Program-made: the position numbers and the translations under genes
The notes under the pieces: generated by a model
The model's input: only the letters and a program-made list of their open reading frames with translations
The model's database searches: none
Told to the model about the DNA's origin: nothing
Shown here: piece after piece, positions 1 through 64,000 of the stretch
How the letters are laid out: each line of letters opens with the position of its first letter
Position numbering within the stretch: position 1 is the stretch's first letter
NCBI GenBank assembly: GCA_013387205.1
Contig: WARV01000010.1
Coordinates: forward strand, 765-64,764
Direction: 5' to 3'
DNA: 64,000 nucleotides
Source of the DNA: Patescibacteria group bacterium
GTDB taxonomy: Bacteria > Patescibacteriota > Doudnabacteria > UBA920

Positions 1-1026
1 CACGCCCATCCCTTCTTCGAAACTCTGCGTGGCGAACTGGATGCAGAGAAAATCGTTGGTAAACCTAATCGCGTCCCTGGCAGTTTCATCCAAGTCGCGA
101 TAAGCCGACTCGGCTTCAGTGTCAGTGACAAGCGGGGCAGTCTGAACGCCCGCAACTTTGCAATAACGCTGCGGGTAGCCGATGTCGTACATCACTTCCA
201 CATACCGCGTCAGGTTGATGTCGCCGGACGGCAGGTCTGTGAACTGCATGGGGCGTTTCTTCCAGTCGGGCTGCATGCTGCGAAGCGGCAGGCCCGGACG
301 GATTCTGTGGTTTTTGACGTGGCAGCCATACACGTAATCGCCAACCTTGCGGAACCGCGTCTCCCAGTCCTCGCCTTCCCAGCAGTGGCTGGGATCGGCA
401 TTGACTACCACACAGTCATCTCCGTCGCAGATGTCCACCAGCATGAGGAAATCATCCGCGCATGCCGCTGCTGTCCCGGGATGAATTTCGTGCGCCAAAT
501 AGATGCCACGACTGCTAGCTTCTTCACGCAAGCGCCGGGTCTTATAAACGAACCGTTCCCGGCCTTCTTTGACCAGGTCATAGTCCGCTCCCGAGTAGAA
601 CCCCCACGGATAGCCGGTGGCCAGTTCCCAGCCGAAATACACACCCCAGAACATGGGCATGATCCTTACGTCCAATTCACCGGCAAGGTCGAACAGGCGC
701 AAGATGTAATCCTCGGCCCATTCTTCGATGCCCTTCGAGGACATCTGGGCGACTGAGGCCGGCAGGAACGGACGGATGGTTTTGCTACCGGTCCAGGCCG
801 TGCCATGAATCCAGAACGGGCAATGAGCAGAGATTCCGTCGAGCCGCAACTCGTTATTATCCAAAATGCTGCGGATTTCCGAAACCGGCAAAAAGCCGCC
901 CCTGCCGTCTTCGAGCATGAAATTCGACGGTTGAATCCCCATTGCGCTGGCATCTGCGGCAAATTCCGCAAACCCTTTAAGTCCTTTTGGACCGTGCTGG
1001 GCACCCTCGATACTTGAATGATACAT
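1..1026 (-). CDS. Sugar phosphate isomerase/epimerase (xylose-isomerase-like TIM barrel), runs off the window start
   Basis: Not in ORF track (no stop in window). Manual translation from ATG 1026 (SD GGAGG upstream): MYHSSIEGAQHG...LAHEIHPG...VNADPSH...CHVKNH, the metal-binding motifs of the AP-endonuclease-2/IolE-like family. Confidence 0.8.
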   Translation of the reverse strand, partial: MYHSSIEGAQHGPKGLKGFAEFAADASAMGIQPSNFMLEDGRGGFLPVSEIRSILDNNELRLDGISAHCPFWIHGTAWTGSKTIRPFLPASVAQMSSKGIEEWAEDYILRLFDLAGELDVRIMPMFWGVYFGWELATGYPWGFYSGADYDLVKEGRERFVYKTRRLREEASSRGIYLAHEIHPGTAAACADDFLMLVDICDGDDCVVVNADPSHCWEGEDWETRFRKVGDYVYGCHVKNHRIRPGLPLRSMQPDWKKRPMQFTDLPSGDINLTRYVEVMYDIGYPQRYCKVAGVQTAPLVTDTEAESAYRDLDETARDAIRFTNDFLCIQFATQSFEEGMGV

Positions 1027-1132
1027 TACAATCCTCCAACAAAATAGTCAACAAAAAAAGGGTTTTCACCCTAGTTTGTTGCCGAAGCAATGTTACAATT
1101 TTTTGGCTTATTTGTCAAGACTATTAAAGATT

Positions 1133-1245
1133 TTACGAAGTACTAATTTATGCGAACTTACGAATACCATCAAAACTGCTTATTTAATACAACTATTATA
1201 TATCTTCGTAAGTTCGTATCCGCCAGTTGGCGGAGTTCGTACTGG
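1133..1245. repeat. Periodic inverted-repeat element (TTACGAA/TTCGTA units) with nested TCCGCCAGTTGGCGGA palindrome
   Basis: Left-arm units ttacgaa/tactaa/tgcgaa; right-arm units ttcgta; nested palindrome ~1219-1234. Confidence 0.6.
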
Positions 1246-1252
1246 TAAAGAA

Positions 1253-2053
1253 TTAATTAAAAAGGTGTTTACTCTTCGACAATTCTTTAATGACCTGATA
1301 GGCTTCCTGGGCGTTATCTACCAAATGGAAAATTTCCATGTCTTCCTTGTTAATAGCCCCATTCTTTTCGCAAATTGTTTCTTTAATCCAATTGACGAGC
1401 GGCGACCAGAATTCACGGTTGACCAGAATTACCGGCACCGGGTCTATCTTTTTGGTCTGGATTAAGGTGACCATTTCGAAAAATTCATCCAAAGTGCCAA
1501 AACCGCCAGGGAAGAAAATATAAACTTGTGAGGCGAATTCCAGCATGACTTTTCTGGTAAAGAAGAAATCAAAACTTTCCGATTCTTTGACATACTGGTT
1601 GGTGCGCTGCTCAAAAGGCAATTTGATGTTAATACCAACAGAGCGCCCGCCTGCTTCAAAAGCTCCCTTGTTAGCCGCTTCCATAATCCCGGGACCCCCG
1701 CCGCTAATCACCACAAAGCCGGCCTTGGACAGCTTGAACGCCAAATCGCGCGCCTCTTCGTACACGCCGTTCTGCAAATTTACCCGCGCGCTTCCCATAA
1801 TGCTTACGGCTTTCTTGTATTTTTTCAAAAATTCAAACCCGGTAATGAACTCGGACATTATCCTAAAAATCGTCCAGGGCGAAACTTCCCTGTTGCGGCC
1901 TTCAAACAGCTTTACCAGTTCTGACGTCGGGACGCAGACTTCCTTTCCTTTGGACACAAAACATATAGTGTCGTTTTTAAACGGCATCTTTAAATGCGGA
2001 AACGGCCCGCTGGTTTTAACAGTTTTTTTTGATATTGCTTGATTATTTGCCAT
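1253..2053 (-). CDS. LOG-family nucleotide phosphoribohydrolase
   Basis: GSAR, SGGGPGIMEAANKGA, PGGFGTLDE motifs. Confidence 0.92.
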   Translation of the reverse strand: MANNQAISKKTVKTSGPFPHLKMPFKNDTICFVSKGKEVCVPTSELVKLFEGRNREVSPWTIFRIMSEFITGFEFLKKYKKAVSIMGSARVNLQNGVYEEARDLAFKLSKAGFVVISGGGPGIMEAANKGAFEAGGRSVGINIKLPFEQRTNQYVKESESFDFFFTRKVMLEFASQVYIFFPGGFGTLDEFFEMVTLIQTKKIDPVPVILVNREFWSPLVNWIKETICEKNGAINKEDMEIFHLVDNAQEAYQVIKELSKSKHLFN

Positions 2054-2079
2054 GTTGTTATATTTTAATTTCTTAAAGA

Positions 2080-2985
2080 TTATTTTTGAGTAAATACCTG
2101 ATAGAAGTGTAAATAATTTTGGCCAATTTGGGAAGCGGCTGTTTCCCTGTCTAGCTTTTTATCCCTAAAATCAGCCAAAACATCCCAAAAGATAGTTCGG
2201 CCAATAGCAAAGCCAACCACGCCTACTACTTGTTTGCCCGCGTTAAGCCATCTTTCTACATGCTCATTGCTTTCCCCTCTTCCTAAGACCACGACAGATA
2301 CATTTTCGCGGCCATCAGACTTGGCCTGAATCACTACTGCTTGATAATCATCCGATTTTTCCATGCCTTCAATTTTCCAAATATCAGGTTCGACTCCGGC
2401 ATCCTGCAGTTGCCTTATCATTTCAACGGTTAAATTCGGCCTTACTTCCAAATCGAACCTCTGTTTGTCGTCTGCCACGCCTGCCAATTGCAGAGCTGTC
2501 GGCAAAATCAGCGGCTCGATTAAAAATTTATGGCCATTTTTGTGGGAATAATCGCTTAGCTGTTTTAATTTTTCCGCCTGCCTTTTGTTGAGCTGTTCGT
2601 CGCCTTGCGGGTTATATCTTACCAATGCTTTGGTAAAAGCAGGTTTGTATTTTTCAATGTGTTTTCCAAAATCCATGCCATACTGAAAATCAAATTCTTC
2701 CGCCCCGCTGGTTTCCGAAGTCAAAATGGTCAAAAAACCGTTTTCCTTGGCATCCTTTAAGACCTTATCACCGAATTCTTCCTCAACGAGCAAACCGGCT
2801 CCGTCTTTAGGCACACCCATCTCCACGCCTTTTTTAAATCCTTCATAAATTAAAAACTTATAATCACTGATGGTTTGCTTCTGCTCTTCGCTAAGTTTCC
2901 CTTCCCACCCGAACATCTTTTTTATAAAAGACGCGCGGTGGTCAAATGCTAAAATATACAAAGGTTTTTTATATCCGATATCCAT
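2080..2985 (-). CDS. DUF2090 / IolC C-terminal-like class I aldolase-fold protein
   Basis: LAFDHR, PDIWKIEG, LGRG, GFAIGRTIF motifs. Confidence 0.85.
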   Translation of the reverse strand: MDIGYKKPLYILAFDHRASFIKKMFGWEGKLSEEQKQTISDYKFLIYEGFKKGVEMGVPKDGAGLLVEEEFGDKVLKDAKENGFLTILTSETSGAEEFDFQYGMDFGKHIEKYKPAFTKALVRYNPQGDEQLNKRQAEKLKQLSDYSHKNGHKFLIEPLILPTALQLAGVADDKQRFDLEVRPNLTVEMIRQLQDAGVEPDIWKIEGMEKSDDYQAVVIQAKSDGRENVSVVVLGRGESNEHVERWLNAGKQVVGVVGFAIGRTIFWDVLADFRDKKLDRETAASQIGQNYLHFYQVFTQK

Positions 2986-2992
2986 ATATTTA

Positions 2993-5065
2993 CTAAATAT
3001 TTTCTTTTACTATTTTTATAATTGCATTCTTGTCTATTTCTTCGTAAGCCAAAAGCTCGTCTGGCTTGCCGCTCTTGGGTTCTTTTTTTACGGCAAGGGA
3101 TACCACTTTTACCTCTTCTCCTGGCAAGGAGAAGGTGCCGAAGGCGGATGAGGTCGAATCATTACTGCTAGTTCGACCTCTCTGTCCCTGCGGGACATCT
3201 CCCCTCGCCAGGGGAGAAGGAACACAAAGAGCGGAAAGCACCGCCTCGCCGAGCCCGCCTTCTAAGTGATGGTCTTCAACTGTAATTATTGCTTTGGTTT
3301 CCAGCGCGGCTTTTTTAATTGTTTCTATATCAATTGGCTTAATGCTGTATAGATCTATCACGCGGATGTTAATATTTTCTTTTTGCAGTTCCTCGTAAGC
3401 AGACAGCGCTTCATGCAAAGTTATGCCGGCACCAATTACCGTGATTTGATCAGTATCCGATGATCTTAGAGTACATGCCCCCCCGATCCTAAATTCATGA
3501 TGAATTAATTTTTGTTCATTTTTGTCATTTTCGTCGTTTTCGTCGTTTTTGTCATTTGTGTACAATATTTTCGTTTCTTTTCTGGTTGTCCTAATATATA
3601 CCAAGCCGTCGTGCCCTGCTGCGGCTGCCACTAATTTTTCGGTTGAAACGGCATCAGAAGGATACAACACAACCGATCCGATTAGCGAACGGAACATGGC
3701 AATATCTTCAAGGCCCATTTGGCTTACCCCATCTTCGCCAATAGACACTCCTGCGTGAGAGCCGCAAACTTTGATATTGCTATGGGCATACTGGCTCATG
3801 CGAACCTGGTCGTAAGCACGGGACAAAAACGCGGCAAAAGTGGACACGAACGGGATTTTGCCGCGGCGGGCAAAACCCATAGCGGCTCCAACCATATTTT
3901 GCTCGGCAATATACATTTCAAAAAACCTGTCCGGCGCGACTTTCTTAAAAGCATCGGAATAAGTTGAATTGGAAACTTCGGCATCAAGCACCACCATATT
4001 CGGATAAGCATCCGCTAAATTTGCCAAAGCATTGCCATAAGCTTTTCTTGTCGCTGTCGGCTTTTCGTAATTTGAAAAATTAATATCACCTGCTGCAATT
4101 CTCCCCTCCTGTAAAGGAGGGGTGGCTGCGTTAGCAGACGGGGTGGTAGATAATTGTTCTGGAATTGCCACCTGACCAACAATATTTTTATCAACATCCC
4201 CTAATTCTTGCAACGCGCGATTTAAATCCTCGGCCGACAACGGCTTTCCATGCCATCCGTCCTTGTCTTCCAAAAACGACACACCTTTGCCTTTTACAGT
4301 TTTTGCGATTATCATTGTAGGACGACCGTCCTGTAGCGGGCGGATAGTATCCGCCCCTACAGCCATTTCCAAAGCCTTATTTATCTGCTCAAAATCATGC
4401 CCGTCAATAACCATGGTTTTCCAGCCAAAAGACTCAACCCGCTTTTGGTAGGTGTCTGTGTCCCAACCAAGCATGGTTTCCCCTCTCTGGCCCAAACGAT
4501 TGCAATCCAAAATTCCTATCAAATTATTCAGATGGTAATGCGAAGCAGCCTGCAAAGCTTCCCACACGCTGCCTTCGGCCATTTCACTGTCGCCAAGCAT
4601 GACGTAAGTTTTATATGATAATTTATCAAGTTTGGCATTAAGCGCCATGCCAAGCCCGACCGATAAACCTTGGCCTAAAGATCCTGTAGGCACTTCGGTA
4701 TACGGAAAAGCCAAAGTCGGATGCCCCTCCAAACGCGAACCAAACTTTCGCAGTGTCATCAGTTCTTCTGGATTGATTGCGCTCTGTAGCGGGCGGATAC
4801 TATCCGCCCCTACACCTGCTGTTTTTCCTGCTACCGCATATAGTGAATACAAAACAGGCGCTGCATGCCCTTTGGACAGAATAAACCGGTCGTTATTTGC
4901 ATACTCGGGATTATCTAAATCTGCCTTGAAAAATCCATTAAAGAATAAAGCGGTCAATAAATCTGCCGCTGACATAGCCGAAGTCGGATGCCCGCTGCCT
5001 GCTTTCGTGGTAGAAGTTAAAGAATAGTAACGGATTAGCTTGGCTAATTTTTGCAAGTCTTGCAT
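2993..5065 (-). CDS. tkt: Transketolase carrying several in-frame repeat insertions
   Basis: SGHPT, LSKGH, TGSLGQG, GDSE..EG TPP motif, IAEQNM, GEDGVSQM. Confidence 0.95.
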   Translation of the reverse strand: MQDLQKLAKLIRYYSLTSTTKAGSGHPTSAMSAADLLTALFFNGFFKADLDNPEYANNDRFILSKGHAAPVLYSLYAVAGKTAGVGADSIRPLQSAINPEELMTLRKFGSRLEGHPTLAFPYTEVPTGSLGQGLSVGLGMALNAKLDKLSYKTYVMLGDSEMAEGSVWEALQAASHYHLNNLIGILDCNRLGQRGETMLGWDTDTYQKRVESFGWKTMVIDGHDFEQINKALEMAVGADTIRPLQDGRPTMIIAKTVKGKGVSFLEDKDGWHGKPLSAEDLNRALQELGDVDKNIVGQVAIPEQLSTTPSANAATPPLQEGRIAAGDINFSNYEKPTATRKAYGNALANLADAYPNMVVLDAEVSNSTYSDAFKKVAPDRFFEMYIAEQNMVGAAMGFARRGKIPFVSTFAAFLSRAYDQVRMSQYAHSNIKVCGSHAGVSIGEDGVSQMGLEDIAMFRSLIGSVVLYPSDAVSTEKLVAAAAGHDGLVYIRTTRKETKILYTNDKNDENDENDKNEQKLIHHEFRIGGACTLRSSDTDQITVIGAGITLHEALSAYEELQKENINIRVIDLYSIKPIDIETIKKAALETKAIITVEDHHLEGGLGEAVLSALCVPSPLARGDVPQGQRGRTSSNDSTSSAFGTFSLPGEEVKVVSLAVKKEPKSGKPDELLAYEEIDKNAIIKIVKENI

Positions 5066-5144
5066 AATGGAATTCTTAAATTTATTACTTTAATATTATA
5101 CCATCCAACCTAAGTTTCTACGAACTAACACCTCTACCATACTT

Positions 5145-5257
5145 CTACTAAATACTAAAAGGTACTAAATATACTAAATCACATCAAATATACTTAATTG
5201 ATATCACTGCTAGTATATAGCTTTAGTATATTTAGTATTATTTCGTATTTAGTAGAG
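5145..5257. mobile_element. ~115-bp MITE-like element, family 'CTACTAAA'
   Basis: Ends TCTACTAAATAC...GTATTTAGTAGA with shared core TACTTAATTGATATCA. Further copies at ~18372-18458 (short), 18786-18901, 19756-19870, 32180-32296, 63705-63803. Confidence 0.75.
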
Positions 5258-5260
5258 CTT

Positions 5261-6931
5261 TTAGTATCCGTTAATCCCAAACATGGATTTGGGCAATTCG
5301 AATTTGGAGATAATCCCCTGGTTTTGCTGGTTTCTTTTTAAAAAGACAATATTATAGCCATCCACGAACACCGGCGCCCATAACGGGTCATGAACCCGGC
5401 TGATTAGAAAGCTCTGCGCCCAAGGGGTAAAATCGCGGTGGGAAAAAATTATGACATTAAAATTTTCTTGTCTTTCCAGTTCCTGCCAGGCCTGCGCGTT
5501 ATCCTGGGCCGGGATATAGATTTTCTGCAAAAAATCCACGGAATAAGCTTCCGGGCGGTTATCAACGAAAACTTTTTCTTTGGGGAATAAATGGAAGATT
5601 AAATAACCGCCAATATCGTAGTCGTTAAAAATAGGGCCTTGAATATTATTTTGTTTGATAAATTCAGCCGAAGCATTCACGTAAGGCATTAAGCCAATTC
5701 CCATAGCCGAAGTCTTCTCGGAAAATTTCAGATAGTCGCGGTAGCCGCTGCCTAAAATAATAAGCAGGCAGATTGCAATAAAATACGCGTGACGAATATC
5801 AAGGGGTATCCTTGATCTGATCAAGGATGCCCCTTGATACAACGCATTGATGTTGTAGGCTAGAATAGGGATAATGAATAACCCGAAAAACGGAAAATTA
5901 CGGATGCCGAACACTGCCATCACCGAAACAATAAAAAAAATGGCAAACAGCGGCCAGGAAAATTTTTTCCTTTGGAAAAATATCACCAAAATAAAACTTA
6001 TAACCCCTATTGCCAGCACTGCTTTGAACAAAGAAAAATTCAACCCGGCCGTGTGGTTAAGCCTTTCCAAAAACCGGACGGACTGGTTTTCAACGACCAA
6101 GTAACCGTAGTTGTTAAAAATCTGCAAAGGATAGAGCGCGCCTTTAATGAAGTTAGGATTAACTAGCGCGGCTAAACCAGAGACTATACCAGTCAGCAAT
6201 AAATTCTTATCAAAAATTTCGTAAAAATCGCGGCCGCGATTTTTACGAAATCGGTTGTCTACCAGAGACCTTGTGGCACTGCTTACAAAAAACACAAAAA
6301 TCAGCAGCAAGCCCATAAAAAACCCGATGTGTAAGTTTACCCAAATAAGCATTAATACTGGCAATAAATACAACCATCGTTTTTTAGTTTTATCCGCGTT
6401 TATATCCGCGGCTGCAGTATCAGATCCGCGTGCAATCTGCGGATTATAATACACCCACAGCACAAAGAAAAATATCCCGGTAAAAAGATAGGTAAACATT
6501 TCCGGGCGCACTTCCGCGCGCGTGGCAAACAATGGCATAACCAAAACACTTGCAGCAATAGCTAAAAGCCAGCCGCCCATCTTTTTTGCCAGGAAAAAAT
6601 ACACGGCAAAAGTACTTATGCCGAGCAGGATGTAAAATGCTGACAGGCCGGAAAATCCCAAAATTTTCCATACCAGGAAAAACACCACCCCGCTCCCCCA
6701 GTGGTGGTTGATAAACGAAAAGCCAGGCTCAGTGTAGGAATAAAAATTTGTCTTAAAGATATTTTGAGAAAAACCGGAAAGTATAATTTCCCCATTCTTG
6801 ATATGCCTGCCCAAATCCGCGGTAGTCAAATCTATCTTCTGGGCAAAATAAAGCCCGCACCAAGACAATAGGATGATGACGCCTAAGATTTTAAGGATAT
6901 TTGATATTATTTTGGTTTTACTATTAGCCAT
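5261..6931 (-). CDS. Polytopic membrane protein, possible GT-C-fold glycosyltransferase
   Basis: Many TM segments; DLGRH..G, RPEMF, WVNLHIGF, FVDNRPEAY motifs. Confidence 0.6.
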   Translation of the reverse strand: MANSKTKIISNILKILGVIILLSWCGLYFAQKIDLTTADLGRHIKNGEIILSGFSQNIFKTNFYSYTEPGFSFINHHWGSGVVFFLVWKILGFSGLSAFYILLGISTFAVYFFLAKKMGGWLLAIAASVLVMPLFATRAEVRPEMFTYLFTGIFFFVLWVYYNPQIARGSDTAAADINADKTKKRWLYLLPVLMLIWVNLHIGFFMGLLLIFVFFVSSATRSLVDNRFRKNRGRDFYEIFDKNLLLTGIVSGLAALVNPNFIKGALYPLQIFNNYGYLVVENQSVRFLERLNHTAGLNFSLFKAVLAIGVISFILVIFFQRKKFSWPLFAIFFIVSVMAVFGIRNFPFFGLFIIPILAYNINALYQGASLIRSRIPLDIRHAYFIAICLLIILGSGYRDYLKFSEKTSAMGIGLMPYVNASAEFIKQNNIQGPIFNDYDIGGYLIFHLFPKEKVFVDNRPEAYSVDFLQKIYIPAQDNAQAWQELERQENFNVIIFSHRDFTPWAQSFLISRVHDPLWAPVFVDGYNIVFLKRNQQNQGIISKFELPKSMFGINGY

Positions 6932-6939
6932 GCCTGCAA

Positions 6940-7062
6940 ATTTCTAATTGACCTAATTAACCTAATTATTCTAAATAAATCCCAAAACCTAATGCCTAAT
7001 TTAGAAATTGGGAATTGGTGCTTGTTTAGGTTAATTAGAAATTAGAATAATTAGAATAATTT
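6940..7062. repeat. Periodic inverted-repeat element, family 'CCTAATT/AATTAG'
   Basis: ~9-nt units ctaatt on the left arm and aattag on the right. Related copies at ~43775-43915, 44393-44540, 48690-48905, 51020-51195, 52670-52900, 62840-62972. Confidence 0.7.
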
Positions 7063-7129
7063 TAAATCCGCCATGTCTTCATTGAACATAGTTTATTTTA
7101 CCAAAATATTTTAGTGATGACTAACTTGC

Positions 7130-8326
7130 TTATTTCTTCTTAATTAGCCTGCGTATCTCTTTAACCTTATCTATCTTTTCCCACGGTAATTTAAGGTCAT
7201 TCCTGCCAAAGTGGCCGTAAGCGGCGACTTGACGGTAAATGGGACGGCGCAGACTAAGATTTTTTATTATCATGCCCGGGCGCAAGTCAAAAACCTGCCT
7301 TGTTATGTCCACAATCTTGTCGTCGGAAAAACGGGATGTGCCAAAAGTATCCACACGAACGGATAAAGGCTCAGGCACGCCAATGGCATAAGCAATCTGT
7401 ACTTCGATTTTTTTGGCCAGTCCCGCGGCCACCAAATTCTTTGCCACATAACGGGCCATGTAGCTGCCGCTGCGGTCCACTTTGGACGGATCTTTACCGG
7501 AAAAACATCCGCCACCATGGCGACCTGCCCCGCCATAAGTATCGACAATAATCTTGCGGCCAGTTAAGCCGGTATCACCCTGCGGCCCGCCAATCACGAA
7601 CCTGCCGGTAGAGTTTACCAGAATGCGGGTTTTCTTATCGAGCAATTTTTTTGGAATTACGTATTTAATTACGTGTTTGAAAATTTCATCTTTCAATTTG
7701 GAAGAATCGACTTCCGGATCATGCTGCGCGGCAATTAAAACCGTATGTACCCTTTTGGGCTTATCTCCGTTATATTCCACTGTCACCTGCGATTTGCCGT
7801 CAGGCCTTAAGCCTTTAACAATTCCTTTTTTGCGAACCGCTGCCAAACGCTGGGTCAGTTTATGCGCTAAGACGATAGGCAGAGGCATTAATTCTTTGGT
7901 TTCGTCGGTAGCCAAACCGAACATTAATCCCTGGTCGCCCGCGCCCAAATTTTCCAAATCTTCTTTGACTATTTCCCCGCCCCTGCCTTTAACAAAGCTG
8001 TCCACTCCCATGGCAATATCGCCGGACTGCTCTTTAATGGCCACAACCACACCCGAGGTTTCCCACTGGAAGCCGTATTTTGCGTCAGTATAACCGATAC
8101 CCTTAATCACGCTGCGCGCGATTTTCGGGATATCGACATAAGTTTTAGTAGTCACTTCCCCTGCCACCATACAAACGCCGTTAGTGACCAGCGTTTCCAC
8201 TGCCACGCGCCCGCGGGGGTCGTTTTTTAAAATCTCATCCAAAATAGCGTCTGAAATTTGGTCGCACATCTTGTCCGGATGGCCTTCGGTTACGGATTCC
8301 GAAGTGAACAATTTTAGGTTTGGCAT
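7130..8326 (-). CDS. metK: S-adenosylmethionine synthetase
   Basis: [28 protein letters not shown]. Confidence 0.98.
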
Positions 8327-8382
8327 ATTTTTTCGTTTTGCTGACGCGCTAAAATTACGCGAGTCAACAAAAAAATTCCTTT

Positions 8383-8535
8383 CTTATCCCTAGCTTCTCC
8401 CTTATCCTCTCCCCAAGATATGGGGAGATCCCGACTTGTCGGGAGAGAGGTTGATGCTAAGTTAGCACCTTGCTTTGACTGGAAACATCTAAGTAGGTTG
8501 CCGCCTCGGGATGCAACCCGAGATCTCTTGATAAT
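8383..8535 (-). promoter_or_regulatory. SAM-I-superfamily riboswitch variant upstream of metK
   Basis: TTATCAAGAG...CGGCAACC...AAGGTGCTAA...GATAAG core in the metK leader; promoter TTGACG(8582-87)-17-TAATCT(8559-64). Confidence 0.8.
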
Positions 8536-8600
8536 TATCAAATTTAATTGTTGCTTATAGATTACGCTAAAAAATAATGCACGTCAAGCAAAAGAAAGTG

Positions 8601-9119
8601 TTATCCAAAAATGCTAGCATGATGGCCAATTCCCAATCCGCGAATACCGGCACCGGCCGGGTCAATATCAATCCACCTCTCCCCAACCTTAACCTGCAAA
8701 TACTGATGAGGCACGAAATTTAAAAACACATGTTTTACTTTTATATCCTCTGTTTTAAAAAATTTGCTATTTGCTAAAAAGGTATAAATTACAAAATTGA
8801 TGGTTGAACAATAAGCAAAACCTTTTACATGCCAGATTTTTTCCAAATCGCTGCGGAATAATTTCGGCAATTGCAACGCTGCCTGGAACCTGCTGTGCTG
8901 CCATCTTTCGGAAACGGTTTTATAAACGGCATCCAAATACGCTTTCTGGTCTGGCGATTGCGCTTCCAGCTCGCTAATTTTTTCTTTCATTTCCTGCGGC
9001 AAACTCGTCGGCGGCTGGTATTGCCTAAAACCCATATAGGGCACCACCAGGCGCAACGCCACAAACACCAGCAAAAAATACGCGGCGACAATTGCCAAAA
9101 TCCAATAAAATGTTTCCAT
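8601..9119 (-). CDS. Membrane-anchored transglutaminase-like protein (likely start 9119)
   Basis: N-terminal TM; Cys (YCSTINF), His (HQYLQV), Asp (IDIDP) triad spacing. Confidence 0.65.
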   Translation of the reverse strand: METFYWILAIVAAYFLLVFVALRLVVPYMGFRQYQPPTSLPQEMKEKISELEAQSPDQKAYLDAVYKTVSERWQHSRFQAALQLPKLFRSDLEKIWHVKGFAYCSTINFVIYTFLANSKFFKTEDIKVKHVFLNFVPHQYLQVKVGERWIDIDPAGAGIRGLGIGHHASIFG

Positions 9120-9255
9120 ACAACAATTATACCATGAAAACCTCAACCGTCGGTTGAGTTAATAATTTCTTAGGAAAAATGATAGAATTCTAAGTGACTA
9201 AATTCGCCATATTTTTTATATTGAACCAGTTAATATGGTATGCTATAATAATGGT

Positions 9256-9948
9256 ATGCCAAGAATGAATATATTTAAAAAACAGGCTTTCAAACTCAGG
9301 TTAAAAGGTTTTTCGTATAACCTTATTCATAAAAAATTAGGGGTTGCAAAAAGTACCCTGAGCGATTGGTTTAGGGAAGTTCCCTATACCCCGAATGACC
9401 AAGTTTTGAAAAGAATTAAATTTGGCCCTCTTAGAAGCGCGGAAAAAAGGCATAACGAAAAAGTTCAAGCTATTACTGACACCAGGCAAATTGGAATTAA
9501 AGAAATAGGAAAACTTTCAAAAAGAGATCTATGGTTGCTGGGTTTAGGATTATATATCGGAGAAGGTACTAAATCGTACGAAATCATCCGTATAATTAAT
9601 TCCAACCCCGAAGTAATTAAACTAGCTGTACATTGGTTTAAAAACATCTGTTGTTTGGATGAAAAAAATATTACTATTGCTTTGCACCTATATCCGGATA
9701 ACAATGAACTTGCGTGTATAAAATTCTGGGAAAAGGTTACGGGCCTACCAAGAACTAATTTCAGAAAAACACAAATAGACAGACGAAAAGATAAAAAAGC
9801 CATAAAAAAACAAAAGTTGCCATATGGCACTGCCCATGTTACAATAGTCAGTAATGGAGATTCTGAAAAGGGAGTAAGGTTATACAGAAAAATGGAAGGT
9901 TGGATTTTAGGAGCCTTAACGCAAATTAATAATGCGGGTATCGTATAG
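9256..9948 (+). CDS. HTH plus LAGLIDADG-like protein whose stop lies inside tRNA-Gly
   Basis: N-terminal HTH (GFSYNLIHKKLGVAKSTLSDW); LGLYIGEGTK..IINSNPEVI helix; promoter TTGAAC-17-TATAAT ending 6 nt before ATG 9256. Confidence 0.6.
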   Translation: MPRMNIFKKQAFKLRLKGFSYNLIHKKLGVAKSTLSDWFREVPYTPNDQVLKRIKFGPLRSAEKRHNEKVQAITDTRQIGIKEIGKLSKRDLWLLGLGLYIGEGTKSYEIIRIINSNPEVIKLAVHWFKNICCLDEKNITIALHLYPDNNELACIKFWEKVTGLPRTNFRKTQIDRRKDKKAIKKQKLPYGTAHVTIVSNGDSEKGVRLYRKMEGWILGALTQINNAGIV

Positions 9949-10008
9949 CGGTTATTATCTCAGTTTTCCAAACTGATGATGGGGGTTCGACTCCCCCTAC
10001 CCGCTCCA
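9934..10008 (+). tRNA. tRNA-Gly(TCC)
   Basis: GCGGGTA/TACCCGC acceptor, TCAGT-TTTCCAA-ACTGA anticodon arm, GGTTCGACTCC T arm, encoded CCA. Confidence 0.96.
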
Positions 10009-10015
10009 GAAAATT

Positions 10016-10045
10016 TAAACCCCGCCCTTTTAAAGGGCGGGGTTC
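10016..10045. terminator. Hairpin/terminator after tRNA-Gly
   Basis: AACCCCGCCCTTT-TAAAGGGCGGGGTT. Confidence 0.6.
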
Positions 10046-10102
10046 TGTAATTATTATCTGTAGGCAATCTGTAGATTCGGATATATCCGTAGATCTGTAG
10101 CT

Positions 10103-10384
10103 TTATCTCAACTTAATCGCTGCCTTAAATGCTTCACCGGCTTTGAACTTCGGGGTATTTAATTCCGGAATAGTAATCTTCTGGGAAGGGTTCCTGGGAT
10201 TTACGCCAATACGTGAAGCGCGATGCGACACGCTGAACTGGCCAAATCCGCTAATGTTCACTTTATCGCCGGTGCGCAGCGTTTCGTAAATCAAATTAAT
10301 TAAAGTGTTCAGCATCCTTTCAGCCTCGCTATGGGTAATGGAAAGTTTAGCTGCCAATTGTTCGGTAAGTTGTAGCTTATTCAT
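10103..10384 (-). CDS. hup: DNA-binding protein HU
   Basis: GDKVNISGFGQF, R.GVNPR, PKFKAG. Confidence 0.95.
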   Translation of the reverse strand: MNKLQLTEQLAAKLSITHSEAERMLNTLINLIYETLRTGDKVNISGFGQFSVSHRASRIGVNPRNPSQKITIPELNTPKFKAGEAFKAAIKLR

Positions 10385-10578
10385 ATATTTTTAGGTTACT
10401 AATAAACGGTTTACTGCTCTCGGTACTGAGCTTGCCTTTATTATAAGCCATTTTTCCAGAGTTTGCCAGTGGAAAACCTCATATTTTAAACCTTTCTTAA
10501 TTTAAAAGACGGAACAAAGCGGAAATTCTTGCTGTTTGATAGTATTAGCAAAAAATTTTGCCATAAACCGATAATTTT

Positions 10579-13050
10579 TCAAATTTCTGACGGCCTGTTA
10601 TCCAAGTAAAATCTTTTTACCAAAACTGCCAAAGCCAGCAAAGATAAAATCGCTATAACCAGATATTTTATTCCAACGATTTTTTTGTTGGTTGGATTAT
10701 TTTTTCCATCACTGGCTAAAGCTTTGGTCGGCTCAATTGATGGTATTGCCAAATCATCCAGCTTGTTGTTTAAATCTACAACCTGTTGCTTTAAATTTTG
10801 AATTTCCTGCAGCATCTGTTCGCTGTTTTTTAAAGCCAGCGCGTAAGCTTTGTTTAACTCCTTGTCGCTTACGGTCTTTTTTACTGCAGATGCTTCTTTT
10901 TGCGAAGCACTGCCGGTTGCGGCAGAAAGAACCATCTCGTTAGGTTTTCCTGGCGTAGGTTTTTCTGTCCACAAATACTCGTCCCCTGCCGTCTGCGCGT
11001 AAGCCATACCCATTTCCGCTTTGCCATAAGTTACTTTGTCAATCTCCCTTCCCAAAAAGTCGGTTAAAGAAACGCTCTGGCCGGAGTTCCTTAACTTGGC
11101 CGGTAATTCATCTTCGTAAACAGCATAAAACTCCCCGGGCCTTAACACGCTCTGAGTATCCAAAATTTTACTGCTGTTTCCTAAATGCAGCACCAACCCT
11201 GCCAAAGGATACTCCTTCTCTCCGACATTTTTTATTTCCACAAATTCTTCATCATTTTTTTCAGGATACGGTAAAATTTCAGTAATGATAATTTTTGGCA
11301 GTTCAATGTCAGCTGCATTCTTTTGCCCGGGAGTCGGTATGCCATATTGCCATTTGCCCGATGAGTCTTTGCTGTAACTTTGCCCTTCCGGCGCTTTTTC
11401 AAAACCAACCTGTTCAACTAACTGCCTGGCTGGATTAAACAGCCTGACCGTATCTTTAGTATTATCCAAAGAAAATTTATCTTCCGGAATATTTAAAACA
11501 AAATAGCTTTCCGCCAAAATTATGGCTTTGTCATCTAAAGTCCAGGCAGATGAACCAATGGCACCGTCGCCATCGTCCAAAATAAAGCCTTTCAGGCTAA
11601 CATTGTCCTTGCTGCTGTTAAAAATTTCTACCCATTCTTTGCCGTCGTCAGCGCCTACGGGATTGGCCATTATCTCATTAATAAAAATTCCGGGGTTAGA
11701 AAAAATGCTTTCTGCCGGCAAAAAATTTTTCTGTCCAAGAGTCGGACTTGCCCACGCCCATTTGCCGGAAATTTTTTGCAAAGATTTTCCTTCCGGCGCA
11801 GCGTCGCTGTAGCTGGCTTTGTCAGCCAATGTTTTGTCTGTAAAATACAAGTTTGCCTCGTCCCCGCCCGTGTTGTTAAACGCAAAATAACCTTTGGGGA
11901 TAACAAAGACGGCAAACGCGCCAGGATTGATGATTGTAGGCGGCAATTGGTAAGCGTTGGATTTTACTCCGCTGTCGCTTTTATCGCCAAGGTACCAACC
12001 TCCGACGTCAACCGCTTCAGCCCCGATATTTTCCAGCTCCACCGCTTCCTTGCCGCTGTCATCGCCGGGAGGATTGGCGTAAATTTCCGAAAGTTTAATG
12101 AAACCGGGTTTGCTTTGGCTGGTCTGGACTGCCGCGCTGCTTCCGGAATTATTCTGGTTGTTTTCCTGCTGGTCTAAGGCCGGCGTAGTGGTGGAATTAT
12201 TTTGGTTATCAGTCAGCGTATCGGTGGTTGAAGTTGTTGTGGTGGCCTGGGGCGGGGTAAAATTTTCCGGAAATGTTATGGAAATATTGCGCGGGGAAGA
12301 ATTGGCAATTATGAAATTTTGCGATGGCGATAATAAATCCTGCCTAACTAGCGCTTGCCCGGCTCCGGGATTTTCCGTAGAAACCACGGTAAAGCCGTTT
12401 AACGCGCTCCCCCATGCCACGCTATCAATAATTTCTCCGCTGTCGCTTGCGCCAAGGCGGATGGCAACTCCGTTATTATCGGCAATACTCGCCGAAGTGG
12501 CCGAATCCGGCGCAATTGGAATAGCCGAATAAGAAGAGTTCGCCCACAAATAAAAACCTCGAGCCGGAATTATAGTATCGTCGGTCCAGGATTTTATCAA
12601 AGAATCCAGGCTGCCGGCAGAGGCAGTCCTTTTTACCAGCCTATAGCCTTTTAAATTAAAACTTGTATCACTTTGGTTATATAGCTCAATGAAATCGTCA
12701 GTCGTGTGTCCTGTCCCGCCGGTAATTTGGATTTGGGATATCGCTACAGAAGCAGCTGTCACCACTCCCGGCAGCAAGAAAAATATTGAAAAAAATAAAA
12801 CTGGAAGTGGTCTCAAAACTTGGCTGTAAGGCGATATTTTAGAATTTCGAGACAGTCGGGCAAAACAAATTTTGATGCTTAGCCTCCGGCTAAGCAGAGA
12901 AATTTTTATGGCCGAATGGAGCTTTAATGGCAATCTGGCTCTGCCAGTTGCCAGCTTAACCCCGAAATTATGAAATTGCAGCCAAAATGAAGTTTTGAAA
13001 CCGCTTCCTAAAAACTTTTGTTGTCCCTTGGCGCTTTTAGTACTCTCCAT
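10579..13050 (-). CDS. Multi lamin-tail-domain surface protein with C-terminal TM anchor
   Basis: Repeated I(S/N/T)EI.(A/P)NP...E.VE(L/I).N and TPG..N motifs; C-terminal coiled coil and TM; true start may lie downstream. Confidence 0.8.
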   Translation of the reverse strand: MESTKSAKGQQKFLGSGFKTSFWLQFHNFGVKLATGRARLPLKLHSAIKISLLSRRLSIKICFARLSRNSKISPYSQVLRPLPVLFFSIFFLLPGVVTAASVAISQIQITGGTGHTTDDFIELYNQSDTSFNLKGYRLVKRTASAGSLDSLIKSWTDDTIIPARGFYLWANSSYSAIPIAPDSATSASIADNNGVAIRLGASDSGEIIDSVAWGSALNGFTVVSTENPGAGQALVRQDLLSPSQNFIIANSSPRNISITFPENFTPPQATTTTSTTDTLTDNQNNSTTTPALDQQENNQNNSGSSAAVQTSQSKPGFIKLSEIYANPPGDDSGKEAVELENIGAEAVDVGGWYLGDKSDSGVKSNAYQLPPTIINPGAFAVFVIPKGYFAFNNTGGDEANLYFTDKTLADKASYSDAAPEGKSLQKISGKWAWASPTLGQKNFLPAESIFSNPGIFINEIMANPVGADDGKEWVEIFNSSKDNVSLKGFILDDGDGAIGSSAWTLDDKAIILAESYFVLNIPEDKFSLDNTKDTVRLFNPARQLVEQVGFEKAPEGQSYSKDSSGKWQYGIPTPGQKNAADIELPKIIITEILPYPEKNDEEFVEIKNVGEKEYPLAGLVLHLGNSSKILDTQSVLRPGEFYAVYEDELPAKLRNSGQSVSLTDFLGREIDKVTYGKAEMGMAYAQTAGDEYLWTEKPTPGKPNEMVLSAATGSASQKEASAVKKTVSDKELNKAYALALKNSEQMLQEIQNLKQQVVDLNNKLDDLAIPSIEPTKALASDGKNNPTNKKIVGIKYLVIAILSLLALAVLVKRFYLDNRPSEI

Positions 13051-13079
13051 ATATTTTTTTATTTTTAATGATTATTTCT

Positions 13080-13117
13080 ATTCCCGGAAAACGAGCGATC
13101 GCTCGTTTTCCGGGAAT
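13080..13117. repeat. Perfect 38-bp palindrome downstream of PaaX-like gene 1
   Basis: ATTCCCGGAAAACGAGCGA|TCGCTCGTTTTCCGGGAAT. Confidence 0.95.
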
Positions 13118-13126
13118 GGGTTGGTT

Positions 13127-13681
13127 TTAAAGTTTAAAAAATTTTTTTATATTTTCATCATTATCAATCTGGTCAATACGAAAGATGCGTATATATTCAT
13201 CCAAACCTGTCTCGTATAAATACCTAATCGCATCACGATTTAAAGGATAAGGGTTTATATACACACTTCTCTGGATTTGCAAAAACCCATGATTCTTTAA
13301 CAAAATTCTCAACAATCTTCTTTTATCTTTTGCCTTCTCCGGTATGTCAAAAACCACCATCCTAAATTTTCCATCCCATTTCTCAGGTTTCTTAATATCA
13401 GCCTTTAATAACAATGTTTCCAAAACACCCTTTTTTGTTAATTTAACATACTGATAACCTTTTTCTTTGAAAATTTTTATCCAATGCTTCTGCTCCAAGG
13501 TATTTAAGATATTCAAATAACTTTTATAAGGCACATAGCCTGAAACCTGACGCTTGAAAAATGCCGTTTTGCTTTCAAAAGGTCGTGGAAATAAATCTAC
13601 CACGGCAAATAACGTCAGCAATAACTTTGCTGAATTGGTCAGCTCTCTTTCTTGTGTATTGTATTTTTTTCTTTTTTTCAT
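13127..13681 (-). CDS. PaaX-like protein (wHTH plus Cas2-like domain), copy 1
   Basis: LTKKG; WDGKFRMVVFDIPE; LKNHGFLQIQRSVYINPY. Confidence 0.8.
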   Translation of the reverse strand: MKKRKKYNTQERELTNSAKLLLTLFAVVDLFPRPFESKTAFFKRQVSGYVPYKSYLNILNTLEQKHWIKIFKEKGYQYVKLTKKGVLETLLLKADIKKPEKWDGKFRMVVFDIPEKAKDKRRLLRILLKNHGFLQIQRSVYINPYPLNRDAIRYLYETGLDEYIRIFRIDQIDNDENIKKFFKL

Positions 13682-13702
13682 GTTAATCTAGTTAATCTCT
13701 CG

Positions 13703-13738
13703 TTCCCGGATTTCGAGCGATCGCTCGTTTTCCGGGAA
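13703..13738. repeat. 36-bp palindrome upstream of PaaX-like gene 1
   Basis: TTCCCGGA-ttt-CGAGCGATCGCTCG-ttt-TCCGGGAA, near-identical to 13080-13117. Confidence 0.9.
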
Positions 13739-13795
13739 TTGGTTTTTATTTTGATAATTTTAAAAGCACTATCAAAATATGGTAGTGCTTTACTT

Positions 13796-14254
13796 CTAAA
13801 TTTTATTTTCTTCTTTGCCGTCTTCTTCCGTATCGTTGCCTTCGGGAGACATCTGCTTATACAATGTCCCCAGCACACCGTTTAGGAATTTTCCGCTGCT
13901 TTCCCCGCCAAAACTTTTTGCCAGCTCCACCGCTTCGTTAATGGCGACCTTCGGCGGCACGTCTTTTAAAAACATCAGCTCGTAAATCCCTAAGCGTAAT
14001 ACGCTCCTGTCCACTAAAGTAATTTGTTCTATTGGCCATTCCGGAGCCGTTTTGACGATAATGGCATCTATAGCCGGAAGGTTATCCACCACGCCCTGGA
14101 CCAGGGAACGTACAAAATCCGAATCAGTCAGATTTGGGGCGAACTGTTGGATATTATTTTCAATGATTGTCTTTAAATCCTCTTTCCGGTCATGGAAGTC
14201 CCATTCGAACAAGGACTGCATGGCAACAGTTCGGGATAAATGCCGGTTGGCCAT
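13796..14254 (-). CDS. nusB: Transcription antitermination factor NusB
   Basis: [32 protein letters not shown]. Confidence 0.96.
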
Positions 14255-14328
14255 TTTATAAACCTGTGACCTTTGACATGCGACATCTGGCTGCTTTCTG
14301 TCAAAGGTTAAATATCAAATGTTAAATG

Positions 14329-14499
14329 TTATTTCGTGATTTTTCTGCCTTTGTAGTAGCCGCAATTTTTGCAAGGCAAATGGGGCATTACCGGACTTCC
14401 GCAATTTTTGCAGGATGCCAAAGATTTAGCTTTTAATGCGTGATGGCTGCGGCGCTGGTCGCGTCCGCTTCTGGTCTTATGCTTCTTGGGAACTCCCAT
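14329..14499 (-). CDS. rpmF: 50S ribosomal protein L32 (Zn-binding type)
   Basis: MGVPKKHKTRSGRDQRRSH, CKNC..PH..CKNCGYY. Confidence 0.95.
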   Translation of the reverse strand: MGVPKKHKTRSGRDQRRSHHALKAKSLASCKNCGSPVMPHLPCKNCGYYKGRKITK

Positions 14500-14516
14500 G
14501 GATTTTCTCCGAAAAT

Positions 14517-14570
14517 TCACCCTGAGCTTGCCTGCCACTCCGAAGCTTTAGCGGAGGGGGGTCGAAGGGT
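14517..14570. repeat. Nested palindromic repeat: a CCCTGAGCTTG/TCGAAGGG unit interrupted by a CTCCGAAGCTTTAGCGGAG unit
   Basis: Direct reading. Confidence 0.55.
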
Positions 14571-14632
14571 AAATAAATTTAAATATTTATATTAAGTAAA
14601 CAAATTATATCGAAAACCGGCAATTTTGTCAA

Positions 14633-14670
14633 AAGAAAGAGGCCAGGACACGCTAGCGTGTCCTGGCCTT
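14633..14670 (-). terminator. Intrinsic terminator of the 14686-15015 ORF
   Basis: AGGCCAGGACACGC-TA-GCGTGTCCTGGCCT followed by U-rich tail on the minus strand. Confidence 0.7.
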
Positions 14671-14685
14671 ATGCATCGACTAAGG

Positions 14686-15015
14686 CTAACCCCCTGTTGC
14701 CGGCAATACATCTTCCAGCATATGAAGCTGGAAGGACCTGGTCTGCACGAGGTCTGGAGCAGGTCTGAGCCCCCTCTTTATATCTTTTCGTCTAAGCACC
14801 CCGGATTCTTTTACTCTCCCGGCTACATTAAACAACTCAGTCTCGAAAGCCGATTGTCTGGCTCTATCTTCTGTGAGGACTTCAACGGCTCCGGGAAGAG
14901 TATGGTCGATGGTACTCCCGATAAAGAGAGCCCATCTTTCCAAACCCTCGTCGGCTCGCGTTTCAACGTCCTTGCCCGTTGGTATTAACAACTCCCAACA
15001 AACATCATCTTTCAT
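14686..15015 (-). CDS. Hypothetical protein (109 aa)
   Basis: Purine-rich SD (AAGGAGGAAGG) and its own terminator; no recognisable motif. Confidence 0.6.
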   Translation of the reverse strand: MKDDVCWELLIPTGKDVETRADEGLERWALFIGSTIDHTLPGAVEVLTEDRARQSAFETELFNVAGRVKESGVLRRKDIKRGLRPAPDLVQTRSFQLHMLEDVLPATGG

Positions 15016-15317
15016 TCTCTTTCCTTCCTCCTTGATGCTGAACTACATCTTGGCTACAATTACTTACAACCAAAATGCAATTTACATCATTAAATTATTT
15101 TAATGACAAATATTTTATTAGTAAAGTGGATAACTTTGTCTGTATCTGCGTAATCAGCCCCGAAGGGGCCCCTTCGGGGCGCATCCGCGATTTTCCCTCT
15201 AATCCGCCGGCGAGACAGGAAAATTAACTAAAACTTTTATCATAAGATAACAATTTTAGTTAACCTCACCAGCGGGTTAGAAAGAAAAGGTGGAAGGGAG
15301 TAGAATCAAACACGATA

Positions 15318-15443
15318 CTACTCCCTACTTTTGGGTTCATTCCATGGCAGGAATGGGAATCCAAAGATGAAATGGATGAACCTATTCAGCAGAAATACTG
15401 CCGCAGGAACTCCAAAAACCCAATAACAAATCGTTTCAGGCAT
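15318..15443 (-). CDS. Small membrane peptide B (41 aa)
   Basis: MPETICYWVFGVPAAVFLLNRFIHFIFGFPFLPWNEPKSRE; SD AAGGAG; TAATG coupling to peptide A. Confidence 0.6.
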   Translation of the reverse strand: MPETICYWVFGVPAAVFLLNRFIHFIFGFPFLPWNEPKSRE

Positions 15444-15571
15444 TAACCGTTCTCCTTCAACTCCTTGAAAATCTGCACAACTCGCCTGATCTCTTTTTTC
15501 AGCCACAATATAACAATTGCGGTAGACAGCAAGATTGCCATAACCACAACAATATATCCTGCTCTTTCCAT
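15443..15571 (-). CDS. Small membrane peptide A (42 aa)
   Basis: MERAGYIVVVMAILLSTAIVILWLKKEIRRVVQIFKELKENG; SD GGAGGAGG; promoter TTGCCA-17-TAAATT (15596-15624). Confidence 0.65.
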   Translation of the reverse strand: MERAGYIVVVMAILLSTAIVILWLKKEIRRVVQIFKELKENG

Positions 15572-15644
15572 ATTCCTCCTCCAATCCTTTAAACCAATTT
15601 ACTACAAGAAAAACTTTTTGGCAAATTGGCTTACAGGCTTGGAG

Positions 15645-16167
15645 AAAAAATTGGAGGATAGCGCTTTCCCAGAAGCGCTATCCTCCTTAAGTTAGGAGAG
15701 GATCAAACAGCTAACGCAAAAGTATAATTCCCCTGTTGGCAAAACCTTCTTATATTAAGCTGGTTTTAAAACAAGCTCTAATTATTTCCACAATTGTGGG
15801 TCTAAAGCGATGAGGCCAAAGTATCAAGCGATACTTATAAAGTTTGCCTTCCTGTTAGGCCCACGATAGTGAAGATAATTCTACCAATCTACCAATAAAT
15901 ACTAATCTACTAATACCTACAAATCCTTTTTAGTATGCATTAGTAGGCATTGGTAGTATTCGGATAGATTCGTAGATTGGTAGATATTTGTAGAATGATA
16001 AAACCGTATATTCGATACAGGAGAATCAATAAAAAATTATTCTTGTATGCAATATACGGCTTTTAGATGCCCCCAATTCGGTTTACCGAGATTAGGAGCA
16101 CGTGGCCATTCTGCATAATTTCCTGTAAATCACACAGACTAGATTTTTGTTACAGCAATAGAGTAAC
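15645..16167 (-). ncRNA. Candidate ~520-nt structured non-coding transcript
   Basis: TTGACA(16196-201)-17-TATATT(16173-78); serial hairpins with minus-strand G-U pairs; 14-bp terminator stem 15653-15686; no ORF >=60 aa. Confidence 0.5.
15880..15987. repeat. Periodic inverted-repeat element, family 'CTAAT/ATTAG'
   Basis: ~9-nt units ctaccaat/ctactaat mirrored by attagtag/attggtag. Related at ~20796-20875, 32722-32832, 47125-47245, 54876-54990. Confidence 0.65.
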
Positions 16168-16250
16168 CATATAATATACACTAAAACCGCCCTTTTGTCA
16201 AGACTTTGGGCGGTTTTTGTTGTTATTTTGGCTTATTTAAGCCCAATATA

Positions 16251-16571
16251 TTATCCTTGTATACCTATATCATTAAGCTGGCTGACCAATTTTTCTAACA
16301 GTATTAAAGCCTGGGTTTTATCTCCCTTTTCTTCTATCTTAATTACTTCTCCAAAGTTCATCCTGAAATCCACATTATCCTTAGAAGATAAAATAATTGA
16401 CAAAGCTTTTTCCTGCTGGTCGCTCAAGCCAATTCTCGACCATACGTACGAAAAAAGTTGCGAAGGAGAATATACTTCCCCTGGATAAGGCCTGTCGGGC
16501 AAACCTTCTACAGCCTTTGGCGGATATTCTTTCGCCTCAATGCTATTTTCTCCATTTATATATTCGGGCAT
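16251..16571 (-). CDS. Hypothetical protein (106 aa)
   Basis: ORF with plausible composition, upstream TG-n-TATAAT and downstream hairpin. Confidence 0.6.
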   Translation of the reverse strand: MPEYINGENSIEAKEYPPKAVEGLPDRPYPGEVYSPSQLFSYVWSRIGLSDQQEKALSIILSSKDNVDFRMNFGEVIKIEEKGDKTQALILLEKLVSQLNDIGIQG

Positions 16572-16607
16572 TTTTTTGCTTTTAATATCACGATTTCATT
16601 ATATCAC

Positions 16608-16642
16608 AAAACCCCACCCCGTAAATTTACGGGGTGGGGTTT
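16608..16642 (-). terminator. groEL terminator
   Basis: AAACCCCACCCCGTAAATTTACGGGGTGGGGTTT. Confidence 0.75.
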
Positions 16643-16687
16643 CCTTCAGTGTTATTCCGCGTAGCTATCCGCGTGATATCCGCGATA

Positions 16688-18355
16688 CTAGTAGTCCATC
16701 CCGCCCATTCCGCCTGGCATTCCGCCGGCTGGGGCTGGAGTTTTCGACTCAGGCTTATCAACGACAATAGCTTCGGTAGTAACCAAAGTTGATGCTATTG
16801 ATACGGCATTTTCCAAAGCCAATCGGGAAACTTTGAGAGGATCGACAATGCCGGCCTTCATCATGTCCTCAACAAGGCTATCCTGCCAGTTGCCGCTGTT
16901 CTTGGAAAAATCATAACCTGCATGGCTTGGACTCTTTTCATTCTGGATATAAGAAATAATACTGGTCGGTTCAATGCCGGAATTGGCCGCAATCTGACGC
17001 AAAGGAGCTTCCAAAGAATCGCGCACCACTTTGACTCCGGCCTTTTCGGCAAAAGACAAATTTTTGCTGAGTTCTTCGAGCTTGGGGGCAATGCGGACAA
17101 AGGCTGCACCGCCTCCTGCAACAATCCCCTCTTCCACGGCAGCTTTGGTGGCATTGAGCGCGTCTTCAATTTTGAATTTCTTGGCTTTCATTTCGGTTTC
17201 AGTGAAAGCGCCAACTTTAATCACGCCCACGCCTCCTGCCAAGCGCGCCATCCTTTCCTGCAACTTTTCCTTGTCAAAATCGGAATTGGATTCTTTGTAT
17301 TCTGCCTTAATCTGGTTTACGCGGTCTTCAATGGCTTTTTTGTCGCCCTGGCCGTCGACAATCGTTGTGTTTTCTTTAGTGGCAACAACCTTGCGCGCGC
17401 GACCGAGCTGATTAAGTTCGGTCTTATCTAATTTTAATCCCAAATCTTCGGTAACAACCTGGCCGCCGGTTAAAATTGCAATGTCCTGCAACATCTCTTT
17501 GCGCCTGTCGCCAAAGCCCGGGGCTTTGACAGCTAAAACGTTAAATATGCCGCGGATCTTATTAAGCACAAATGTCGCTAAGGCTTCGCCTTCCACGTCA
17601 TCGGCAATTATCACCAAATCTTTTTTGCCGCTCTGCGCGACTTTTTCCAAAATCGGCAAAATTTCCTGGATGCTGGAAACTTTTTTGTCTGTGATTAAAA
17701 TATAAGGATCTTCCCACACAGCTTCCATGCGCTCGGTATTGGTGACCATGTACGGATTGACAAAACCCTTGTCAAAGCGCATGCCTTTAACCACTTCCTT
17801 GTTAAGGCCAGTGGTCTGCCCTTCTTCAACAGTAATAATTCCTTCATGGCCGACCTGTTCCATCATTTCCGCAATAAGTTCCCCGACTTCGGAATCCAAA
17901 GAAGCGATGGTTGCTACCTGTTTAATTTCTTCCTTGGTCTTAACATCCTTTTTGACTTTCCTTAATTCTTCCACGACAAAAGCCGCAGCCTTGTCCATGC
18001 CCTTTTTAATCTCGTTAGCCTGCGAACTTGCCAATGCTGCCGCTTCAAAGGATTTTTCAATCATTTTCTGCGCCAAAACCGTTGCGGTGGTGGTGCCATC
18101 ACCGGCTTCTTCGTTGGTTTTGTTGGCGACTTCCTGGATTAAGGACGCGCCGACGTTTTCAAACTTGTCTTCAAGCTCAATATCTTTGGCCACGGTCACG
18201 CCGTCGTCAGTAATAGTCGGGCTGCCGAAGCTCTTGTCCAAAATCACGGCCTTGCCGGTCGGACCCAAGGTTACCTTGACCGCGTTGGCTGCCGCATCAA
18301 CTCCGGCCTTAATGGCCTTTTTCGCTTCAAAACCGTATTTGATAATTTTTGCCAT
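16688..18355 (-). CDS. groL: Chaperonin GroEL
   Basis: [20 protein letters not shown] tail. Confidence 0.99.
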
Positions 18356-18466
18356 AATATTTCTCCGAAATTTCTACTAAATACTAATTCTTACTAAAAG
18401 TACTAAATTTTACTTAAATGGCTTTCGTATCTTTAGTACATTTTCGTATTTAGTAGAGATTATTAT

Positions 18467-18772
18467 TTATTCAACTATTGCTAACACATCAGATTCATCC
18501 TTTTCTTTTCCGACGTAAAGAATTTTGTATTCGTTCTTCTTGCCGTCTTCATCCATTTCAACTTCATCGCCGGCATACTTGCCAAACACTACAGTGTCGC
18601 CGACCTTAAGCCCTAAAGAGGCAATTTCGCTGCCGGTCCCCAGTTCCATAATTTTTCCCTGGGCTTTTTTTTCTTTATCTGCAGTGTCCGGCAAAACAAT
18701 CCCGCTCTTGGTTACTTCCTCGCTTGAGAGCTGTTTTACCAGGATCCGGTTTCCTAAAGGTTTTACTTTCAT
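18467..18772 (-). CDS. groS: Co-chaperonin GroES
   Basis: KPLGNRILVK, TKSGIVLP, KVGDTVVFGKYAG. Confidence 0.97.
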   Translation of the reverse strand: MKVKPLGNRILVKQLSSEEVTKSGIVLPDTADKEKKAQGKIMELGTGSEIASLGLKVGDTVVFGKYAGDEVEMDEDGKKNEYKILYVGKEKDESDVLAIVE

Positions 18773-18935
18773 AATTTCTCCGAAATCTCTACTAAATACT
18801 AAAAGGTACTAAATATACTAAAATATCATCAAAAAGGCTTAATTGATACCGCTATTGATTTTTGATTTAGTATCTTTAGTATTATTTCGTATTTAGTAGA
18901 AGCATTAATTTTCCTAATTTATTTTATAGCAACAC

Positions 18936-18962
18936 TTAGCACTCTGTCAAGCTGAGTGCTAA
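18936..18962. promoter_or_regulatory. CIRCE (HrcA operator) overlapping the groES -35
   Basis: Exact TTAGCACTC-N9-GAGTGCTAA; minus-strand TTGACA at 18945-50 lies in the spacer. Confidence 0.96.
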
Positions 18963-19009
18963 TATGTGATAAAAATCCTCTTTCCCCTGCGTCATGTTAT
19001 AATATCACT

Positions 19010-19747
19010 ATGAATGACAGTTATCAAGACGGCCAAGCTGCCCAAAAATATTTAAAATTCCTGGAGTCAAAAAACGGGAAAATACAGCAAAGCGTACTAA
19101 TTGACGCCCTTTTAAATGCGCTTCCCCAAAACCGGCAGCAAAAAATTTTAGATGCATGCTGCGGCTCTGGCTGGTTGACTTCCCGGCTTTTACAGGATTT
19201 TCCCGAAACTTCAGGCTTTGATTCTTCCAAAGAACTTATTGCTTTTGCCCAAAAAAAATATCCGAACATAAACTTTTCCATTGCCGATGCCGCAAATAAT
19301 CTTCCCTACGAAAAAGATTTTTTTGATGTAGTTATTTTAAACATGGCCGCGCCAGATTTGGAAAACCTGCACCAATCTTTCCAAAACCTTTCCGCCATAC
19401 TAAAAAACAATGGACGTTTTACAATGACCATCCCAAATCCTTATTACACATATCCGGTAGCGGTATGGAAGCGCAGCTTTGCGGATTTTATCCAATTTAA
19501 AAAACCTTCATTAAAAATTCAACTTCCGTATTTCCAGGCGCAGGCAATTGAAAGGGAGTTTGGCAAGGGCAATAAAATTTCTTCCCATTTCTATCCCCTG
19601 TCTTCGTATTTGAATGCGGCAAAAGATGCCGGTTTGAAACTGAAAGAAATTAAAGAAATTAAAAGCGTAATTGATAGCCAAAAATTCGACCTGCAATACC
19701 AGCTCTACAGGTATCCGTTGATATTATTGGTAGAATTTACGAAATAA
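19010..19747 (+). CDS. Class I SAM-dependent methyltransferase (likely leaderless start 19010)
   Basis: ILDACCGSG, FDSS, LPYEKDFFDVV. Confidence 0.88.
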   Translation: MNDSYQDGQAAQKYLKFLESKNGKIQQSVLIDALLNALPQNRQQKILDACCGSGWLTSRLLQDFPETSGFDSSKELIAFAQKKYPNINFSIADAANNLPYEKDFFDVVILNMAAPDLENLHQSFQNLSAILKNNGRFTMTIPNPYYTYPVAVWKRSFADFIQFKKPSLKIQLPYFQAQAIEREFGKGNKISSHFYPLSSYLNAAKDAGLKLKEIKEIKSVIDSQKFDLQYQLYRYPLILLVEFTK

Positions 19748-19879
19748 CCTCTTCTCTCTACTAAATACTAAAAAGTACTAAACATACTAAAGCTATATAC
19801 CAGTATTGATATCAGTTAAGTCTATTTGATGATATTTAGTACATTTAGTATTAATTAGTATTTAGTAGAAAGATTAGTA

Positions 19880-20791
19880 TTATCCAAAAAACATCCTCAA
19901 CAAATCCTGCTGCTTACTTAACGGATGGAATGATAGTTCGTCATCTTTAACCACAATAAACTTTTCCTGGCGGATTTTGGGAAGCTGCCAGCTTTTTAAT
20001 ATTACCTCAAAACTCGCGCCAAACTTGTTATCAAAAATTCTTTCCAAAAATTTCTGGTATCGCGATGCTTTATCCTGGATGCAGAAAAACGTAACATTTG
20101 GAAAAAAAATATTAATCCAGCTTAGGTTTTTCATTTGAAAATCGTAAATAGCGCTGGCAAAAACCAAAGGGCGGAGCTTGGCATATTCCCAAGCCGTGTA
20201 TAAATTCCTAAAGCCATCCATTTGTTTTTGCCCCACTATATAATGGTTCAGGCAGAACCGGTTGGAAATTTTATTCCCATGCCGCCTTAAACCTAAAAAT
20301 TGGAAATAAGCCGTTATCAAAGTCCTTGCCAACCATAAAAATTTGTGAGATACGATAATGAACAAGTCGATATCTGAATTTGGTTTTTGAAATCCCTGTG
20401 CCTGGCTGCCGGTTAAACCTACTCCCCTTATGAACGGAATGAGCCTAAGGCCCGAAATGTATTTCCTGATTAATTTTTCCCTGATAATCCCGTAGCTATA
20501 ATTTTGCAGCCTTTTTTCTACAATTTCCCGCTTTCCCGGCAAATAATAAAATCCTTTATCATTTAAAACTTGGCTGCCGCACTCAGTATCCAAGCATTTT
20601 AAAACATCGCTGATTGATACTTGGCTGGAATTTTGTTGTAGATTAATATCATTTAATTCCCATTGGCTGTCGAGTGAAGTTTTAAGGTCTGTTGTTTCGG
20701 AAATTAAAAAACGATGGAGTTCCAAAAGGGTCAAAGGAGTCTCCATTAAATCAAAAAAACGCAAAGTTGAAAGGATACGATTTTTTAACAT
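19880..20791 (-). CDS. Pol-beta-superfamily nucleotidyltransferase-domain protein
   Basis: TGSQA...SDIDLFII; RFCLN. Confidence 0.75.
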   Translation of the reverse strand: MLKNRILSTLRFFDLMETPLTLLELHRFLISETTDLKTSLDSQWELNDINLQQNSSQVSISDVLKCLDTECGSQVLNDKGFYYLPGKREIVEKRLQNYSYGIIREKLIRKYISGLRLIPFIRGVGLTGSQAQGFQKPNSDIDLFIIVSHKFLWLARTLITAYFQFLGLRRHGNKISNRFCLNHYIVGQKQMDGFRNLYTAWEYAKLRPLVFASAIYDFQMKNLSWINIFFPNVTFFCIQDKASRYQKFLERIFDNKFGASFEVILKSWQLPKIRQEKFIVVKDDELSFHPLSKQQDLLRMFFG

Positions 20792-20881
20792 ATTACTAGT
20801 CCACTAATTCTCGAATAAACACTAATTACACTAAGTAGTTTCGTGATATTAGTGATGATTAGTGTATTAGTGGATGGGTAA

Positions 20882-21229
20882 TTATAAGCCTAACTTGTCC
20901 AGTGTTATTTCTTCCCACTCGTCAAAATCAACTTCCTTGAAGACACGAAGTTTATGCGAAAATTGGTCTTGAGAAAACTTATATTCTGTCCTGGCAGTAT
21001 CGCCCATCCGGTGCGAATAATGCTCTTTCTTTTCCAAAACAACAGGATGGTTTTCGCGTACTAGTTTATACCTGTCGCCGCTTGGATGGGTGAATATTAA
21101 AATATCCTGGGCCCCGCGCTTCTGCGGGCCGTCCTCAGTTTCGACCATAATATCTTCCGTTCTTAAGCTAACATCGGAAAAATTATTCTTGGCCGCCTCC
21201 ACTAATTGTTCCCATTTTTCATTTGTCAT
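20882..21229 (-). CDS. Hypothetical protein
   Basis: Co-directional ORF in the operon, typical composition. Confidence 0.7.
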   Translation of the reverse strand: MTNEKWEQLVEAAKNNFSDVSLRTEDIMVETEDGPQKRGAQDILIFTHPSGDRYKLVRENHPVVLEKKEHYSHRMGDTARTEYKFSQDQFSHKLRVFKEVDFDEWEEITLDKLGL

Positions 21230-21230
21230 A

Positions 21231-21307
21231 GGTTACAGATTACGAATAATTTACAGATGTACGGATTACGGATCTGTATATCTGTACAAAATCCGTAATC
21301 TTTAACC
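21231..21307. repeat. Periodic inverted-repeat element, family 'ACAGAT/ACGGAT'
   Basis: Near copy at ~54139-54220 (ataatttacagat..cggattacggatctgtatat); half copy at ~10054-10100. Confidence 0.7.
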
Positions 21308-21310
21308 TGA

Positions 21311-21604
21311 TTACTGCGTAAGGCTGCCGCCGTAAATTCCGCCTAAGGTGGAAAGGGATTTCATTACCATTGGCAAAAGCACGGCCATAGCCAAAATCGG
21401 CAGTACAATTAAAACGAGAGTAATGTACAATTGCCATTGCATGTATTTTTTCGTCTTGCGTGAGTTTTCTAAAATTTCTGCCAACATTTCCCTGTCCTCC
21501 GACTTGTCCGACGTAGCTTTAGCGAAGTCGGAAGCCTTGGCGAAGGAGGATTCTTGGCCCATTACTTGCCCTTGCTGCACATTTTCCATTTGATTTGTTT
21601 CCAT
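21311..21604 (-). CDS. Small single-TM protein with in-frame nested repeat insertion
   Basis: C-terminal TM; SSFAKASDFAKATSDKSEDR encoded by nested palindromic units. Confidence 0.7.
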   Translation of the reverse strand: METNQMENVQQGQVMGQESSFAKASDFAKATSDKSEDREMLAEILENSRKTKKYMQWQLYITLVLIVLPILAMAVLLPMVMKSLSTLGGIYGGSLTQ

Positions 21605-21781
21605 AAGTTTTATCCCCTCTCCTTATCATAGGAGAGGGAGGGTGAGGTTATTATTCTTATCTTTATTTTACCATACCAGCCAATTGACAAAAAGCCGCTT
21701 TAATTATACCCTAAATTGACGCCAAAAGCGCCAAATCAAAACCATAGCTGACGGCGGAAAGCCTAAGCAACTGGAGGATAT

Positions 21782-22324
21782 ATGCAAGAAACGGTCATTG
21801 AAACGTTCAAGGAATGGCTTCTTGAACAAACCGAGAAAACCGTAGTTGTGCGCACGTGGATTTATGAAGAGGCAGGGAAATCTGCAGCGTTCGAATCCTA
21901 CCTGTTCTTCAGACAAAAGGATGGTATTCTGTTCGGGGTGCTGTCGTCTCAATCCTTAAAACCAGTGACCCCGCATCATCAACAGTTAGGTCCAATCCCC
22001 TACGATCATCCAGGATTGGATCAAGAACTCCGCAAATGGATCCGCATGCGATGCGACGACTTCTTGGACTGCGAACAGGTTGTAACTGTCCGCCAAGCAA
22101 ACAACAGCATCACCAGCGCTGGTACCTTCTCGCCAGAGATTCCGTACGTCTTCGGAATGCTATTTGCAGAAATAAAGGGGTTCGTCGACAATCCCAAGAC
22201 ATCTCAGAGCGAACGCTTTTTGATGCAAACAGTTGTCAACCGTTTGTCTGGTTTCCTGAACGAACAGTTCAGTAAGTTCAAGCAAGCTAAACAGCAACTA
22301 CTCGAGGTCGTTTCCTCTATGTAG
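21782..22324 (+). CDS. Hypothetical protein (180 aa), stand-alone unit
   Basis: TTGACA(21684)-17-TACCCT, SD GGAGG, terminator 22327-22364. Confidence 0.7.
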   Translation: MQETVIETFKEWLLEQTEKTVVVRTWIYEEAGKSAAFESYLFFRQKDGILFGVLSSQSLKPVTPHHQQLGPIPYDHPGLDQELRKWIRMRCDDFLDCEQVVTVRQANNSITSAGTFSPEIPYVFGMLFAEIKGFVDNPKTSQSERFLMQTVVNRLSGFLNEQFSKFKQAKQQLLEVVSSM

Positions 22325-22363
22325 CAAAAGCCCGCGGCGCGCATTTTGCGCCGCGGGCTTCTT

Positions 22364-22393
22364 TCACCCTTCGGGTGATCACCCGAAGGGTGA
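22364..22393. repeat. Perfect 30-bp REP-like palindrome
   Basis: TCACCCTTCGGGTGA|TCACCCGAAGGGTGA. Confidence 0.8.
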
Positions 22394-22414
22394 CTATATT
22401 CTAAATTCTAGATT

Positions 22415-23404
22415 CTACTTTTGGCATTTCGGGCAAAACGAACCGGTGCGTCCGCCAATCTTCATCGACTGGATTACTGTGCCGCAAACTTTACATTTCT
22501 CCCCTGCCCGGCCGTAAACGAAATGAAATTTTCCCATTTGCCCCCAAGAGCCATCTGTCCTTATAAAATCCCCAACCGACGAGCCCTTAGCTTTAATCGC
22601 CTGCTTTAAAACTTTTTGAATGTTTTGATAAATACCCCTTAATTCTTGATTCTTAATACTTGATACTTTCCTGTCCGGCCTGACTTTGGCATGAAATAAA
22701 ATCTCATCGCTATAAATATTGCCAATCCCCGCCACTACTTTTGGATCCATCAAAACCTGTTTGATTTTCCCCTTCGGACGTTTTTTCACGGCCGTGAAAA
22801 AACGTCCCCATATGAATTCTTTGTTTAACGGCTCGGGGCCGTATTCCGAAAGTTCTCTAACTTGATCAATCTCATTATCGCGCACCAATTTTAAATACCC
22901 AAACTTACGTACGTCGTTAAAATACAAAGTTGATCCATCTGTAAATTTAAATATCACGTGCGTGTGCTTGCTTGGCAACTGGACCAATGGAGCATTAGAT
23001 GAATTAATCAGGCGATATTTTCCACCAGTTTTTTGCCGCAGTTTTTTATCCTCAAAAATAAACTGCCCGGTCATTTTTAAATGTGCCAAAATAGAAAGCG
23101 ATCCGCTTGTCCGACGTAGCCTTGCATTGCCCGCCGAAGCTTTATGCGAAGGCTGGGGCGAAGTTGGAGATAAATCAAAAATCAAAAGTTTGGCCCTGCG
23201 CTTAACCGACAAAATCTTTTTTCCAATCAGCAAATCAGAAAATTTTTTTACCTGGCCATTTTTGACTTTCCTGACATTACTAACGACATCCGGTCCAATT
23301 TGCACCATCTTTGGCGCATTAACAAAAACCGACTTAATAGCCTTGTTTTTTAGCTTTTTATTTAGTTCATTTACAATGGTTTGGACTTCTGGGAGTTCAG
23401 GCAT
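22415..23404 (-). CDS. mutM: Formamidopyrimidine-DNA glycosylase
   Basis: MPELPEV, HLKMTGQ, GIGNIYSDE, C-terminal zinc finger. Confidence 0.97.
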   Translation of the reverse strand: MPELPEVQTIVNELNKKLKNKAIKSVFVNAPKMVQIGPDVVSNVRKVKNGQVKKFSDLLIGKKILSVKRRAKLLIFDLSPTSPQPSHKASAGNARLRRTSGSLSILAHLKMTGQFIFEDKKLRQKTGGKYRLINSSNAPLVQLPSKHTHVIFKFTDGSTLYFNDVRKFGYLKLVRDNEIDQVRELSEYGPEPLNKEFIWGRFFTAVKKRPKGKIKQVLMDPKVVAGIGNIYSDEILFHAKVRPDRKVSSIKNQELRGIYQNIQKVLKQAIKAKGSSVGDFIRTDGSWGQMGKFHFVYGRAGEKCKVCGTVIQSMKIGGRTGSFCPKCQK

Positions 23405-23482
23405 CAATTTAGATATTAGATAACTTAATTATACCAATCGCCGCACAATTGACAAAATAACCTATAAATGAGAAAATGGTTA

Positions 23483-23911
23483 GTCGCTGATGTTTGCATG
23501 CCTTAAATGATATCCCGAAAGGATGAATAGTTTTTTGTTCTAAGTTTAAGGCGGTTTGATGTTACGACGGCGACAAAAGACCTGAATAAGGCTTGGCGAG
23601 AAAAAGTCAAAAGAGGAAAGCAATTCTCCAAGTTTTGGCGTGTGAGGTTATGTATTTGAGGCAGGCGGCACTGCCGGAAAATGAGACCAAAACCACTATC
23701 TTCCTCTACGCGAGGATAAAAAGCACGACATGGGAACCGCAAGAACCATGTAGCCGCAATAGTTTTTATTGCGGGTGCTGCCAAAACCAACCTGAAGATC
23801 GCGTTTAAAAATTCTTTAAATTAAAAAATTTTTGAAATACCCAGCGGCACATCTTCAGGACAACGAGAACCTAATCCCGCTCGCCACCACCCTTTAAGGT
23901 GGTGGCTTTTT
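23483..23911 (+). ncRNA. Candidate ~430-nt multi-domain structured RNA of unknown family
   Basis: TTGACA(23449)-17-GAAAAT with extended TG; nested stems and multi-way junctions; terminator 23883-23911. Confidence 0.65.
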
Positions 23912-24062
23912 CATTTTATTGACAATATCATGTTATTGATATATATTAATCTATCAATTGCGGTTTGCGGAGTAAGCGTTTCTAGTGCTTATTCCGCTGC
24001 CCGCAAGAGCAGCCTGCCTTTGGCAGACTTCGTCTACCTAGACGTTAAACGAGGTGGAAAAG

Positions 24063-24440
24063 ATGAGTGAGGTCGAGAATCCTCTCACCAAATTACATCA
24101 GTTAACCCGCACAACCGAGCAGCAACTTTGCCAAAATGCGGGAATGATTGCTAAAGCATTAGCAGCTTTAGGGCCCTGCAATCTACCTATGGACTACCAA
24201 GTCCGGAAGGTTGCTGGCAAACCCCGACTCCAACGACGGAATAAGAGATGTCACGAAGGAGTCCCTTACAAACACGCTTTTACGGTATATCCGGAAATCC
24301 GGGTGCCAATCTACGACGCTCTCTGCATAGCTGAAGATGTAGAGGCTGGTTTGATTGACCAAGTTGTCGTCGAACTACAGACAATGCAGAAAGCTGAAAC
24401 CGTGCTCGCAAAAGCAGTGGCTAGACTGAAGTTGATGTAG
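24063..24440 (+). CDS. Hypothetical protein with structured leader
   Basis: TTGACA(23919)-17-TATATT, SD GAGGTG, ATG 24063. Confidence 0.6.
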   Translation: MSEVENPLTKLHQLTRTTEQQLCQNAGMIAKALAALGPCNLPMDYQVRKVAGKPRLQRRNKRCHEGVPYKHAFTVYPEIRVPIYDALCIAEDVEAGLIDQVVVELQTMQKAETVLAKAVARLKLM

Positions 24441-24927
24441 GATTTTTCAGACTTGAAAGTTCAGTTTTTCAGTATTCCATCTTCCGTATTCCGTTTTCCG
24501 TCATGCAATAATGATTGCGTTCTTGGGTAGACGCAAGCAGGAGGAGGAATATACCCAATTATTATGCAAAAAATAGAACATCGTTCTATGGATAATGCAA
24601 AAAGATCATGAAAGCCCGCTAGAGGAACCAGATGTGTTTCTCGCGGGCTTTTCATATTGAAAATATTCCCATTCTCCGTCATAATAAGTATAATGGTTTT
24701 TGGTTAAATTACAGGGTGTTATCCAAACGGCTAAATCGATTATTTACTGCGTTTTAGCCGTTCTCCTTCCCTGTAAAGGGAAGGTGGCTTGCGAAAACAA
24801 GCCGGAAGGGTATGACAATAATTTGATACCACCTCCCTCCACTTTTACGTGGAGTACTCCTCCTTAGAAAGGAGGAGAGAAGGTTACACCAGCACCCAGT
24901 TCGCAATAACGATAACGTTAAAATGAT

Positions 24928-26433
24928 ATGCAGAATTTTTTAAAGTCCATACCCCATAAATTCACGGCCAAGGAAGAGCAGATTTTGCAAAAGGCTTTTG
25001 AATTTGGCAATAATGCCCACAAAGGCCAAAAGCGCAAAAACGGCGACGACTATTTCACGCATCCGGTCGGCGCTTCAATTATTTTAGGGCAAATTTTCCC
25101 GGATACCCCAACCTTAGCCGCCACCCTCCTTCACGACGTACCAGAAGACACGGGCATGTCTTTGGAAACAATCGAGAAAGAGTTCGGCAAGGAAGTCGCC
25201 AGGCTGATTGACGGCGTCACTCAGCTCGGCCACGTCAGGTTCAAAAGCAGCAAGGACAAATACTACGTGGAAAATTTGCGTAAACTGTTCATTGCCACCA
25301 GCCAGGACATCCGGGTTATTTTAATCAAGCTTGCCGACCGCTTGCACAATATGCGGACCATAGAATTCATCCCTCCGGAAAAACAGAAAAAAGTGGCCAT
25401 GGAAACTTTGGAGATGTATTCCCCTATTGCCGGCAGGCTTGGCATAGGAGCCTGGAAAGACGAGCTGGAAGATTTGTCTTTTAAAATTGTCTTTCCCAAG
25501 GAATTCGAGGAAACAAAAAAACTTCTGGAAGACGAGCTAAAAAAACGAAATGAAAATTTAAAAGACATGCAAAAGCGCCTGGGCCACACTTTGCGTACCG
25601 AAGGGATCAAATATTTGGAAATTACCGGCCGCGTCAAACGCCTTTATTCTTTATATAATAAACTCAAGCGCTACAAAGGCGACATAAGCAAGATTTACGA
25701 TATCATGGCCTTAAGGATCATTACCAAATCCACCGCAGATTGCTATGCTGTCTTAGGCGCCATTCACAAACACTTCCAGCCCGTACCGAACAGAATTAAA
25801 GATTTTATCGCCACGCCAAAACCCAATGGCTACCAGAGCATACATACTACAGTTTTCGACAAGAACGGCAGCATTATGGAAATCCAAATCCGCACGGATT
25901 TGATGCACGAAGAGGCCGAGCGCGGAATTGCCGCCCACTGGTTTTATTCGGAAGAAGGCAAGCCGGAAAACAGCGGCCCAATGAAGCCTTCCTGGATTGC
26001 CGAGCTTCAGGCCTGGCACGAAGAAGACACTAACCCGGACGAATATTTGGAAAGGTTGAAAATAGATTTTTTCCGCGACCGCATTTTCGTGTTCACGCCC
26101 AAAGGCGACATTAAAGATTTGCCGCACGGCGCCACGGTTATAGATTTTGCCTTTGCCGTGCATAGCGATTTAGGCTACCACATGATGGGCGCCAAGATAA
26201 ACGGAAAGATGGCCAGCATCTACGACGAGCTTTCCCAGGAAGACGTGGTAGAAATTATAAAGAGCAAAAAGCCGGCAACTATTTCCCGCGACTGGCTGGA
26301 CGCGGCCAAAACCAGTGGCGCGCGCAACAAAATCCGCCACTACCTGAACGAGCATGATAAAGGGATAATCCAAAGGGTAAAAGAACTCAAGCTACAGGAT
26401 TTCAAAATTGCGAGGTTTTTCAGAAAGAAATAG
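24928..26433 (+). CDS. RelA/SpoT homologue (HD, synthetase, TGS; no ACT/RRM)
   Basis: LLHDVPED, KLADRLHNMRT, PKPNGYQSIHT, EIQIRT, FVFTPKG, DFAFAVHS. Confidence 0.93.
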   Translation: MQNFLKSIPHKFTAKEEQILQKAFEFGNNAHKGQKRKNGDDYFTHPVGASIILGQIFPDTPTLAATLLHDVPEDTGMSLETIEKEFGKEVARLIDGVTQLGHVRFKSSKDKYYVENLRKLFIATSQDIRVILIKLADRLHNMRTIEFIPPEKQKKVAMETLEMYSPIAGRLGIGAWKDELEDLSFKIVFPKEFEETKKLLEDELKKRNENLKDMQKRLGHTLRTEGIKYLEITGRVKRLYSLYNKLKRYKGDISKIYDIMALRIITKSTADCYAVLGAIHKHFQPVPNRIKDFIATPKPNGYQSIHTTVFDKNGSIMEIQIRTDLMHEEAERGIAAHWFYSEEGKPENSGPMKPSWIAELQAWHEEDTNPDEYLERLKIDFFRDRIFVFTPKGDIKDLPHGATVIDFAFAVHSDLGYHMMGAKINGKMASIYDELSQEDVVEIIKSKKPATISRDWLDAAKTSGARNKIRHYLNEHDKGIIQRVKELKLQDFKIARFFRKK

Positions 26434-26688
26434 CGCGATCCGAATCAACGAATACCCCGAAGGGGTCCATTTGGGACATCCGAATGCTCCGAATAAAAGA
26501 ACAGCGGTTCGATATTAAAATAATTCAAAACTTGAAAATAACCAAAAACAACGGCTAAAACCTAATATTCTTAGGTTTTAGCCGTTGTTTTATACCACCC
26601 CCTCCTTTGACAAGGGGGTTATATAAAAGTCCTATATGTCGTATTCGACATATAGGACTTTTAAGGCAAATCTTATTTCTATCAGCGA

Positions 26689-27291
26689 CTAGAACATTAT
26701 ATCTTCTTCCGCTCGCTTGTATGCGTGTATTTCTTCCGGTTTAAACCACAAGTTGATTTCGTTATTTGCTTCTTCCGGGGTTTCGGAGGCATGCATGATG
26801 TTATGGATAGCACGGCGTTCGACATTAGCAACTGACGGGGAGTCTACGGAGTAATCACCGCGGATAGTTCCCATTTCCGCAAACACCGGCAAGGTGTGGC
26901 CTGCCAATTTGCGAATCATGTCAATTGCGTGGATACCCTGGATAACCATAGCCACAACCGGCCCGCTGCTTAAATATTCTATCAAGGAAGTCTTCACCAT
27001 TTTGCCGATTTCTTTCGGGTCAGCAGTGCCTTGCGCTTCGATAGGATCTATATTATATTCGGCAAATGTTTTTAAAGTTTTATTGCCCAAGCGTTCCACC
27101 CATTCATCGCTGGTCGGCAAATGTTTTTCCGCATGGTTTGGCGTAGCCTGGACCATTTTTATAGCAATGATTTTCAAACCTCTTCTTTCAATGCGCTGAA
27201 TGACTTCTCCGGTCAACCCCCTCTTTACACCGTCCGGCTTAACCAAAACTAATGTTTTCTCTTCCTTAATTTTTTTATGGATCTCGGTCAT
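26689..27291 (-). CDS. ndk: Nucleoside diphosphate kinase
   Basis: TLVLVKPDG, GTIRGD, NIMHAS. Confidence 0.95.
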   Translation of the reverse strand: MTEIHKKIKEEKTLVLVKPDGVKRGLTGEVIQRIERRGLKIIAIKMVQATPNHAEKHLPTSDEWVERLGNKTLKTFAEYNIDPIEAQGTADPKEIGKMVKTSLIEYLSSGPVVAMVIQGIHAIDMIRKLAGHTLPVFAEMGTIRGDYSVDSPSVANVERRAIHNIMHASETPEEANNEINLWFKPEEIHAYKRAEEDIMF

Positions 27292-27417
27292 TTATTTGTC
27301 CTATATGTCTTATAAGTCCAATTTGGCTTATTTGACCAATTAAAATTATTTTTTAGATCTTTCGACTCGTCCGCCAACCAGCAGACTCGCTTAGAGGATG
27401 ACAATTGTAAAATAATT

Positions 27418-28176
27418 TTATTTTACAATCGTTACTTTTTGCATCACCACCGGAGTAACCGGTTTGCCGTCTGTCGGGCCCATTTGCGGGATAATATCCA
27501 CCTGTCCGACTTTATCAACCACCTCTTGCCCGGATACCACTTTGCCGAAAATCGTGTAATTGTTCGGCAGAGGCACATCGCCCAGCATTATGAAGAACTG
27601 GCTGGTGTTGGTGTTAGGCCCGGCATTAGCCATGGCCAATACACCTTTTTTATAGCCTTCCTTATAGCTTGGCGTGTTAGGATTCAACTCGTCGGCAAAC
27701 GGTCCGCCAAAAGCGCTGTCTCCCCCGCTGCCAGTACCAGTTGGGTCGCCGCCCTGGATGACAAATCCTTTTGCCACGCGGTGGAAAGTTAAACAGTCAA
27801 AGTATCCGGCATTGGCCAAGCGTAAAAAATTCTCCACGGTCTTTGGCGCGTCTTTGTCATAAAATTCAACTGTGACCTTGCCGAAATCTTTAATGTCAAT
27901 CTCCGCCTGCCTGCCCGCAATGTCCACTTTGGCAGTTTGCAGTTTGTTCTGATCAAAATCCCTTTGGCAGGTATTTTGCGTTGACTGCTCTGCTTTCGGA
28001 GTCTGAACCTGGTTGGCCGGAGTTTCTTGCTGGTTAGAATTTTGGGTTTGTTGCTGCGTTGTGTTCATGCTTGTTTCCTGGCTTTCGCCTTTATTTCTTA
28101 ATTTGGCAACCGCGACAATGGCGCCGGCAGCCAGTAATATGCAAATAATAGATATCGCTAGTGTTTTATTTGACAT
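27418..28176 (-). CDS. Membrane-anchored cyclophilin-type peptidyl-prolyl isomerase
   Basis: APKTVENF, FHRV..FVIQGGDP, MANAGPNTNTSQFFI. Confidence 0.95.
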   Translation of the reverse strand: MSNKTLAISIICILLAAGAIVAVAKLRNKGESQETSMNTTQQQTQNSNQQETPANQVQTPKAEQSTQNTCQRDFDQNKLQTAKVDIAGRQAEIDIKDFGKVTVEFYDKDAPKTVENFLRLANAGYFDCLTFHRVAKGFVIQGGDPTGTGSGGDSAFGGPFADELNPNTPSYKEGYKKGVLAMANAGPNTNTSQFFIMLGDVPLPNNYTIFGKVVSGQEVVDKVGQVDIIPQMGPTDGKPVTPVVMQKVTIVK

Positions 28177-28211
28177 CCTTATGTATTTTAATGATTACAA
28201 TGATAATTTTA

Positions 28212-29675
28212 TCACAAAAACATGCGGAACTCAACAGGCTGATTTTCATCTTTTTTGATGTTTTTTGCCGCAAAATGCAGGAGCGCATAAATGACGCCGA
28301 CCGCGCAGACCATCAGCCAAAACATCCATAAAGAAATATTTACATCGATGCTGCTAAAGCGCCAGGACGACAAAATAGCAACAGTTTTAATTATATAGAC
28401 AAGAAAAAAGTTGGCAGTATAGGCAAAACCTGGGCCGACAAAAGGCAGGACAGATAAAAAACCAAGGAGCATGGTCAAAGGCAAAAACGGCAAAATAAGG
28501 ACGTTGGCTAAAGGGGCGACCAAACTGATCCGGCCGAAAGTCAAAGCGATTAAAGGCAGCGTGGCAATGATGGCGGAAATGGTGGTAAAGAAATTATCCT
28601 TTAGCGAAAGCGGATTGATCCAGTCTTTTGTCAGCCTTGCAAACAAAGGATAAAAATAAACTATGCCCAAAGTTGCGGCAAAGGACAGCTGGAAGCCCAT
28701 GTCCCAAAATAAAATTTTGGGGTTTAGGATAAGCATAAAAAGGCCAGATAAAAACAGTGCCGGGACTACCGCATACTGCCTTCCAATCTGCAAAGACACT
28801 ATTAGCATAAAACCCATCAGCCCTGCTCTCAGCACTGATGCCGATGCCCCGGTTAAAACCACAAACCCGGCAATAACAGACAAGGTCAGCCAAAAACAAT
28901 TTTTCCTGCCGATATACTTGGCTAAAAAACTCAAGGCAGCAACGATTATGGTAATATTAAAACCGGATATGGCGATAATGTGCGTTGTCCCCGTTGCCTG
29001 GAAGTCATCAACCAAGTCCTGCGGCAAAGCTTTTTTCGCGCCAATGATTATGCCAAGCAGCAGGCTGCCTTGCGGCTCTTTGAACATTTTGCCGACCCTT
29101 TTGGTAAAAGCGTATTTTACGCGCAGCAAGCTTTCCTTAATAAAATTTTGCTGGTGATTTTTTAAAACCAATATTTTTGGATACCTCGATACGCCATAAA
29201 TATCGAACCTTTCCAAGTATTTTTGGTAATCAAAATCTTCAAAATTTTTCGGCTCGTCAATTTTTCCGTTAACCACTATCCAGTCGCCATAAAAATATTC
29301 CTGTGAGAGCGGCGCGGTTATCAGCAATCGTTGATTATAACCTTTGGGCAAAAATGTCAAAAGCTGCTTGTCTGTCCGGATATCTATATCTTCCACGATA
29401 TAACCTTCCAATTGATGTTTGCCGCCGAACATGCTTTTATATTCGTTTTCAATACTTGCCAAATTCAGCCTAAAAGCTCCCAAACACGCGCAAAATAAAA
29501 AAAGCGCCGCTAAAGTTAGCTTGTTTTTTTTGCTATAAAAGCTAATGCCGAAAAAGGCTATTAAAATTGCCCCGGCAACAAAAAGATGGAAATTTGGCAA
29601 AGAGAATTTGGATGCTGCCAAAATCCCCAAGGCAAAACTTATGGCGATAAATATAAAGACCTTGCTCTTGCTCAT
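28212..29675 (-). CDS. comEC: ComEC competence protein (no metallo-beta-lactamase domain)
   Basis: GTTHIIAISGFNI, SVLRA, GFQLSFAAT. Confidence 0.92.
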   Translation of the reverse strand: MSKSKVFIFIAISFALGILAASKFSLPNFHLFVAGAILIAFFGISFYSKKNKLTLAALFLFCACLGAFRLNLASIENEYKSMFGGKHQLEGYIVEDIDIRTDKQLLTFLPKGYNQRLLITAPLSQEYFYGDWIVVNGKIDEPKNFEDFDYQKYLERFDIYGVSRYPKILVLKNHQQNFIKESLLRVKYAFTKRVGKMFKEPQGSLLLGIIIGAKKALPQDLVDDFQATGTTHIIAISGFNITIIVAALSFLAKYIGRKNCFWLTLSVIAGFVVLTGASASVLRAGLMGFMLIVSLQIGRQYAVVPALFLSGLFMLILNPKILFWDMGFQLSFAATLGIVYFYPLFARLTKDWINPLSLKDNFFTTISAIIATLPLIALTFGRISLVAPLANVLILPFLPLTMLLGFLSVLPFVGPGFAYTANFFLVYIIKTVAILSSWRFSSIDVNISLWMFWLMVCAVGVIYALLHFAAKNIKKDENQPVEFRMFL

Positions 29676-29690
29676 ATATAAACAAAAAAG

Positions 29691-29726
29691 CGTATCAAAA
29701 ATGAGCGGCCGCTCATTTTTGATACG
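29691..29726. repeat. Perfect 36-bp palindrome containing the stop of PaaX-like gene 2
   Basis: CGTATCAAAAATGAGCGG|CCGCTCATTTTTGATACG. Confidence 0.95.
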
Positions 29727-30261
29727 GTAATTTAAACCTCTCTCTTAATTCCCTATCGTCATCCATCTGGTCCACTCTGATAATCCTGACAAAATCCATT
29801 AACCCTGTTTGTTTTAAATATTCTACTGCATGGCTATTTAAAGGATAGGGACTTATAAAAACACTTGCCTGCAATTTCACAAAATTGTTTTGCTTTAATA
29901 ACCTTCGAAATCTATTCCGTTCCCATTTAAAAGCTTCGGGAATATCAAACATTATCAATCTCCATTTATTATCCCAGGGTATAAAAGCGCGCAATTTTGC
30001 CATCAACATTAAATAATGAAGGTATCCATTCTTTGTTATTCTTAAAAACTTTTTATTGTTTTTCTCTACAACTTCTACATCATTACGTTTTTTTAACCTA
30101 GAGACTACCGTGCGATAATAATCCGGGTCGAAATTTTTAACTCTTCTGCTCCAGGCATATGGTGATTCAAAAGGAACAGGTAACATATGTGCCGCCTCCA
30201 CTAAAAACTGAAGGACACCATCCACTATCGATAAAGTTATGTTTTGAGTTTGTTTTGCCAT
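29713..30261 (-). CDS. PaaX-like protein (wHTH plus Cas2-like domain), copy 2
   Basis: PFES, ITKNG, WDNKWRLIMFDIPE, FVKLQASVFISPY. Confidence 0.8.
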   Translation of the reverse strand: MAKQTQNITLSIVDGVLQFLVEAAHMLPVPFESPYAWSRRVKNFDPDYYRTVVSRLKKRNDVEVVEKNNKKFLRITKNGYLHYLMLMAKLRAFIPWDNKWRLIMFDIPEAFKWERNRFRRLLKQNNFVKLQASVFISPYPLNSHAVEYLKQTGLMDFVRIIRVDQMDDDRELRERFKLPYQK

Positions 30262-30282
30262 ATGGTAATCTTCATTACTCTA

Positions 30283-30318
30283 TGTATCACTTTTGAGCGG
30301 CCGCTCAAAAGTGATACG
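30283..30318. repeat. 36-bp palindrome upstream of PaaX-like gene 2
   Basis: tGTATCACTTTTGAGCGG|CCGCTCAAAAGTGATACg. Confidence 0.93.
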
Positions 30319-30332
30319 TTGTTATTTTAGTT

Positions 30333-30554
30333 TCAAATGATTATCCTAAAAACTTTCTGTTTGGATTTTTCGCCGCGCAAAAGGTTTACGCAGGATTTTG
30401 CCACTTTAAAATGTTCGGCCAGCGCTTCAATTACGGCCTTGTTGGCCTTGCCCTCAAGCGGCGGCTGACTGACGTAAACATGCATGGTGCCAAGCAGGTC
30501 TTTATCAATCCGGGGTTTTTTGGAATTAGGATGGACGATTACTGTAATATCCAT
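30333..30554 (-). CDS. DUF167 (YggU-like) protein
   Basis: V.PNSK, PPLEGKANKAVI..LA, GEKSKQK. Confidence 0.9.
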   Translation of the reverse strand: MDITVIVHPNSKKPRIDKDLLGTMHVYVSQPPLEGKANKAVIEALAEHFKVAKSCVNLLRGEKSKQKVFRIII

Positions 30555-30563
30555 ATCTGGTGT

Positions 30564-30995
30564 TTAGATAAGTTTATTCTTATAATTTGTTATAAACACT
30601 GGCCACTGGGAATGCATTTCCCTAGGGCAGTTATCCAACGTAAACCACGATATTTCGTCAAACTTATGAGGCTCACCGTTTCTCACTTTTTCCGGGTTGA
30701 CCAATACTTTAAAATCTAAAGCGATCCAATGGGTGGGTTGTCCATTATGCTGGCGGTGCACATCGCGGTATCCCAAAAACTCAAAATCCAAAACATCCGC
30801 GCAAAACTCTTCCATAATCTCTTTTCTTAATGTTTGCTCGACAGTATCATGAAGCTCCAGACCGCCGCCGCCAATATCCCATTTCCCTGACTCATCCCGC
30901 GCGCCCTTGCCGCGCTTGTGCATGACAAATCTTCCTTTGCCGTCATGGCAAAAGTAAACCACTGTCACGCCGGTAAAATCTATGCCTTTTTGCAT
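30564..30995 (-). CDS. NUDIX hydrolase
   Basis: GGG.....TVEQTLRKEIMEE Nudix-like box; NGEPHKF. Confidence 0.85.
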   Translation of the reverse strand: MQKGIDFTGVTVVYFCHDGKGRFVMHKRGKGARDESGKWDIGGGGLELHDTVEQTLRKEIMEEFCADVLDFEFLGYRDVHRQHNGQPTHWIALDFKVLVNPEKVRNGEPHKFDEISWFTLDNCPREMHSQWPVFITNYKNKLI

Positions 30996-31007
30996 AAGCC
31001 AAAAAAA

Positions 31008-31604
31008 TTATTTCATTTTTTTAAATTCCCAAAAACCCGCAGATTTATCATCGCCATGAAATCCCATGGCGCTTACCAAGGCCTTTATTTTTACCACCCT
31101 CCATTTCGGCTGATTTTGCTGAGGATCAATTAACCTAATTAAACCTTTTGAAGGATAAATGCGGTCGATTACGCAAACATGCCCGCCCTGGATATCATCA
31201 CCTTTCAATTTTCCATGGTCAAAACAGACCAGTATATCTTTATCTTTTTTTACTGCGTCCACGACAAATTTAACAATATCAGCTTCCGAGCAAAATTGGC
31301 TGATTGGGTGATATTGCATCCTTAATGGAATTTTAAGTTTTGGAAATACTATATTGGGGTGAAATTTTTTTAAATAAATTTGGGTGCCATAACCAGAAGG
31401 TGGTCTCTTGCCTAACCGTGGACGCCAATAAAGATTTTTGTTTTCTTTAGATACGACCAAACCTAAATGATATCCTAATAATTCTTGTGGAATCAAAGGC
31501 AGGCCGTGCCTATACATCACCATTGATATACAAGTCGGCACGCAACATGATTTTTGCTGAACCAACGGGATATATCTGCTATCTTTCGGAGTAATTTCTT
31601 TCAT
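31008..31604 (-). CDS. Papain-fold (C39/phytochelatin-synthase-like) protein
   Basis: Q..SCCVP, GGHVCVI, LIDP. Confidence 0.6.
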   Translation of the reverse strand: MKEITPKDSRYIPLVQQKSCCVPTCISMVMYRHGLPLIPQELLGYHLGLVVSKENKNLYWRPRLGKRPPSGYGTQIYLKKFHPNIVFPKLKIPLRMQYHPISQFCSEADIVKFVVDAVKKDKDILVCFDHGKLKGDDIQGGHVCVIDRIYPSKGLIRLIDPQQNQPKWRVVKIKALVSAMGFHGDDKSAGFWEFKKMK

Positions 31605-31633
31605 AAATATATTATACCACTAAAAAACCCCGC

Positions 31634-32164
31634 TTAAGCGGGGTTTTGGGAAGTTTGGAGTTTTCTCTTTCCGGCTAAGTATCTGACCAGCTGCAAGCTG
31701 CCGAATAAAACAGCTGTGTAAGTTACATCGCCAAGCAAAGTTCCCCTAAAAAACGGCAGGCCGTTTACATAAGACTGGATTATGCCGGCAAAGTTATGGG
31801 GGTAGTAAGAATAAAAGAAAGCGAAGTTGGTTACCAAAAAGAAAATTACTGCCGTGGCAACAGATGAGCCAATAATTTTTACCCAGCGGTTGTCTGGAGT
31901 TTTTTTAATCCAAAGCCCGAACAAAACTCCCAGCAAATGGCAGGCATAAACCGCAACCATCAAAGGCCACTGGAAAAATCCCAAGAAAATATCGGAGATA
32001 AACCTGGCAGCCAAAGGAATTGCGATAGCCTGTTTTTTTGGCAAGTAAGCCGCACCAAAAATTGCCAATGCGGTAATGGGCGCGAAATTGGCCATATCAA
32101 TTGCAAAAAAATGAGTGACAAAACGGGAAATTATTGCGAGGATGATAATTAAATAAATAGCCAT
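31634..32164 (-). CDS. ECF S-component-like membrane protein (DUF6580-like), probable cobalamin uptake
   Basis: NFAPITALAIF, SD.FLGF, FFLVTNF, Y..GLPF; cobO/nrdJ context. Confidence 0.7.
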   Translation of the reverse strand: MAIYLIIILAIISRFVTHFFAIDMANFAPITALAIFGAAYLPKKQAIAIPLAARFISDIFLGFFQWPLMVAVYACHLLGVLFGLWIKKTPDNRWVKIIGSSVATAVIFFLVTNFAFFYSYYPHNFAGIIQSYVNGLPFFRGTLLGDVTYTAVLFGSLQLVRYLAGKRKLQTSQNPA

Positions 32165-32299
32165 GATAGTTCTTACATTCTCTACTAAATACTAATATAT
32201 ACGAAAGATACTAAAGCTTTATACTAATAGTGATATTAATTAAGTATACTTAGATGATATTTTAGTATATTTAGTACTAATTAGTATTTAGTAGAAGTA

Positions 32300-32701
32300 T
32301 TAAAGGTTAGTGTTAATTTTTTCCAACTTCCATTCAATCTTGTCGCTGTTCTTTAACTGGTATTGTCCGGCTCCGACCGGCGCCAGCTGGCTGTTTATAT
32401 AAAAGGCCCAAAAGTTTTTGCCGTTTTCCGACATATTACCGTCAATGCCTATTACCATCTCCCCCAGGCCCTGATACGTCTTAGTCTGCACTTGGTGGGT
32501 ACTCTTTAACAAATCCAACGCAGTCGTTCCTTGTTTTACTGCATAATCAGGCTGGTTTAAATTTGAAGCCTGGACAGTCTGGTAAACCTTAATATCCTGG
32601 CTTTGCTGGCTGGTTTGGTTGCCGGGCTGCTTACTGCATCCAGCCGCTGCCAAAAAAATCAGTGATGATAATAAAAAAACCTTAAAGAAAGTTTTTCGCA
32701 T
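32300..32701 (-). CDS. DUF4430 (transcobalamin-like C-terminal) lipoprotein
   Basis: Lipobox AAGC; TALDLL, IDG, FWAFYIN, VGAGQY.LK..D.IEW. Confidence 0.8.
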   Translation of the reverse strand: MRKTFFKVFLLSSLIFLAAAGCSKQPGNQTSQQSQDIKVYQTVQASNLNQPDYAVKQGTTALDLLKSTHQVQTKTYQGLGEMVIGIDGNMSENGKNFWAFYINSQLAPVGAGQYQLKNSDKIEWKLEKINTNL

Positions 32702-32860
32702 AAAAATTGGTTATATTACAACCAATCTACGAATCCATACTAATAATAACTAATGGCAACTAATCCTTACTAAGATAATATTAGCTGTCATTGGCAATAT
32801 TCGTTACATTAGTTGATTGGTTAATCTAATTGGCTATCTTATATTTTATATTCCCCGTCC

Positions 32861-33487
32861 CTAATAGTCAATGCCTTTTTGCGCCAAAATCCCCTCGTAA
32901 TACGGATGTTTGACCATTTTCATTTCCGTGACTAAATCGCAAGCCTTGATAATTTTAGGATACTTGTTATGCCCGGTTATTACCAAATGCAGCATCTCGG
33001 GCTTTATTGCAATAAGGTCCAAAATATCCCTTTCTTCAATAAGGCCGACTTCCAAAGCCGAAATCAATTCATCTAAAATTAAAACCTGATACTGGCCGGA
33101 TAACATAATCTCACGAGCGCGATTAAGGCCGCTCAAAGCTTCTTTGATATGGACTTCTTTTTCTTTTTTATCACCTAAAATTCCGACAAAGCCTGCACCG
33201 CTCTGTTCGTTGTCAATTTTTCCCAAACTGCCTCGCATGGACACTTGGTTGAAGAAATTAATCTCATTGGATATTGGCCACTCCCCGCTTTGGCGCTTTT
33301 CTCCGGCTTCCAGCTCCTTGGCTTTGACGAACTGAAGGATAAAAACATTCATTCCTGCCCCGCTGGCCCTAACTGCCACCCCCATCGCCGCACTAGTTTT
33401 TCCCTTGCCGTCACCAATATAACAAATGACCAAACCTTTTTTGGCTACCACCGGCTTGTCTTTTTTCGGTTTTTTATATTTGGGCAT
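32861..33487 (-). CDS. cobO: Cob(I)alamin adenosyltransferase (CobA/CobO/BtuR type)
   Basis: GDGKGKTSAAMG, QFVK, ILDE, LVITG, KHPY..G..AQKGIDY. Confidence 0.93.
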   Translation of the reverse strand: MPKYKKPKKDKPVVAKKGLVICYIGDGKGKTSAAMGVAVRASGAGMNVFILQFVKAKELEAGEKRQSGEWPISNEINFFNQVSMRGSLGKIDNEQSGAGFVGILGDKKEKEVHIKEALSGLNRAREIMLSGQYQVLILDELISALEVGLIEERDILDLIAIKPEMLHLVITGHNKYPKIIKACDLVTEMKMVKHPYYEGILAQKGIDY

Positions 33488-33490
33488 AAT

Positions 33491-33887
33491 TGTGTCATCC
33501 CGACCGAAGCGGAGGGATCCCTTGTCTTACATTTTTATATGATATTCCAACTTAGGCTCAAGTCTGCCCATTTAGGATTTAATTTTTTTATTAAAAATTC
33601 TTTCTTTTTTCTATTCCATCTTTTCAACTGCCTTTCCCTTGCAATAGCTGAATTTACATCTGATGTTTGTTCAAAATAAACTAACTAATGGCAACAATAT
33701 TTTTTTGTAAAACCATCAGCCACGTTATTTTTATGTTGCCATACCCGATTTGCCAAATCATTAGTAACTCCTGTATACAAAGTACCGCTTTCACTGGCTA
33801 AAATATAAATATAATATTGGTAATCTTTCATAGTTACTCATTATTTTATACATTAAGGGATCCCTCCGCTTCGGTCGGGATGACACA
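33491..33887. mobile_element. GIY-YIG cassette bounded by perfect 33-bp inverted repeats
   Basis: TGTGTCATCCCGACCGAAGCGGAGGGATCCCTT at 33491-33523 and its exact reverse complement at 33855-33887. Confidence 0.75.
33535..33831 (-). pseudogene. Small GIY-YIG nuclease with in-frame TAG at codon 49
   Basis: MKDYQYYIYILASESGTLYTGVTNDLANRVWQHK..GFTKKYCCH*LVYFE..AIAREKQLKRW..NPKWADL; TAG at 33685-87. Confidence 0.85.
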
Positions 33888-33949
33888 TAGGGCGGCAGCT
33901 GTTTTGCCTGCCGCCCATACATAATACACTATACGTTATTAAAAAAGAC

Positions 33950-34216
33950 CTACCGCTCTTGCATGGCAATCTCCGCTACCAATTTTTCTAAATCGGTATC
34001 GCGTCCTACAAACATCCATTGACCGCTCTCTTTCTTTAGCGCTATTTGCATATTGGGCATATTGGTAAACGGCACTTCTACCTGCTGTCCATAAATCTCT
34101 ACGAATGTTGATTTACCATCTTTATGGCCATCCTGCACGATAAACCGGTATCCCTTGGCTTCCAATTGCCTGCGTATTTCATTGGTTGAAATTTTTCTTT
34201 CGATTGAATTTTCCAT
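33950..34216 (-). CDS. Hypothetical protein (88 aa)
   Basis: Co-directional ORF followed by hairpin 33890-33917. Confidence 0.55.
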   Translation of the reverse strand: MENSIERKISTNEIRRQLEAKGYRFIVQDGHKDGKSTFVEIYGQQVEVPFTNMPNMQIALKKESGQWMFVGRDTDLEKLVAEIAMQER

Positions 34217-34346
34217 ACATTATTACTTTCAACTTTACAACTTCTCAGTCGCAAATGCGATTTAGCCTCTCTCGCCCTTCGGGCACTCTCTCCATAAACT
34301 GGAGAGAGAAATAATATTGTTCCGCCACACCAGGCGTGGATCCGCG

Positions 34347-37010
34347 CTATCCGCATTTGCTATATCCGCACATATCGCACTTCATGCAGCCTTCGGCCAA
34401 GACCATCATGCTGGCGCACGAAGGGCAAACCGGGGCATTGCCCAAATTGGCAATGGAAATCTTTTGGGTCTTTCTGTATGTCATGTGCCCATTGGTCTTT
34501 ATCTTATCTTCGCTTAAAGTTTCAACAACTTTTTCTTCCACTAAAACTTTAGTTTCCGATTTCACTCCAACTGCATTTTCCGCTTTTGTCGGGGTCGGCA
34601 CAGCAGGAAGGTTCAGACTCAGCTGCTTATCATGCCTCTTAATGTGCCTTTCTAAAACTTTGGCAATAGCGTCTGGTAGAGAAAAGACAATTTCGCCGCC
34701 AGAGAAAGAAACTTCCGGTCCGCGAATGCCTTTAAGCTGCTCGATAATTTCTTCAATGGCAATATTGGAACGAAGCGACAAGCTAATCAGCCTGGTGATA
34801 GCTTCGGTCTGGGCGCTAAAGAAACCGCCGGCTTTGCCCATTTGGGCGAACACTTCAAACGGACCTTGCGCGTCTTCGTTGATAGTCACGTACAAATTAC
34901 CGTAAGCCGTGGCGACTTTGTAGGTAATGCCCTGCATCTGGTCAGGCCTGGTACGCGGAGCGATTTTAATCTGGATATTATCTCCGGAAACAGACATGAC
35001 TTCTTGCGGCTTGCTCGTTTCGGCATTGCCCAGTTTCGATTCCACCTGCTGCGCCGCGTCCTTGCCGAGTTTTTTATGATCAGTTGCCAAAACCTGTTCA
35101 TCGCGGGATCCGTCGCGATAAATCGTCCCGCCCTTGCAACCCAAGTCATAAAGCAATTCATAAAGCTGCTTGGTCTGGTCAACGGTGTAATCGGAAGGAG
35201 CATTCACGGTTTTGGAAATGGCGCTATCTGTCCAGCGCTGGACCGCTGCCTGCATGCGCACGTGGTCTTCCGGTGCCAGTTCCATTGCAGTGACAAAATA
35301 TTCCGGCAACTCTTGCCCCGGATTATTATCTAGCCAGTCCTGGGCGATTTTTATTTTTTCCTGATGCACGCCAATGCGGCTCTTTCTGAAATATGTCCAG
35401 GAGAAGAACGGTTCAATACCGGTGGATGTGCCGACCATGGTGCCAACGCTGCCTGTCGGAGCCTGCGTCAAAATAGTCACGTTCCTAATCCCGTATTTAG
35501 CAACCAAGTCGCGGATATACTCGGGCATGTTTTTCATGTACCCGCTTTGCAAATATTTTTCCGCGTTGAATTCCTTAAATGGCCCCTTTTCCCGGGCAAG
35601 CTCTACCGATGTTTCGTAAGCGGTAACGGCAATAAACTGGTACAGCTTGTCCGTAAATTCCACGGCCTTGGGGCTGCCGTAGCGCAATTCTAAGTTGATT
35701 AACATTTCGGCAAGACCAATGGTCCCGAGGCCAATACGCCTCTCGGACAGCTGCTGCTTTTTATTCTCTTCAAAAAAGTAAGGAGTGGCATCTACCACGT
35801 TGTCCTGGAAGCGCACAGCGTATTGCACCGCAGCCTTAAGGCCGTTCCAATTCACGTCTTTCTTTTCCTTGTCCACGAACTTGGACAAGTTAACATGGCC
35901 CAAATTGCACACGCCCCAGGCCGGAAGCGGCTGCTCGCCGCAAGGGTTAGTGCAAGGCAATGCGGAATAATACCAGGAGTTGGAATAATGTTCGGCGCGG
36001 TCTATAAAGTACACGCCCGGCTCAGCGCTGGACCAGGCCGATGAGATTATGGTATCCCAAATATCAGCCGCCCTGACGGTTTTATACTTGTTAACCTTGC
36101 CGCCCATCTCTTTCCATTTGCGGATATTGCCGTCCCAATGCTTTTCGTACAAAGGATCCGTGGAATCCGGAAAAACCAAATCCCAGGACAAATCCTGCTT
36201 GACTGCCTGCATGAAATCGTCGGTAATGCCTACGGAAATGTTGGCATTGGTAATTTTACCCGCTTCTTTTTTGGCATTTATAAAATCCAATACGTCCGGG
36301 TGCCAAACGTTTAAGATAAGCATTAAAGCGCCGCGCCTGCTGCCGCCCTGTTCAATCAATCCCGTGACAAAACTATATAGAGAAGCCCAGGAGACAGAAC
36401 CGCTAGACCTGCCGTTGACGCCTTTGACATAAGAATACCTGGGGCGCAAAGAGGAAACGTTAATCCCTACTCCCCCGCCTCTGGACATTATTTCCGCCAT
36501 ATGGCGCAAGGTTTCAAAAATTCCGCCGCGGCTGTCATGCGGAGAAGGAATCACGAAACAATTATAAAAAGACAAGTTTTTTGTGCCGGCTCCGGCGTAA
36601 ATCCTTCCGCCCGGAGTATACTTCCAGTCATCCATTAGGCTCTTGAATTTATCTTCCCATTCTTTTTGTTTCTCCAAAGTCGGTTCTGCGCTGGAGATAT
36701 GTTTGGCCACGCGCTCAAACATCTGCTCCGGCATAATCTCCAGAGGCTTGTCGACATGTTCAAAAGCCCGCTGCTCCACTTGCCCGTCGCGCAAGCGGAC
36801 CATGACTGTGCGGCTCGGGGCATCTACAGATTCCACCGTGCCTATTTCCCTCTGCCCGGTTTTTGGATTAACCATAACCACAACTCTGTCACCGACTTCA
36901 ATGGTTTCCCTTTTGATGTCTTTGACAGCATATCTGTCTAAAAATATTTTTTCACCAAGCTCGGAGAGCCCGTTAACCTTTCTTTCTTGCAAGTTTTCCT
37001 TGGATTGCAT
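34347..37010 (-). CDS. nrdJ: Class II (AdoCbl-dependent) ribonucleotide reductase with TSCPD and Zn-ribbon tail
   Basis: PGGRI, NCFV, QGGSRRGA, TNPCGEQPL, APTG, STGIEP, KGGTIYRDGSR, CPSC..EGC..C..CGYSKC. Confidence 0.95.
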   Translation of the reverse strand: MQSKENLQERKVNGLSELGEKIFLDRYAVKDIKRETIEVGDRVVVMVNPKTGQREIGTVESVDAPSRTVMVRLRDGQVEQRAFEHVDKPLEIMPEQMFERVAKHISSAEPTLEKQKEWEDKFKSLMDDWKYTPGGRIYAGAGTKNLSFYNCFVIPSPHDSRGGIFETLRHMAEIMSRGGGVGINVSSLRPRYSYVKGVNGRSSGSVSWASLYSFVTGLIEQGGSRRGALMLILNVWHPDVLDFINAKKEAGKITNANISVGITDDFMQAVKQDLSWDLVFPDSTDPLYEKHWDGNIRKWKEMGGKVNKYKTVRAADIWDTIISSAWSSAEPGVYFIDRAEHYSNSWYYSALPCTNPCGEQPLPAWGVCNLGHVNLSKFVDKEKKDVNWNGLKAAVQYAVRFQDNVVDATPYFFEENKKQQLSERRIGLGTIGLAEMLINLELRYGSPKAVEFTDKLYQFIAVTAYETSVELAREKGPFKEFNAEKYLQSGYMKNMPEYIRDLVAKYGIRNVTILTQAPTGSVGTMVGTSTGIEPFFSWTYFRKSRIGVHQEKIKIAQDWLDNNPGQELPEYFVTAMELAPEDHVRMQAAVQRWTDSAISKTVNAPSDYTVDQTKQLYELLYDLGCKGGTIYRDGSRDEQVLATDHKKLGKDAAQQVESKLGNAETSKPQEVMSVSGDNIQIKIAPRTRPDQMQGITYKVATAYGNLYVTINEDAQGPFEVFAQMGKAGGFFSAQTEAITRLISLSLRSNIAIEEIIEQLKGIRGPEVSFSGGEIVFSLPDAIAKVLERHIKRHDKQLSLNLPAVPTPTKAENAVGVKSETKVLVEEKVVETLSEDKIKTNGHMTYRKTQKISIANLGNAPVCPSCASMMVLAEGCMKCDMCGYSKCG

Positions 37011-37193
37011 ATGTTTTCTTTTCTCTTCGTCCTTTTTTGCTCCCTTATTGGGAACGCGCGGCGGACAAATTAATTTTTAGATAGTATCATGCAGCAAGCA
37101 GTATGTATCAAGATTGATTTAAAACTTGCCACTTTTCAGGTGAACTTACATGCACCTGTTTGACGATAAATAACAAATCTTCTTATTGCTGTT

Positions 37194-37640
37194 TTACAGC
37201 TTACTTAACTCTTCCTTAAACTCATCTACATCTTCAAATTTTCGATAGACCGAAGCAAACCGAATATAGGCGACTTTGTCAATTTTTTTAATTTTCTTAC
37301 TGACTATTTCCCCTATTTCCAGGCTTTTTATTTCTCCGTCCTTGCTCTTCTTTTGGATTTCCTGCTCAATGCCTGAGATGAGCTTGCGCAGGGTGTCGTC
37401 TGTATGTTCCCGTTTTTCAAAGGCCCGCTTTATGCCCCGCTCCAGCTTTTCCCGGCTGTAAAGCTGCCTGGCCCCGTCTTTTTTTACGACCGTCAGGTCC
37501 AATATTTCAATGACTTCGTAAGTACTAAACCTAAAATCGCACTTTTCACATTCTCTCCTGCGCCTGATGGCATCTCCGTCGTCCACCGGACGGCTGTCTA
37601 ACACCTTGGTGTCAGCGTTCTGGCAATTGGGGCAACGCAT
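37194..37640 (-). CDS. nrdR: Transcriptional repressor NrdR
   Basis: CPNC, VLDSR, IRRRRECEKC, ATP cone, VAYIRFASVY. Confidence 0.98.
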   Translation of the reverse strand: MRCPNCQNADTKVLDSRPVDDGDAIRRRRECEKCDFRFSTYEVIEILDLTVVKKDGARQLYSREKLERGIKRAFEKREHTDDTLRKLISGIEQEIQKKSKDGEIKSLEIGEIVSKKIKKIDKVAYIRFASVYRKFEDVDEFKEELSKL

Positions 37641-37808
37641 TTTAGTATTGATTAGTCTTCTTAATTGCCGTTTAAAGGCTTAAATTGCTTTTGTGGGATG
37701 GGTTTTCGGCCTTTTTGTATCTTTTAGTGGCGATAAAAAACCCGCCCTCCCTAAGCTGTTTTTAGCTCTCAGTTGTGGTTTTTATTTAGATTTCTTAAAA
37801 AACCTTTT

Positions 37809-37864
37809 CTACCATATATGGTAGATACCTTAAATATCATAATACTACATATAGTTTTGGTCAA
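37809..37864 (-). promoter_or_regulatory. Tandem NrdR boxes overlapping the nrdR-nrdJ promoter
   Basis: CTACCATATATGGTAG (37809-24) and ATACTACATATAGTTT (37842-57) fit acaCwAtATaTwGtgt; TTGACC-17-TATGAT. Confidence 0.85.
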
Positions 37865-37943
37865 AACTTTAAAAAACTCCAATGTTTTAAATATTTATCC
37901 CTCTTCTCCCCCCACGATATCCACAGAAAAATTATTACAACAT

Positions 37944-37984
37944 AAAAAGCCGCCGCGTTCCCCTCCTAAGAAACGCGGGCGGCT
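37944..37984 (-). terminator. Intrinsic terminator at the RT stop
   Basis: GC-rich stem 37949-59/37972-83 followed by TTTTT on the minus strand. Confidence 0.75.
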
Positions 37985-38969
37985 ACCATCCCCAATTAAG
38001 TTGATGGACTCTTTGCCCTAAGGCATCAAACTTTTCCAGCAGTGCATAAGGCAGGGTTTCTTTTATGGCAAAACCCATATAACCTTTTGCCGCCTGCCAA
38101 GCATGGTCATGTTCCAGCCCGTGGTCCAACATGTACTCTAAATGATGCAAAGACTTTCTTAGCGTACGCTTGAACCGTTTGGTATTTGAGATGCTATCCG
38201 AAACGATGTTTAATCCTAACATGCGGCACATGCCGCCATGGCTTATTTGCCGAATCTTATGGACATCAAACATCTTTTTTACTTCTGACAGGATTCCGGC
38301 TCTGGCAAATTTCGGAAATTCCGGTTCCTGGCTACTGAAAAACAAATTATCAGCGTATCGGTTATAGACCAAACAATGCCTGTCCGCCCAGGTTTGCAGT
38401 TTATCATCAAGCGGAGAAAAGCAAAGCTCAAACAAACGAGGACTGGTACAGGCTCCCTGCGGCAATTTGCCACCGCAAGAAAACCATTCCATCCCGGAGG
38501 CATAGGCGCGGGATATGTCACCGACGGTACAAAGATCGGCAATCATCCAAGAACAATAAAACGAAAGCTTGGGCGCGCCGAGCCCATAAACAGCTTTAAA
38601 AACTTGGTTATGGCTGATGGATGAAAAAGCATGCCTTAAATCGAAGCACAGCATCGATTTAAATCCCTTATGGCTTGCCACGGCCTGCCTGCAACTCCCA
38701 CCCATAAACCCAAAACTTTGTATGCTGCTGCAAAACTTTGACAAAATGCTCTTGTTCACCGTATCTTGCACAGCCTTCAGTTCCTTGTTAGGAACAAATA
38801 TTGGCCTTGTGGTTCCATCCTTGTTTGTCTTTTCCCACTTCTTGTAATACAAATGGTGTTTGTTCTGTCTAAGGTTGCCGATAAGGTAATAGAGATTAAA
38901 CTCTTCACTCAGTTTCAGCTTGCCATGTAGCCATGGCAAAGTAAAAACCACTTCACGCTGCTCAAACAT
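37983..38969 (-). CDS. Retron-like reverse transcriptase (328 aa) with YADN motif
   Basis: KDGTTRPIFVP..LKAVQ, SFGF, AVASH (region X-like), FDLRHAFSSI, LPQGACTSP, YNRYADNLFFS, MLG (region Y position); SD AAGGAGG places the start at 38969. Confidence 0.88.
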   Translation of the reverse strand: MFEQREVVFTLPWLHGKLKLSEEFNLYYLIGNLRQNKHHLYYKKWEKTNKDGTTRPIFVPNKELKAVQDTVNKSILSKFCSSIQSFGFMGGSCRQAVASHKGFKSMLCFDLRHAFSSISHNQVFKAVYGLGAPKLSFYCSWMIADLCTVGDISRAYASGMEWFSCGGKLPQGACTSPRLFELCFSPLDDKLQTWADRHCLVYNRYADNLFFSSQEPEFPKFARAGILSEVKKMFDVHKIRQISHGGMCRMLGLNIVSDSISNTKRFKRTLRKSLHHLEYMLDHGLEHDHAWQAAKGYMGFAIKETLPYALLEKFDALGQRVHQLNWGW

Positions 38970-38990
38970 GGAAAGCCTCCTTAAAATTTT

Positions 38991-39110
38991 TTCTGCCGCC
39001 AATCATGCGTTAGAAGAAAAGTAATCGCATACAACTGACGACTGCCAGAGTTCTGACAGCCGGTCCGGACCAACCTAGCGTATGGCTGGACATGTTGACT
39101 GGCGGCAGAA
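38991..39110 (-). ncRNA. Putative retron-type msr/msd RNA (~120 nt)
   Basis: 15-bp terminal stem TTCTGCCGCCAGTCA/TGATTGGCGGCAGAA (one G-U) enclosing three hairpins; begins at the predicted TSS. Confidence 0.75.
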
Positions 39111-39115
39111 GTCTT

Positions 39116-39144
39116 AGTATATAACTTTGAATTAACAATTTCAA
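39116..39144 (-). promoter_or_regulatory. Sigma70 promoter of the ncRNA-RT unit
   Basis: TTGAAA(39139-44)-17-TATACT(39116-21). Confidence 0.8.
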
Positions 39145-39154
39145 GGGTGATATC

Positions 39155-39190
39155 CAAAACAAAAACCTCCGGGGGCACAGCCGGAGGTTT
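39155..39190 (-). terminator. Terminator insulating the RT unit from the upstream gene
   Basis: AAACCTCCGG-loop-CCGGAGGTTT followed by TTGTTTT. Confidence 0.75.
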
Positions 39191-39212
39191 AAAGATATGC
39201 GTACTTTTAATT

Positions 39213-39650
39213 CTATTCTATCAGCATGGAATATAATTTATCCAAACTGAATTTTACGGGAGCCTTTTTTTCGGTGTAGGCTCCGGCTACAGCCGGCCCC
39301 TGGGGCACTGACTGGTAGCTTGCCGGCTCAACAAACTTTTGAAGCCCGGCTATTGCCACTATTGACTCCGAGCTGTTGTCCATGACCCAGCTAGCATTGT
39401 CCTTATACATGGCGTAGTCCGCTTTAACCGGCTCAAACAAATTCATAGCCAAAAAGTTGCTATATGAATTTGCGGCGCTGTCGATTACTGCCACGACTTT
39501 TTCCGGGGCAAACGGGTTAGGCAGCTGGTTTTCCATTCCGGCAAAACTGGCATTGCTCGCTGAAGCTCCGAGCAAGAAGAACATGGAAAACAACGCGACG
39601 CCGGCTAATGACATAACCTTAGCCGGAGTTTCTTCTGTTAAAAATTTCAT
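39213..39650 (-). CDS. Hypothetical exported/membrane-anchored protein
   Basis: N-terminal hydrophobic segment; PAVAGA motif. Confidence 0.7.
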   Translation of the reverse strand: MKFLTEETPAKVMSLAGVALFSMFFLLGASASNASFAGMENQLPNPFAPEKVVAVIDSAANSYSNFLAMNLFEPVKADYAMYKDNASWVMDNSSESIVAIAGLQKFVEPASYQSVPQGPAVAGAYTEKKAPVKFSLDKLYSMLIE

Positions 39651-39845
39651 AATTTACTTTTTCCTTGCGACAAGAAAAACTTTCCCTCCTGCCCTGGCAA
39701 CCCCTCCACGCCCTGCCATTTAATTCGATCCTAATATCCCATCAGTATCGAAATAGCAAGGAGAAGTGTTTGCGCACGCACTCCTTAAGTAGCCAACGCA
39801 AAAAAAGCTTAACTTATCTCTATTTAATTGTATTTTGGTTTTCTT

Positions 39846-39947
39846 GCCCCCACACCAACTGCCGATAAACGCTAAGCTTATCGGATACTCACCGATTATA
39901 ACCAGTCTTGATGCATATCAATACTGATAGAGAATTGGTGTGGGGGT
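39846..39947. repeat. CCCCCACACCAA...TTGGTGTGGGGG inverted-repeat element
   Basis: 12-bp terminal inverted repeats enclosing small hairpins. Confidence 0.65.
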
Positions 39948-40108
39948 GAATTTTTTGTTTCTAATTCGATTTTTCATTGCTATTTTTGCAATGAATCGAC
40001 CTTTATTAAATCTATATATATTATAGCACAAAATAAAAATTTCCGCAAGAGGCGGAAATTTTTTATATTAATATTTGCGTAATCCGCGACATCTGCGCAT
40101 CTGCGAAT

Positions 40109-41296
40109 TTATTTCATTTTCTTTCTTATGAACGCAGGAATATCAAGTTCGTCTTCAGCCTGCTCTTCCGCTTTCACGGTTTCAATCGGCATTACCGGAG
40201 CAACGGGTTTTGGGTTAAACAAAGGCTTCCTGATTTCCATGGCCGGGTTAGCAGCCTGGTGGACTTTCTGTTCCACTTGCGGCCTCTTCTGCTCTTCAGG
40301 GAACATTGCTTGAATGGGAGTCGGCCTCTTGTTGCCTTCGTCAAACCCGGTGGCAATGACAGTAATACGCACGTCGTCGCCCATCTCTTCGTCAATGACT
40401 GCACCAAACTTGACCTTGGCATCTGGATCGATATTTTTGGTAATGACTTTGGCGGCTTCGTCGATTTCAAACATGCCCAAGTTGGGTCCGCCGGTGATAT
40501 TGAACAGCACACCCTTTGCTCCATCGATAGTCAATTCAAGCAAAGGAGAATTAATGGCAGCCCTGGCCGCATCCTGCGCCCTGTTCTCGCCGCTGGCCCT
40601 GCCAATTCCCATGAGCGCGGTACCCGCGTCTTGCATTATACTGCGCACGTCCGCGAAGTCCGCGTTCACTATTCCGTGGGTGGTAATCAAATCGGAAATT
40701 CCGGAAATGCCCTGGCGCAATACTTCATCAACCGTCTTAAAGGCATCAACCAAAGAAGTCTTCTTGTCGATTATTTGTAAGATGCGGTCGTTATGAATAG
40801 AAATTATCGCATCGACTTTATCTTTTAAATTATCGTACCCGGTTTCGGCAATTTCTTTTCTCTTGCTGCCTTCAAAGGTAAACGGCTTGGTGACGACCGC
40901 GACAGTTAAAATGCCTTTGTTCTTAGCCAACTCGGCGACAATAGGTGCGGCTCCGGTTCCGGTCCCCCCGCCCAGCCCGCAAGTGATGAAAATCATGTCA
41001 GCGTTATCAATGACTTCTTCCAGTTCTTCCACCGATTCTTCAGCAGCCTGGCGCCCGAGTTCCGGATTCATGCCGCTGCCTAAGCCCTTGGTAATGCTTT
41101 TTCCAATGTGAACTTTGCGGTCGGACTGGTTGTTGTGCAAAGCCTGGGCATCCGTATTGACAGCAATAAACTCCACGCCTTTAATTCCCAATTCAGTCAT
41201 CCTGTTGACAGCGTTGGTGCCAGATCCTCCGATTCCGAAAATCTTTATTCTGGCAAAAGTTTCGATTTTTGGTTTCACTTCCATAAGTTTCTTCAT
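40109..41296 (-). CDS. ftsZ: Cell division protein FtsZ
   Basis: GGGTGTG, NTDAQAL, LDIPAFIR. Confidence 0.99.
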   Translation of the reverse strand: MKKLMEVKPKIETFARIKIFGIGGSGTNAVNRMTELGIKGVEFIAVNTDAQALHNNQSDRKVHIGKSITKGLGSGMNPELGRQAAEESVEELEEVIDNADMIFITCGLGGGTGTGAAPIVAELAKNKGILTVAVVTKPFTFEGSKRKEIAETGYDNLKDKVDAIISIHNDRILQIIDKKTSLVDAFKTVDEVLRQGISGISDLITTHGIVNADFADVRSIMQDAGTALMGIGRASGENRAQDAARAAINSPLLELTIDGAKGVLFNITGGPNLGMFEIDEAAKVITKNIDPDAKVKFGAVIDEEMGDDVRITVIATGFDEGNKRPTPIQAMFPEEQKRPQVEQKVHQAANPAMEIRKPLFNPKPVAPVMPIETVKAEEQAEDELDIPAFIRKKMK

Positions 41297-41479
41297 TCTG
41301 GTTAAAAATTTAAAGCTTAATTAAGGCGGGCCGGTGGAAAAAATATTGCATACCAGGCCTTTTGTGTCTGCATTATAGCACAAAACCATTATAGCACAAA
41401 CCCTGGTTTTGTCATCCCAAAGATTGTCCTAGAAGCAGTCTTGAAAATTAAAAACCCCTCGGCTTGAGGGGTTAAAAAT

Positions 41480-42730
41480 TTATGGCAGGAATGATTTAAA
41501 CCATTTGCGGATTTTTGCCACGTTTTCGTTATCCAGTATTCCTTTGACCATGCCGCCAAACTTGGCATCGGCAAATCCCGAAGAAGCTTTGCTGCCCCAC
41601 AAGACCAATCCGGCTGCCGTGGCAAATGTCGGGTCATCGACCCGGTCTATTATAGTGTCAATATTTTGCGGATGGCCGATTATGGTCGGCAGGCGCAAAT
41701 GCTTTTTGGAAAAATCAACAATCCCCGGAAGTTTGCTGCCTCCTCCGGTCAAAACAATTCCCGAAGGAAGCTTGCCGTCGCGGTTGATTTTTTTAAGTTC
41801 CGACAGTACGTGGTCGAAAATTTCTTCAAGCCTAGCTTCGATAATTTCTACCACATAGTTGCGCATGGTAATTTCTTCTTCGCCCGTATCAATTTTTGAA
41901 AGATCAATTTCTTCGCCCTTTGCTACAGCTTTAGGATCTGCGTGGCCAAAAAGCAACTTCACTTTTTCCGCAGTCTCAATGCTGCACCTCAGGCCAATGG
42001 CAATGTCGTTTGTTATGTGCATGCTGCCAATGGGCAAAACTGCGGTATGCAGCAAATCCCCTTCTTCATAAACTGCGACTGAAGTCGTGCCCGCGCCCAA
42101 ATCCACCAAAGCCACGCCTAAATCTTTTTGGCGTTTGTTCAAAACGCTTTCGGCCGAAGCGCACGAAGACAAAACCAAATCATCTATTTCGAGTCCCGCC
42201 TGCATGACCGCTCTGCTCAAATTGCGGATAAACGGCAGTCCCGCCTGTACGATTATGGTATCCACTTCCAATCTTATACCGCTCATGGCCAGCGGGTCTT
42301 TAATGCCGGTCTGGCCGTCGAGCGTAAAAGTTTTTGGGAAAACATGCAAGACTTCGCGGTTGTTGGGAATGGAAATGGCCTGGGAAGCGTCGACAACCCT
42401 GACAATGTCGTTTTCGGAAATTTCCCCGTCCGCCCTGGAAACCGCAATCACCCCGTGCGAAGAAACGGAAGAGACATGACTGCCTCCTACGGAAATATTT
42501 GCCGAAACAACCGGCACTCCGGTCATCCTTTCAACTTTTTCCAGAGCTACGGAAATGCACGAGACTGCTTCTTCAATGTCAATAATCACGCCGCGGCGCA
42601 TGCCTGACGCAATCACCTCGCTGGCGCCGATTATGGAAAAACTTCCCTGCTCGGGCTGGAACTTTGCCTGCACGGCACGGATGTACTGCGTGCCGATATC
42701 AAGTCCTGTTATGTAGTGTTCTTTTGCCAT
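41480..42730 (-). CDS. ftsA: Cell division protein FtsA
   Basis: GLDIGT, DLGAGTT, VLTGGG; adjacent to ftsZ. Confidence 0.97.
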   Translation of the reverse strand: MAKEHYITGLDIGTQYIRAVQAKFQPEQGSFSIIGASEVIASGMRRGVIIDIEEAVSCISVALEKVERMTGVPVVSANISVGGSHVSSVSSHGVIAVSRADGEISENDIVRVVDASQAISIPNNREVLHVFPKTFTLDGQTGIKDPLAMSGIRLEVDTIIVQAGLPFIRNLSRAVMQAGLEIDDLVLSSCASAESVLNKRQKDLGVALVDLGAGTTSVAVYEEGDLLHTAVLPIGSMHITNDIAIGLRCSIETAEKVKLLFGHADPKAVAKGEEIDLSKIDTGEEEITMRNYVVEIIEARLEEIFDHVLSELKKINRDGKLPSGIVLTGGGSKLPGIVDFSKKHLRLPTIIGHPQNIDTIIDRVDDPTFATAAGLVLWGSKASSGFADAKFGGMVKGILDNENVAKIRKWFKSFLP

Positions 42731-42736
42731 AAGGTA

Positions 42737-42828
42737 TAATCCTAATGCCCCGAATTAGTATCCGAATGCCCCAAATAATTTCTTCCCTTTTCGGGTCATT
42801 TGGATAGAATTCGTAGATTCGGATTATA
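42737..42828. repeat. Periodic inverted-repeat element, family 'CCGAAT/ATTCGG'
   Basis: Near-identical copy at ~61497-61590; partial copy at ~26440-26495. Confidence 0.75.
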
Positions 42829-43299
42829 TTATTTTAGTTTTTCTTTCAGTATCTTGGCTAGCATTGCTCCATCGGCCAGCAGGCCGACCTTGGCTTTAAG
42901 CTTGCCCATTGCCGGCCCAAAATCTTTGGCCGTAAAATTGTTTTCCGCAATTTCCTTGTCGATAATTTCAGAAAGCTGCGCTTCGCTCATCTGCTGCGGC
43001 AAATACTGTTCCAAAATACCAGCCTCGGAAAGCTCCTTGGCTTCCAGTTCCGGCCTGCCGCCTTCTTTATAAGAAGCCGCCGCCTCTTTGCGGCGCTTAA
43101 CTTCTGACCTGACCAAAACAACAATATCAGATTCTTCCAAATCCTTTCGCCCTTTGGGTGATCCGCCTTTGGCGGACATCTTGGCAATTTTCTCGTTCGT
43201 TATCCGGGTTTTCAATGCGCGCAAAGTGTCCACCTTAAGCTGATCTTTAGCCTTAAGGGCGGCTGTTAAATCCTGTTCAATTTGGGACAATGAAACCAT
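42829..43299 (-). CDS. GatB/YqeY domain protein
   Basis: ALKAKD....LR, R.EA...Y..GGR, YLPQQMSE, KDFGPAMG; in-frame insert SAKGGSPKGRK. Confidence 0.92.
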   Translation of the reverse strand: MVSLSQIEQDLTAALKAKDQLKVDTLRALKTRITNEKIAKMSAKGGSPKGRKDLEESDIVVLVRSEVKRRKEAAASYKEGGRPELEAKELSEAGILEQYLPQQMSEAQLSEIIDKEIAENNFTAKDFGPAMGKLKAKVGLLADGAMLAKILKEKLK

Positions 43300-43381
43300 G
43301 AAAATTATCATAATGAAGTACGAATTAAGAATTATGAATGGGTTTAACCTTAATTCATAATTCCAGATTCATAATTCAATT

Positions 43382-43615
43382 TTATCTTCTGCCGTATTTT
43401 TTTACCGGCTTGCTGAATTTTTTAAATTCTTCTTTTTGCTGTTTGATCTGGGCACGCCTTCTAGCCGCGACTTTTTGCAAATTGCGGGATTTCGGAGCTT
43501 CAAAAAAGCGGATTCTGCGGGCGCGAACCAAGACGCCGCTCTGCTGGATTTTCCTGTTGAAACGGCGCAAAAGGCTTTCAAACGACTCGTTGTCTTTCTT
43601 TTTGACTTCTACCAT
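43382..43615 (-). CDS. rpsU: 30S ribosomal protein S21
   Basis: NESFESLLRRF.RK..QSGVL; upstream of yqeY. Confidence 0.9.
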   Translation of the reverse strand: MVEVKKKDNESFESLLRRFNRKIQQSGVLVRARRIRFFEAPKSRNLQKVAARRRAQIKQQKEEFKKFSKPVKKYGRR

Positions 43616-43990
43616 TAATATCACCTCTTTCTTTAGTATAGACCACTGATACGCAGATAATCGCAGATTACACAGATGCAGTTATCTGCGTCATCAGTGC
43701 AAATCTGTGTATCTGCGGTCTTATTTCTTACCTAACTATAATATATTTCCCGATTTTGGTCAAACGGAACGAGAATTAACCTAATTATTCTAATTTCTAA
43801 TTAACCTAAACAAATCCCAATTTCTAACTACCCAATTTCCTAATTTCTGATATTTTAGTCATTGGTTATTAGTCATTGTTTAGACTAATTAGGTCAATTA
43901 GGAATTAGGTTAATTTACAAAATATTAATCAATAAAAAAGCCTGCCTTGTAAAGGCAGGCCTTAAAAACCTTCTTATGTTCTATGGAAGA

Positions 43991-44326
43991 CTACTCTCCC
44001 ATATTCTTGCCGCCCATCAGGTGCAAGTGTAAGTGCGGGATAACTTGTCCCCCATCACGCCCTACATTGAATACCAATTTATATCCGGTTTCCGAAACTC
44101 CGTACTTCACGCCCATATCCTTGGCTGTTAAAATCATCTTGCCGACCAAACCAGCCTGAGCAGGATCCAAGTGGCTGACAGAAATAATGTGCTGTTTGGG
44201 AATAACCAACAAATGAACAGGAGCTTTGGGCAAAATATCCTTAATAACAATTAAGTCCTGGTCTTCAAAAAGAATTTGGGATTCAATGGTCCTGTTGATG
44301 ATATTGCAAAATACGCAGTCTTCCAT
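43991..44326 (-). CDS. HIT-family hydrolase (HinT-like)
   Basis: DCVFC, PKAPVHLLVIPK, HLHLHL. Confidence 0.95.
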   Translation of the reverse strand: MEDCVFCNIINRTIESQILFEDQDLIVIKDILPKAPVHLLVIPKQHIISVSHLDPAQAGLVGKMILTAKDMGVKYGVSETGYKLVFNVGRDGGQVIPHLHLHLMGGKNMGE

Positions 44327-44591
44327 GGAAGTTATGTTAATATTAATAGGTTCGTAATTATTTAATAATTATTTTTATTACAAAAATTGCAAATTCCTAA
44401 TTATTCTAATTGTTCTAATTGACCCCGGGTCAAGCCCGGGGCAGGCTCTAAATAATGTCTAATGACCCAATGTCTAAAATTTGGATATTAGGATTTAGGA
44501 TTTGTTTAGAAATTAGGTCAATTAGGTTAATTAGAAATTATCCCCGAAACAGCACATTTAAAGGTGAAAATTTACATCAACTTCAAACTCT

Positions 44592-45893
44592 TCACTTACC
44601 TAAACGCTTCTTCACTTCCTCTACTATTTTATCATAAGATATGATTTCCTGCATCCCGCTTTTCACGTCCCGCAAAATTACCATCTCATCCATAGCTTCT
44701 TTTTGTCCCATAATCAAGGCGATAGGCGCTTTAAAGTTTTCGGCCTGCTTAAGCTGGTTCTTAACTCCGCTCTGGCCGAAATGGTCGTAAACCAAAATTT
44801 TCTGGCCGGTCAAATCACGGAACAAGCGCAGGCTTTTTTTTGAGGCCAGTTCGCCCAAAGGAACCAAAAACACATCGCTCTTCTGTTCCCTGGTAACAAC
44901 GACTTTATTGGCTTCCAAAATTTCCTTTATTTTGGCCAGGCTGCCTGAAAATCCAAAACAGCAATAATTTTTTCCGCACAAATTCTGCATTAAGCCGTCA
45001 TGGTATCCTCCCTCGCCAAGCACCCTAGTTTCCCCTTTGTATTTATACTTGATAACGACATTGGTCTTGCTGCTGCCTTCTGGTCCGGCGTACAATGGAT
45101 TGAGTTGGTAAGGGATACCTAATTCATCCAGCGCTTCCAAAATGCTGGTAAAATGCTTGTGCGAATCCTGGTCCAGAAAATCCAAAATGGTCGGAGCCTC
45201 GGAAACCACGGCCTGGCAATCCAAACTATTGCAGCGGAAAACATTTAATACCCTGCCCTGCAAATGTTCGTTGCAATTATCGCAAAGCTCATACTTCTTG
45301 CCGGCCAAAAAATCCTGCAGCGTGTCCTGGTACGCTATCTGACATTCGTCTTTGCCGATATTGTTAATTTCCAAAGTCAAATCTGTAATCCCCAGAGATT
45401 GTAAAAATTCCCAAACCGCGCCTATTACCTGAGCTTCGGTCAAGTGGTTAAAATTCCCGAATACTTCAAAACCGAACTCGTAATCGCTGGCCAACTCCTG
45501 CGACTCGCCTACTTTTTTAACTGCCATCCCGCTATAAAACCATTTGCTTAAAGGCGAAACATCGAAAATTTTATGCTCATAATAAGCGCGCAATACTGAA
45601 GGAAGAATAGAAGAGCGCAGCGCTGCCTGACGGCCGCCTGCCTCGATAGTATGGAAACTGGCAGGCTTGCCCTGGCTGGCTTTGCTTATGTTTTCGTATA
45701 ACCTAGGATCTTCTAAAAGAGGGGTTTCTACCCTGGAAAAACCGTAAATTCGGGAAATTTTATTTAAGCGTTTTATTACCGCATCCCATAAAGAATCGGT
45801 TTCCGTTAAGACATCCGTCATCCCTTCCAGCCTGTAGACTTTTTTTAAAGCCGAATTAGAAGCGAAGGCGCTATTTTTTCTTGGTCTTCCCAT
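44592..45893 (-). CDS. Histidyl-tRNA-synthetase-like protein with degenerate catalytic motifs
   Basis: GMTDVL, YGF..VETPLLE, CxxC...C....C insertion, C-terminal anticodon-binding domain; motif 2/3 arginines and RGLDYY absent. Confidence 0.75.
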   Translation of the reverse strand: MGRPRKNSAFASNSALKKVYRLEGMTDVLTETDSLWDAVIKRLNKISRIYGFSRVETPLLEDPRLYENISKASQGKPASFHTIEAGGRQAALRSSILPSVLRAYYEHKIFDVSPLSKWFYSGMAVKKVGESQELASDYEFGFEVFGNFNHLTEAQVIGAVWEFLQSLGITDLTLEINNIGKDECQIAYQDTLQDFLAGKKYELCDNCNEHLQGRVLNVFRCNSLDCQAVVSEAPTILDFLDQDSHKHFTSILEALDELGIPYQLNPLYAGPEGSSKTNVVIKYKYKGETRVLGEGGYHDGLMQNLCGKNYCCFGFSGSLAKIKEILEANKVVVTREQKSDVFLVPLGELASKKSLRLFRDLTGQKILVYDHFGQSGVKNQLKQAENFKAPIALIMGQKEAMDEMVILRDVKSGMQEIISYDKIVEEVKKRLGK

Positions 45894-45900
45894 AGATTTA

Positions 45901-46040
45901 TCAAATTCTAAATTCTAATATCTAAACTATAAACAATATTTAAACTCCAAATTTCAAAATTCAAAACTATAAAGTTTGGGAATTTGGATTTAGATATTTG
46001 AATTTGTTTAGAATTCAGGATTTAGAGTTTAGAAATTTTA
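45901..46040. repeat. 7-nt-period inverted-repeat element
   Basis: (TCTAAAT)n-like left arm, (TTTAGA)n right arm. Related at ~14265-14328, 43315-43380, 60215-60243. Confidence 0.65.
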
Positions 46041-46047
46041 ATTTTTT

Positions 46048-46650
46048 TTAAAAATTATACTGGGGCCTGGGAATTGTCCCGCTGTTCGGATAAACCCTTA
46101 CCCAAACCCGGCCTACTATATTATTGCCCGGCAGTATCCCCCAAACCCGCGAATCCGAGCTTCCAGTCCTGTTATCCCCGAGCACGTAATATTCATTGCT
46201 TCCCAGTTTGACCGTGTCTGACCGTCCTAAAGTTTCCGTCTGGCTGGTCAAATACGGCTCGCTTAAAACTTCCCCTTCGGGATGGGCCTGGTTGAAAATA
46301 ACAACATGTCCGCCTTGGATTTTTACGCTTTCTCCCGGCAAACCGATAATCCGTTTGATGAAGAATTGGGACGGATCTTTCGGGTACTTCAATACAATCA
46401 CATCCCCCCTCTGTGGAAGATTATTCCTGTAGCTGATCCGGTCAATAATCAAGTAATCCCTGTTGTGGAAATTCTGCAGCATGGACGATCCAGAAACCAC
46501 AAAAGGCTCGGCAATATAATACCTGAAAGGAATTATTATCACCAGGGCAATAACAAGAATTTTTACCAAGTCCCAAATAAAAATCCCGACAGCTTTTAAC
46601 TGCGAGGTTTCGTTGTCTGTTTTTTGGTTTTTATTTTCTTCGGATTCCAT
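46048..46650 (-). CDS. lepB: Signal peptidase I
   Basis: VSGSSM, FIKRIIGLPG, GDNR..S.DSR. Confidence 0.96.
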   Translation of the reverse strand: MESEENKNQKTDNETSQLKAVGIFIWDLVKILVIALVIIIPFRYYIAEPFVVSGSSMLQNFHNRDYLIIDRISYRNNLPQRGDVIVLKYPKDPSQFFIKRIIGLPGESVKIQGGHVVIFNQAHPEGEVLSEPYLTSQTETLGRSDTVKLGSNEYYVLGDNRTGSSDSRVWGILPGNNIVGRVWVRVYPNSGTIPRPQYNF

Positions 46651-46835
46651 AAAGTTTATAAAGATTAATAAAGATACCGTGCTATTCTCTTGGCCCCATA
46701 CCGCTCGCTACGACATAAATGTCGGCTCGGGTACAGGGCATGTACCATTCGTCCGCTTATATGCACAGCTTACAAGATTCGTGGCTGTGCCATGTACCTG
46801 AGCGAGTGAGTGCATCCGAACGAACGAATGGTACA

Positions 46836-46912
46836 TGGTGGACGCGAGAGGGCTCGAACCTCTGACCTCGCCGATGTGAACGGCGCGCTCTAACCAACTG
46901 AGCTACGCATCC
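46836..46912 (-). tRNA. tRNA-Val(CAC)
   Basis: GGATGCGTAGCTCAGTTGGTTAGAGC, CGCCG-TTCACAT-CGGCG, GGTTCGAGCC, CCA. Confidence 0.96.
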
Positions 46913-47265
46913 CCATAAAAACTAATGCTGTCCAAGTATCAACTTTTGATTTTTTGGCCGTCATCTACTTTATTCGACGGCAAATATAGCAAAATTTAAC
47001 AGTAATTCCACCTGAACTTTTTAAAATATAGCACTCTCGGGGCTTCTGTGCAAGATCTATAAGTAAGAAAATTACAAAAATTTAAGCCCTTACCCTAAAG
47101 CTGTATTTATTATATAATTATATCGATAACTAATACAATTACTAATCAACGAATCCATACTAATAATAACTAATGACAGCTAATACTATCTTAAGTACGC
47201 ATTAGTTATCATTTGTTTTATTCGTTGCATTAGTAGATTAGTTAATCCAATTCGCTTATTTTATC

Positions 47266-48693
47266 ATGACCAATCCAGACTTAAACAATAACCAGCCAAT
47301 TCGCCCGCCAAAAATTTCAGTAAGCAACACCGCCCAAGTCAGTTTGCTAAAAGGCCAGAAACAAAAACACGGGACCAGGAAAGCGCTTAAGCTTACTTTA
47401 TTGGCCATTTTGGCTGTTATTTTAATTTTGGGCGGAGTTGTTGCAAACCGGGCCGCTAACCTGTCGCAAAAAATCTTTGTCGGCCAAAAGATGACTTTTT
47501 TCCAAAAAATCAAGGATGTGTTTAAAGGAAGCGGCACAAAGCTGGTCGGAGAAGATTTGGGACAGATTAACGTCCTGCTCCTCGGGATCGGCGGCGAAGG
47601 CCACGACGGCCCATACCTTTCCGACACGATGATTTTGGCGCAAATCCGTCCTGATATCGGCCAGGTATCTTTAATTTCTATCCCCCGCGATTACCTGGTC
47701 CAGCTGCCGAACAATTTAGGCAGCAGGAAAATTAACGCGGCGTTTGCCGAAGGCTACTACAAAAATAAGGACTGGAACGAAGCCGGCACTTGGGCCAGGG
47801 AAGCCGTAGAAAAAGTCTCCGGCCAAAAAATCCCTTATTTCGCAGTGGTTGATTTTGCCGGTTTCGAAGATGCCGTCAATAAAGTTGGCGGCGTGGATGT
47901 TAACGTGGAAAGGGATTTTACCGACTACTCCTATCCCGATTCAAAAGACGGTTACTTGCCGCCAGTGACTTTTAAAAAAGGCTTGGAGCACATGGGTGGC
48001 ACGCGCGCTTTGCAGTTTGCCCGCTCCAGGCATGCGGCTGGCCCCGAAGGATCGGATTTTGCCCGCTCCCAGCGCCAGCAAAAAATCATACAGGCTTTCA
48101 AGGACAAAGCAATGAGCATGCAGACTTTGTCTGATCCTTCCAAAGTAAACGGACTGCTTGGAGTTTTTGCCGACCATTTCCACACCAATGTCAGTCCCGG
48201 GGAAATTTTCAGGATTTATAGCCTGGTTAAGGAACACGACATCCAAAATTTCATTTCCATCAGCCTGGATCCCACCACCAAACTCATCTGTCCGCAGATA
48301 CTGCCGGAGAACGGGGCTTACGTACTTACCCCGTGCCCGGGAAAAACAGACCAGGATATTAAAAACTATTTTGCCAATTCTTTTTCCATAGGAAAACTTT
48401 ACCAGGAAAAAAGCATAATCTGGATGTCTACAAGCAATCAGGACAAGGCAGCTTACCAAACAGCTGACCAGAAACTTAAAGACGCCGGGCTGACCGTCTG
48501 GGAACTGCCTTACAAAGGGCCAGTCCTATCGCAAAACGTTTTTTACCAAGCCAACATAAAGCCGGCAACTGCCGAGTTCATAAAGAACACGCTTGGTGCC
48601 ACCGAAGTCAACCTGCCTCCCCCAGGGATGAAAATTGACAAGAGCAAAGTAGATATTATTGTGATACTTGGAGGAGAAGAGCAGAAGAATTAA
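47266..48693 (+). CDS. LytR-CpsA-Psr (LCP) family protein
   Basis: NVLLLG, SDTMIL, SIPRD, KINAA, FARSR, SDFARSQRQQ. Confidence 0.95.
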   Translation: MTNPDLNNNQPIRPPKISVSNTAQVSLLKGQKQKHGTRKALKLTLLAILAVILILGGVVANRAANLSQKIFVGQKMTFFQKIKDVFKGSGTKLVGEDLGQINVLLLGIGGEGHDGPYLSDTMILAQIRPDIGQVSLISIPRDYLVQLPNNLGSRKINAAFAEGYYKNKDWNEAGTWAREAVEKVSGQKIPYFAVVDFAGFEDAVNKVGGVDVNVERDFTDYSYPDSKDGYLPPVTFKKGLEHMGGTRALQFARSRHAAGPEGSDFARSQRQQKIIQAFKDKAMSMQTLSDPSKVNGLLGVFADHFHTNVSPGEIFRIYSLVKEHDIQNFISISLDPTTKLICPQILPENGAYVLTPCPGKTDQDIKNYFANSFSIGKLYQEKSIIWMSTSNQDKAAYQTADQKLKDAGLTVWELPYKGPVLSQNVFYQANIKPATAEFIKNTLGATEVNLPPPGMKIDKSKVDIIVILGGEEQKN

Positions 48694-48905
48694 CCTAATT
48701 ATTCTAATTATTATTAACTCATCCTGTCCTTCTCTTTAGCAAAGAGAAGGAACCAGCTTAGCAAGGCTATAATCTAGCTTAGTATGTACTCCCTCTTTAT
48801 CATAAGAGGGAGACAGAGGGAGTTAGTATTAGGAATTAGGAATTGGGATTTGTTTAGTCCGCCAGCTGGCGGAAATTAGGTTAATTAGGTTAATTAGGTC
48901 AATTG
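48690..48905. mobile_element. Composite nested repeat element (three copies)
   Basis: Inner TTATTAACTCATCCTG..AAGAGAAGG..CTCCCTCTTT..GAGGGAGTT within CCTAATT arms; copies at 51020-51195 and, inverted, 52670-52900. Confidence 0.75.
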
Positions 48906-48948
48906 TTATCAAAGAATTTTAAAGTAAATCATTAACATTATTCATCCC

Positions 48949-50286
48949 GTGTCTAAATCTATATTACCCATTGTCGCCATAGTCGGACAGCCGAACGTGG
49001 GAAAATCCACCCTATTAAACAAAGTTTCCGGAAAACAGATGGCAGTCACCTCCCCGCTTGCCGGCACCACCCGCGACCGCCAGTATTCGGACATTTCCTG
49101 GAACGAAGTAACATTTACCTTAGTCGATACCGCGGGAATAAACCCCCTGGCCAAAGACGAACTGGAACACAATTTGCACAAACAAGTTGACATTGCCATT
49201 GAGGAAGCGGATTTGATATTGCTCGTAGCTGACGGCAGGCTAAACAGGCTGTCTGTCGACCAATCAATAATCCAAAAACTCCGCCGCACCAAAAAACCGA
49301 TGGTCTTGGCATTGAACAAACTGGATTCGTCTAAAGCCTGGGAAGAAAAACTCGCGGAGTTTGCCGCTTTGGGCATAAAAAATGTTTTTCCCATCTCATC
49401 CATCAACGGGCGGGGCATTGGCGACATGCTGGATTTTGTGGCAAAACAGGTAGCCAAAACTTCCGAAGAAGAAGCTGTCTTGGAGGAAAACCAAAACGGC
49501 ATCGCTGTGGGGATTATCGGCAAACCCAATGTCGGCAAATCCAGCATCTTTAATGCCATTGTCAAAGAAGAGCGCGTGGTAGTCTCCCCTGTCCCCGGCA
49601 CGACCAGGACTGCCATTGACAGCCAGCTTGAAATTGAAGGCCAGCCTTACACTTTTATAGACACGGCCGGGCTGAAAAAGAAAACTTACCGCCAGGCCCA
49701 GGCTGACACTTACGGCGGCTTCCAGACTTTTAAAACCATCAGGCGATCCGACGTCTGCTTTTTGGTTATTGATTCCATAGAAGAAATAACCAAGCAGGAC
49801 CAGCGCGTGGCGCAGGAAATCTTCTCCCTGGAAAAAGGGATTATCATTTTGGCCAACAAGATAGATCTGTTCCGCGGAGACAAAGAAAAACTGCGCGACT
49901 ACGTCAGCATGCATTTTCCGTTTTTATGGATGTGCCCCATGTTCTTAGTTTCCGGAAAGAACGGAGAAGGATTAGAAGAAGCCCTGGCAGCAATAAAGCC
50001 GATTTTTGAATCCAGGAACAAGCAGGTCGACAACCAGGCTTTGAGCGAATTTTTGTCCAAAAAAATCAAGCACAATCCGCCCAAACTCTTGCGCGACCAA
50101 AAAAAGCCAAAAGTATTTTCTTTGCACCAGGTTAATGCCAATCCCCCAACCTTTGAACTGTTAGTCAACCATCCGGCAGCAATTTCGCAACAGTTCAGGA
50201 AATATATTGAAAACTCCATTATAAAAGACTTAGATTTCTGGGGAACACCGATAATCCTAAAACTTAAAGGAAAAGATAAAACATAA
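48949..50286 (+). CDS. der: Ribosome biogenesis GTPase Der
   Basis: Two G domains (GQPNVGKS, GKPNVGKS; DTAG) and KH-like tail. Confidence 0.97.
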   Translation: MSKSILPIVAIVGQPNVGKSTLLNKVSGKQMAVTSPLAGTTRDRQYSDISWNEVTFTLVDTAGINPLAKDELEHNLHKQVDIAIEEADLILLVADGRLNRLSVDQSIIQKLRRTKKPMVLALNKLDSSKAWEEKLAEFAALGIKNVFPISSINGRGIGDMLDFVAKQVAKTSEEEAVLEENQNGIAVGIIGKPNVGKSSIFNAIVKEERVVVSPVPGTTRTAIDSQLEIEGQPYTFIDTAGLKKKTYRQAQADTYGGFQTFKTIRRSDVCFLVIDSIEEITKQDQRVAQEIFSLEKGIIILANKIDLFRGDKEKLRDYVSMHFPFLWMCPMFLVSGKNGEGLEEALAAIKPIFESRNKQVDNQALSEFLSKKIKHNPPKLLRDQKKPKVFSLHQVNANPPTFELLVNHPAAISQQFRKYIENSIIKDLDFWGTPIILKLKGKDKT

Positions 50287-50305
50287 AAGTTATCCATACC
50301 ACACA

Positions 50306-50348
50306 ATACAAAGAGACTCTTCGCTCAGAGCGAAGAGTCTCTTTGTAT
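50306..50348. repeat. Long palindrome, second copy at 60166-60203
   Basis: ACAAAGAGACTCTTCGCT..AGCGAAGAGTCTCTTTGT. Confidence 0.8.
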
Positions 50349-50484
50349 GCGATGCAAAAAATTACAGACCAATCTTCGGTTGGCCCATTTGTAATCAAAA
50401 TGAATTATTTGTTATAATTATTCTACAAACAAACCTTTCAGCGTTAATATCCGCGTAGCTGATCCGCGTTAAGATCAGAGGAAC

Positions 50485-51027
50485 ATGAAACTCATTGTCG
50501 GTTTAGGAAATCCGGGAACAAAATACGAACACACCCGCCACAACGCGGGCTTTTTGGCGATTGACGAATATTTGAAAGACGTCCAAAGCATTAATTGCCA
50601 AAGCAGCTTTAAGTCGCAGGTCTGCGAATTGCATTTTGGCAGCAATAAAATTTTCTTTGTAAAGCCCCAAACCTTCATGAATTTATCCGGTGAGGCAATT
50701 GCCGAAATTGCCAATTTTTATAAAGTTGATATTGCCAAAGACCTGTTAGTCATCCACGATGAAGTTGACTTGCCGTTCGGTACCATAAGAGCCACCGATT
50801 CCTCTTCTTCCGCCGGACATAACGGCGTACAAAATATTATCGACAAATTAGGAACGCAAAATTTTCACAGAATAAGAATTGGCGTGGAATCAAGGACAGA
50901 GGAAGACATGACGCCGACAGACGCTTTTGTCTTGCAAAATTTCACAGACGAAGAAACAAAAAAACTCCAGGAAGAAATCTTTCCCAAAGTTAAGGTTGAG
51001 ATAGAGCGGTTTATAAAATTGACCTAA
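50485..51027 (+). CDS. pth: Peptidyl-tRNA hydrolase
   Basis: LIVGLGNPG, TRHNAG, KPQTFMNLSG, GHNG. Confidence 0.98.
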   Translation: MKLIVGLGNPGTKYEHTRHNAGFLAIDEYLKDVQSINCQSSFKSQVCELHFGSNKIFFVKPQTFMNLSGEAIAEIANFYKVDIAKDLLVIHDEVDLPFGTIRATDSSSSAGHNGVQNIIDKLGTQNFHRIRIGVESRTEEDMTPTDAFVLQNFTDEETKKLQEEIFPKVKVEIERFIKLT

Positions 51028-51214
51028 TTATTATTAACTCATCCTGTCCTGCTCTTTGCTAAAGAGAAGGGACATATTAAGAAAGATTTGTAAATGATTA
51101 ACAGATAAACTATCTTAGCATGTTCTCCCTCTTTGTCTAAAGAGGGAGACAGAGGGAGTTGATATTAGAAATTGGGATTTGTTTAGAATAATTTTAAACC
51201 GCCCTTACAAAAAT

Positions 51215-51420
51215 AAAAAAAACTTTCCATCAACGAATGAAAGGAAAGATTTCAATGTTTACACCCAGTACCCTACTTGCAAGTGAAAGGCTGGAGACAA
51301 TCGCCTTCAAACCTTTGCTTGATGCTAAGAGCAAGTAATAGGAGGGATGATACCTGCTTTCGCAACTTGCATGTAGGATACTAGATATAAGCTTATAACA
51401 AAGTACCATTTAATACTTTA
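51215..51420 (-). ncRNA. Candidate ~200-nt structured small RNA
   Basis: TTGACA(51450-55)-17-TATACT(51427-32); 18+7-bp closing stem with G-U pairs; U-tailed terminator; no ORF. Confidence 0.65.
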
Positions 51421-51455
51421 CCTATAAGTATACTCCTTTTTTGGCATTTTGTCAA

Positions 51456-51534
51456 CCCCGTTAGAAAGCGCTTTAATTATAAGGCTTTTAGTCAATATTT
51501 GATTAATATCTAATACCTAGGCTTTCTAACGGGG
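51456..51534. repeat. CCCCGTTAGAAAGC...GCTTTCTAACGGGG inverted-repeat element
   Basis: Perfect 14-bp terminal inverted repeats around an AT-rich spacer. Confidence 0.7.
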
Positions 51535-51562
51535 CCAAGGAGTGCTTAAATAACTTAAACAT

Positions 51563-52669
51563 ATGGTTTCCGAGCCCTCAAAAGAGGCCCTTTGCCTCCA
51601 CACCCTGAATTTATTGCCAGAACTAGGACCAACAAGGCTAAAGGCTTTAAAAAACCGCTTTGAGAACTTTTCTAATGCGTTTTCAGCTTCTTTTAACGAT
51701 TTTATTGATATCGGCTTTGAAAAAACACTGGCTGAAAAAATCACCACGCACCTAAAACAGGCTGATTTGGAAAAAGAAGTGCGAATTTTGTCTGGCGAGA
51801 ATATCAATCTGCTCCCTTTTTGGGACGAGCGCTTCCCCGAACTGCTTTTGGAAATTCCTAAATTCCCTGCATTGCTTTATTATAAAGGAATTATGGAAGA
51901 GCCGGACGAGCTTTGCGTGGCCTGCGTGGGGACAAGGATGATTTCCAATTATGGCCGTATAGTCACCCCCAATATTTTAGACCCTCTTATCGATGCCGGT
52001 GTTACAATTGTTTCCGGCATGGCTTATGGCGTGGACGCGCTGGCCCACCAAAGAACCATAGAAAGAAATAAAAGGACTATTGCGGTTTTGGGCGGAGGGC
52101 TAGACAGCAAAAGCATTTACCCGCGGAACCACGCACTGCTGGCGGAAAGGATTTTGGAATGCGGCGGCGCCATTGTATCCGAATACCCTCCGGGAACACC
52201 GAACTTTAAGCAGCATTTTGTGGCGCGCAACCGGATTATTTCCGGACTCAGCGTTGGAACAATTGTTATTGAATGCGATTTGCAAAGCGGCACGCTGATT
52301 ACCGCCAAGCACGCCCTGGACCAGAACCGTGCGGTTTACGCCGTGCCCGGGCCAATTTATTCCGAAACCAGCAAAGGGCCGAACAACTTAATTAAAATGG
52401 GCGCCAAGCTAATAACCGAGGCTAAGGATATTTTGGATGATTTGAATTTAGAGAATTTGCCCGAAGCCAAACAGAACCAGATGATTTTCGGAGACTCCCC
52501 TGCTGAGACCGCCGTGATAAAAATATTATCTTTTGAACCGCTGCACATTGACGAGCTGGTCAAGCAATCCGGCCTGGAAGCTGGCGAAGTTTCTTCAACG
52601 CTTGTCTTTTTGGAAATGAAAGGAAAAGTCAGAAACCTCGGCGGCCAGCAATATATATTGAGTAGGTAA
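51563..52669 (+). CDS. dprA: DNA-processing protein DprA
   Basis: VGTR, VSGMAYGVD, RNRIISGLS, AVPG, C-terminal wHTH. Confidence 0.96.
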   Translation: MVSEPSKEALCLHTLNLLPELGPTRLKALKNRFENFSNAFSASFNDFIDIGFEKTLAEKITTHLKQADLEKEVRILSGENINLLPFWDERFPELLLEIPKFPALLYYKGIMEEPDELCVACVGTRMISNYGRIVTPNILDPLIDAGVTIVSGMAYGVDALAHQRTIERNKRTIAVLGGGLDSKSIYPRNHALLAERILECGGAIVSEYPPGTPNFKQHFVARNRIISGLSVGTIVIECDLQSGTLITAKHALDQNRAVYAVPGPIYSETSKGPNNLIKMGAKLITEAKDILDDLNLENLPEAKQNQMIFGDSPAETAVIKILSFEPLHIDELVKQSGLEAGEVSSTLVFLEMKGKVRNLGGQQYILSR

Positions 52670-52916
52670 ATTGACCTAATTAACCTAATTATTCCTAATT
52701 TCCGCCAGCTGACGGACTAAACAAATCCCAAATCCCAATTCCTAATACTAACTCCCTCTGCCTCCCTCTTTAGAAAAGAGGGAGGACATACTAAGAAAGG
52801 TTGGCTGATATATATCAATAAATCTTACTTAGCAAGTTCCTTCTCTTATTCTTAAGAGAAGGGCAGGATGAGTTAATAATTAGGAATAATTAGGTTAATT
52901 CTGATACGATATAAAC

Positions 52917-54101
52917 ATGAAACGATACAACTTACTCAAAATATTTCTCCCTATTCTTTTCGTCATCGCCTTAATATTGGGTTTTATCCAGCATAAAGCC
53001 GATCCGTATCTGGGGCAAAACCGCTACGAAATAAAAAATTCTCCTTCCCAAAGCCAGGGAGACGAATTTCAGTATTACATCAACAAAGCCAATGAACTGG
53101 CCGGAAAAAACAACAGCGAAACCACGGCCAGTTTTTTAGCAGTCGGCGACATTATGCTTTCGCGCAACGTGGCGGGCACAATCAAAAAAGCGAATGACCC
53201 ACTATTGCCTTTTTCCAGAATGGCGGATGAATTAAAAGCCGTGGATTTTTCCGTGGGAAATTTGGAATCACCCATGTCAGGAAGCGAGTACTTTAACCCT
53301 TCGGGTACAATGGTTTTTAACATGCCTACGGCTAACATTAAAGGCCTTGTTGATTATAATTTCAAGCTGGTGACCTTAGCCAACAACCACGCGCTTGACC
53401 AGGGATTAAAGGGTCTGGAATTTACCAAAAAATTTCTGGCTGGTAATAACATTAAAGCTGTCGGGGCGGGAAAAAATTTAAATGAAGCCTGGCAGCCTGC
53501 GGTTGTCGAGCAAAACGGCATTAAAATCTGTTTTCTTGGCGTATCTTACGCTTCTGTTAACGACAACGGCAAAACAACAAACGATTACGTCGCGAGGATT
53601 GAGGATATTGAAAATTTAAAATCGAAAATTGAAAATTTAAAATCGCTATGCGATTTTACTGCTGTCCTAATGCACGCGGGAACCGAATACACCACCAAAC
53701 CCAACCAGGTGCAAGAAAATTTTGCCCATGCCGCAATTGACGACGGGGCAGACATGGTTATTGGCAGCCACCCGCATTGGGTCCAAAGCGTGGAAAAGTA
53801 TAATGGCAAATATATTTTTTATTCTTTAGGAAATTTTATATTTGACCAGGAATGGTCCAAGGAAACCAAAGAAGGATTGGTTTTGAAGATAACATTAAAA
53901 TCAAGCAAACAAAAAAACCCGACTATTGGCGGTGCGGCAAGCCTGGATGATTTGCAGGGTACCAGGATAAAAGCGACTCTGGAGAATATAGACCTTATTC
54001 CGGTTATAATTGAAAATTACAGCACGCCAAGGCCGGCAAACCAGGAAGAAACAAAAAGTATTTTGGACAAAATCGGCATTACGCAAAACCCCTTAAAATA
54101 A
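52917..54101 (+). CDS. CapA-family (PGA_cap) metallophosphatase-fold protein
   Basis: VGDIM, NLESP, LANNHALD, HAGTE, GSHPH, YSLGNFIFDQ. Confidence 0.93.
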   Translation: MKRYNLLKIFLPILFVIALILGFIQHKADPYLGQNRYEIKNSPSQSQGDEFQYYINKANELAGKNNSETTASFLAVGDIMLSRNVAGTIKKANDPLLPFSRMADELKAVDFSVGNLESPMSGSEYFNPSGTMVFNMPTANIKGLVDYNFKLVTLANNHALDQGLKGLEFTKKFLAGNNIKAVGAGKNLNEAWQPAVVEQNGIKICFLGVSYASVNDNGKTTNDYVARIEDIENLKSKIENLKSLCDFTAVLMHAGTEYTTKPNQVQENFAHAAIDDGADMVIGSHPHWVQSVEKYNGKYIFYSLGNFIFDQEWSKETKEGLVLKITLKSSKQKNPTIGGAASLDDLQGTRIKATLENIDLIPVIIENYSTPRPANQEETKSILDKIGITQNPLK

Positions 54102-54262
54102 GTTCTGTAAAACAGCATTCGATGACAGTTAAGGATTACAACCGACTAAGGATTACAGATAATTTACAGATATGCGGATTACGGATCTGTATATCCGTAA
54201 AAGATTAGTAATCTGTAACCATAAAAAAGAGGGCGACACAAAGGCCGCCCTGTACTATCCGG

Positions 54263-54532
54263 TTATGCCGAACTTGGCGGAAGGAAATAGCAGGCAGAAA
54301 ACTCTTCAACCCCTTCGCTAGTTTTTACAAGCAAGTTGAGGTTATTAGACATATTGACTAAGTTACCCTGTTCGTCCGCATGGCAAAGCGGAATGCCCAG
54401 ACGAAACTTTACAAACCCTTGGAATTCAACTTCATCTCCGCAATGACCGGCAAAAATTTTCTTGGCTGTTTCGGTCCATCTAAGCTTCTGGTTCTGCCCA
54501 GGCTTCAACAACGCCGCTTCCTGTTTGGTCAT
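54263..54532 (-). CDS. Hypothetical protein (89 aa)
   Basis: SD AAGGAGG; terminator-like hairpin 54230-54251. Confidence 0.6.
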   Translation of the reverse strand: MTKQEAALLKPGQNQKLRWTETAKKIFAGHCGDEVEFQGFVKFRLGIPLCHADEQGNLVNMSNNLNLLVKTSEGVEEFSACYFLPPSSA

Positions 54533-54555
54533 CTTTTGCCTCCTTTCTTTGAAAT

Positions 54556-54714
54556 TCAGCTATTTGCTCTTGGTTTTTCTGCCGATTCGGATTGGATTTG
54601 GCTGTCTGGAACATCATCAAGCCTGAAACCGTGATGATGCAGGGAGCCTTTCCTTTCCCGGCGTTTGCCAATTCTTTTTTGGAACCGTCTTTTGCTATTT
54701 CTGCGCTTATGCAT
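54556..54714 (-). CDS. Small basic hypothetical protein (52 aa)
   Basis: MHKRRNSKRRFQKRIGKRRERKGSLHHHGFRLDDVPDSQIQSESAEKPRANS; SD AAGGAGG. Confidence 0.45.
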   Translation of the reverse strand: MHKRRNSKRRFQKRIGKRRERKGSLHHHGFRLDDVPDSQIQSESAEKPRANS

Positions 54715-55012
54715 CAACCCTCCTTAGTATATCGCGATATCAAAATAAAGTTATCATAATTAGGCGGAAAAAACAATATTTTGCCTTGAGATTGCCTAGA
54801 ATTTTTACACTATAATATAGGTGCCTATTTGACAAATCGTTTTTGTGTCTGTAAAATCAGTGAATGTGATGTGATACCAATTTACGAATACATGCTAATG
54901 ATACTAATAATACGAAATTATCTAAATAATAATCTTATAAGAGAATTAGTATTATTCGTATCATTAGAATTCAAATTAGTAGATTAGTATCATATAATTA
55001 TAAATCTATCTT

Positions 55013-57289
55013 ATGAGTAAACCGTTAATCATAGTTGAATCACCTACCAAAGCGAAAACCATTTCGCGTTTTTTGGCCGGCCAATATGCGGTGGAAGCCA
55101 GCATGGGGCACGTGCGCGATTTGCCGAAAAGCAAACTGTCTATAGATGTCGAGCATGATTTTGAACCCACTTATATTATCCCGCCTAAAGCCAAAGAAAC
55201 CATATCCAAGCTGAAAAAACTTTCCAAAGACGCGCAGGAAATCATTCTGGCAACTGACGAGGATCGTGAAGGGGAAGCGATTTCCTGGCATTTGGTGCAG
55301 GCCTTAGGCCTTGGCAATGAGACTGACATAAAAAACGGGCAGGAAGACAGGCGCATCAAGCGCATTGTTTTCCACGAAATCACCAAACAGGCCATTGAAG
55401 AAGCCATGAAGAACCCGCGCGACATAGACTTGCATTTGGTTGACGCCCAGCAAGCCAGGCGCGTTTTAGACCGCCTTGTCGGTTATGAATTGTCCCCGTT
55501 CTTGTGGAGGAAAATTAGGTATGGTTTGTCTGCCGGGCGCGTGCAGAGCGTGGCTGTCAGGCTGATTGTCGAGCGCGAGCGCGAAATTGAAAAATTCAAG
55601 GCTGAAGAATATTGGAGCATTGAAGCCAAATTGTCCAAACAGCAAAGCGATAAGGTTTTTGTTGCCAAGTTGCAAAAAATCGACGGCAAACCTGTCGGCA
55701 AAATGGATATTAAGGCCGAAGCAGAGGCAAAAACAATCGTTAGCGATTTAAACGGCGCTAAATACCAGGTTAAAGACATTACCACAAAAGAAGTGAAGCG
55801 TAACCCTGCTCCCCCGTTCACTACATCCACCCTGCAGCAGGAAGCCGCCCGCAAGTTCGGCATGTCAGCCAAACAGACCATGGTCATTGCCCAGCAATTA
55901 TACGAAGGCATCGAGCTTGGCGAGGAAGGCAGCGTAGGGCTCATCACTTACATGAGAACCGACAGCTTGAATTTGGCGCAATCGGCTTTGGAAAAAATCA
56001 AACAAGTAGTGGCGGAATCTTTCGGCAGAAATTACACCCTGGAAGTTCCACGCCATTTTACCAACCGTTCCAAAGGCGCCCAGGAAGCCCACGAAGCCAT
56101 TAGGCCGACAGATGTTACCAGAAAACCTGCTGATGTCAAAAGGTTTTTGGACCGCGGGCAATATAAAATTTACGACCTTATCTGGAAGCGCACCATTGCC
56201 TGCCAAATGGCCCAGGCCGTTTTGGAACAGACTGCGGTAGATATTGCAGCCAAAGATAAGTATGTCTTCAGGGCCAACGGGCAAACCATAAAATTTGACG
56301 GCTTCATTAGGGCATACACCGAAGGTACGGATGAAAAAGCTGAAGATGAAATTGAGGGCGTATTGCCGGAACTAAGCCTGGAAGAAATGTTGAAGCTCCA
56401 TGAATTACTGCCATTACAGCACTTTACCGAGCCGCCGGCCAGGTACACCGATGCCACCTTAATTAAGGCTTTGGAAGCCCATGGCGTTGGCCGCCCATCC
56501 ACTTACGCCCCGACCCTTTCCACCATCCAGGACCGCGATTACGTGGAAAAAATCGACAAAAAATACCGTCCGACCGAAACCGGCACTTTGGTTAATGACA
56601 TGCTCGTGGAAAATTTTCCGGAAATCGTTGATATTAATTTTACTTCGCACATTGAAGAAGAATTCGATGACATTGCCGAAGGGAAAATCGGCTGGGTGAC
56701 GGTGACCCGTGAATTTTACGATCCGTTCAAAAAACATTTAATCGAGAAAGAAGCGACCGTGGAAAAGCAAGTGGAAGTTTCCACCACTCCCTGCCCGCAC
56801 TGCGGCAAGCCGATGCTGATAAAATTCGGCCGTATGGGAAAATTCCTAGCCTGCCCGGATCCGGAAAGCAAGGTTACAATGCCCATGCCGGAAGAAGCGG
56901 CAAAAATTGCAGAACTGACCGAAAAGACCAAAGGGGAAAAATGCCCGCTTTGCGGCGGCCCCATGGAAGTAAAGCGAGGCCGCTTCGGGTTCTTCCTTGG
57001 CTGCGCCAATTACCCAAAATGCAAAGGCATCTCCAAAATTTGGAACAAAACCGGCTTTAAATGCCCTGCGTGTCTTGCATCAGAAGGACGCAAAGATAAC
57101 CCGGGCGATGTTGCGGAAAAGAAATCCCGCGGCCGCGGCAAGCCATTCTATGGCTGCACCAGGTATCCAGACTGCAATTTTGTCATGAACAAAAAACCAG
57201 AATCGCAAACTGACATAGACGAAGCACACAAGCAATGGCTGGCTAATCCTCCAAAACCTAAAAAAGTATTTGCAAAAAAAGTAAGCTAA
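55013..57289 (+). CDS. topA: DNA topoisomerase I
   Basis: IVESPTKAKTI, ATDEDREGEAI, SAGRVQS, ITYMRTDS, C-terminal Zn ribbons. Confidence 0.98.
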   Translation: MSKPLIIVESPTKAKTISRFLAGQYAVEASMGHVRDLPKSKLSIDVEHDFEPTYIIPPKAKETISKLKKLSKDAQEIILATDEDREGEAISWHLVQALGLGNETDIKNGQEDRRIKRIVFHEITKQAIEEAMKNPRDIDLHLVDAQQARRVLDRLVGYELSPFLWRKIRYGLSAGRVQSVAVRLIVEREREIEKFKAEEYWSIEAKLSKQQSDKVFVAKLQKIDGKPVGKMDIKAEAEAKTIVSDLNGAKYQVKDITTKEVKRNPAPPFTTSTLQQEAARKFGMSAKQTMVIAQQLYEGIELGEEGSVGLITYMRTDSLNLAQSALEKIKQVVAESFGRNYTLEVPRHFTNRSKGAQEAHEAIRPTDVTRKPADVKRFLDRGQYKIYDLIWKRTIACQMAQAVLEQTAVDIAAKDKYVFRANGQTIKFDGFIRAYTEGTDEKAEDEIEGVLPELSLEEMLKLHELLPLQHFTEPPARYTDATLIKALEAHGVGRPSTYAPTLSTIQDRDYVEKIDKKYRPTETGTLVNDMLVENFPEIVDINFTSHIEEEFDDIAEGKIGWVTVTREFYDPFKKHLIEKEATVEKQVEVSTTPCPHCGKPMLIKFGRMGKFLACPDPESKVTMPMPEEAAKIAELTEKTKGEKCPLCGGPMEVKRGRFGFFLGCANYPKCKGISKIWNKTGFKCPACLASEGRKDNPGDVAEKKSRGRGKPFYGCTRYPDCNFVMNKKPESQTDIDEAHKQWLANPPKPKKVFAKKVS

Positions 57290-57299
57290 AGTTTTAAAA

Positions 57300-57334
57300 T
57301 TTAAACCCGCCTCTTAAAGAGGCGGGTTTAAATT
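57300..57334. terminator. Hairpin terminator after topA
   Basis: TTTAAACCCGCCTCTT|AAAGAGGCGGGTTTAAA. Confidence 0.7.
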
Positions 57335-57592
57335 TCACCCCCAGCTCCTGTGGCATATATTATAGCGGCTTTGCAGGAAGGACCGATGGCTATCTAAAAA
57401 ATTTCAAAGAGGAGAAATGATCTGCAACTTATTAGACAAAAAATAAGGCGGTGCCGGTTCTATACGCATAAGCTTTAAAGCTAATAGGACCGGTTTTTTC
57501 GCATATATGCTTTTAAAAATTTTTACACAGAAAATACTCTTGACTTTAAAAAATAACAGGCGTATATATATAGTAAACAGCCAAGAGCTCTT

Positions 57593-57976
57593 ATGGAGGA
57601 AAAAGTGAGCAAAGACGGGCGCCTGAAAGTCCTGATAGTTGAAGACTGCGATGTTGTCCGAAACTTCATCAGTGCTTACTTAAGCGCTGAAAACTACCAT
57701 GTTGTAACCGCCGAAAATATTCCAGGAGCGCTGCAAGCAATCCAAGACAATAACGGCACCATTGACGCCGCAATTATAGACTTGGTGCTTCCCAAAGCCT
57801 TGCCGCCTGTAATAAACGGTGGCGATATCGCCAAAATTGTCAGGGAATCCTCTCCCAGAGCCAAAATCGTACTGACAACAGGGTTCCCCATTAACGACGA
57901 CGACCCAAGGATTCAAGGGGCGGCTTTATTACCAAAGCCTTTCACCCCAAAAGACCTGCGGACAGCTTTGCAGTAA
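57593..57976 (+). CDS. Single-domain response regulator (receiver)
   Basis: VLIVED, IIDLVLP, LTTG, LPKPF. Confidence 0.9.
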   Translation: MEEKVSKDGRLKVLIVEDCDVVRNFISAYLSAENYHVVTAENIPGALQAIQDNNGTIDAAIIDLVLPKALPPVINGGDIAKIVRESSPRAKIVLTTGFPINDDDPRIQGAALLPKPFTPKDLRTALQ

Positions 57977-58049
57977 GACGCTTTTATGCTCCTGCGTAAG
58001 CTTAAAAAGTCGCCAGACTCGTTCCTTCGAGTCTGGCGATACTTTTTTA

Positions 58050-58703
58050 TTATAGCTTATTATTCTTTGCAAGACTTGTTATGGCACTAAGCAACCTTAC
58101 TGGGTCATCCACAACAAAATCTGGATTAAAAGCTTCCAAGGCCTGCCTGGTATTCACTCCCCAGGTGACAGCAATGGAAACCAGCCCTGCTTTTTTTGCC
58201 GCTTCCACGTCCCTGGTTTGGTCCCCTACGTATGCCGTGGTTTTAAGGTCAAGCGAATATTTTTTCACTAATTTCTTTAAAATATTCGCCTTGCCTAACC
58301 AGCTGTTTTCCGAATGGATAAAATCAAAAATCTCCGTATGGTTATTTTTCAAGAACTCTTCAATATTTTCCTTGGAATTGGAAGTAACTATTCCCATTTT
58401 TACCCCTTGAGATTTCAGCTGCTGGAGAATTTCCGGAATGCCAGGAAAAAATTTTTGGCTGGGCAGGCGCTCGTGGAATTTAGCGCGGGTTTTTTTGGCA
58501 ATAAACGGAAGTTTCCAAATGCTTATGCCTACCTCATTGAGAATGGAAGTTATATCCAAATTTCTTAGCCTGATTGCGTCTTCCGGATTTACAGCTTTGT
58601 AATTGAATTCTTCCGCATAAAAATTAATCGCCCACACCCAAGCTTCCAAAGTATCGGCTAAGGTGCTATCAAAATCAAAAATTATCCATTTATCGCTTTC
58701 CAT
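58050..58703 (-). CDS. HAD-superfamily hydrolase
   Basis: IFDFDSTLADT, VTSN, YVGD..RD..AA. Confidence 0.9.
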   Translation of the reverse strand: MESDKWIIFDFDSTLADTLEAWVWAINFYAEEFNYKAVNPEDAIRLRNLDITSILNEVGISIWKLPFIAKKTRAKFHERLPSQKFFPGIPEILQQLKSQGVKMGIVTSNSKENIEEFLKNNHTEIFDFIHSENSWLGKANILKKLVKKYSLDLKTTAYVGDQTRDVEAAKKAGLVSIAVTWGVNTRQALEAFNPDFVVDDPVRLLSAITSLAKNNKL

Positions 58704-58858
58704 ACCCTGTAGAATTTCTTTGCAATTGTTCGCTGTTGTTACCGACAACGAAGATTATTGCAATTTTAGTAAATTATGATGTCCCTATAGACCACTCTAT
58801 TATTGTCCACGCTCACAACAGGAGGTTTGCAAAGAAGCTCTACAGGGCATATACATTA

Positions 58859-60112
58859 TTAATCATTTCTACTAAATATTTTCCCTTGGAATAAAATAAG
58901 GCGCATTGCCTTCCAAAACCCCAAAACATCGGAAAAATACAAGAATTTTGACATTAGTCTTATTAAATAAGGACCCAGCCCCGGCTCAAATAACGAATTT
59001 TCTTTTATCGCCCACTTGCCGCCAACGGTTAATGTCGCTTTGAAATTTTTCGGCTGGAAAGGAGCAGGCCTGCGGTTTAACATCATCCGGCTTATGGCAT
59101 AGGCAAGATATTCTCCTTGGTCCTGGGCCTGGCGCCAAAGGCTTGACGGAGAAACCTGGCAGTTTTGGGGGCAAGCCGCAAGGCTTCCGGCTGCAAAAAC
59201 ATGGTCAAAATATCTCGCGCCGCGGCTGTCCAACCCCCTAACCTGCAGATACTCATTGGTGATTATCTGGTCTTTGTTATTTACCATAACGCCTCTGGAA
59301 AAGGCCGGTATTTTATTCCTGGAACCGGCAGCCCAAATTATTGCGTCATGAGCAATTTTTTCACCGTCTTTCAACTCAACCATGCCGGGATCAATTTTGG
59401 TAATTTGCGCTAAAAATCTTGTTTTTACTCCTAATCCAGCAAGCCTGTCCAAAACCGCTTCAGATACTGGTTCCGACAACTCAGAAAGCAGCCTGTGGGA
59501 CGATTCAATAATTTCAATTTCAATTTTTTCCCTAGGGTATAAGTTTTTCCAGGCAATAATATTTAAAACCTTGGATAATTCTCCTGCCAAAGCTACCCCG
59601 CGGCAACCCCCGCCGATAATTGCAATTCGGATATTTTTTTTGAAAACATCAGACTTATGTGCTTGTACTTCGAATTCAATTTGGTTTCTTATCCTTAACG
59701 CGTCGCTCAAAGAAGAATAAGCTAAGGCATGTGTTTCGGCACCTGGAGTTTCTATTGAATCAATTTGCTTACCGACAGATAAAACCAGATAATCATAGCG
59801 GATAACCAGCCTTCCCGCGGTTACCAGTTTTTGCTCAGCGTCAACTTTAGCCATTTCCCCCTGCAAGAATTTAATCTTGCGTCCTTTAATAATTTCCGCT
59901 ATAAGAACACTTATGCTTTGCTTAACCTGGCTGGCAGAGGCAAGTTCTTCTTCGCTGCAGGCAACTTCAAAAAGATCCGGAGTGAATATGTGGTAGTTAT
60001 GCTTATCCAGCAAAACGATTTCTACGTTCTTTTTATTTTTATATTTCTTTTCCAGGGCCAAAGCAGCGCTGACACCTGCAAACCCCGCCCCGACAATGAC
60101 AATTTTGATCAT
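58859..60112 (-). CDS. NDH-2-like FAD-dependent oxidoreductase (divergent motifs)
   Basis: IVGAGFAG, YDYLVLSVG, IIGGG, IWAAG. Confidence 0.8.
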   Translation of the reverse strand: MIKIVIVGAGFAGVSAALALEKKYKNKKNVEIVLLDKHNYHIFTPDLFEVACSEEELASASQVKQSISVLIAEIIKGRKIKFLQGEMAKVDAEQKLVTAGRLVIRYDYLVLSVGKQIDSIETPGAETHALAYSSLSDALRIRNQIEFEVQAHKSDVFKKNIRIAIIGGGCRGVALAGELSKVLNIIAWKNLYPREKIEIEIIESSHRLLSELSEPVSEAVLDRLAGLGVKTRFLAQITKIDPGMVELKDGEKIAHDAIIWAAGSRNKIPAFSRGVMVNNKDQIITNEYLQVRGLDSRGARYFDHVFAAGSLAACPQNCQVSPSSLWRQAQDQGEYLAYAISRMMLNRRPAPFQPKNFKATLTVGGKWAIKENSLFEPGLGPYLIRLMSKFLYFSDVLGFWKAMRLILFQGKIFSRND

Positions 60113-60241
60113 TATATTTTTAAGATAAGTACGATAAGTACACCTACATTATAACATAAATCCAAACAAAGAGACTCTTCGCTTAAGCGAAGAGTCTCTT
60201 TGTAATTCCTATATTCCAGATTCTGGATTCTAAATTCTAAT

Positions 60242-61498
60242 CTATTCGTATCTAAGCGCTTCAATAGGATCAAGCTTGGCCGCACTTCTGGCCGGAAACA
60301 CCCCAAAAGCAATTCCGATAATCGCGGAAACCCCGACGCCAAGAAGTATGGCGTAAAAAGGCACGCTGAATGCCCAGGACAGCCCGGTCGCGGTTGCAAT
60401 TAGCGAAACCGTCAATCCAAGCAAAGACCCGACAGCCACGCCAATAATGCCGCCGATTATTGTCACTAAAACAGCTTCAATTAAAAATTCATTCAAAATG
60501 TCGGAAGGCTTGGCGCCCAAAGCTTTTTTTAAGCCGATTTCCGCCGTGCGTTCAGTAACCACCACATACATAATGTTCATAATCCCCACTCCGCCGACCA
60601 TGAGGGAAATAGCGGCAATGGCAATAAGCAAAAAAGTAATGCCATTGAAAATTGTATTAAAACTCTCCATGCTCTGAGCCATGGTCTGCACGGAAAAATC
60701 GTCTTTATAAGGATCGGTGATCTGGTGATTGCGGCGGACAATATCGCCGATATCAGCCGCGGTAACGTCAGCTAGTTGCGGATTTTTTACCTGGGCAATC
60801 ATATAAACCAAATAATCAATGCCGAGCATTTTCTTTTGAGCCGTATTTAGAGGTATAAATATATACTGGTCATCGCTCATCCCGCTAAAACTTCCGCGCT
60901 TGTCATAAACTCCGATTACCTCAAAATTCAAATCCCCTACCCTGATGGTTTTCCCGATTGGATCTTCCTGTCCGAACAAATCGTTGGCTATGGAATTGCC
61001 CAATATCGCCACCTGGGCCGCGGCTGAATTTTCCTGGTCAGTGTAAAACCTTCCTTCTTTTATTACTCCTTTATCTATTTCAAACCGTTCCGGCGAAGCG
61101 CCGAAGATGATGGAATTTTTTACCACATCTTTGTAACTGGCCACTTTTTGGCCAAAAACGGCGCCGTAAATATTGTTTACGTTGGGCAAGCGCCTGATTT
61201 CTTCCGCATCGCGCATTTTTAAGGTGGTAATAGCGACAGCTGACATGGCCCTGCTCATATCACTGCTTGCTGCGGAATTAGAACGGTTCTTTGTTGTAGG
61301 AGGCACGCGGGTTTCTATTATAACAGTATTTGTGCCGAACATTTCCACTTGGGAATTAATAAGGCTGCGAAAGCCCGCGCCCGCGGATAATACTAAAATC
61401 ACTGTTGCCACGCCGATAATTATTCCAAGCGTTGTCAATCCGGTCCGGACCGGATTGGCGGTTAGAGCCTTAATAGATTGTCGAAATGCTTTATACAT
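60242..61498 (-). CDS. MacB/FtsX-like ABC permease
   Basis: LT.LGIIIG, GGVGIMNIM..V.ERT.EIG, FGVFPA..AAKLDPIEALRYE. Confidence 0.93.
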   Translation of the reverse strand: MYKAFRQSIKALTANPVRTGLTTLGIIIGVATVILVLSAGAGFRSLINSQVEMFGTNTVIIETRVPPTTKNRSNSAASSDMSRAMSAVAITTLKMRDAEEIRRLPNVNNIYGAVFGQKVASYKDVVKNSIIFGASPERFEIDKGVIKEGRFYTDQENSAAAQVAILGNSIANDLFGQEDPIGKTIRVGDLNFEVIGVYDKRGSFSGMSDDQYIFIPLNTAQKKMLGIDYLVYMIAQVKNPQLADVTAADIGDIVRRNHQITDPYKDDFSVQTMAQSMESFNTIFNGITFLLIAIAAISLMVGGVGIMNIMYVVVTERTAEIGLKKALGAKPSDILNEFLIEAVLVTIIGGIIGVAVGSLLGLTVSLIATATGLSWAFSVPFYAILLGVGVSAIIGIAFGVFPARSAAKLDPIEALRYE

Positions 61499-61591
61499 AA
61501 TCCTAATTCCCCGAATTAACATCCGAATGCCCCAAATGATTCCTTCCCTATTCGGGTCATTTGGATATTATTCGGATAATTCGGATTATAT

Positions 61592-62836
61592 TTATTCATA
61601 CCTCAGCGCGTCAATTGGGTTAAGTTTGGAAGCTTTTAGCGCCGGATATATGCCAAAAATAACGCCGGTTATAATAGAAACTCCGACTGCCAAAAAAACA
61701 GACCACCAGGAGATGACAAAAGCCCAATCCAAACCTGCAAACCTTGCCCCCAAAGCAACCAAATAAGAAACTACCGCTCCAATAATAATTCCGGCCACGC
61801 CGCCGAGCAGGGTTAAAAACCCTGACTCGAACAAAAACTGGTTACGGACAGCGCGATTAGTCGCGCCCACGGCTTTGCGCAATCCGATTTCCCGCGTGCG
61901 CTCCGCTACGGTTACCATCATGATATTTAAAATCCCAATACCGCCGACCAGCAAGGCAATGGAAGCCATTGCTATCAAAAACAATCTTAAAGCGTCAGTG
62001 ACTGTGGTAAAAATCTTAATTGCATCAGCAATATTGCGCACGGTAAAATCTTCATCTTCCGCCCTTTTTATACGGTGCCTCTCGCTAAGCACCTGCGTAA
62101 CATCGCTTATAGTCTGGTCAACATTGTCGGTACTGTCTACTTTAATAATAATGGCTTGCAGATAATTTATGCCAAGCAGCTGTTTTTGCGCGATGCTTAA
62201 AGGGATATATGCTTGCTTGTCCTGGTTTTGGAACATGAATGACCCGCGCTTGGCTACAACACCAATTACTTCAAACGGCACGCTTTTAATTTTAACCACT
62301 TGCCCGATAGGGTTAATGTCGCTGCCAAACAATTCATCCCTGACCTGCGAACCTATAACAATGACATTAGCGGCACCCCTGTCTTCTTTTTCATCTATAA
62401 ACCTGCCCTGTTCCATTGTCAGGCTGACAATATTGGTATAGGTCGATTGTACGCCCTGGTATGCCACGTCAGTATCCTTATTTTGCCAGACTACAGTATC
62501 GCTCCCCTGCACGCTGCCCATTACCCCTGAAGCATGAGGCACGCGCGACTGGTCTTTTAACGCATCAGCATCTTCTTTGGTTAAAGTCGTAACGACAATC
62601 CCGAATGCCTGCGAAGGCGGGCCTTTTTCATTGCTTTTTCCAGGCTGAACATTAAGCAGATTGGTACCTAATTTTGTAACTTGCCCGAGGACCAAGCTTT
62701 GCGCGCCAGCCCCCAAGGCAATAATAATAATCACCCCGGCTACGCCTATGACAATACCAAGGATAGTCAAAAACGACCTTCCTTTACGGGCAAGCAATGT
62801 GCGGATAACAAGTTTTATGGTACCAATAAAATTCAA
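61592..62836 (-). CDS. MacB/FtsX-like ABC permease (paralogue)
   Basis: Same motifs: GGIGILNIM, ERTREIG, NPIDALRYE. Confidence 0.93.
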   Translation of the reverse strand: MNFIGTIKLVIRTLLARKGRSFLTILGIVIGVAGVIIIIALGAGAQSLVLGQVTKLGTNLLNVQPGKSNEKGPPSQAFGIVVTTLTKEDADALKDQSRVPHASGVMGSVQGSDTVVWQNKDTDVAYQGVQSTYTNIVSLTMEQGRFIDEKEDRGAANVIVIGSQVRDELFGSDINPIGQVVKIKSVPFEVIGVVAKRGSFMFQNQDKQAYIPLSIAQKQLLGINYLQAIIIKVDSTDNVDQTISDVTQVLSERHRIKRAEDEDFTVRNIADAIKIFTTVTDALRLFLIAMASIALLVGGIGILNIMMVTVAERTREIGLRKAVGATNRAVRNQFLFESGFLTLLGGVAGIIIGAVVSYLVALGARFAGLDWAFVISWWSVFLAVGVSIITGVIFGIYPALKASKLNPIDALRYE

Positions 62837-62973
62837 AAATTGACCTAATTATTCTAATTGCTCTAATTAACCTAAATAATGTCTAATCCCCAATTTCTAA
62901 ATTTTGACATTAGGTATTGGGATTTGTTTAGTCCGCCAGCTGGCGGATTAGGTTAATTAGTATAATTAGAAAT

Positions 62974-63690
62974 TTATTTAATGAGTTCCTTGTCTGCTGC
63001 GGCAATAGTCCTGTCTTTGACTTTTTCGTCGGACACGATGTTTCCGTCGCGGATACGGATTATCCTTTTGGCGTGCTTGGCTGTGTCTGTTTCGTGGGTC
63101 ACCAAAATAATAGTTCGCCCTTCGTCGTTAAGGCGCTGTAAAATACTCATGACAGTATTGCCGGATTTGGAATCCAAATTTCCGGTCGGTTCGTCGGCAA
63201 AAATCACAGCCGGATCATTCACCAGCGCCCTGGCAATAGCCACTCTCTGTTTTTCCCCGCCGGAAATCTGGTTGGTGTAATAACTAAGCCTGTGCGACAA
63301 CCCAACTGCTTCCAAAGCTTTTTTAGCCAGTATCTCATAGTCTTTTTTCTTGCTGTAAATTAACGGCAACTTGACGTTGTCAAGCACTGTGGTGCGCGCC
63401 AATAGGTTAAACGACTGGAACACAAAACCAATGCGCTCGTTACGGAGTTCCGCCAGGTATTCATCATCAAAACTGCCTGTATCCCTGCCTTCAAACTCAT
63501 ACGTGCCGGAAGTTAAGCGGTCCAGAAAACTTAAAACGTGCATTAAGGTTGACTTGCCGCTTCCTGAAGGCCCCATAATGGCGACAAACTCCCCAGACTC
63601 AATTGAAAAAGAAACACCATGCAGGACAGAAGTCACCACATCTTCATTGACATAATCCTTAGTTAAATTTTGTACTTTTATTAGCGCCAT
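62974..63690 (-). CDS. ABC transporter ATPase (MacB/LolD-like)
   Basis: GPSGSGKST, ISGGEKQRVAIARAL, ADEPTGNLD. Confidence 0.96.
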   Translation of the reverse strand: MALIKVQNLTKDYVNEDVVTSVLHGVSFSIESGEFVAIMGPSGSGKSTLMHVLSFLDRLTSGTYEFEGRDTGSFDDEYLAELRNERIGFVFQSFNLLARTTVLDNVKLPLIYSKKKDYEILAKKALEAVGLSHRLSYYTNQISGGEKQRVAIARALVNDPAVIFADEPTGNLDSKSGNTVMSILQRLNDEGRTIILVTHETDTAKHAKRIIRIRDGNIVSDEKVKDRTIAAADKELIK

Positions 63691-63806
63691 ATATTTACTA
63701 ATCCTTCTACTAAATGTACTAAAATATCACCAAACATACTTAATTGATATCAGTACTGGTATGAGATTTAGTATATTTCGTATATTTTAGTATTTAGTAG
63801 AGAATA

Positions 63807-64000
63807 TTATTTTTTAATCAACGTCACAATCTCCTGCCCTTCGCTCAGTCCCGATGTGATTTGCACCAATCCCCCGTCTGCTTCCAAGCCGGTAGTTACC
63901 GCAACCTCTTCGTAAGTTTTCTTTTTGCTGTCTTTAATTACTTTGATGAATTTTTGCCCGTCTTTCGGCAATACAGCGCGTAGCGGCACGGCCAAAACAT
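63807..64000 (-). CDS. C-terminus of a MacA-like adaptor subunit (partial)
   Basis: LAVP..AV, V.TGL, I.SGLSEGQ.IV; upstream of the ABC ATPase. Confidence 0.8.
   Translation of the reverse strand, partial: VLAVPLRAVLPKDGQKFIKVIKDSKKKTYEEVAVTTGLEADGGLVQITSGLSEGQEIVTLIKK

Follow-up and report, generated by a model that had tools for sequence, protein, structure and literature searches.

REPtrons are described as a RAYT (TnpA-REP) gene that seldom moves and lies between cognate palindromes, with a dispersed population of the repeat, and as absent from plasmids and phages (bioRxiv 10.1101/2021.07.10.451892, PMC8266576). Even for REPs, the spread of short palindromic repeats in bacteria is described as still open (PMC8266576). 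PaaX, known from E. coli and Pseudomonas (PDB 8a39, TIGR02277), has a 39-bp split palindromic operator and represses itself, a layout resembling the one described here (PMC9493321). Palindromic repeats in frame within housekeeping genes are represented by the Rickettsia palindromic elements, which are ~150 bp long (PMC10969869). In the literature searched, whose coverage leaves most subscription journals outside, no description was found of the system presented here, in which small PaaX-like proteins (mini-PaaX) are encoded between palindromes.

The window, a 64,000-nucleotide stretch of DNA from a Patescibacteria group bacterium of the Doudnabacteria, contains two such cassettes and solo palindromes of the same family, with the following features:

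6216..6251, no strand: solo family palindrome, in frame in a 556-aa ORF (5261-6931, minus strand) with no family assigned
10579..13050, minus strand: gene for a lamin-tail-domain protein, context gene on the other side of cassette 1
13080..13117, no strand: cassette 1 downstream palindrome, 38 bp, perfect 19/19 pairs, CGATCG core
13127..13681, minus strand: mini-PaaX gene 1 (P0001), 184 aa, wHTH plus Cas2-fold, FDIP motif with D112
13703..13738, no strand: cassette 1 upstream palindrome, a hybrid that combines two arm variants and pairs at 15/19, probable operator
13796..14254, minus strand: nusB, context gene on the cassette 1 side
22776..22807, no strand: solo family palindrome in fpg/mutM (22415-23407, minus strand), in frame, no indel relative to relatives
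29691..29726, no strand: cassette 2 downstream palindrome, GCGGCCGC core, overlapping the stop codon of gene 2
29713..30261, minus strand: mini-PaaX gene 2 (P0002), 182 aa, upstream of comEC
30284..30317, no strand: cassette 2 upstream palindrome, partner of the 29691..29726 copy

The original prediction of a 184-aa wHTH plus Cas2-like gene between near-identical palindromes is borne out at cassette 1, where the two copies are identical at 34/38 positions, and the setting that it gave, between nusB and the next co-directional gene, is correct, the order being nusB, cassette and lamin-tail-domain gene. Gene 2 had been presented as a paralogue with the same architecture, different arms and an identical 22-bp offset; the architecture and the different arms stand (protein identity to gene 1 is 36%), but the gap between palindrome and ATG measures 21 bases for gene 1 and 22 for gene 2, with a distance from palindrome centre to ATG of 39 in both. 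Contigs from public runs over positions 12000-31500 (three low-depth runs of one study) gave no joint skipping either cassette, at a depth (~2-8) too low for this to carry weight, and a metagenome scan with P0001 as sole query found no relative.

The gene 1 protein matches PF20803 (PaaX_M, 67.5 bits), and its structure model (mean pLDDT 77) combines an N-terminal helix-helix-beta-hairpin of wHTH type with a ferredoxin-like, Cas2-type domain. The best fold match is PaaX 8a39, with Cas2 and VapD also among the top matches, none of them at E <=0.001. Relatives are often labelled Cas2 in databases; mini-PaaX just exceeds the cut-off of TIGR01573 (cas2), while TIGR02277 (full-length PaaX) gives 27 and 33 bits versus a cut-off of 264.55. 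The Asp after the first strand of Cas2 is catalytic in Cas2, and D112, which aligns with the FD motif (FDMP) of Cas2, is present in 149/149 aligned family proteins. This residue is equally kept in a 13-member clade of ~161-aa proteins without cognate palindromes, so that it is no proof of a role in copying. The Y1_Tnp Pfam domain has no match in mini-PaaX, and an H-hydrophobic-H string (HUH-type) occurs in only 4/149 family proteins.

Among described proteins, PaaX is the nearest in fold, sharing the wHTH and the Cas2-like central domain; however, mini-PaaX lacks its C-terminal (phenylacetyl-CoA-binding) effector domain (184 vs 316 aa) and keeps the FD aspartate, whose equivalent is absent from E. 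coli PaaX, and no flanking palindromes were found at E. coli paaX. The absence of phenylacetate genes, also part of the original prediction, extends to the 98% complete genome for paaA/C (PF05138), the paa genes that were searched for there, and a role as paa regulator was rejected on this ground. With CRISPR Cas2 and VapD, mini-PaaX shares the ferredoxin-like domain with an FD...Q.S motif, but it is fused to a wHTH, its palindromes are dispersed and not in an array, and its neighbours are housekeeping genes; a CRISPR cas2 was rejected because no cas1 was found in the genome. Compared with the REP/RAYT systems, the likeness lies in a gene that seldom moves and has cognate palindromes on both sides, in dispersal of the same palindrome, in several cognate pairs per genome and in mainly vertical descent, with no match found in plasmid and phage collections, although mini-PaaX reaches up to 9 paralogues per genome, with gains and losses within a genus. 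Unlike those systems, mini-PaaX has no HUH motif, Y1 domain, GTAG or doublet architecture; the protein is a wHTH plus Cas2-fold, and the palindromes have zero-loop 19-bp arms, 3-10 copies per type versus hundreds, and frequent in-frame copies. The palindromes also differ from the Rickettsia elements in being ~38 bp long, tied to a cognate gene and found as same-length overwrites as well (fpg), and from insertion sequences and MITEs in that no near-identical gene copies occur at several sites and no shared target-site duplication is seen. The system thus falls outside the definitions of RAYT, PaaX and CRISPR Cas2.

Relatives identified by sequence carry Doudnabacteria/Patescibacteria labels, which makes the host a CPR bacterium. 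PF20803 occurs in 35/41 close genomes (0-9 copies each) and in 78/301 sampled genomes of the phylum. The family sample covers part of these matches, favouring high scorers and the order to which this genome belongs, and comprises 151 distinct proteins, 147 of them with both flanks. With a cognate pair defined as a downstream palindrome that has an upstream match of at least 26/36, pairs are present at 100/147 family loci versus 8/792 control genes of this genome, the strong enrichment that had been proposed as a check on homologues; on the same counts, a lone terminator was rejected. Swapped pairs (n=1,500) match in 0.9% of cases, and the matrix of cassettes of this genome has its best values on the diagonal in 7/8 rows. 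The layout is found in all clades except the ~161-aa clade, and in the ~220-aa clade it has other cores, mostly ATAT or CAATTG-like. The members of the ~161-aa clade (L009, L021-L024, L030-L033, L035-L038), in which the Asp is kept and the cognate pair absent, are often the sole copy in their genome and possibly represent a domesticated form.

The half-site is bipartite, with identity between flanking copies of 0.88-0.98 at positions 1-5, 0.64-0.75 at positions 7-11 and 0.80-0.91 at positions 12-17, and the spacer positions (A/T) are still paired within the downstream copy (0.83-0.90). The PaaX site TGATTC(N27)GAATCA spans the same width as the pair of half-sites (PMC9493321). On the gene strand, G-U and A-C pairs number 29 vs 23 downstream and 45 vs 39 upstream, with no bias. 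The bipartite half-site, the operator span of PaaX and the lack of G-U bias point to a dimer reading double-stranded DNA, together with a process that symmetrises DNA; dimerisation itself is presumed by analogy. Core similarity tracks identity of the Cas2 domain (rho 0.55); the similarity of the outer arms is uncorrelated with wHTH identity overall (rho 0.03) and rises only above 50% identity, which counts against the explanation preferred below. It is very probable that mini-PaaX binds its own palindrome.

It has also to be considered that the palindromes may act at the RNA level, as hairpins (terminators or processing sites) that an endoribonuclease of the Cas2/VapD type would cleave. Both VapD and Cas2 are close to mini-PaaX in fold, the downstream copy of cassette 1 scores as terminator-like on the plus strand, and solos lie mostly past gene ends. 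However, the lack of G-U over A-C bias, the fixed 19-bp arms, the bipartite pattern and the wHTH domain all point to DNA, and an Rfam scan of the window matched two tRNAs and nothing else, so that this explanation is regarded as highly improbable.

Self-repression is suggested by the position of the upstream palindrome and by a promoter-like consensus that overlaps the upstream copy in 9/100 cases and the downstream copy in 0/100; at cassette 1 itself, scanning for promoters gave no consensus within the upstream palindrome. Such repression could also be all that the protein does. Mini-PaaX would then be no more than a repressor of its own gene, or a protein that binds the chromosome, and the palindromes would be its operators, multiplied by something else (a Y1 transposase acting in trans, template switching during replication, or recombination) and retained because binding is selected for. 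This would agree with the promoter overlaps and with PaaX, which represses itself as a dimer and whose site has the same geometry (PMC9493321). Against it, mini-PaaX has no effector domain, and the symmetric covariation of the spacer positions goes beyond the need of binding alone. Together with the evidence from solos and from the Y1 transposase loci given below, this leaves a pure repressor, the main rival explanation, rather unlikely, though less so than the RNA hairpins.

The genome has nine PF20803 genes. Eight of them sit between palindromes whose core is CG[GA][CT]CG, with one of the upstream copies truncated at the end of a contig and one of the downstream copies half decayed; the ninth belongs to the ~161-aa clade and has no such pair. 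Of the 646 CG[GA][CT]CG cores, 57 pair at >=13/19 versus 1, 0 and 0 in three shuffles of the genome, and a chance origin was therefore rejected. At >=15/19 there are 50 family palindromes, 35 of them solos. The cassette 1 palindrome has 10 copies genome-wide, only two of them at gene 1; eight of these pair perfectly, in either of two spacer variants, the other two are hybrids, and the upstream hybrid of gene 1 is exactly repeated by one solo. Eight solos are in ORFs (including fpg, miaA, tsaD and cysteine desulfurase), 12 in convergent, 15 in tandem and none in divergent spacers, as counted with rough gene calls, in which several of the mini-PaaX genes were overlooked; the convergent excess among the 27 intergenic solos (12/27 versus ~13% expected by spacer count) has p ~5e-5. 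The preference for convergent and the avoidance of divergent spacers (0/27) are unlike a regulon and speak against a mere repressor. In 24 genomes of the same family, the count of the commonest motif correlates with gene copy number (rho 0.75; control pattern 0.15), a correlation that partly counts the flanking copies themselves and is drawn from kin that are not independent.

No sequence conservation is seen in the flanks beyond palindrome position 19, and no shared target-site duplication, with relatives too distant to fix the junctions (the own genus is one genome). The three Y1 transposase (Y1_Tnp) genes of the genome provide a candidate for copying by another agent, but no family palindrome was found within ~1.5 kb of the three loci, and a GTAG/GGAG-type motif stands beside only 2/50 family palindromes. 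The stacking of other palindrome families in the same spacers would also suit an agent other than mini-PaaX; 7/8 cassette 1 solos are within 100 bases of another repeat family. One such repeat is a CTCAACC...GGTTGAG hairpin with an upstream CAAT-motif, with ~42 genome copies (e.g. C1:45390, C15:4956), which is stacked with several palindrome families, including mini-PaaX sites, in mosaic spacers.

The original prediction held that the proteins may propagate the palindromes or themselves. As to the gene, it appears from its placement among relatives to be mostly stationary, moving slowly or rarely. Homologues at least 70% identical are syntenic in 7/8 pairs by script, and the eighth pair shares an 88-aa neighbour that was dropped by the length filter, so it is syntenic too; within the genome, paralogues are at most 60% identical to P0001 and near-identical gene copies are absent. 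An autonomous element consisting of the whole palindrome-gene-palindrome unit, entering or leaving a solo by crossover at the centre and leaving solos as footprints, is improbable for these reasons, despite the 68 distinct upstream neighbours among 97 cassettes and the 0-9 gene copies per genome. The nusB spacer is of interest in this regard, as a search for empty sites there had been suggested. From 29 of the 55 matching loci of relatives that were fetched, eight keep nusB beside the lamin-tail gene: six are empty without a family palindrome, one has a solo at the same place (L106) and one a cassette of 221 aa that is unrelated (L101). The spacer is thus seen empty, with a solo and filled, as an autonomous element would produce, although neither gene nor solo is present at 6/8 of these junctions, nor at 27/29 loci upstream of comEC in relatives (the other two being one cassette and one solo). 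The nusB-site solo of G010 has one further copy, and the 1.5 kb around it contain no mini-PaaX gene. Five cassettes have the inverted-hybrid pattern that a centre crossover would leave, versus clear self-symmetry in 39, and plasmid and phage collections gave no mini-PaaX match, with one weak viral contig seen besides. An actively jumping gene cassette is the part of the prediction that finds no support.

In one genus, four orthologous cassettes at one site (49-53% identical to the query) have four different arms, and two genomes are empty; the arms of a pair thus change together while the locus stays the same. In a second genus, one cassette is common to three genomes, and a fourth (L194, G068:C10) has in the same spacer a gene which we take, from its motifs, to be IS200/RAYT-like. 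This gene has internal GTAGGGGCG repeats.

There is evidence, from comparison of homologous loci, that the palindrome and not the gene is the mobile part, and the palindrome is in all likelihood copied as a unit. Its appearance at new sites, the part of the propagation claim that is supported, is clearest in tsaD, where a stretch of 63 nt in the relatives shown measures 105 nt here (+42, in frame) and 111 nt in G043 (+48). The added stretch is a family palindrome whose arms differ between the two genomes, the insert here being identical at 33/38 positions to the C9 cassette palindrome of the same genome. The insertion is missing from 22/24 other loci, the remaining two being G043 and one without the region.

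In fpg, a palindrome occupies the same codons with no indel in 12/20 loci (9 clearly symmetric, 3 partly) and is absent in eight. It matches a cassette of its own genome at 34/38 positions in G016, at 32 in G056, G005 and G024 and at 28 in G045, with the scores of G056 and G045 tying with a cassette of the genome studied here; in five of 11 relatives (G043, G044, G013, G055 and G009) it has no match among the fetched cassettes of its own genome, and for G050 no own cassette was fetched for comparison. The fpg palindrome of this genome matches its own cassettes at only 27/38, and G014 has eight mini-PaaX paralogues and yet no fpg palindrome. Persistence of the same-codon sites across genera would be consistent with operators kept by selection for binding. 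In miaA, the loop length varies, with clear family palindromes in 5/25 loci and CGGCCG remnants in others. This one loop of MiaA in relatives (L287-L311) has also taken up palindromic repeats of several unrelated kinds, all inserted in frame.

The explanation preferred here, to which we give about an even chance, is a REP/RAYT-like pair built on a non-HUH protein, in which a mostly stationary gene encodes a protein that likely binds its own palindrome, represses itself through it and copies it. A mini-PaaX dimer would bind its 36-38-bp palindrome on double-stranded DNA, with the two wHTH domains reading the outer arms (12-17 bp from the centre) and the Cas2-fold dimer sitting over the CG[GA][CT]CG core; the upstream copy would serve as the self-repression site. 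The Cas2-type Asp112 may then nick at or near the site. Repair that uses a cognate copy or fold-back as its template could leave a symmetric palindrome behind, whether inserted as a short stretch or written over a site that is older or near-cognate. A D112-dependent nick followed by such repair would explain the symmetric spacers, the hybrids, the short insertions and the same-length overwrites. We infer from the sequences that mini-PaaX mobilises the palindromes, and we lean slightly towards the protein itself being the copying agent. More tentatively, and at somewhat less than an even chance, mini-PaaX would be a Cas2-fold enzyme outside CRISPR that is aimed by its wHTH and writes its own 38-bp site by insertion or same-length overwrite, even in essential genes.

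A second, unrelated protein family thus appears to share the REP/RAYT arrangement, and its numerous natural cognate pairs, of which this genome alone has eight, make specificity and mechanism testable by swaps. The preferred explanation would give a function to a large CPR family now labelled Cas2 or PaaX, would bear on the origins of both, and would provide a route for selfish DNA to rewrite protein loops and helices. If a Cas2-fold writer is real, it would found a new class of enzymes that propagate repeats without HUH, DDE, serine or tyrosine chemistry, and would be a site writer programmable by domain swap.

Other repeats and genes were observed in the same genome. A 251-aa ORF without NCBIfam match (C6:34600-35770, L367) is bracketed by three zero-loop CTATAG-core palindromes of another type and is possibly a second gene-plus-palindrome family. 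Spacers of the window contain a dispersed family of TACTAAA-type short tandem arrays that form long inverted pairs (5130-5270, 18359-18471, 18774-18914, 19743-19883, 32167-32309 and 63708-63815); two TACTAAA-type arrays bracket groES, and similar arrays flank small genes elsewhere in the genome. The window also encodes a reverse transcriptase (37983-39002, minus strand), which follows a 145-aa ORF of no family (39213-39650, minus strand), is upstream of nrdR and has as best NCBIfam match the retron St85-type (123 bits, below cut-off).

Follow-up and report, generated by a model that had tools for sequence, protein, structure and literature searches.

The window, by which we mean the whole 64,000-nt stretch of DNA analysed here, belongs to a patescibacterial genome of 1.3 Mb (G000) and includes fpg (22415–23407, minus strand; Pfam Fapy_DNA_glyco) and relA/spoT (24928–26433; HD_4, RelA_SpoT, and TGS). 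Flanked by the divergent fpg, and with relA/spoT ~1 kb beyond it, a gene-free stretch (23449–23911) most likely encodes, as judged from its sequence, a real, folded non-coding RNA of ~430 bases, with an estimated transcript length of ~428 nt (Table 1). DNA contigs from four runs in two studies cover the stretch and list no base difference within the RNA; the best of these contigs possibly represents the source sample. Among the sequencing runs listed as containing the sequence, none was an RNA run, which counts neither for nor against transcription. The preliminary description of this DNA had placed a promoter upstream of a start at ~23483 and a U-tailed terminator behind the last domain. Scanning finds both, yet single matches of either kind occur at chance level (promoters, 5 versus 3.6; terminators, 2 versus 2.2).

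The next unit (23919–24652, plus strand) consists of a strong promoter, a hairpin-rich leader (z −4.0), an SD-led 125-aa ORF, and a terminator-like hairpin. Its promoter (TTGACA-17-TATATT at 23919–47) agrees with the earlier statement that the next gene has a promoter of its own. No homologue of the 125-aa ORF was found, with atlas matches below 0.9; the ORF region also folds well (z −3.6), and both a protein gene and a second RNA are possible. Words in the ORF region recall the P and R elements of group I introns, with no support from Rfam.

Folding of the window RNA

The plus strand folds at −133.5 kcal/mol (z −4.58), and none of 100 shuffles is equally low. With the terminator removed, the window RNA has a z of −4.2 in the sense orientation versus −1.6 in the antisense orientation. 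The seven members of its family, described below, have z values of −2.4 to −4.2 without the terminator; the sense value lies below the antisense value in all seven, with a margin under 0.7 in five.

The helices named in the preliminary description are all present. In particular, the 5′ domain contains the closing stem GTCGCTG (23483–89)/CGGCGAC (23568–74) and the nested stem GCCTTAAAT (23500)/GTTTAAGGC (23544), while the large domain contains the closing helix GTTTTGGCG (23632–40)/TGCCAAAAC (23779–87), the helices GGCAG (23660)/CTGCC (23671) and TCCTC (23702)/GAGGA (23712), the pairing GCAC (23723)/GTGC (23775), which carries ACATGG (23728)/CCATGT (23746), and the hairpin CCGCAATA (23754)/TATTGCGG (23767). 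The helix CCTGAAGAT (23791–99)/ATCTTCAGG (23851–59) of the variable hairpin domain is present as well. The earlier structure is nevertheless incomplete, in that its "three short hairpins" omit the best-supported helix, the long-range P1. Moreover, several of its helices sit in variable domains, where the pairing is present in the sequence but the seven-sequence alignment cannot confirm it.

Table 1. Positions of the predicted features of the RNA in the window.
Feature	Position	Strand	Evidence
σ70-type promoter: TTGACA, 17 nt, TG-extended GAAAAT	23449–23477	+	Promoter scan; TTGACA-17-(T/G)AnnnT in 7/7 members
5′ domain: closing stem, GCATG motif (23496–500), nested stem, three-way junction	23483–23574	+	Folding, z −3.7
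P0 hairpin immediately 5′ of P1, CCT/AGG in the window	23581–23591	+	Comparison of members
P1 5′ strand, YGGYGAG	23594–23600	+	49/49 cells paired, 2 compensatory pairs
A-rich loop, first five A invariant (7/7 members)	23601–23612	+	Alignment
GAGGAAAG...TTCTC: local hairpin, or putative inner-rod 5′ strand pairing with 23865–78	23613–23628	+	Local form, folding; long-range register, drawn by hand
Large multi-branch domain	23632–23787	+	Folding, z −3.7; conserved words
Variable hairpin domain, missing from G111 and G054	23791–23859	+	Folding, z −3.8
Inner-rod 3′ strand and invariant unpaired G ahead of P1	23865–23879	+	Alignment
P1 3′ strand, CTCRCCR; final 4 nt double as terminator base	23880–23886	+	Comparison of members
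Intrinsic terminator, 9 bp and U-tract (hairpin 23883–906), excludes 4/7 P1 pairs	23883–23911	+	Terminator scan

Homologues and shared anatomy

We found six homologues of the window RNA: four in genomes of the same class (G103, G111, G115, and G054) and two on metagenome contigs of unknown lineage (L262 and L286, which are similar to each other and have flanks covered to 300 nt). Searching 146 genomes gave a weak 24-nt match that pointed to a complete homologue within the fpg–relA gap of G103; reading 30 fpg loci yielded G115; G115 as query yielded G054, which belongs to another family and has another genomic setting; and a covariance model of the 5′ core (R1) yielded G111, located in the fpg–relA gap. 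The class-wide search with R1 gave matches in 46 of the 146 genomes at E ≤ 0.05 (56 matches, 30 with loci: 4 known and 26 inspected, of which 1 was new). L262 and L286 came from a metagenome pattern scan, as the 2 real members among the matches listed (at least 120), and further members probably exist.

Other searches returned no additional member. A plain DNA search with the window RNA in 61 genomes gave six weak matches beyond the RNA itself (three inspected, none real); phage records gave one weak match, and a plasmid search did not find the RNA. Four pattern scans of viral contigs contained no real member among 34, 4, 52, and at least 120 matches. A pattern scan of species genomes, with a pattern unable to match the L262/L286 or G111 types, gave 65 matches, of which the 3 real ones were all previously known members. 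Outside the class, a DNA search of 401 genomes gave one weak match that was not real; a second model (R2) gave matches at E ≤ 0.01 in 32 of 150 genomes, with no new member among 30 inspected loci; and a P1–gap–P1 pattern gave 13 matches in 12 of 401 genomes, versus 13 control matches, and nothing new.

The RNA is thus carried, G000 included, by 5 of the 146 genomes of the class, in a single copy per genome. The members occupy three unrelated settings: the fpg–relA gap (G000, G103, G111, and G115), a site with a divergent gene on one side and a convergent gene on the other (G054), and a site behind a tRNA gene (L262). A second set of 40 fpg-upstream regions contained no RNA. Of all 72 such sites seen, four hold the RNA (G103 and G111 having been chosen by their matches), and the remaining 68 are empty or hold other inserts, often promoter–ORF–terminator cassettes. 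On a quick tree of RelA (64 rows; 8 loci with too little relA omitted), the carriers fall within one 28-genome clade with non-carriers interspersed, and the RNA is missing from the close kin of G103 (G101 and G114). This interleaving indicates that the predicted RNA gene is often lost or moved.

The fpg–relA gap in relatives is an insertion hotspot for mostly unrelated promoter–leader–ORF–terminator cassettes (L023, L027, L030, L033, L037, L045, L379, L383, L390, L393, and L399), and relA in these relatives retains an extended −10 promoter near its start codon.

All seven members, with estimated lengths of 375–560 nt, share a promoter with a perfect −35 box (TTGACA), a 17-nt spacer, and a −10 box, followed by a small hairpin (P0), a 7-bp long-range helix (P1), and an invariant A-run. 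Promoter and terminator are retained at a column identity of ~50%. The inner and outer domains vary in length, and the seven-sequence alignment gave no consensus structure for them: the 5′ domain is strongly shrunken in L262 and L286 and bigger in G054, and the P1 region contains an extra hairpin in these three members. P0 takes the forms CCCGG/CCGGG, CCTGT/ACAGG, and CCTTCCC/GGGGAGG in other members, with registers off by one column in the automatic alignment. GCATG occurs 9–20 nt past the start in five of the seven members; conserved words of the large domain are GTGARR (23642; 5/7), GGYA(C)GG (23660; 4/7), and GYCAWAAC (23780; 6/7 by pattern). For four of the seven members a candidate pseudoknot can be drawn, in which GGYA(C)GG pairs with the CC(G/U)U that follows GYCAWAA; rival pairings exist. 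Within P1, the purine-rich strand with its YYCT end could fold into a local hairpin or, together with the strand that precedes the 3′ half of P1, into an irregular rod. The members share no ORF: ATG-led ORFs longer than 25 codons vary from member to member in strand, location, and sequence, and the 52/71-aa ORF of the window is therefore not a conserved gene.

P1 (TGGCGAG, 23594–600, and CTCGCCA, 23880–86, in the window) closes off the molecule's 3′ two-thirds, and across the members the CTCRCCR partner sits 220–310 nt 3′ of YGGYGAG. Two of its pairs show compensatory changes: the outer pair is U-A in the window and C-G in the other six members, and the fourth pair is U-A in G111 and C-G in the other six. 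The pairing together with these changes was matched by 6 of 500 shuffles, in a test of seven sequences with five of seven pairs invariant, for which the tool warns that related sequences may beat shuffles without structure; slid registers were 29–57% paired. RNAalifold recovers P1, P0, and the terminator unaided, and P1 is part of the lowest-energy fold of the isolated core in all six members tested. The comparative support for the predicted helix is good, short of formal proof because five pairs are invariant and the sample is small.

Overlap of P1 with the terminator

In all six members with a full 3′ end, a terminator hairpin of 8–12 bp with a U-tract starts at the R of CTCRCCR. Over this 4-nt overlap, four of the seven P1 pairs compete with the terminator base. 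The complete window transcript favours the terminator by 4.4 kcal/mol, with a P1 probability of 0; forcing P1 in the full transcript costs 4.4 kcal/mol in the window, and the other values are 6.4, 3.1, 0.3, 0.0, and 2.3 kcal/mol. As long as the terminator is incomplete, the P1 probability is ~0.9 or more in six of the seven members and 0.04 in G103. The last four bases of the terminator are a copy or near-copy of the P1 5′ strand, which suggests that exchange of the two by branch migration would be easy. The calculated stability of a duplex between A-run and U-tail is low (−0.1 to −3.3 kcal/mol), and such pairing would be expected of any A-run with any U-tail.

A helix whose 3′ strand holds the start of a terminator is the geometry of an ON switch, and in transcriptional ON riboswitches and T-box leaders the 3′ strand of the closing helix is common to the terminator base. 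The RNA could accordingly be an ON-type transcription attenuator or riboswitch, in which P1, stabilised by a ligand, tRNA, or protein, would keep the terminator from forming and permit read-through into the next gene, most commonly relA/spoT. The position of the terminator start within the P1 3′ strand, the mutual exclusion of the two structures, the 0–6.4 kcal/mol that separate their folds, and the outer U-A change of P1 in the window, which the terminator arm mirrors, are all consistent with this reading, as is the presence of relA directly downstream in G103, G111, and G115. In these three genomes, however, relA retains a TGnTATAAT promoter past the terminator; in the window, the RNA is separated from relA by an orphan cassette that has a separate promoter as well as a strong hairpin and U-run (24610–652); and in G054 the next gene is convergent. 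Among the five members with a downstream gene seen, there is thus no constant same-strand gene class dependent on read-through. The absence of the RNA from 68 of the 72 fpg-upstream sites and its big interchangeable domains with few invariant bases, unlike a compact aptamer, likewise argue against an attenuator. The RNA also differs from ON riboswitches and T-box leaders in having neither an Rfam match nor a T-box bulge. We consider an attenuator unlikely. The varied downstream genes (relA with its own promoter, an orphan cassette, and a convergent gene) fit better with a stand-alone accessory RNA than with a riboswitch.

Our preferred reading is that the locus is probably a stand-alone accessory ncRNA gene of 375–560 nt with its own promoter and terminator; its comparative part comprises the shared promoter, P0, P1, A-run, and terminator overlap and the lack of a shared ORF. 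For the working of such a gene, we propose that P1 would form as its 3′ strand is transcribed, and that the terminator would then swap strands with the outer four P1 pairs, releasing the transcript. After release, P1 would re-form; this would close the 3′ domain and set free the U-tail, which might be trimmed or docked on the invariant A-run. The conserved core would bear interchangeable outer domains, and the gene would come and go as other accessory cassettes do at this site.

The conserved overlap offers a sharp, cheap target for an in vitro test, and the seven natural variants, with their interchangeable domains, are ready constructs for probing and cryo-EM.

Relation to known RNAs and remaining alternatives

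At the gathering threshold of Rfam 15, the window contains two tRNAs only, with neither ROOL, GOLLD, OLE, raiA, nor any other family over the RNA; a scan of 23200–24200 at E ≤ 10 gave one chance miRNA match (19.7 of 92 bits), and the homologue loci had no match over the RNA. We found no literature description of such an RNA, although supplementary motif tables might list one. The RNA apparently represents a family of large structured RNAs, from a CPR lineage, that has not been described before. The preliminary reading of a large structured ncRNA, possibly of a new class, is thus supported by the lack of an Rfam match for the window and the homologue loci, by homologues in genomes of the same class and on metagenome contigs, by compensatory changes in P1, and by the 52/71-aa ORF, which is not conserved among the members.

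The available parts of two sources describe ROOL, GOLLD, and OLE as large, patchy, A-minor-rich RNAs of unknown function, with 10 invariant bases and an average of 581 nt for ROOL and 800+ nt for GOLLD (PMC5737381, PMC12286853). So far as these parts allow comparison, the window family resembles them in its several hundred nucleotides, large multi-junction fold, lack of a protein product or conserved ORF, patchy distribution, and few invariant bases, and one of its seven members (L262) lies behind a tRNA gene. It differs from ROOL and GOLLD in its smaller size of 375–560 nt and lack of a model match. ROOL and GOLLD occur in phages or prophages, often next to tRNA islands; no real member of the window family was present among the matches listed in the four viral-contig scans. 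In contrast to ROOL, GOLLD, and OLE, the closing helix here overlaps the terminator, and a 5′ domain lies outside the closing helix; the predicted P1/terminator overlap is a distinctive feature of the family. The DUF3800-I and drum motifs, together with FuFi-1 and skipping-rope, as covered in part of their source, likewise combine a complex structure with a following Rho-independent terminator and rarely lie within true 5′ UTRs (PMC5737381); the window RNA is larger than these motifs are there, has no Rfam match, and has no constant neighbouring protein gene.

By analogy, the likeliest role, which we propose tentatively, would be a structural or scaffold one like that of OLE, ROOL, and GOLLD, possibly with self-assembly. 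More doubtful, but possible, is a new large-RNA class in which closing helix and terminator form a conserved switch, acting either as a self-capping 3′ end, via strand exchange and capture of the U-tail on the A-run, or as a sensor coupling folding to read-through, which in several genomes would lead into relA, the gene for the (p)ppGpp enzyme. Large structured bacterial RNAs are described, in the available parts of the sources, as rare and frequently with catalytic, sensory, or self-assembling properties (PMC5737381, PMC12286853). Searches of the G000 genome found neither SRP RNA nor Ffh nor 6S RNA, and the retention of a 400-nt accessory RNA in a lineage of 1-Mb genomes in which these were not found suggests that it does real work.

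Several known RNAs were considered and rejected. For tmRNA, with its tRNA-like ends and tag ORF, ARAGORN found none in the window, and the tmRNA of the genome lies on contig C22. For SRP RNA, RF01854 had no match at E ≤ 1, and Ffh/SRP54 (PF02978) was not found in this 98%-complete genome. For 6S RNA, a ~190-nt rod with a central bubble, RF00013 (a model that detects only 5 of 14 controls) had no match in the genome at E ≤ 1, and the window RNA is twice as long and branched. A retron msr-msd would lie upstream of a reverse transcriptase (RT) and be closed by a1/a2; no RT adjoins the RNA, and the retron RT 14 kb away has an msr-msd of its own. For a DGR template, no adenine-specific copy was found in the genome.

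The RNA might alternatively be a selfish or neutral structured insert without a function in the cell, such as the remnant of an intron or a non-autonomous mobile element. Its patchy occurrence in 5 of 146 genomes, its absence from G101 and G114, and its location in an insertion hotspot fit such an element; its single copy per genome, the lack of any terminal repeats, adjacent transposase, or intron-model match found, and the retention of promoter and terminator at ~50% column identity make it very unlikely.

The window contains a stand-alone retron (37983–39105, minus strand) with an RT (best PADLOC models RT_II-A/III-A), its own msr-msd, which a 15-bp a1/a2 repeat closes, and then a terminator, and with no adjacent effector gene. 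Similar units occur in G103, G107, G111, G112, G053, and G142, with a weaker RT in G141, and a second RT is present in this genome (G000:C12:56880–57446, L414; RVT_1, open frame of 255 aa).

It is highly improbable that the RNA is a trans-acting partner of this retron, that is, a second substrate, decoy, or effector. Close RT orthologues are indeed present in 5 of 146 genomes, including three RNA carriers, and the 5′-domain word CATG(T)CC resembles the retron branch-G context. By hand arithmetic, the RT/RNA overlap has P ~0.01 in the 28-genome clade and ~0.08 in the inner clade plus G000; the RelA tree shows the genomes with both to be related, which accounts for part of the overlap. The longest exact matches between the RNA and the retron RNA of its own genome are 12 nt in G103 and 13 nt in G111 (background, 20 and 7 of 1500 random windows), but they vary in place and orientation and were sought post hoc, and the window's own match is an unremarkable 10-nt AT run (319/1500). 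Furthermore, the retron already has its own msr-msd, five of eight RT-positive genomes lack the RNA in the model search, the RT was not found in carriers G115 and G054 (90% and 80% complete), and RVT_1 generally occurs in three of five carriers and three of five non-carriers.

A degenerate RNase P RNA paralogue that has lost its catalytic pseudoknot is extremely improbable and already largely refuted: the RNA resembles type A RNase P RNA (RF00010) in size, in its long-range closing helix, and in two short words (GAGGAAAG, which follows the A-run, and (A)CAGGAAC..CTTATC, close to the 3′ end) that loosely recall the genome's strands GTAGGAAAGTCCG and ACAGAATTCGGCTTAT, but the genome has a canonical RNase P RNA on contig C23 (108 bits), none of four RF00010 matches at E ≤ 10 falls at the RNA locus, all seven members lack the TCCG/CGG core of P4, and no P4 pseudoknot with GAGGAAAGUCC and CGGCUUA strands was found.

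Three minor observations concern the surrounding DNA and the searches. A long, structured-looking leader 5′ of an rpsB-like gene (L098; G001:C2, near 92013) was a false match in the RNA search. Within fpg, 23110–23165 is a repeat-like in-frame insertion of ~20 codons that is common to other contigs and missing from many relatives (split matches 1–79 and 100–329). Ahead of relA, a palindromic element (24700–24900) folds strongly, with z down to −7.7, and part of it is repeated in other contigs of the sequencing runs.

Follow-up and report, generated by a model that had tools for sequence, protein, structure and literature searches.

A compact, conserved and effector-less reverse transcriptase–RNA cassette with a YADN active site in Patescibacteria

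This work describes a two-part cassette, consisting of a reverse transcriptase (RT) and a structured RNA, which is real, conserved and effector-less. The cassette lies on the minus strand of a 64,000-nucleotide stretch of DNA from a small-genome bacterium of the Patescibacteria group (contig WARV01000010.1, positions 765 to 64,764; this whole stretch is referred to here as the window). It is the most compact form of a clade of RTs with a YADN active site, a clade for which no description was found in the literature searched. Judging by the anatomy of its sequence, the cassette would work like a retron, and it fails four of the features by which retrons are defined. We favor its interpretation as an orphan-retron-like cassette that would make a short branched DNA, with the resulting particle acting as an anti-phage bait or sensor, and we give this reading a probability of roughly 0.45. 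The features of the cassette, in window coordinates and in 5′-to-3′ order on the minus strand, are as follows.

39155–39190, minus strand: terminator of the upstream host gene, outside the cassette (stem-loop 39190–39163 plus U tract)
39116–39144, minus strand: predicted sigma-70 promoter, TTGAAA-17-TATACT (10 of 12 matches)
38991–39110, minus strand: structured non-coding RNA of 120 nt, msr-msd-like (fold, covariation, RNA model)
39096–39110, minus strand: 5′ arm of the terminal stem, a2-like (97.6% of cells paired)
39099, minus strand: candidate branching G by presumed role, RNA position 12, G-U paired in all five close loci
39063–39091, minus strand: first msr-like hairpin, variable in sequence (83% paired)
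39039–39062, minus strand: family-wide conserved hairpin with a 7-bp core and a 4-nt loop starting AA, the predicted RT recognition element (20 distinct copies)
39003–39038, minus strand: predicted msd-like template (up to 36 nt) that includes a short hairpin of 8 bp at 39005–39030 (fold, relatives)
38991–39005, minus strand: 3′ arm of the terminal stem, a1-like (pairing with 39096–39110)
38976–38981, minus strand: Shine-Dalgarno sequence, AGGAGG
37983–38969, minus strand: retron-like RT of 328 aa with no fused domain (ATG at 38969; YADN codons at 38346–38357)
37943–37978, minus strand: intrinsic terminator directly past the RT stop codon (stem-loop 37978–37953 plus U tract)

The promoter, the 15-bp arms, the Shine-Dalgarno sequence, the RT gene and both terminators all lie where an earlier interpretation of the same DNA, made from the letters alone (the sequence-only reading), had placed them. 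In at least four of the five close loci, a −10-like hexamer stands 4 to 7 nt ahead of the 5′ arm. The unit had also been called insulated, which stands for its 3′ end, where 18 of 20 family loci have a hairpin plus T tract directly past the RT stop codon. The 5′ insulation was dropped: the terminator on that side belongs to the host gene, occurs at 20 of 26 loci that have no RT and is not part of the unit. Three DNA sequencing runs from one study gave no differing letters where they covered the DNA; the YADN codons are covered, again with no differing letter, by contigs of runs X1 and X2 (one study, possibly the source of the assembly itself).

The RNA had been assigned to the RT-sense strand, and folding bears this out: that strand folds at −55.9 kcal/mol (z of −6.9, with 0 of 200 shuffles as low), versus −47.3 kcal/mol for the opposite strand. 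Its terminal arms pair through 14 Watson-Crick pairs out of 15 and one G-U pair, and an enclosing helix of 15 bp was reached by none of 300 dinucleotide shuffles (longest, 13 bp). The three inner hairpins proposed earlier are all present in the minimum free energy structure of the 120-nt RNA, but the third is out of register in relatives. Four close relatives keep the whole architecture (124 to 137 nt), including the terminal stem predicted for homologues, which is retained with compensatory changes. Across these five sequences, 94% of cells are paired (25 to 51% in slid controls) and 15 of the 32 pairs have changed on both sides, a result that none of 500 shuffles equalled; the sequences are related and much of the signal comes from one divergent row (L005), such that these values are strong, yet are not a probability. 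Covariation is seen in the terminal stem, with both-side change in 11 of 17 pairs, and in the two msr-like hairpins. An RNA model built from the five sequences was run on 146 genomes of the order, where it matched none but the five of origin, and it gave no match at 26 RT-free host loci. No Rfam family matched the 120-nt RNA at a meaningful score, and a search of the cassette's own genome for further copies of the template or RNA gave no matches beyond 14 to 16 nt.

The second msr-like hairpin extends well past the close relatives. As an 18-nt element it occurs upstream of the RT in 20 of the 24 loci examined; the misses are L003 and L025, whose RTs lie outside the family, L024, which has 180 nt of flank, and L012. 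With identical loci removed and L032, L034 and the second unit of L018 added, there are 20 distinct copies, in all of which six of the seven core pairs are kept, variants being mostly G-U on the sense strand. The hairpin recurs upstream of RTs down to ∼30% identity, and more divergent versions were recognized by eye at L033, L035 and L039. A family RNA alignment of 12 sequences was of low quality beyond the hairpin and was left out of the counts. When the hairpin pattern was searched for in viral contigs, the 44 exact matches had no family RT within 2.5 kb and were read as chance. Separately, seven loci of distant members (L009, L010, L018, L020, L021, L022 and L034) have, in the interval from the 3′ arm of the RNA to the RT ribosome site, an additional strong hairpin that ends in a T-rich tail. 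This hairpin, a possible attenuator or processing site, is missing from the window's subgroup.

Retron priming Gs are described as lying in or just past the stem end (PMC6868368) and as often being preceded by TTA (Khan et al., preprint). Counted from the inner end of the stem, the candidate at 39099 is four pairs in; it takes part in a G-U pair in all five close loci, with three further pairs beyond it in this subgroup, and in L005 it follows TTA. It lacks the TAGC context in which most retron priming Gs stand, being followed mostly by U instead of C. For each of 15 distant copies the two best enclosing helices were considered: in 9, one of them stops immediately before a G opposed by another G (about 6 of 11 lineages in our own grouping, for a rough p of 0.01), and in the other 6 neither helix gave a G-opposite-G. 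Copying from the G to the conserved hairpin gives a predicted template of at most 36 nt, and the RNA anatomy thus agrees, at about 30 to 36 nt, with the room for ∼30 nt estimated in the sequence-only reading. The stretch from the hairpin to the 3′ arm measures 35 to 39 nt in the close group and 43 to 62 nt in distant members where it can be assigned. It is weakly conserved (identity of 0.53, versus 0.42 when shuffled), and the predicted DNAs fold weakly (−1.2 to −6.7 kcal/mol). By this prediction, the DNA is likely shorter than that of any named retron, the named retrons being the set compared. The 45- to 48-nt RT-DNA of Ec48 is called the smallest E. coli msDNA in the title of its report (PMC8989520).

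RVT_1 is the only domain in the RT. The profiles that it matches best are those of retron RTs (136 bits for PADLOC II-A/III-A), its score lies below every curated NCBIfam cut-off, and its best match among solved structures is the Ec86 RT (5.8e-26, with group II at 1e-7). An Atlas search with the RT returned generic RT clusters only. Thirteen proteins of 320 to 333 aa are 49 to 63% identical to it, and a profile search of 1.84 billion representatives retrieved 89 proteins at E values up to 1e-30. Motif C, which the sequence-only reading had passed over, is YADN rather than YADD. Among the 77 best hits (E values up to 8e-34, with no selection on the motif), 73 have a motif C ending in DN, 3 have one ending in DD and 1 is truncated; among 73 weaker hits, mostly ordinary retrons, DN occurs in 4. 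In an alignment of 72 members chosen for DN and for length, D110, D207, N208, R204 and G172 are invariant, and Q171 (70/72), R55 (71/72) and H100 (65/72) are nearly so. Region X reads AVASH here instead of NAXXH, with Ala in place of Asn in 60 of the 72 members and the His retained in 65; region Y reads MLG instead of VTG, the family form being xLG (Leu in 72 of 72, Gly in 71). The Asn of NAXXH is also reported missing from two validated retrons (PMC6868368). The unusual motifs do not vary over ∼75 clusters at 50% identity. In five close RT genes, all with open frames, silent sites are saturated (pS of 0.76 to 0.89) while pN is 0.19 to 0.35, which therefore points to selection, not decay.

Distant members of the clade carry acidic N-terminal extensions of 43 to 309 aa with no known domain, whereas the window's subgroup has no extension. 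In five proteins (P0034, P0055, P0047, P0058 and P0076), the extensions are also aromatic-rich, span 130 to 309 aa and have no Pfam or Atlas match; a scan of 20 proteins, 12 of them long or divergent members of the DN clade, found no extra Pfam domain in those 12. A second small group with DN in motif C (P0128 and P0130) keeps NAXXH and branches beside the YADN clade as a possible intermediate. The nearest YADD relatives (P0087, P0091 and P0104) have two RT domains per chain, and P0091 also bears a Ser/Thr kinase domain.

Retron-type DNA synthesis by the cassette appears fairly probable from these sequence features. By analogy with retron biochemistry, the RT would grip the conserved hairpin through its C-terminal region and prime from the 2′-OH of G 39099, forming a 2′-5′ linkage. 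Up to 36 bases would then be copied into a short branched DNA, host RNase H (genes for which are present in the genome) would trim the RNA, and the resulting RT-RNA-DNA particle would hold the DNA as a phage bait or sensor. With YADN in its active site, the enzyme may be slow or may not work. Changing the second aspartate to Asn disrupts retroviral RTs, and in the Ty1 RT the same change (D211N) leaves an enzyme that still polymerizes in vitro, ∼223-fold slower, and does not support transposition (PMC2148107). The Ty1 variant is engineered, in contrast to the natural, clade-fixed Asn seen here. An alternative is accordingly that the enzyme makes little or no DNA, its RT fold serving as an RNA scaffold within an RNA-protein particle, or that it adds only a few bases. 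Several features would suit such a particle: an Asn fixed at the second aspartate position (73 of the 77 best hits), the missing Asn of region X, the slowness of the equivalent Ty1 mutant and a very short, unconserved template. Against it, no variation is seen in the two essential aspartates or in the residues of the dNTP site, and distant members keep a branch-point geometry that would be needless without priming; we consider this alternative unlikely.

To place the YADN clade, 44 family rows were compared with 48 reference rows, labelled by best PADLOC hit rather than by type strain and including Ec107-like and outgroup rows. The family rows make up one side of a branch with SH-aLRT support of 100. 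No grouping with Ec107-like or outgroup rows was seen among them, here or in the outgrouped tree below, and the RT scores ∼100 bits on the profiles of the Ec107-like clade 2 branch and of clade 11, versus 300 to 450 for assigned rows. A quick outgrouped tree (19 family rows, 33 references, and three group II plus two DGR RTs as outgroup; simple model and quick search, with clades I-B and IV–X thinly sampled or absent) nests the clade among retron-labelled rows with support of 97. An AU test, on the other hand, did not reject the clade being joined to the outgroup (p of 0.61), and the tree with that topology is 10 log-likelihood units higher. The sequence-only reading's expectation that the RT falls within retron clades is thus favored by the nesting and left undecided by the AU test; by sequence, the YADN clade is placed nearest to retrons, either inside them or as their sister. 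Identity as a group II intron was rejected (31.7 bits against a cut-off of 300, no Rfam family and a long branch to the outgroups), as was identity as a DGR (no template/variable repeats found and a long branch to the outgroup).

Several defining features of retrons can be recognized in the sequence. The non-coding RNA lies directly upstream of the RT, on the same strand and behind one predicted promoter; the complementary ends, 8 to 30 bp in retrons, measure 15 bp here and 15 to 21 bp in the five close loci; and two hairpins fit the one to three msr hairpins with 7- to 10-bp stems. The order of parts (a2, hairpins, variable template, a1, RT) is likewise that reported for retrons (PMC6868368). 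In place of a single long msd hairpin of 10 to 50 bp, there is one of 8 bp here and one or two small hairpins in relatives; in place of YXDD with both aspartates there is YADN; and NAXXH and VTG are replaced by AVASH and MLG. Given the lack of YADD, NAXXH, VTG and a long msd hairpin, and a placement either inside retrons or as their sister, we do not file the cassette as a retron.

Besides the Ty1 mutant, three known systems offer the closest comparisons. Retron-Eco1 (Ec86, type II-A) likewise has a terminal stem, two msr hairpins and an RT of similar size, but it combines YADD, NAXXH and VTG with an RT-DNA of 85 to 86 nt and an NDT effector, where the cassette has YADN, AVASH, MLG, a template of at most 36 nt and no effector. 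Retron-Eco6 (Ec48, type IV) also gives a very short product and has the Asn of NAXXH and the Thr of VTG replaced (PMC6868368); unlike the cassette, it has a product of 45 to 48 nt and a two-helix membrane effector and keeps both motif C aspartates (PMC8989520). Orphan retrons (the Ec107 branch and clade 11; PMC7736814 and PMC13712802) share the plan of RNA plus RT with no associated protein. The YADN clade is a lineage separate from these, and its active site and much shorter template are its own. Clade 2 is reported mostly from Gammaproteobacteria and clade 11 from Actinobacteria, whereas the YADN clade is found in Patescibacteria. Stand-alone retrons were described for the Retron-Eco5/Ec107 branch of clade 2 and for clade 11 in an analysis of 1,928 RTs, which also stated the question of effectors in trans (PMC7736814). 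The sequence-only reading, which set its effector-less unit against characterized anti-phage retrons with a co-operonic or fused effector, is corrected on this point: retrons lacking an effector were known before.

The family RT is present in 8 of 146 genomes of the order, and this patchy presence, at a spacer that takes inserts, fits an accessory gene. In a sample of the phylum, 7 of 401 genomes gave family matches, those of at least one genome being ordinary YADD retrons; related records are named as Patescibacteria lineages. Viral contigs yielded one distant RT (24%), and plasmids and phages yielded distant retrons only, at up to ∼34% identity. No YADN retron-like clade is described in the literature searched, a search with subscription papers mostly outside its reach. 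The text and eight supplements of the 2026 SPIRE survey make no mention of Patescibacteria, CPR or YADN; as the survey kept only RTs of at least 160 bits (PMC13712802), this cut-off probably drops the YADN clade. According to a review, DGRs dominate the RTs of CPR bacteria (PMC8632793). The genome studied here also has a DGR-like locus (L041, contig C12, ∼55400–57700), with a YADD RT, an Avd-like gene on the opposite strand and an upstream candidate target gene.

In the window, the RT sits between a 145-aa host gene that follows ftsZ and the nrdR-nrdJ pair. ORF lists for 20 plus 15 loci contain no neighbor gene shared across sites, and 57 of the 61 ORFs of the window include no retron effector and no defense island. 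By these lists, the terminators past the RT stop and the domain scan, the cassette lacks the co-operonic or fused effector of tripartite anti-phage retrons (types I–XIII). The earlier claim that no effector lies in cis is thereby supported, and so is the view that this absence is a trait of the family and not a loss in this copy. The 145-aa upstream gene (39213–39650) was rejected as an effector since it is a host gene, present in 43 of 95 family genomes. The nrdR-nrdJ pair here and the prs-pyr genes at L005 hinted at nucleotide metabolism, a connection that was set aside as it is not common to distant loci.

An effector could instead be encoded elsewhere, making the cassette a true tripartite retron whose dedicated toxin is held in check in trans. 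Mestre et al. raised this for orphan retrons (PMC7736814), and both the acidic extensions of 43 to 309 aa in distant members and an NDT-like gene on contig C20 of the same genome speak for it. The latter gene is overlapped by a Nudix-like gene (L135:851-1875), and its distribution is unlinked to the RT. It was rejected as a trans effector, the NDT family being found with this query in none of the five other RT-bearing family genomes. The window's subgroup has no extension, and in several lineages the cassette is found at numerous unrelated sites, without a companion gene. We regard a dedicated effector in trans as distinctly unlikely.

The spacer between the host gene and nrdR (window positions 37640–37930; L044–L072) is an insertion hot spot, ranging from 342 to >1,400 nt in relatives. 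Among the 30 best loci of the upstream host gene, 4 have the RT and 26 do not, several of the latter loci holding other inserts. The spacer retains a TGTGGATA motif and palindromes, which we take to resemble NrdR boxes. An 8-bp direct repeat, TGGATATC, flanks the cassette at ∼39148–39155 and 37917–37924; its interpretation as a target-site duplication was rejected because the repeat is not seen in relatives.

Such settings invite the view that the cassette is a selfish element, spreading by its own reverse transcription with no benefit to the host. It has its own promoter and terminator and occurs at unrelated intergenic sites, and one locus (L018:477-3277) holds two divergent family RTs in tandem, each with a promoter-like region, an RNA of its own and a terminator. 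Against this, there is no endonuclease or integrase, genomes have one copy each with no RT-free copies of the RNA, and the flanking repeat is confined to this locus among its relatives. Copies at the same site are old, as their ∼53% identity and saturated silent sites indicate. In our judgment a selfish element is improbable. That the cassette is what is left of a decaying retron, its effector already lost, as its non-canonical catalytic and retron motifs and a stop near the start at one family locus (G142) might hint, is very nearly dismissed, being largely refuted by the invariance of those motifs across ∼75 clusters, by purifying selection and by an RNA structure kept through compensatory change.

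For the orphan-retron-like cassette, we tentatively propose, by analogy, an anti-phage role in which output would come from the particle itself or from ordinary host proteins, with no dedicated toxin. A broader and more doubtful form of this proposal is that the YADN clade constitutes a third, Patescibacteria-centered lineage of effector-free RT-RNA systems, with a two-aspartate RT making the shortest natural retron-type DNA (30 to 36 nt) and the particle alone as both sensor and actor.

The function of orphan retrons has been posed as an open question (PMC7736814), for which this 1.2-kb cassette is close to the smallest possible test case: one protein of 328 aa and one RNA of 120 nt, with the start and end of the DNA product predicted. 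Whether an RT with a natural YXDN motif is active can be tested on it as well, and it may offer a very compact RT-RNA pair for producing single-stranded DNA in cells. If the YADN clade is indeed a third effector-free lineage, it would show what the job of retron DNA is when no toxin needs restraint.
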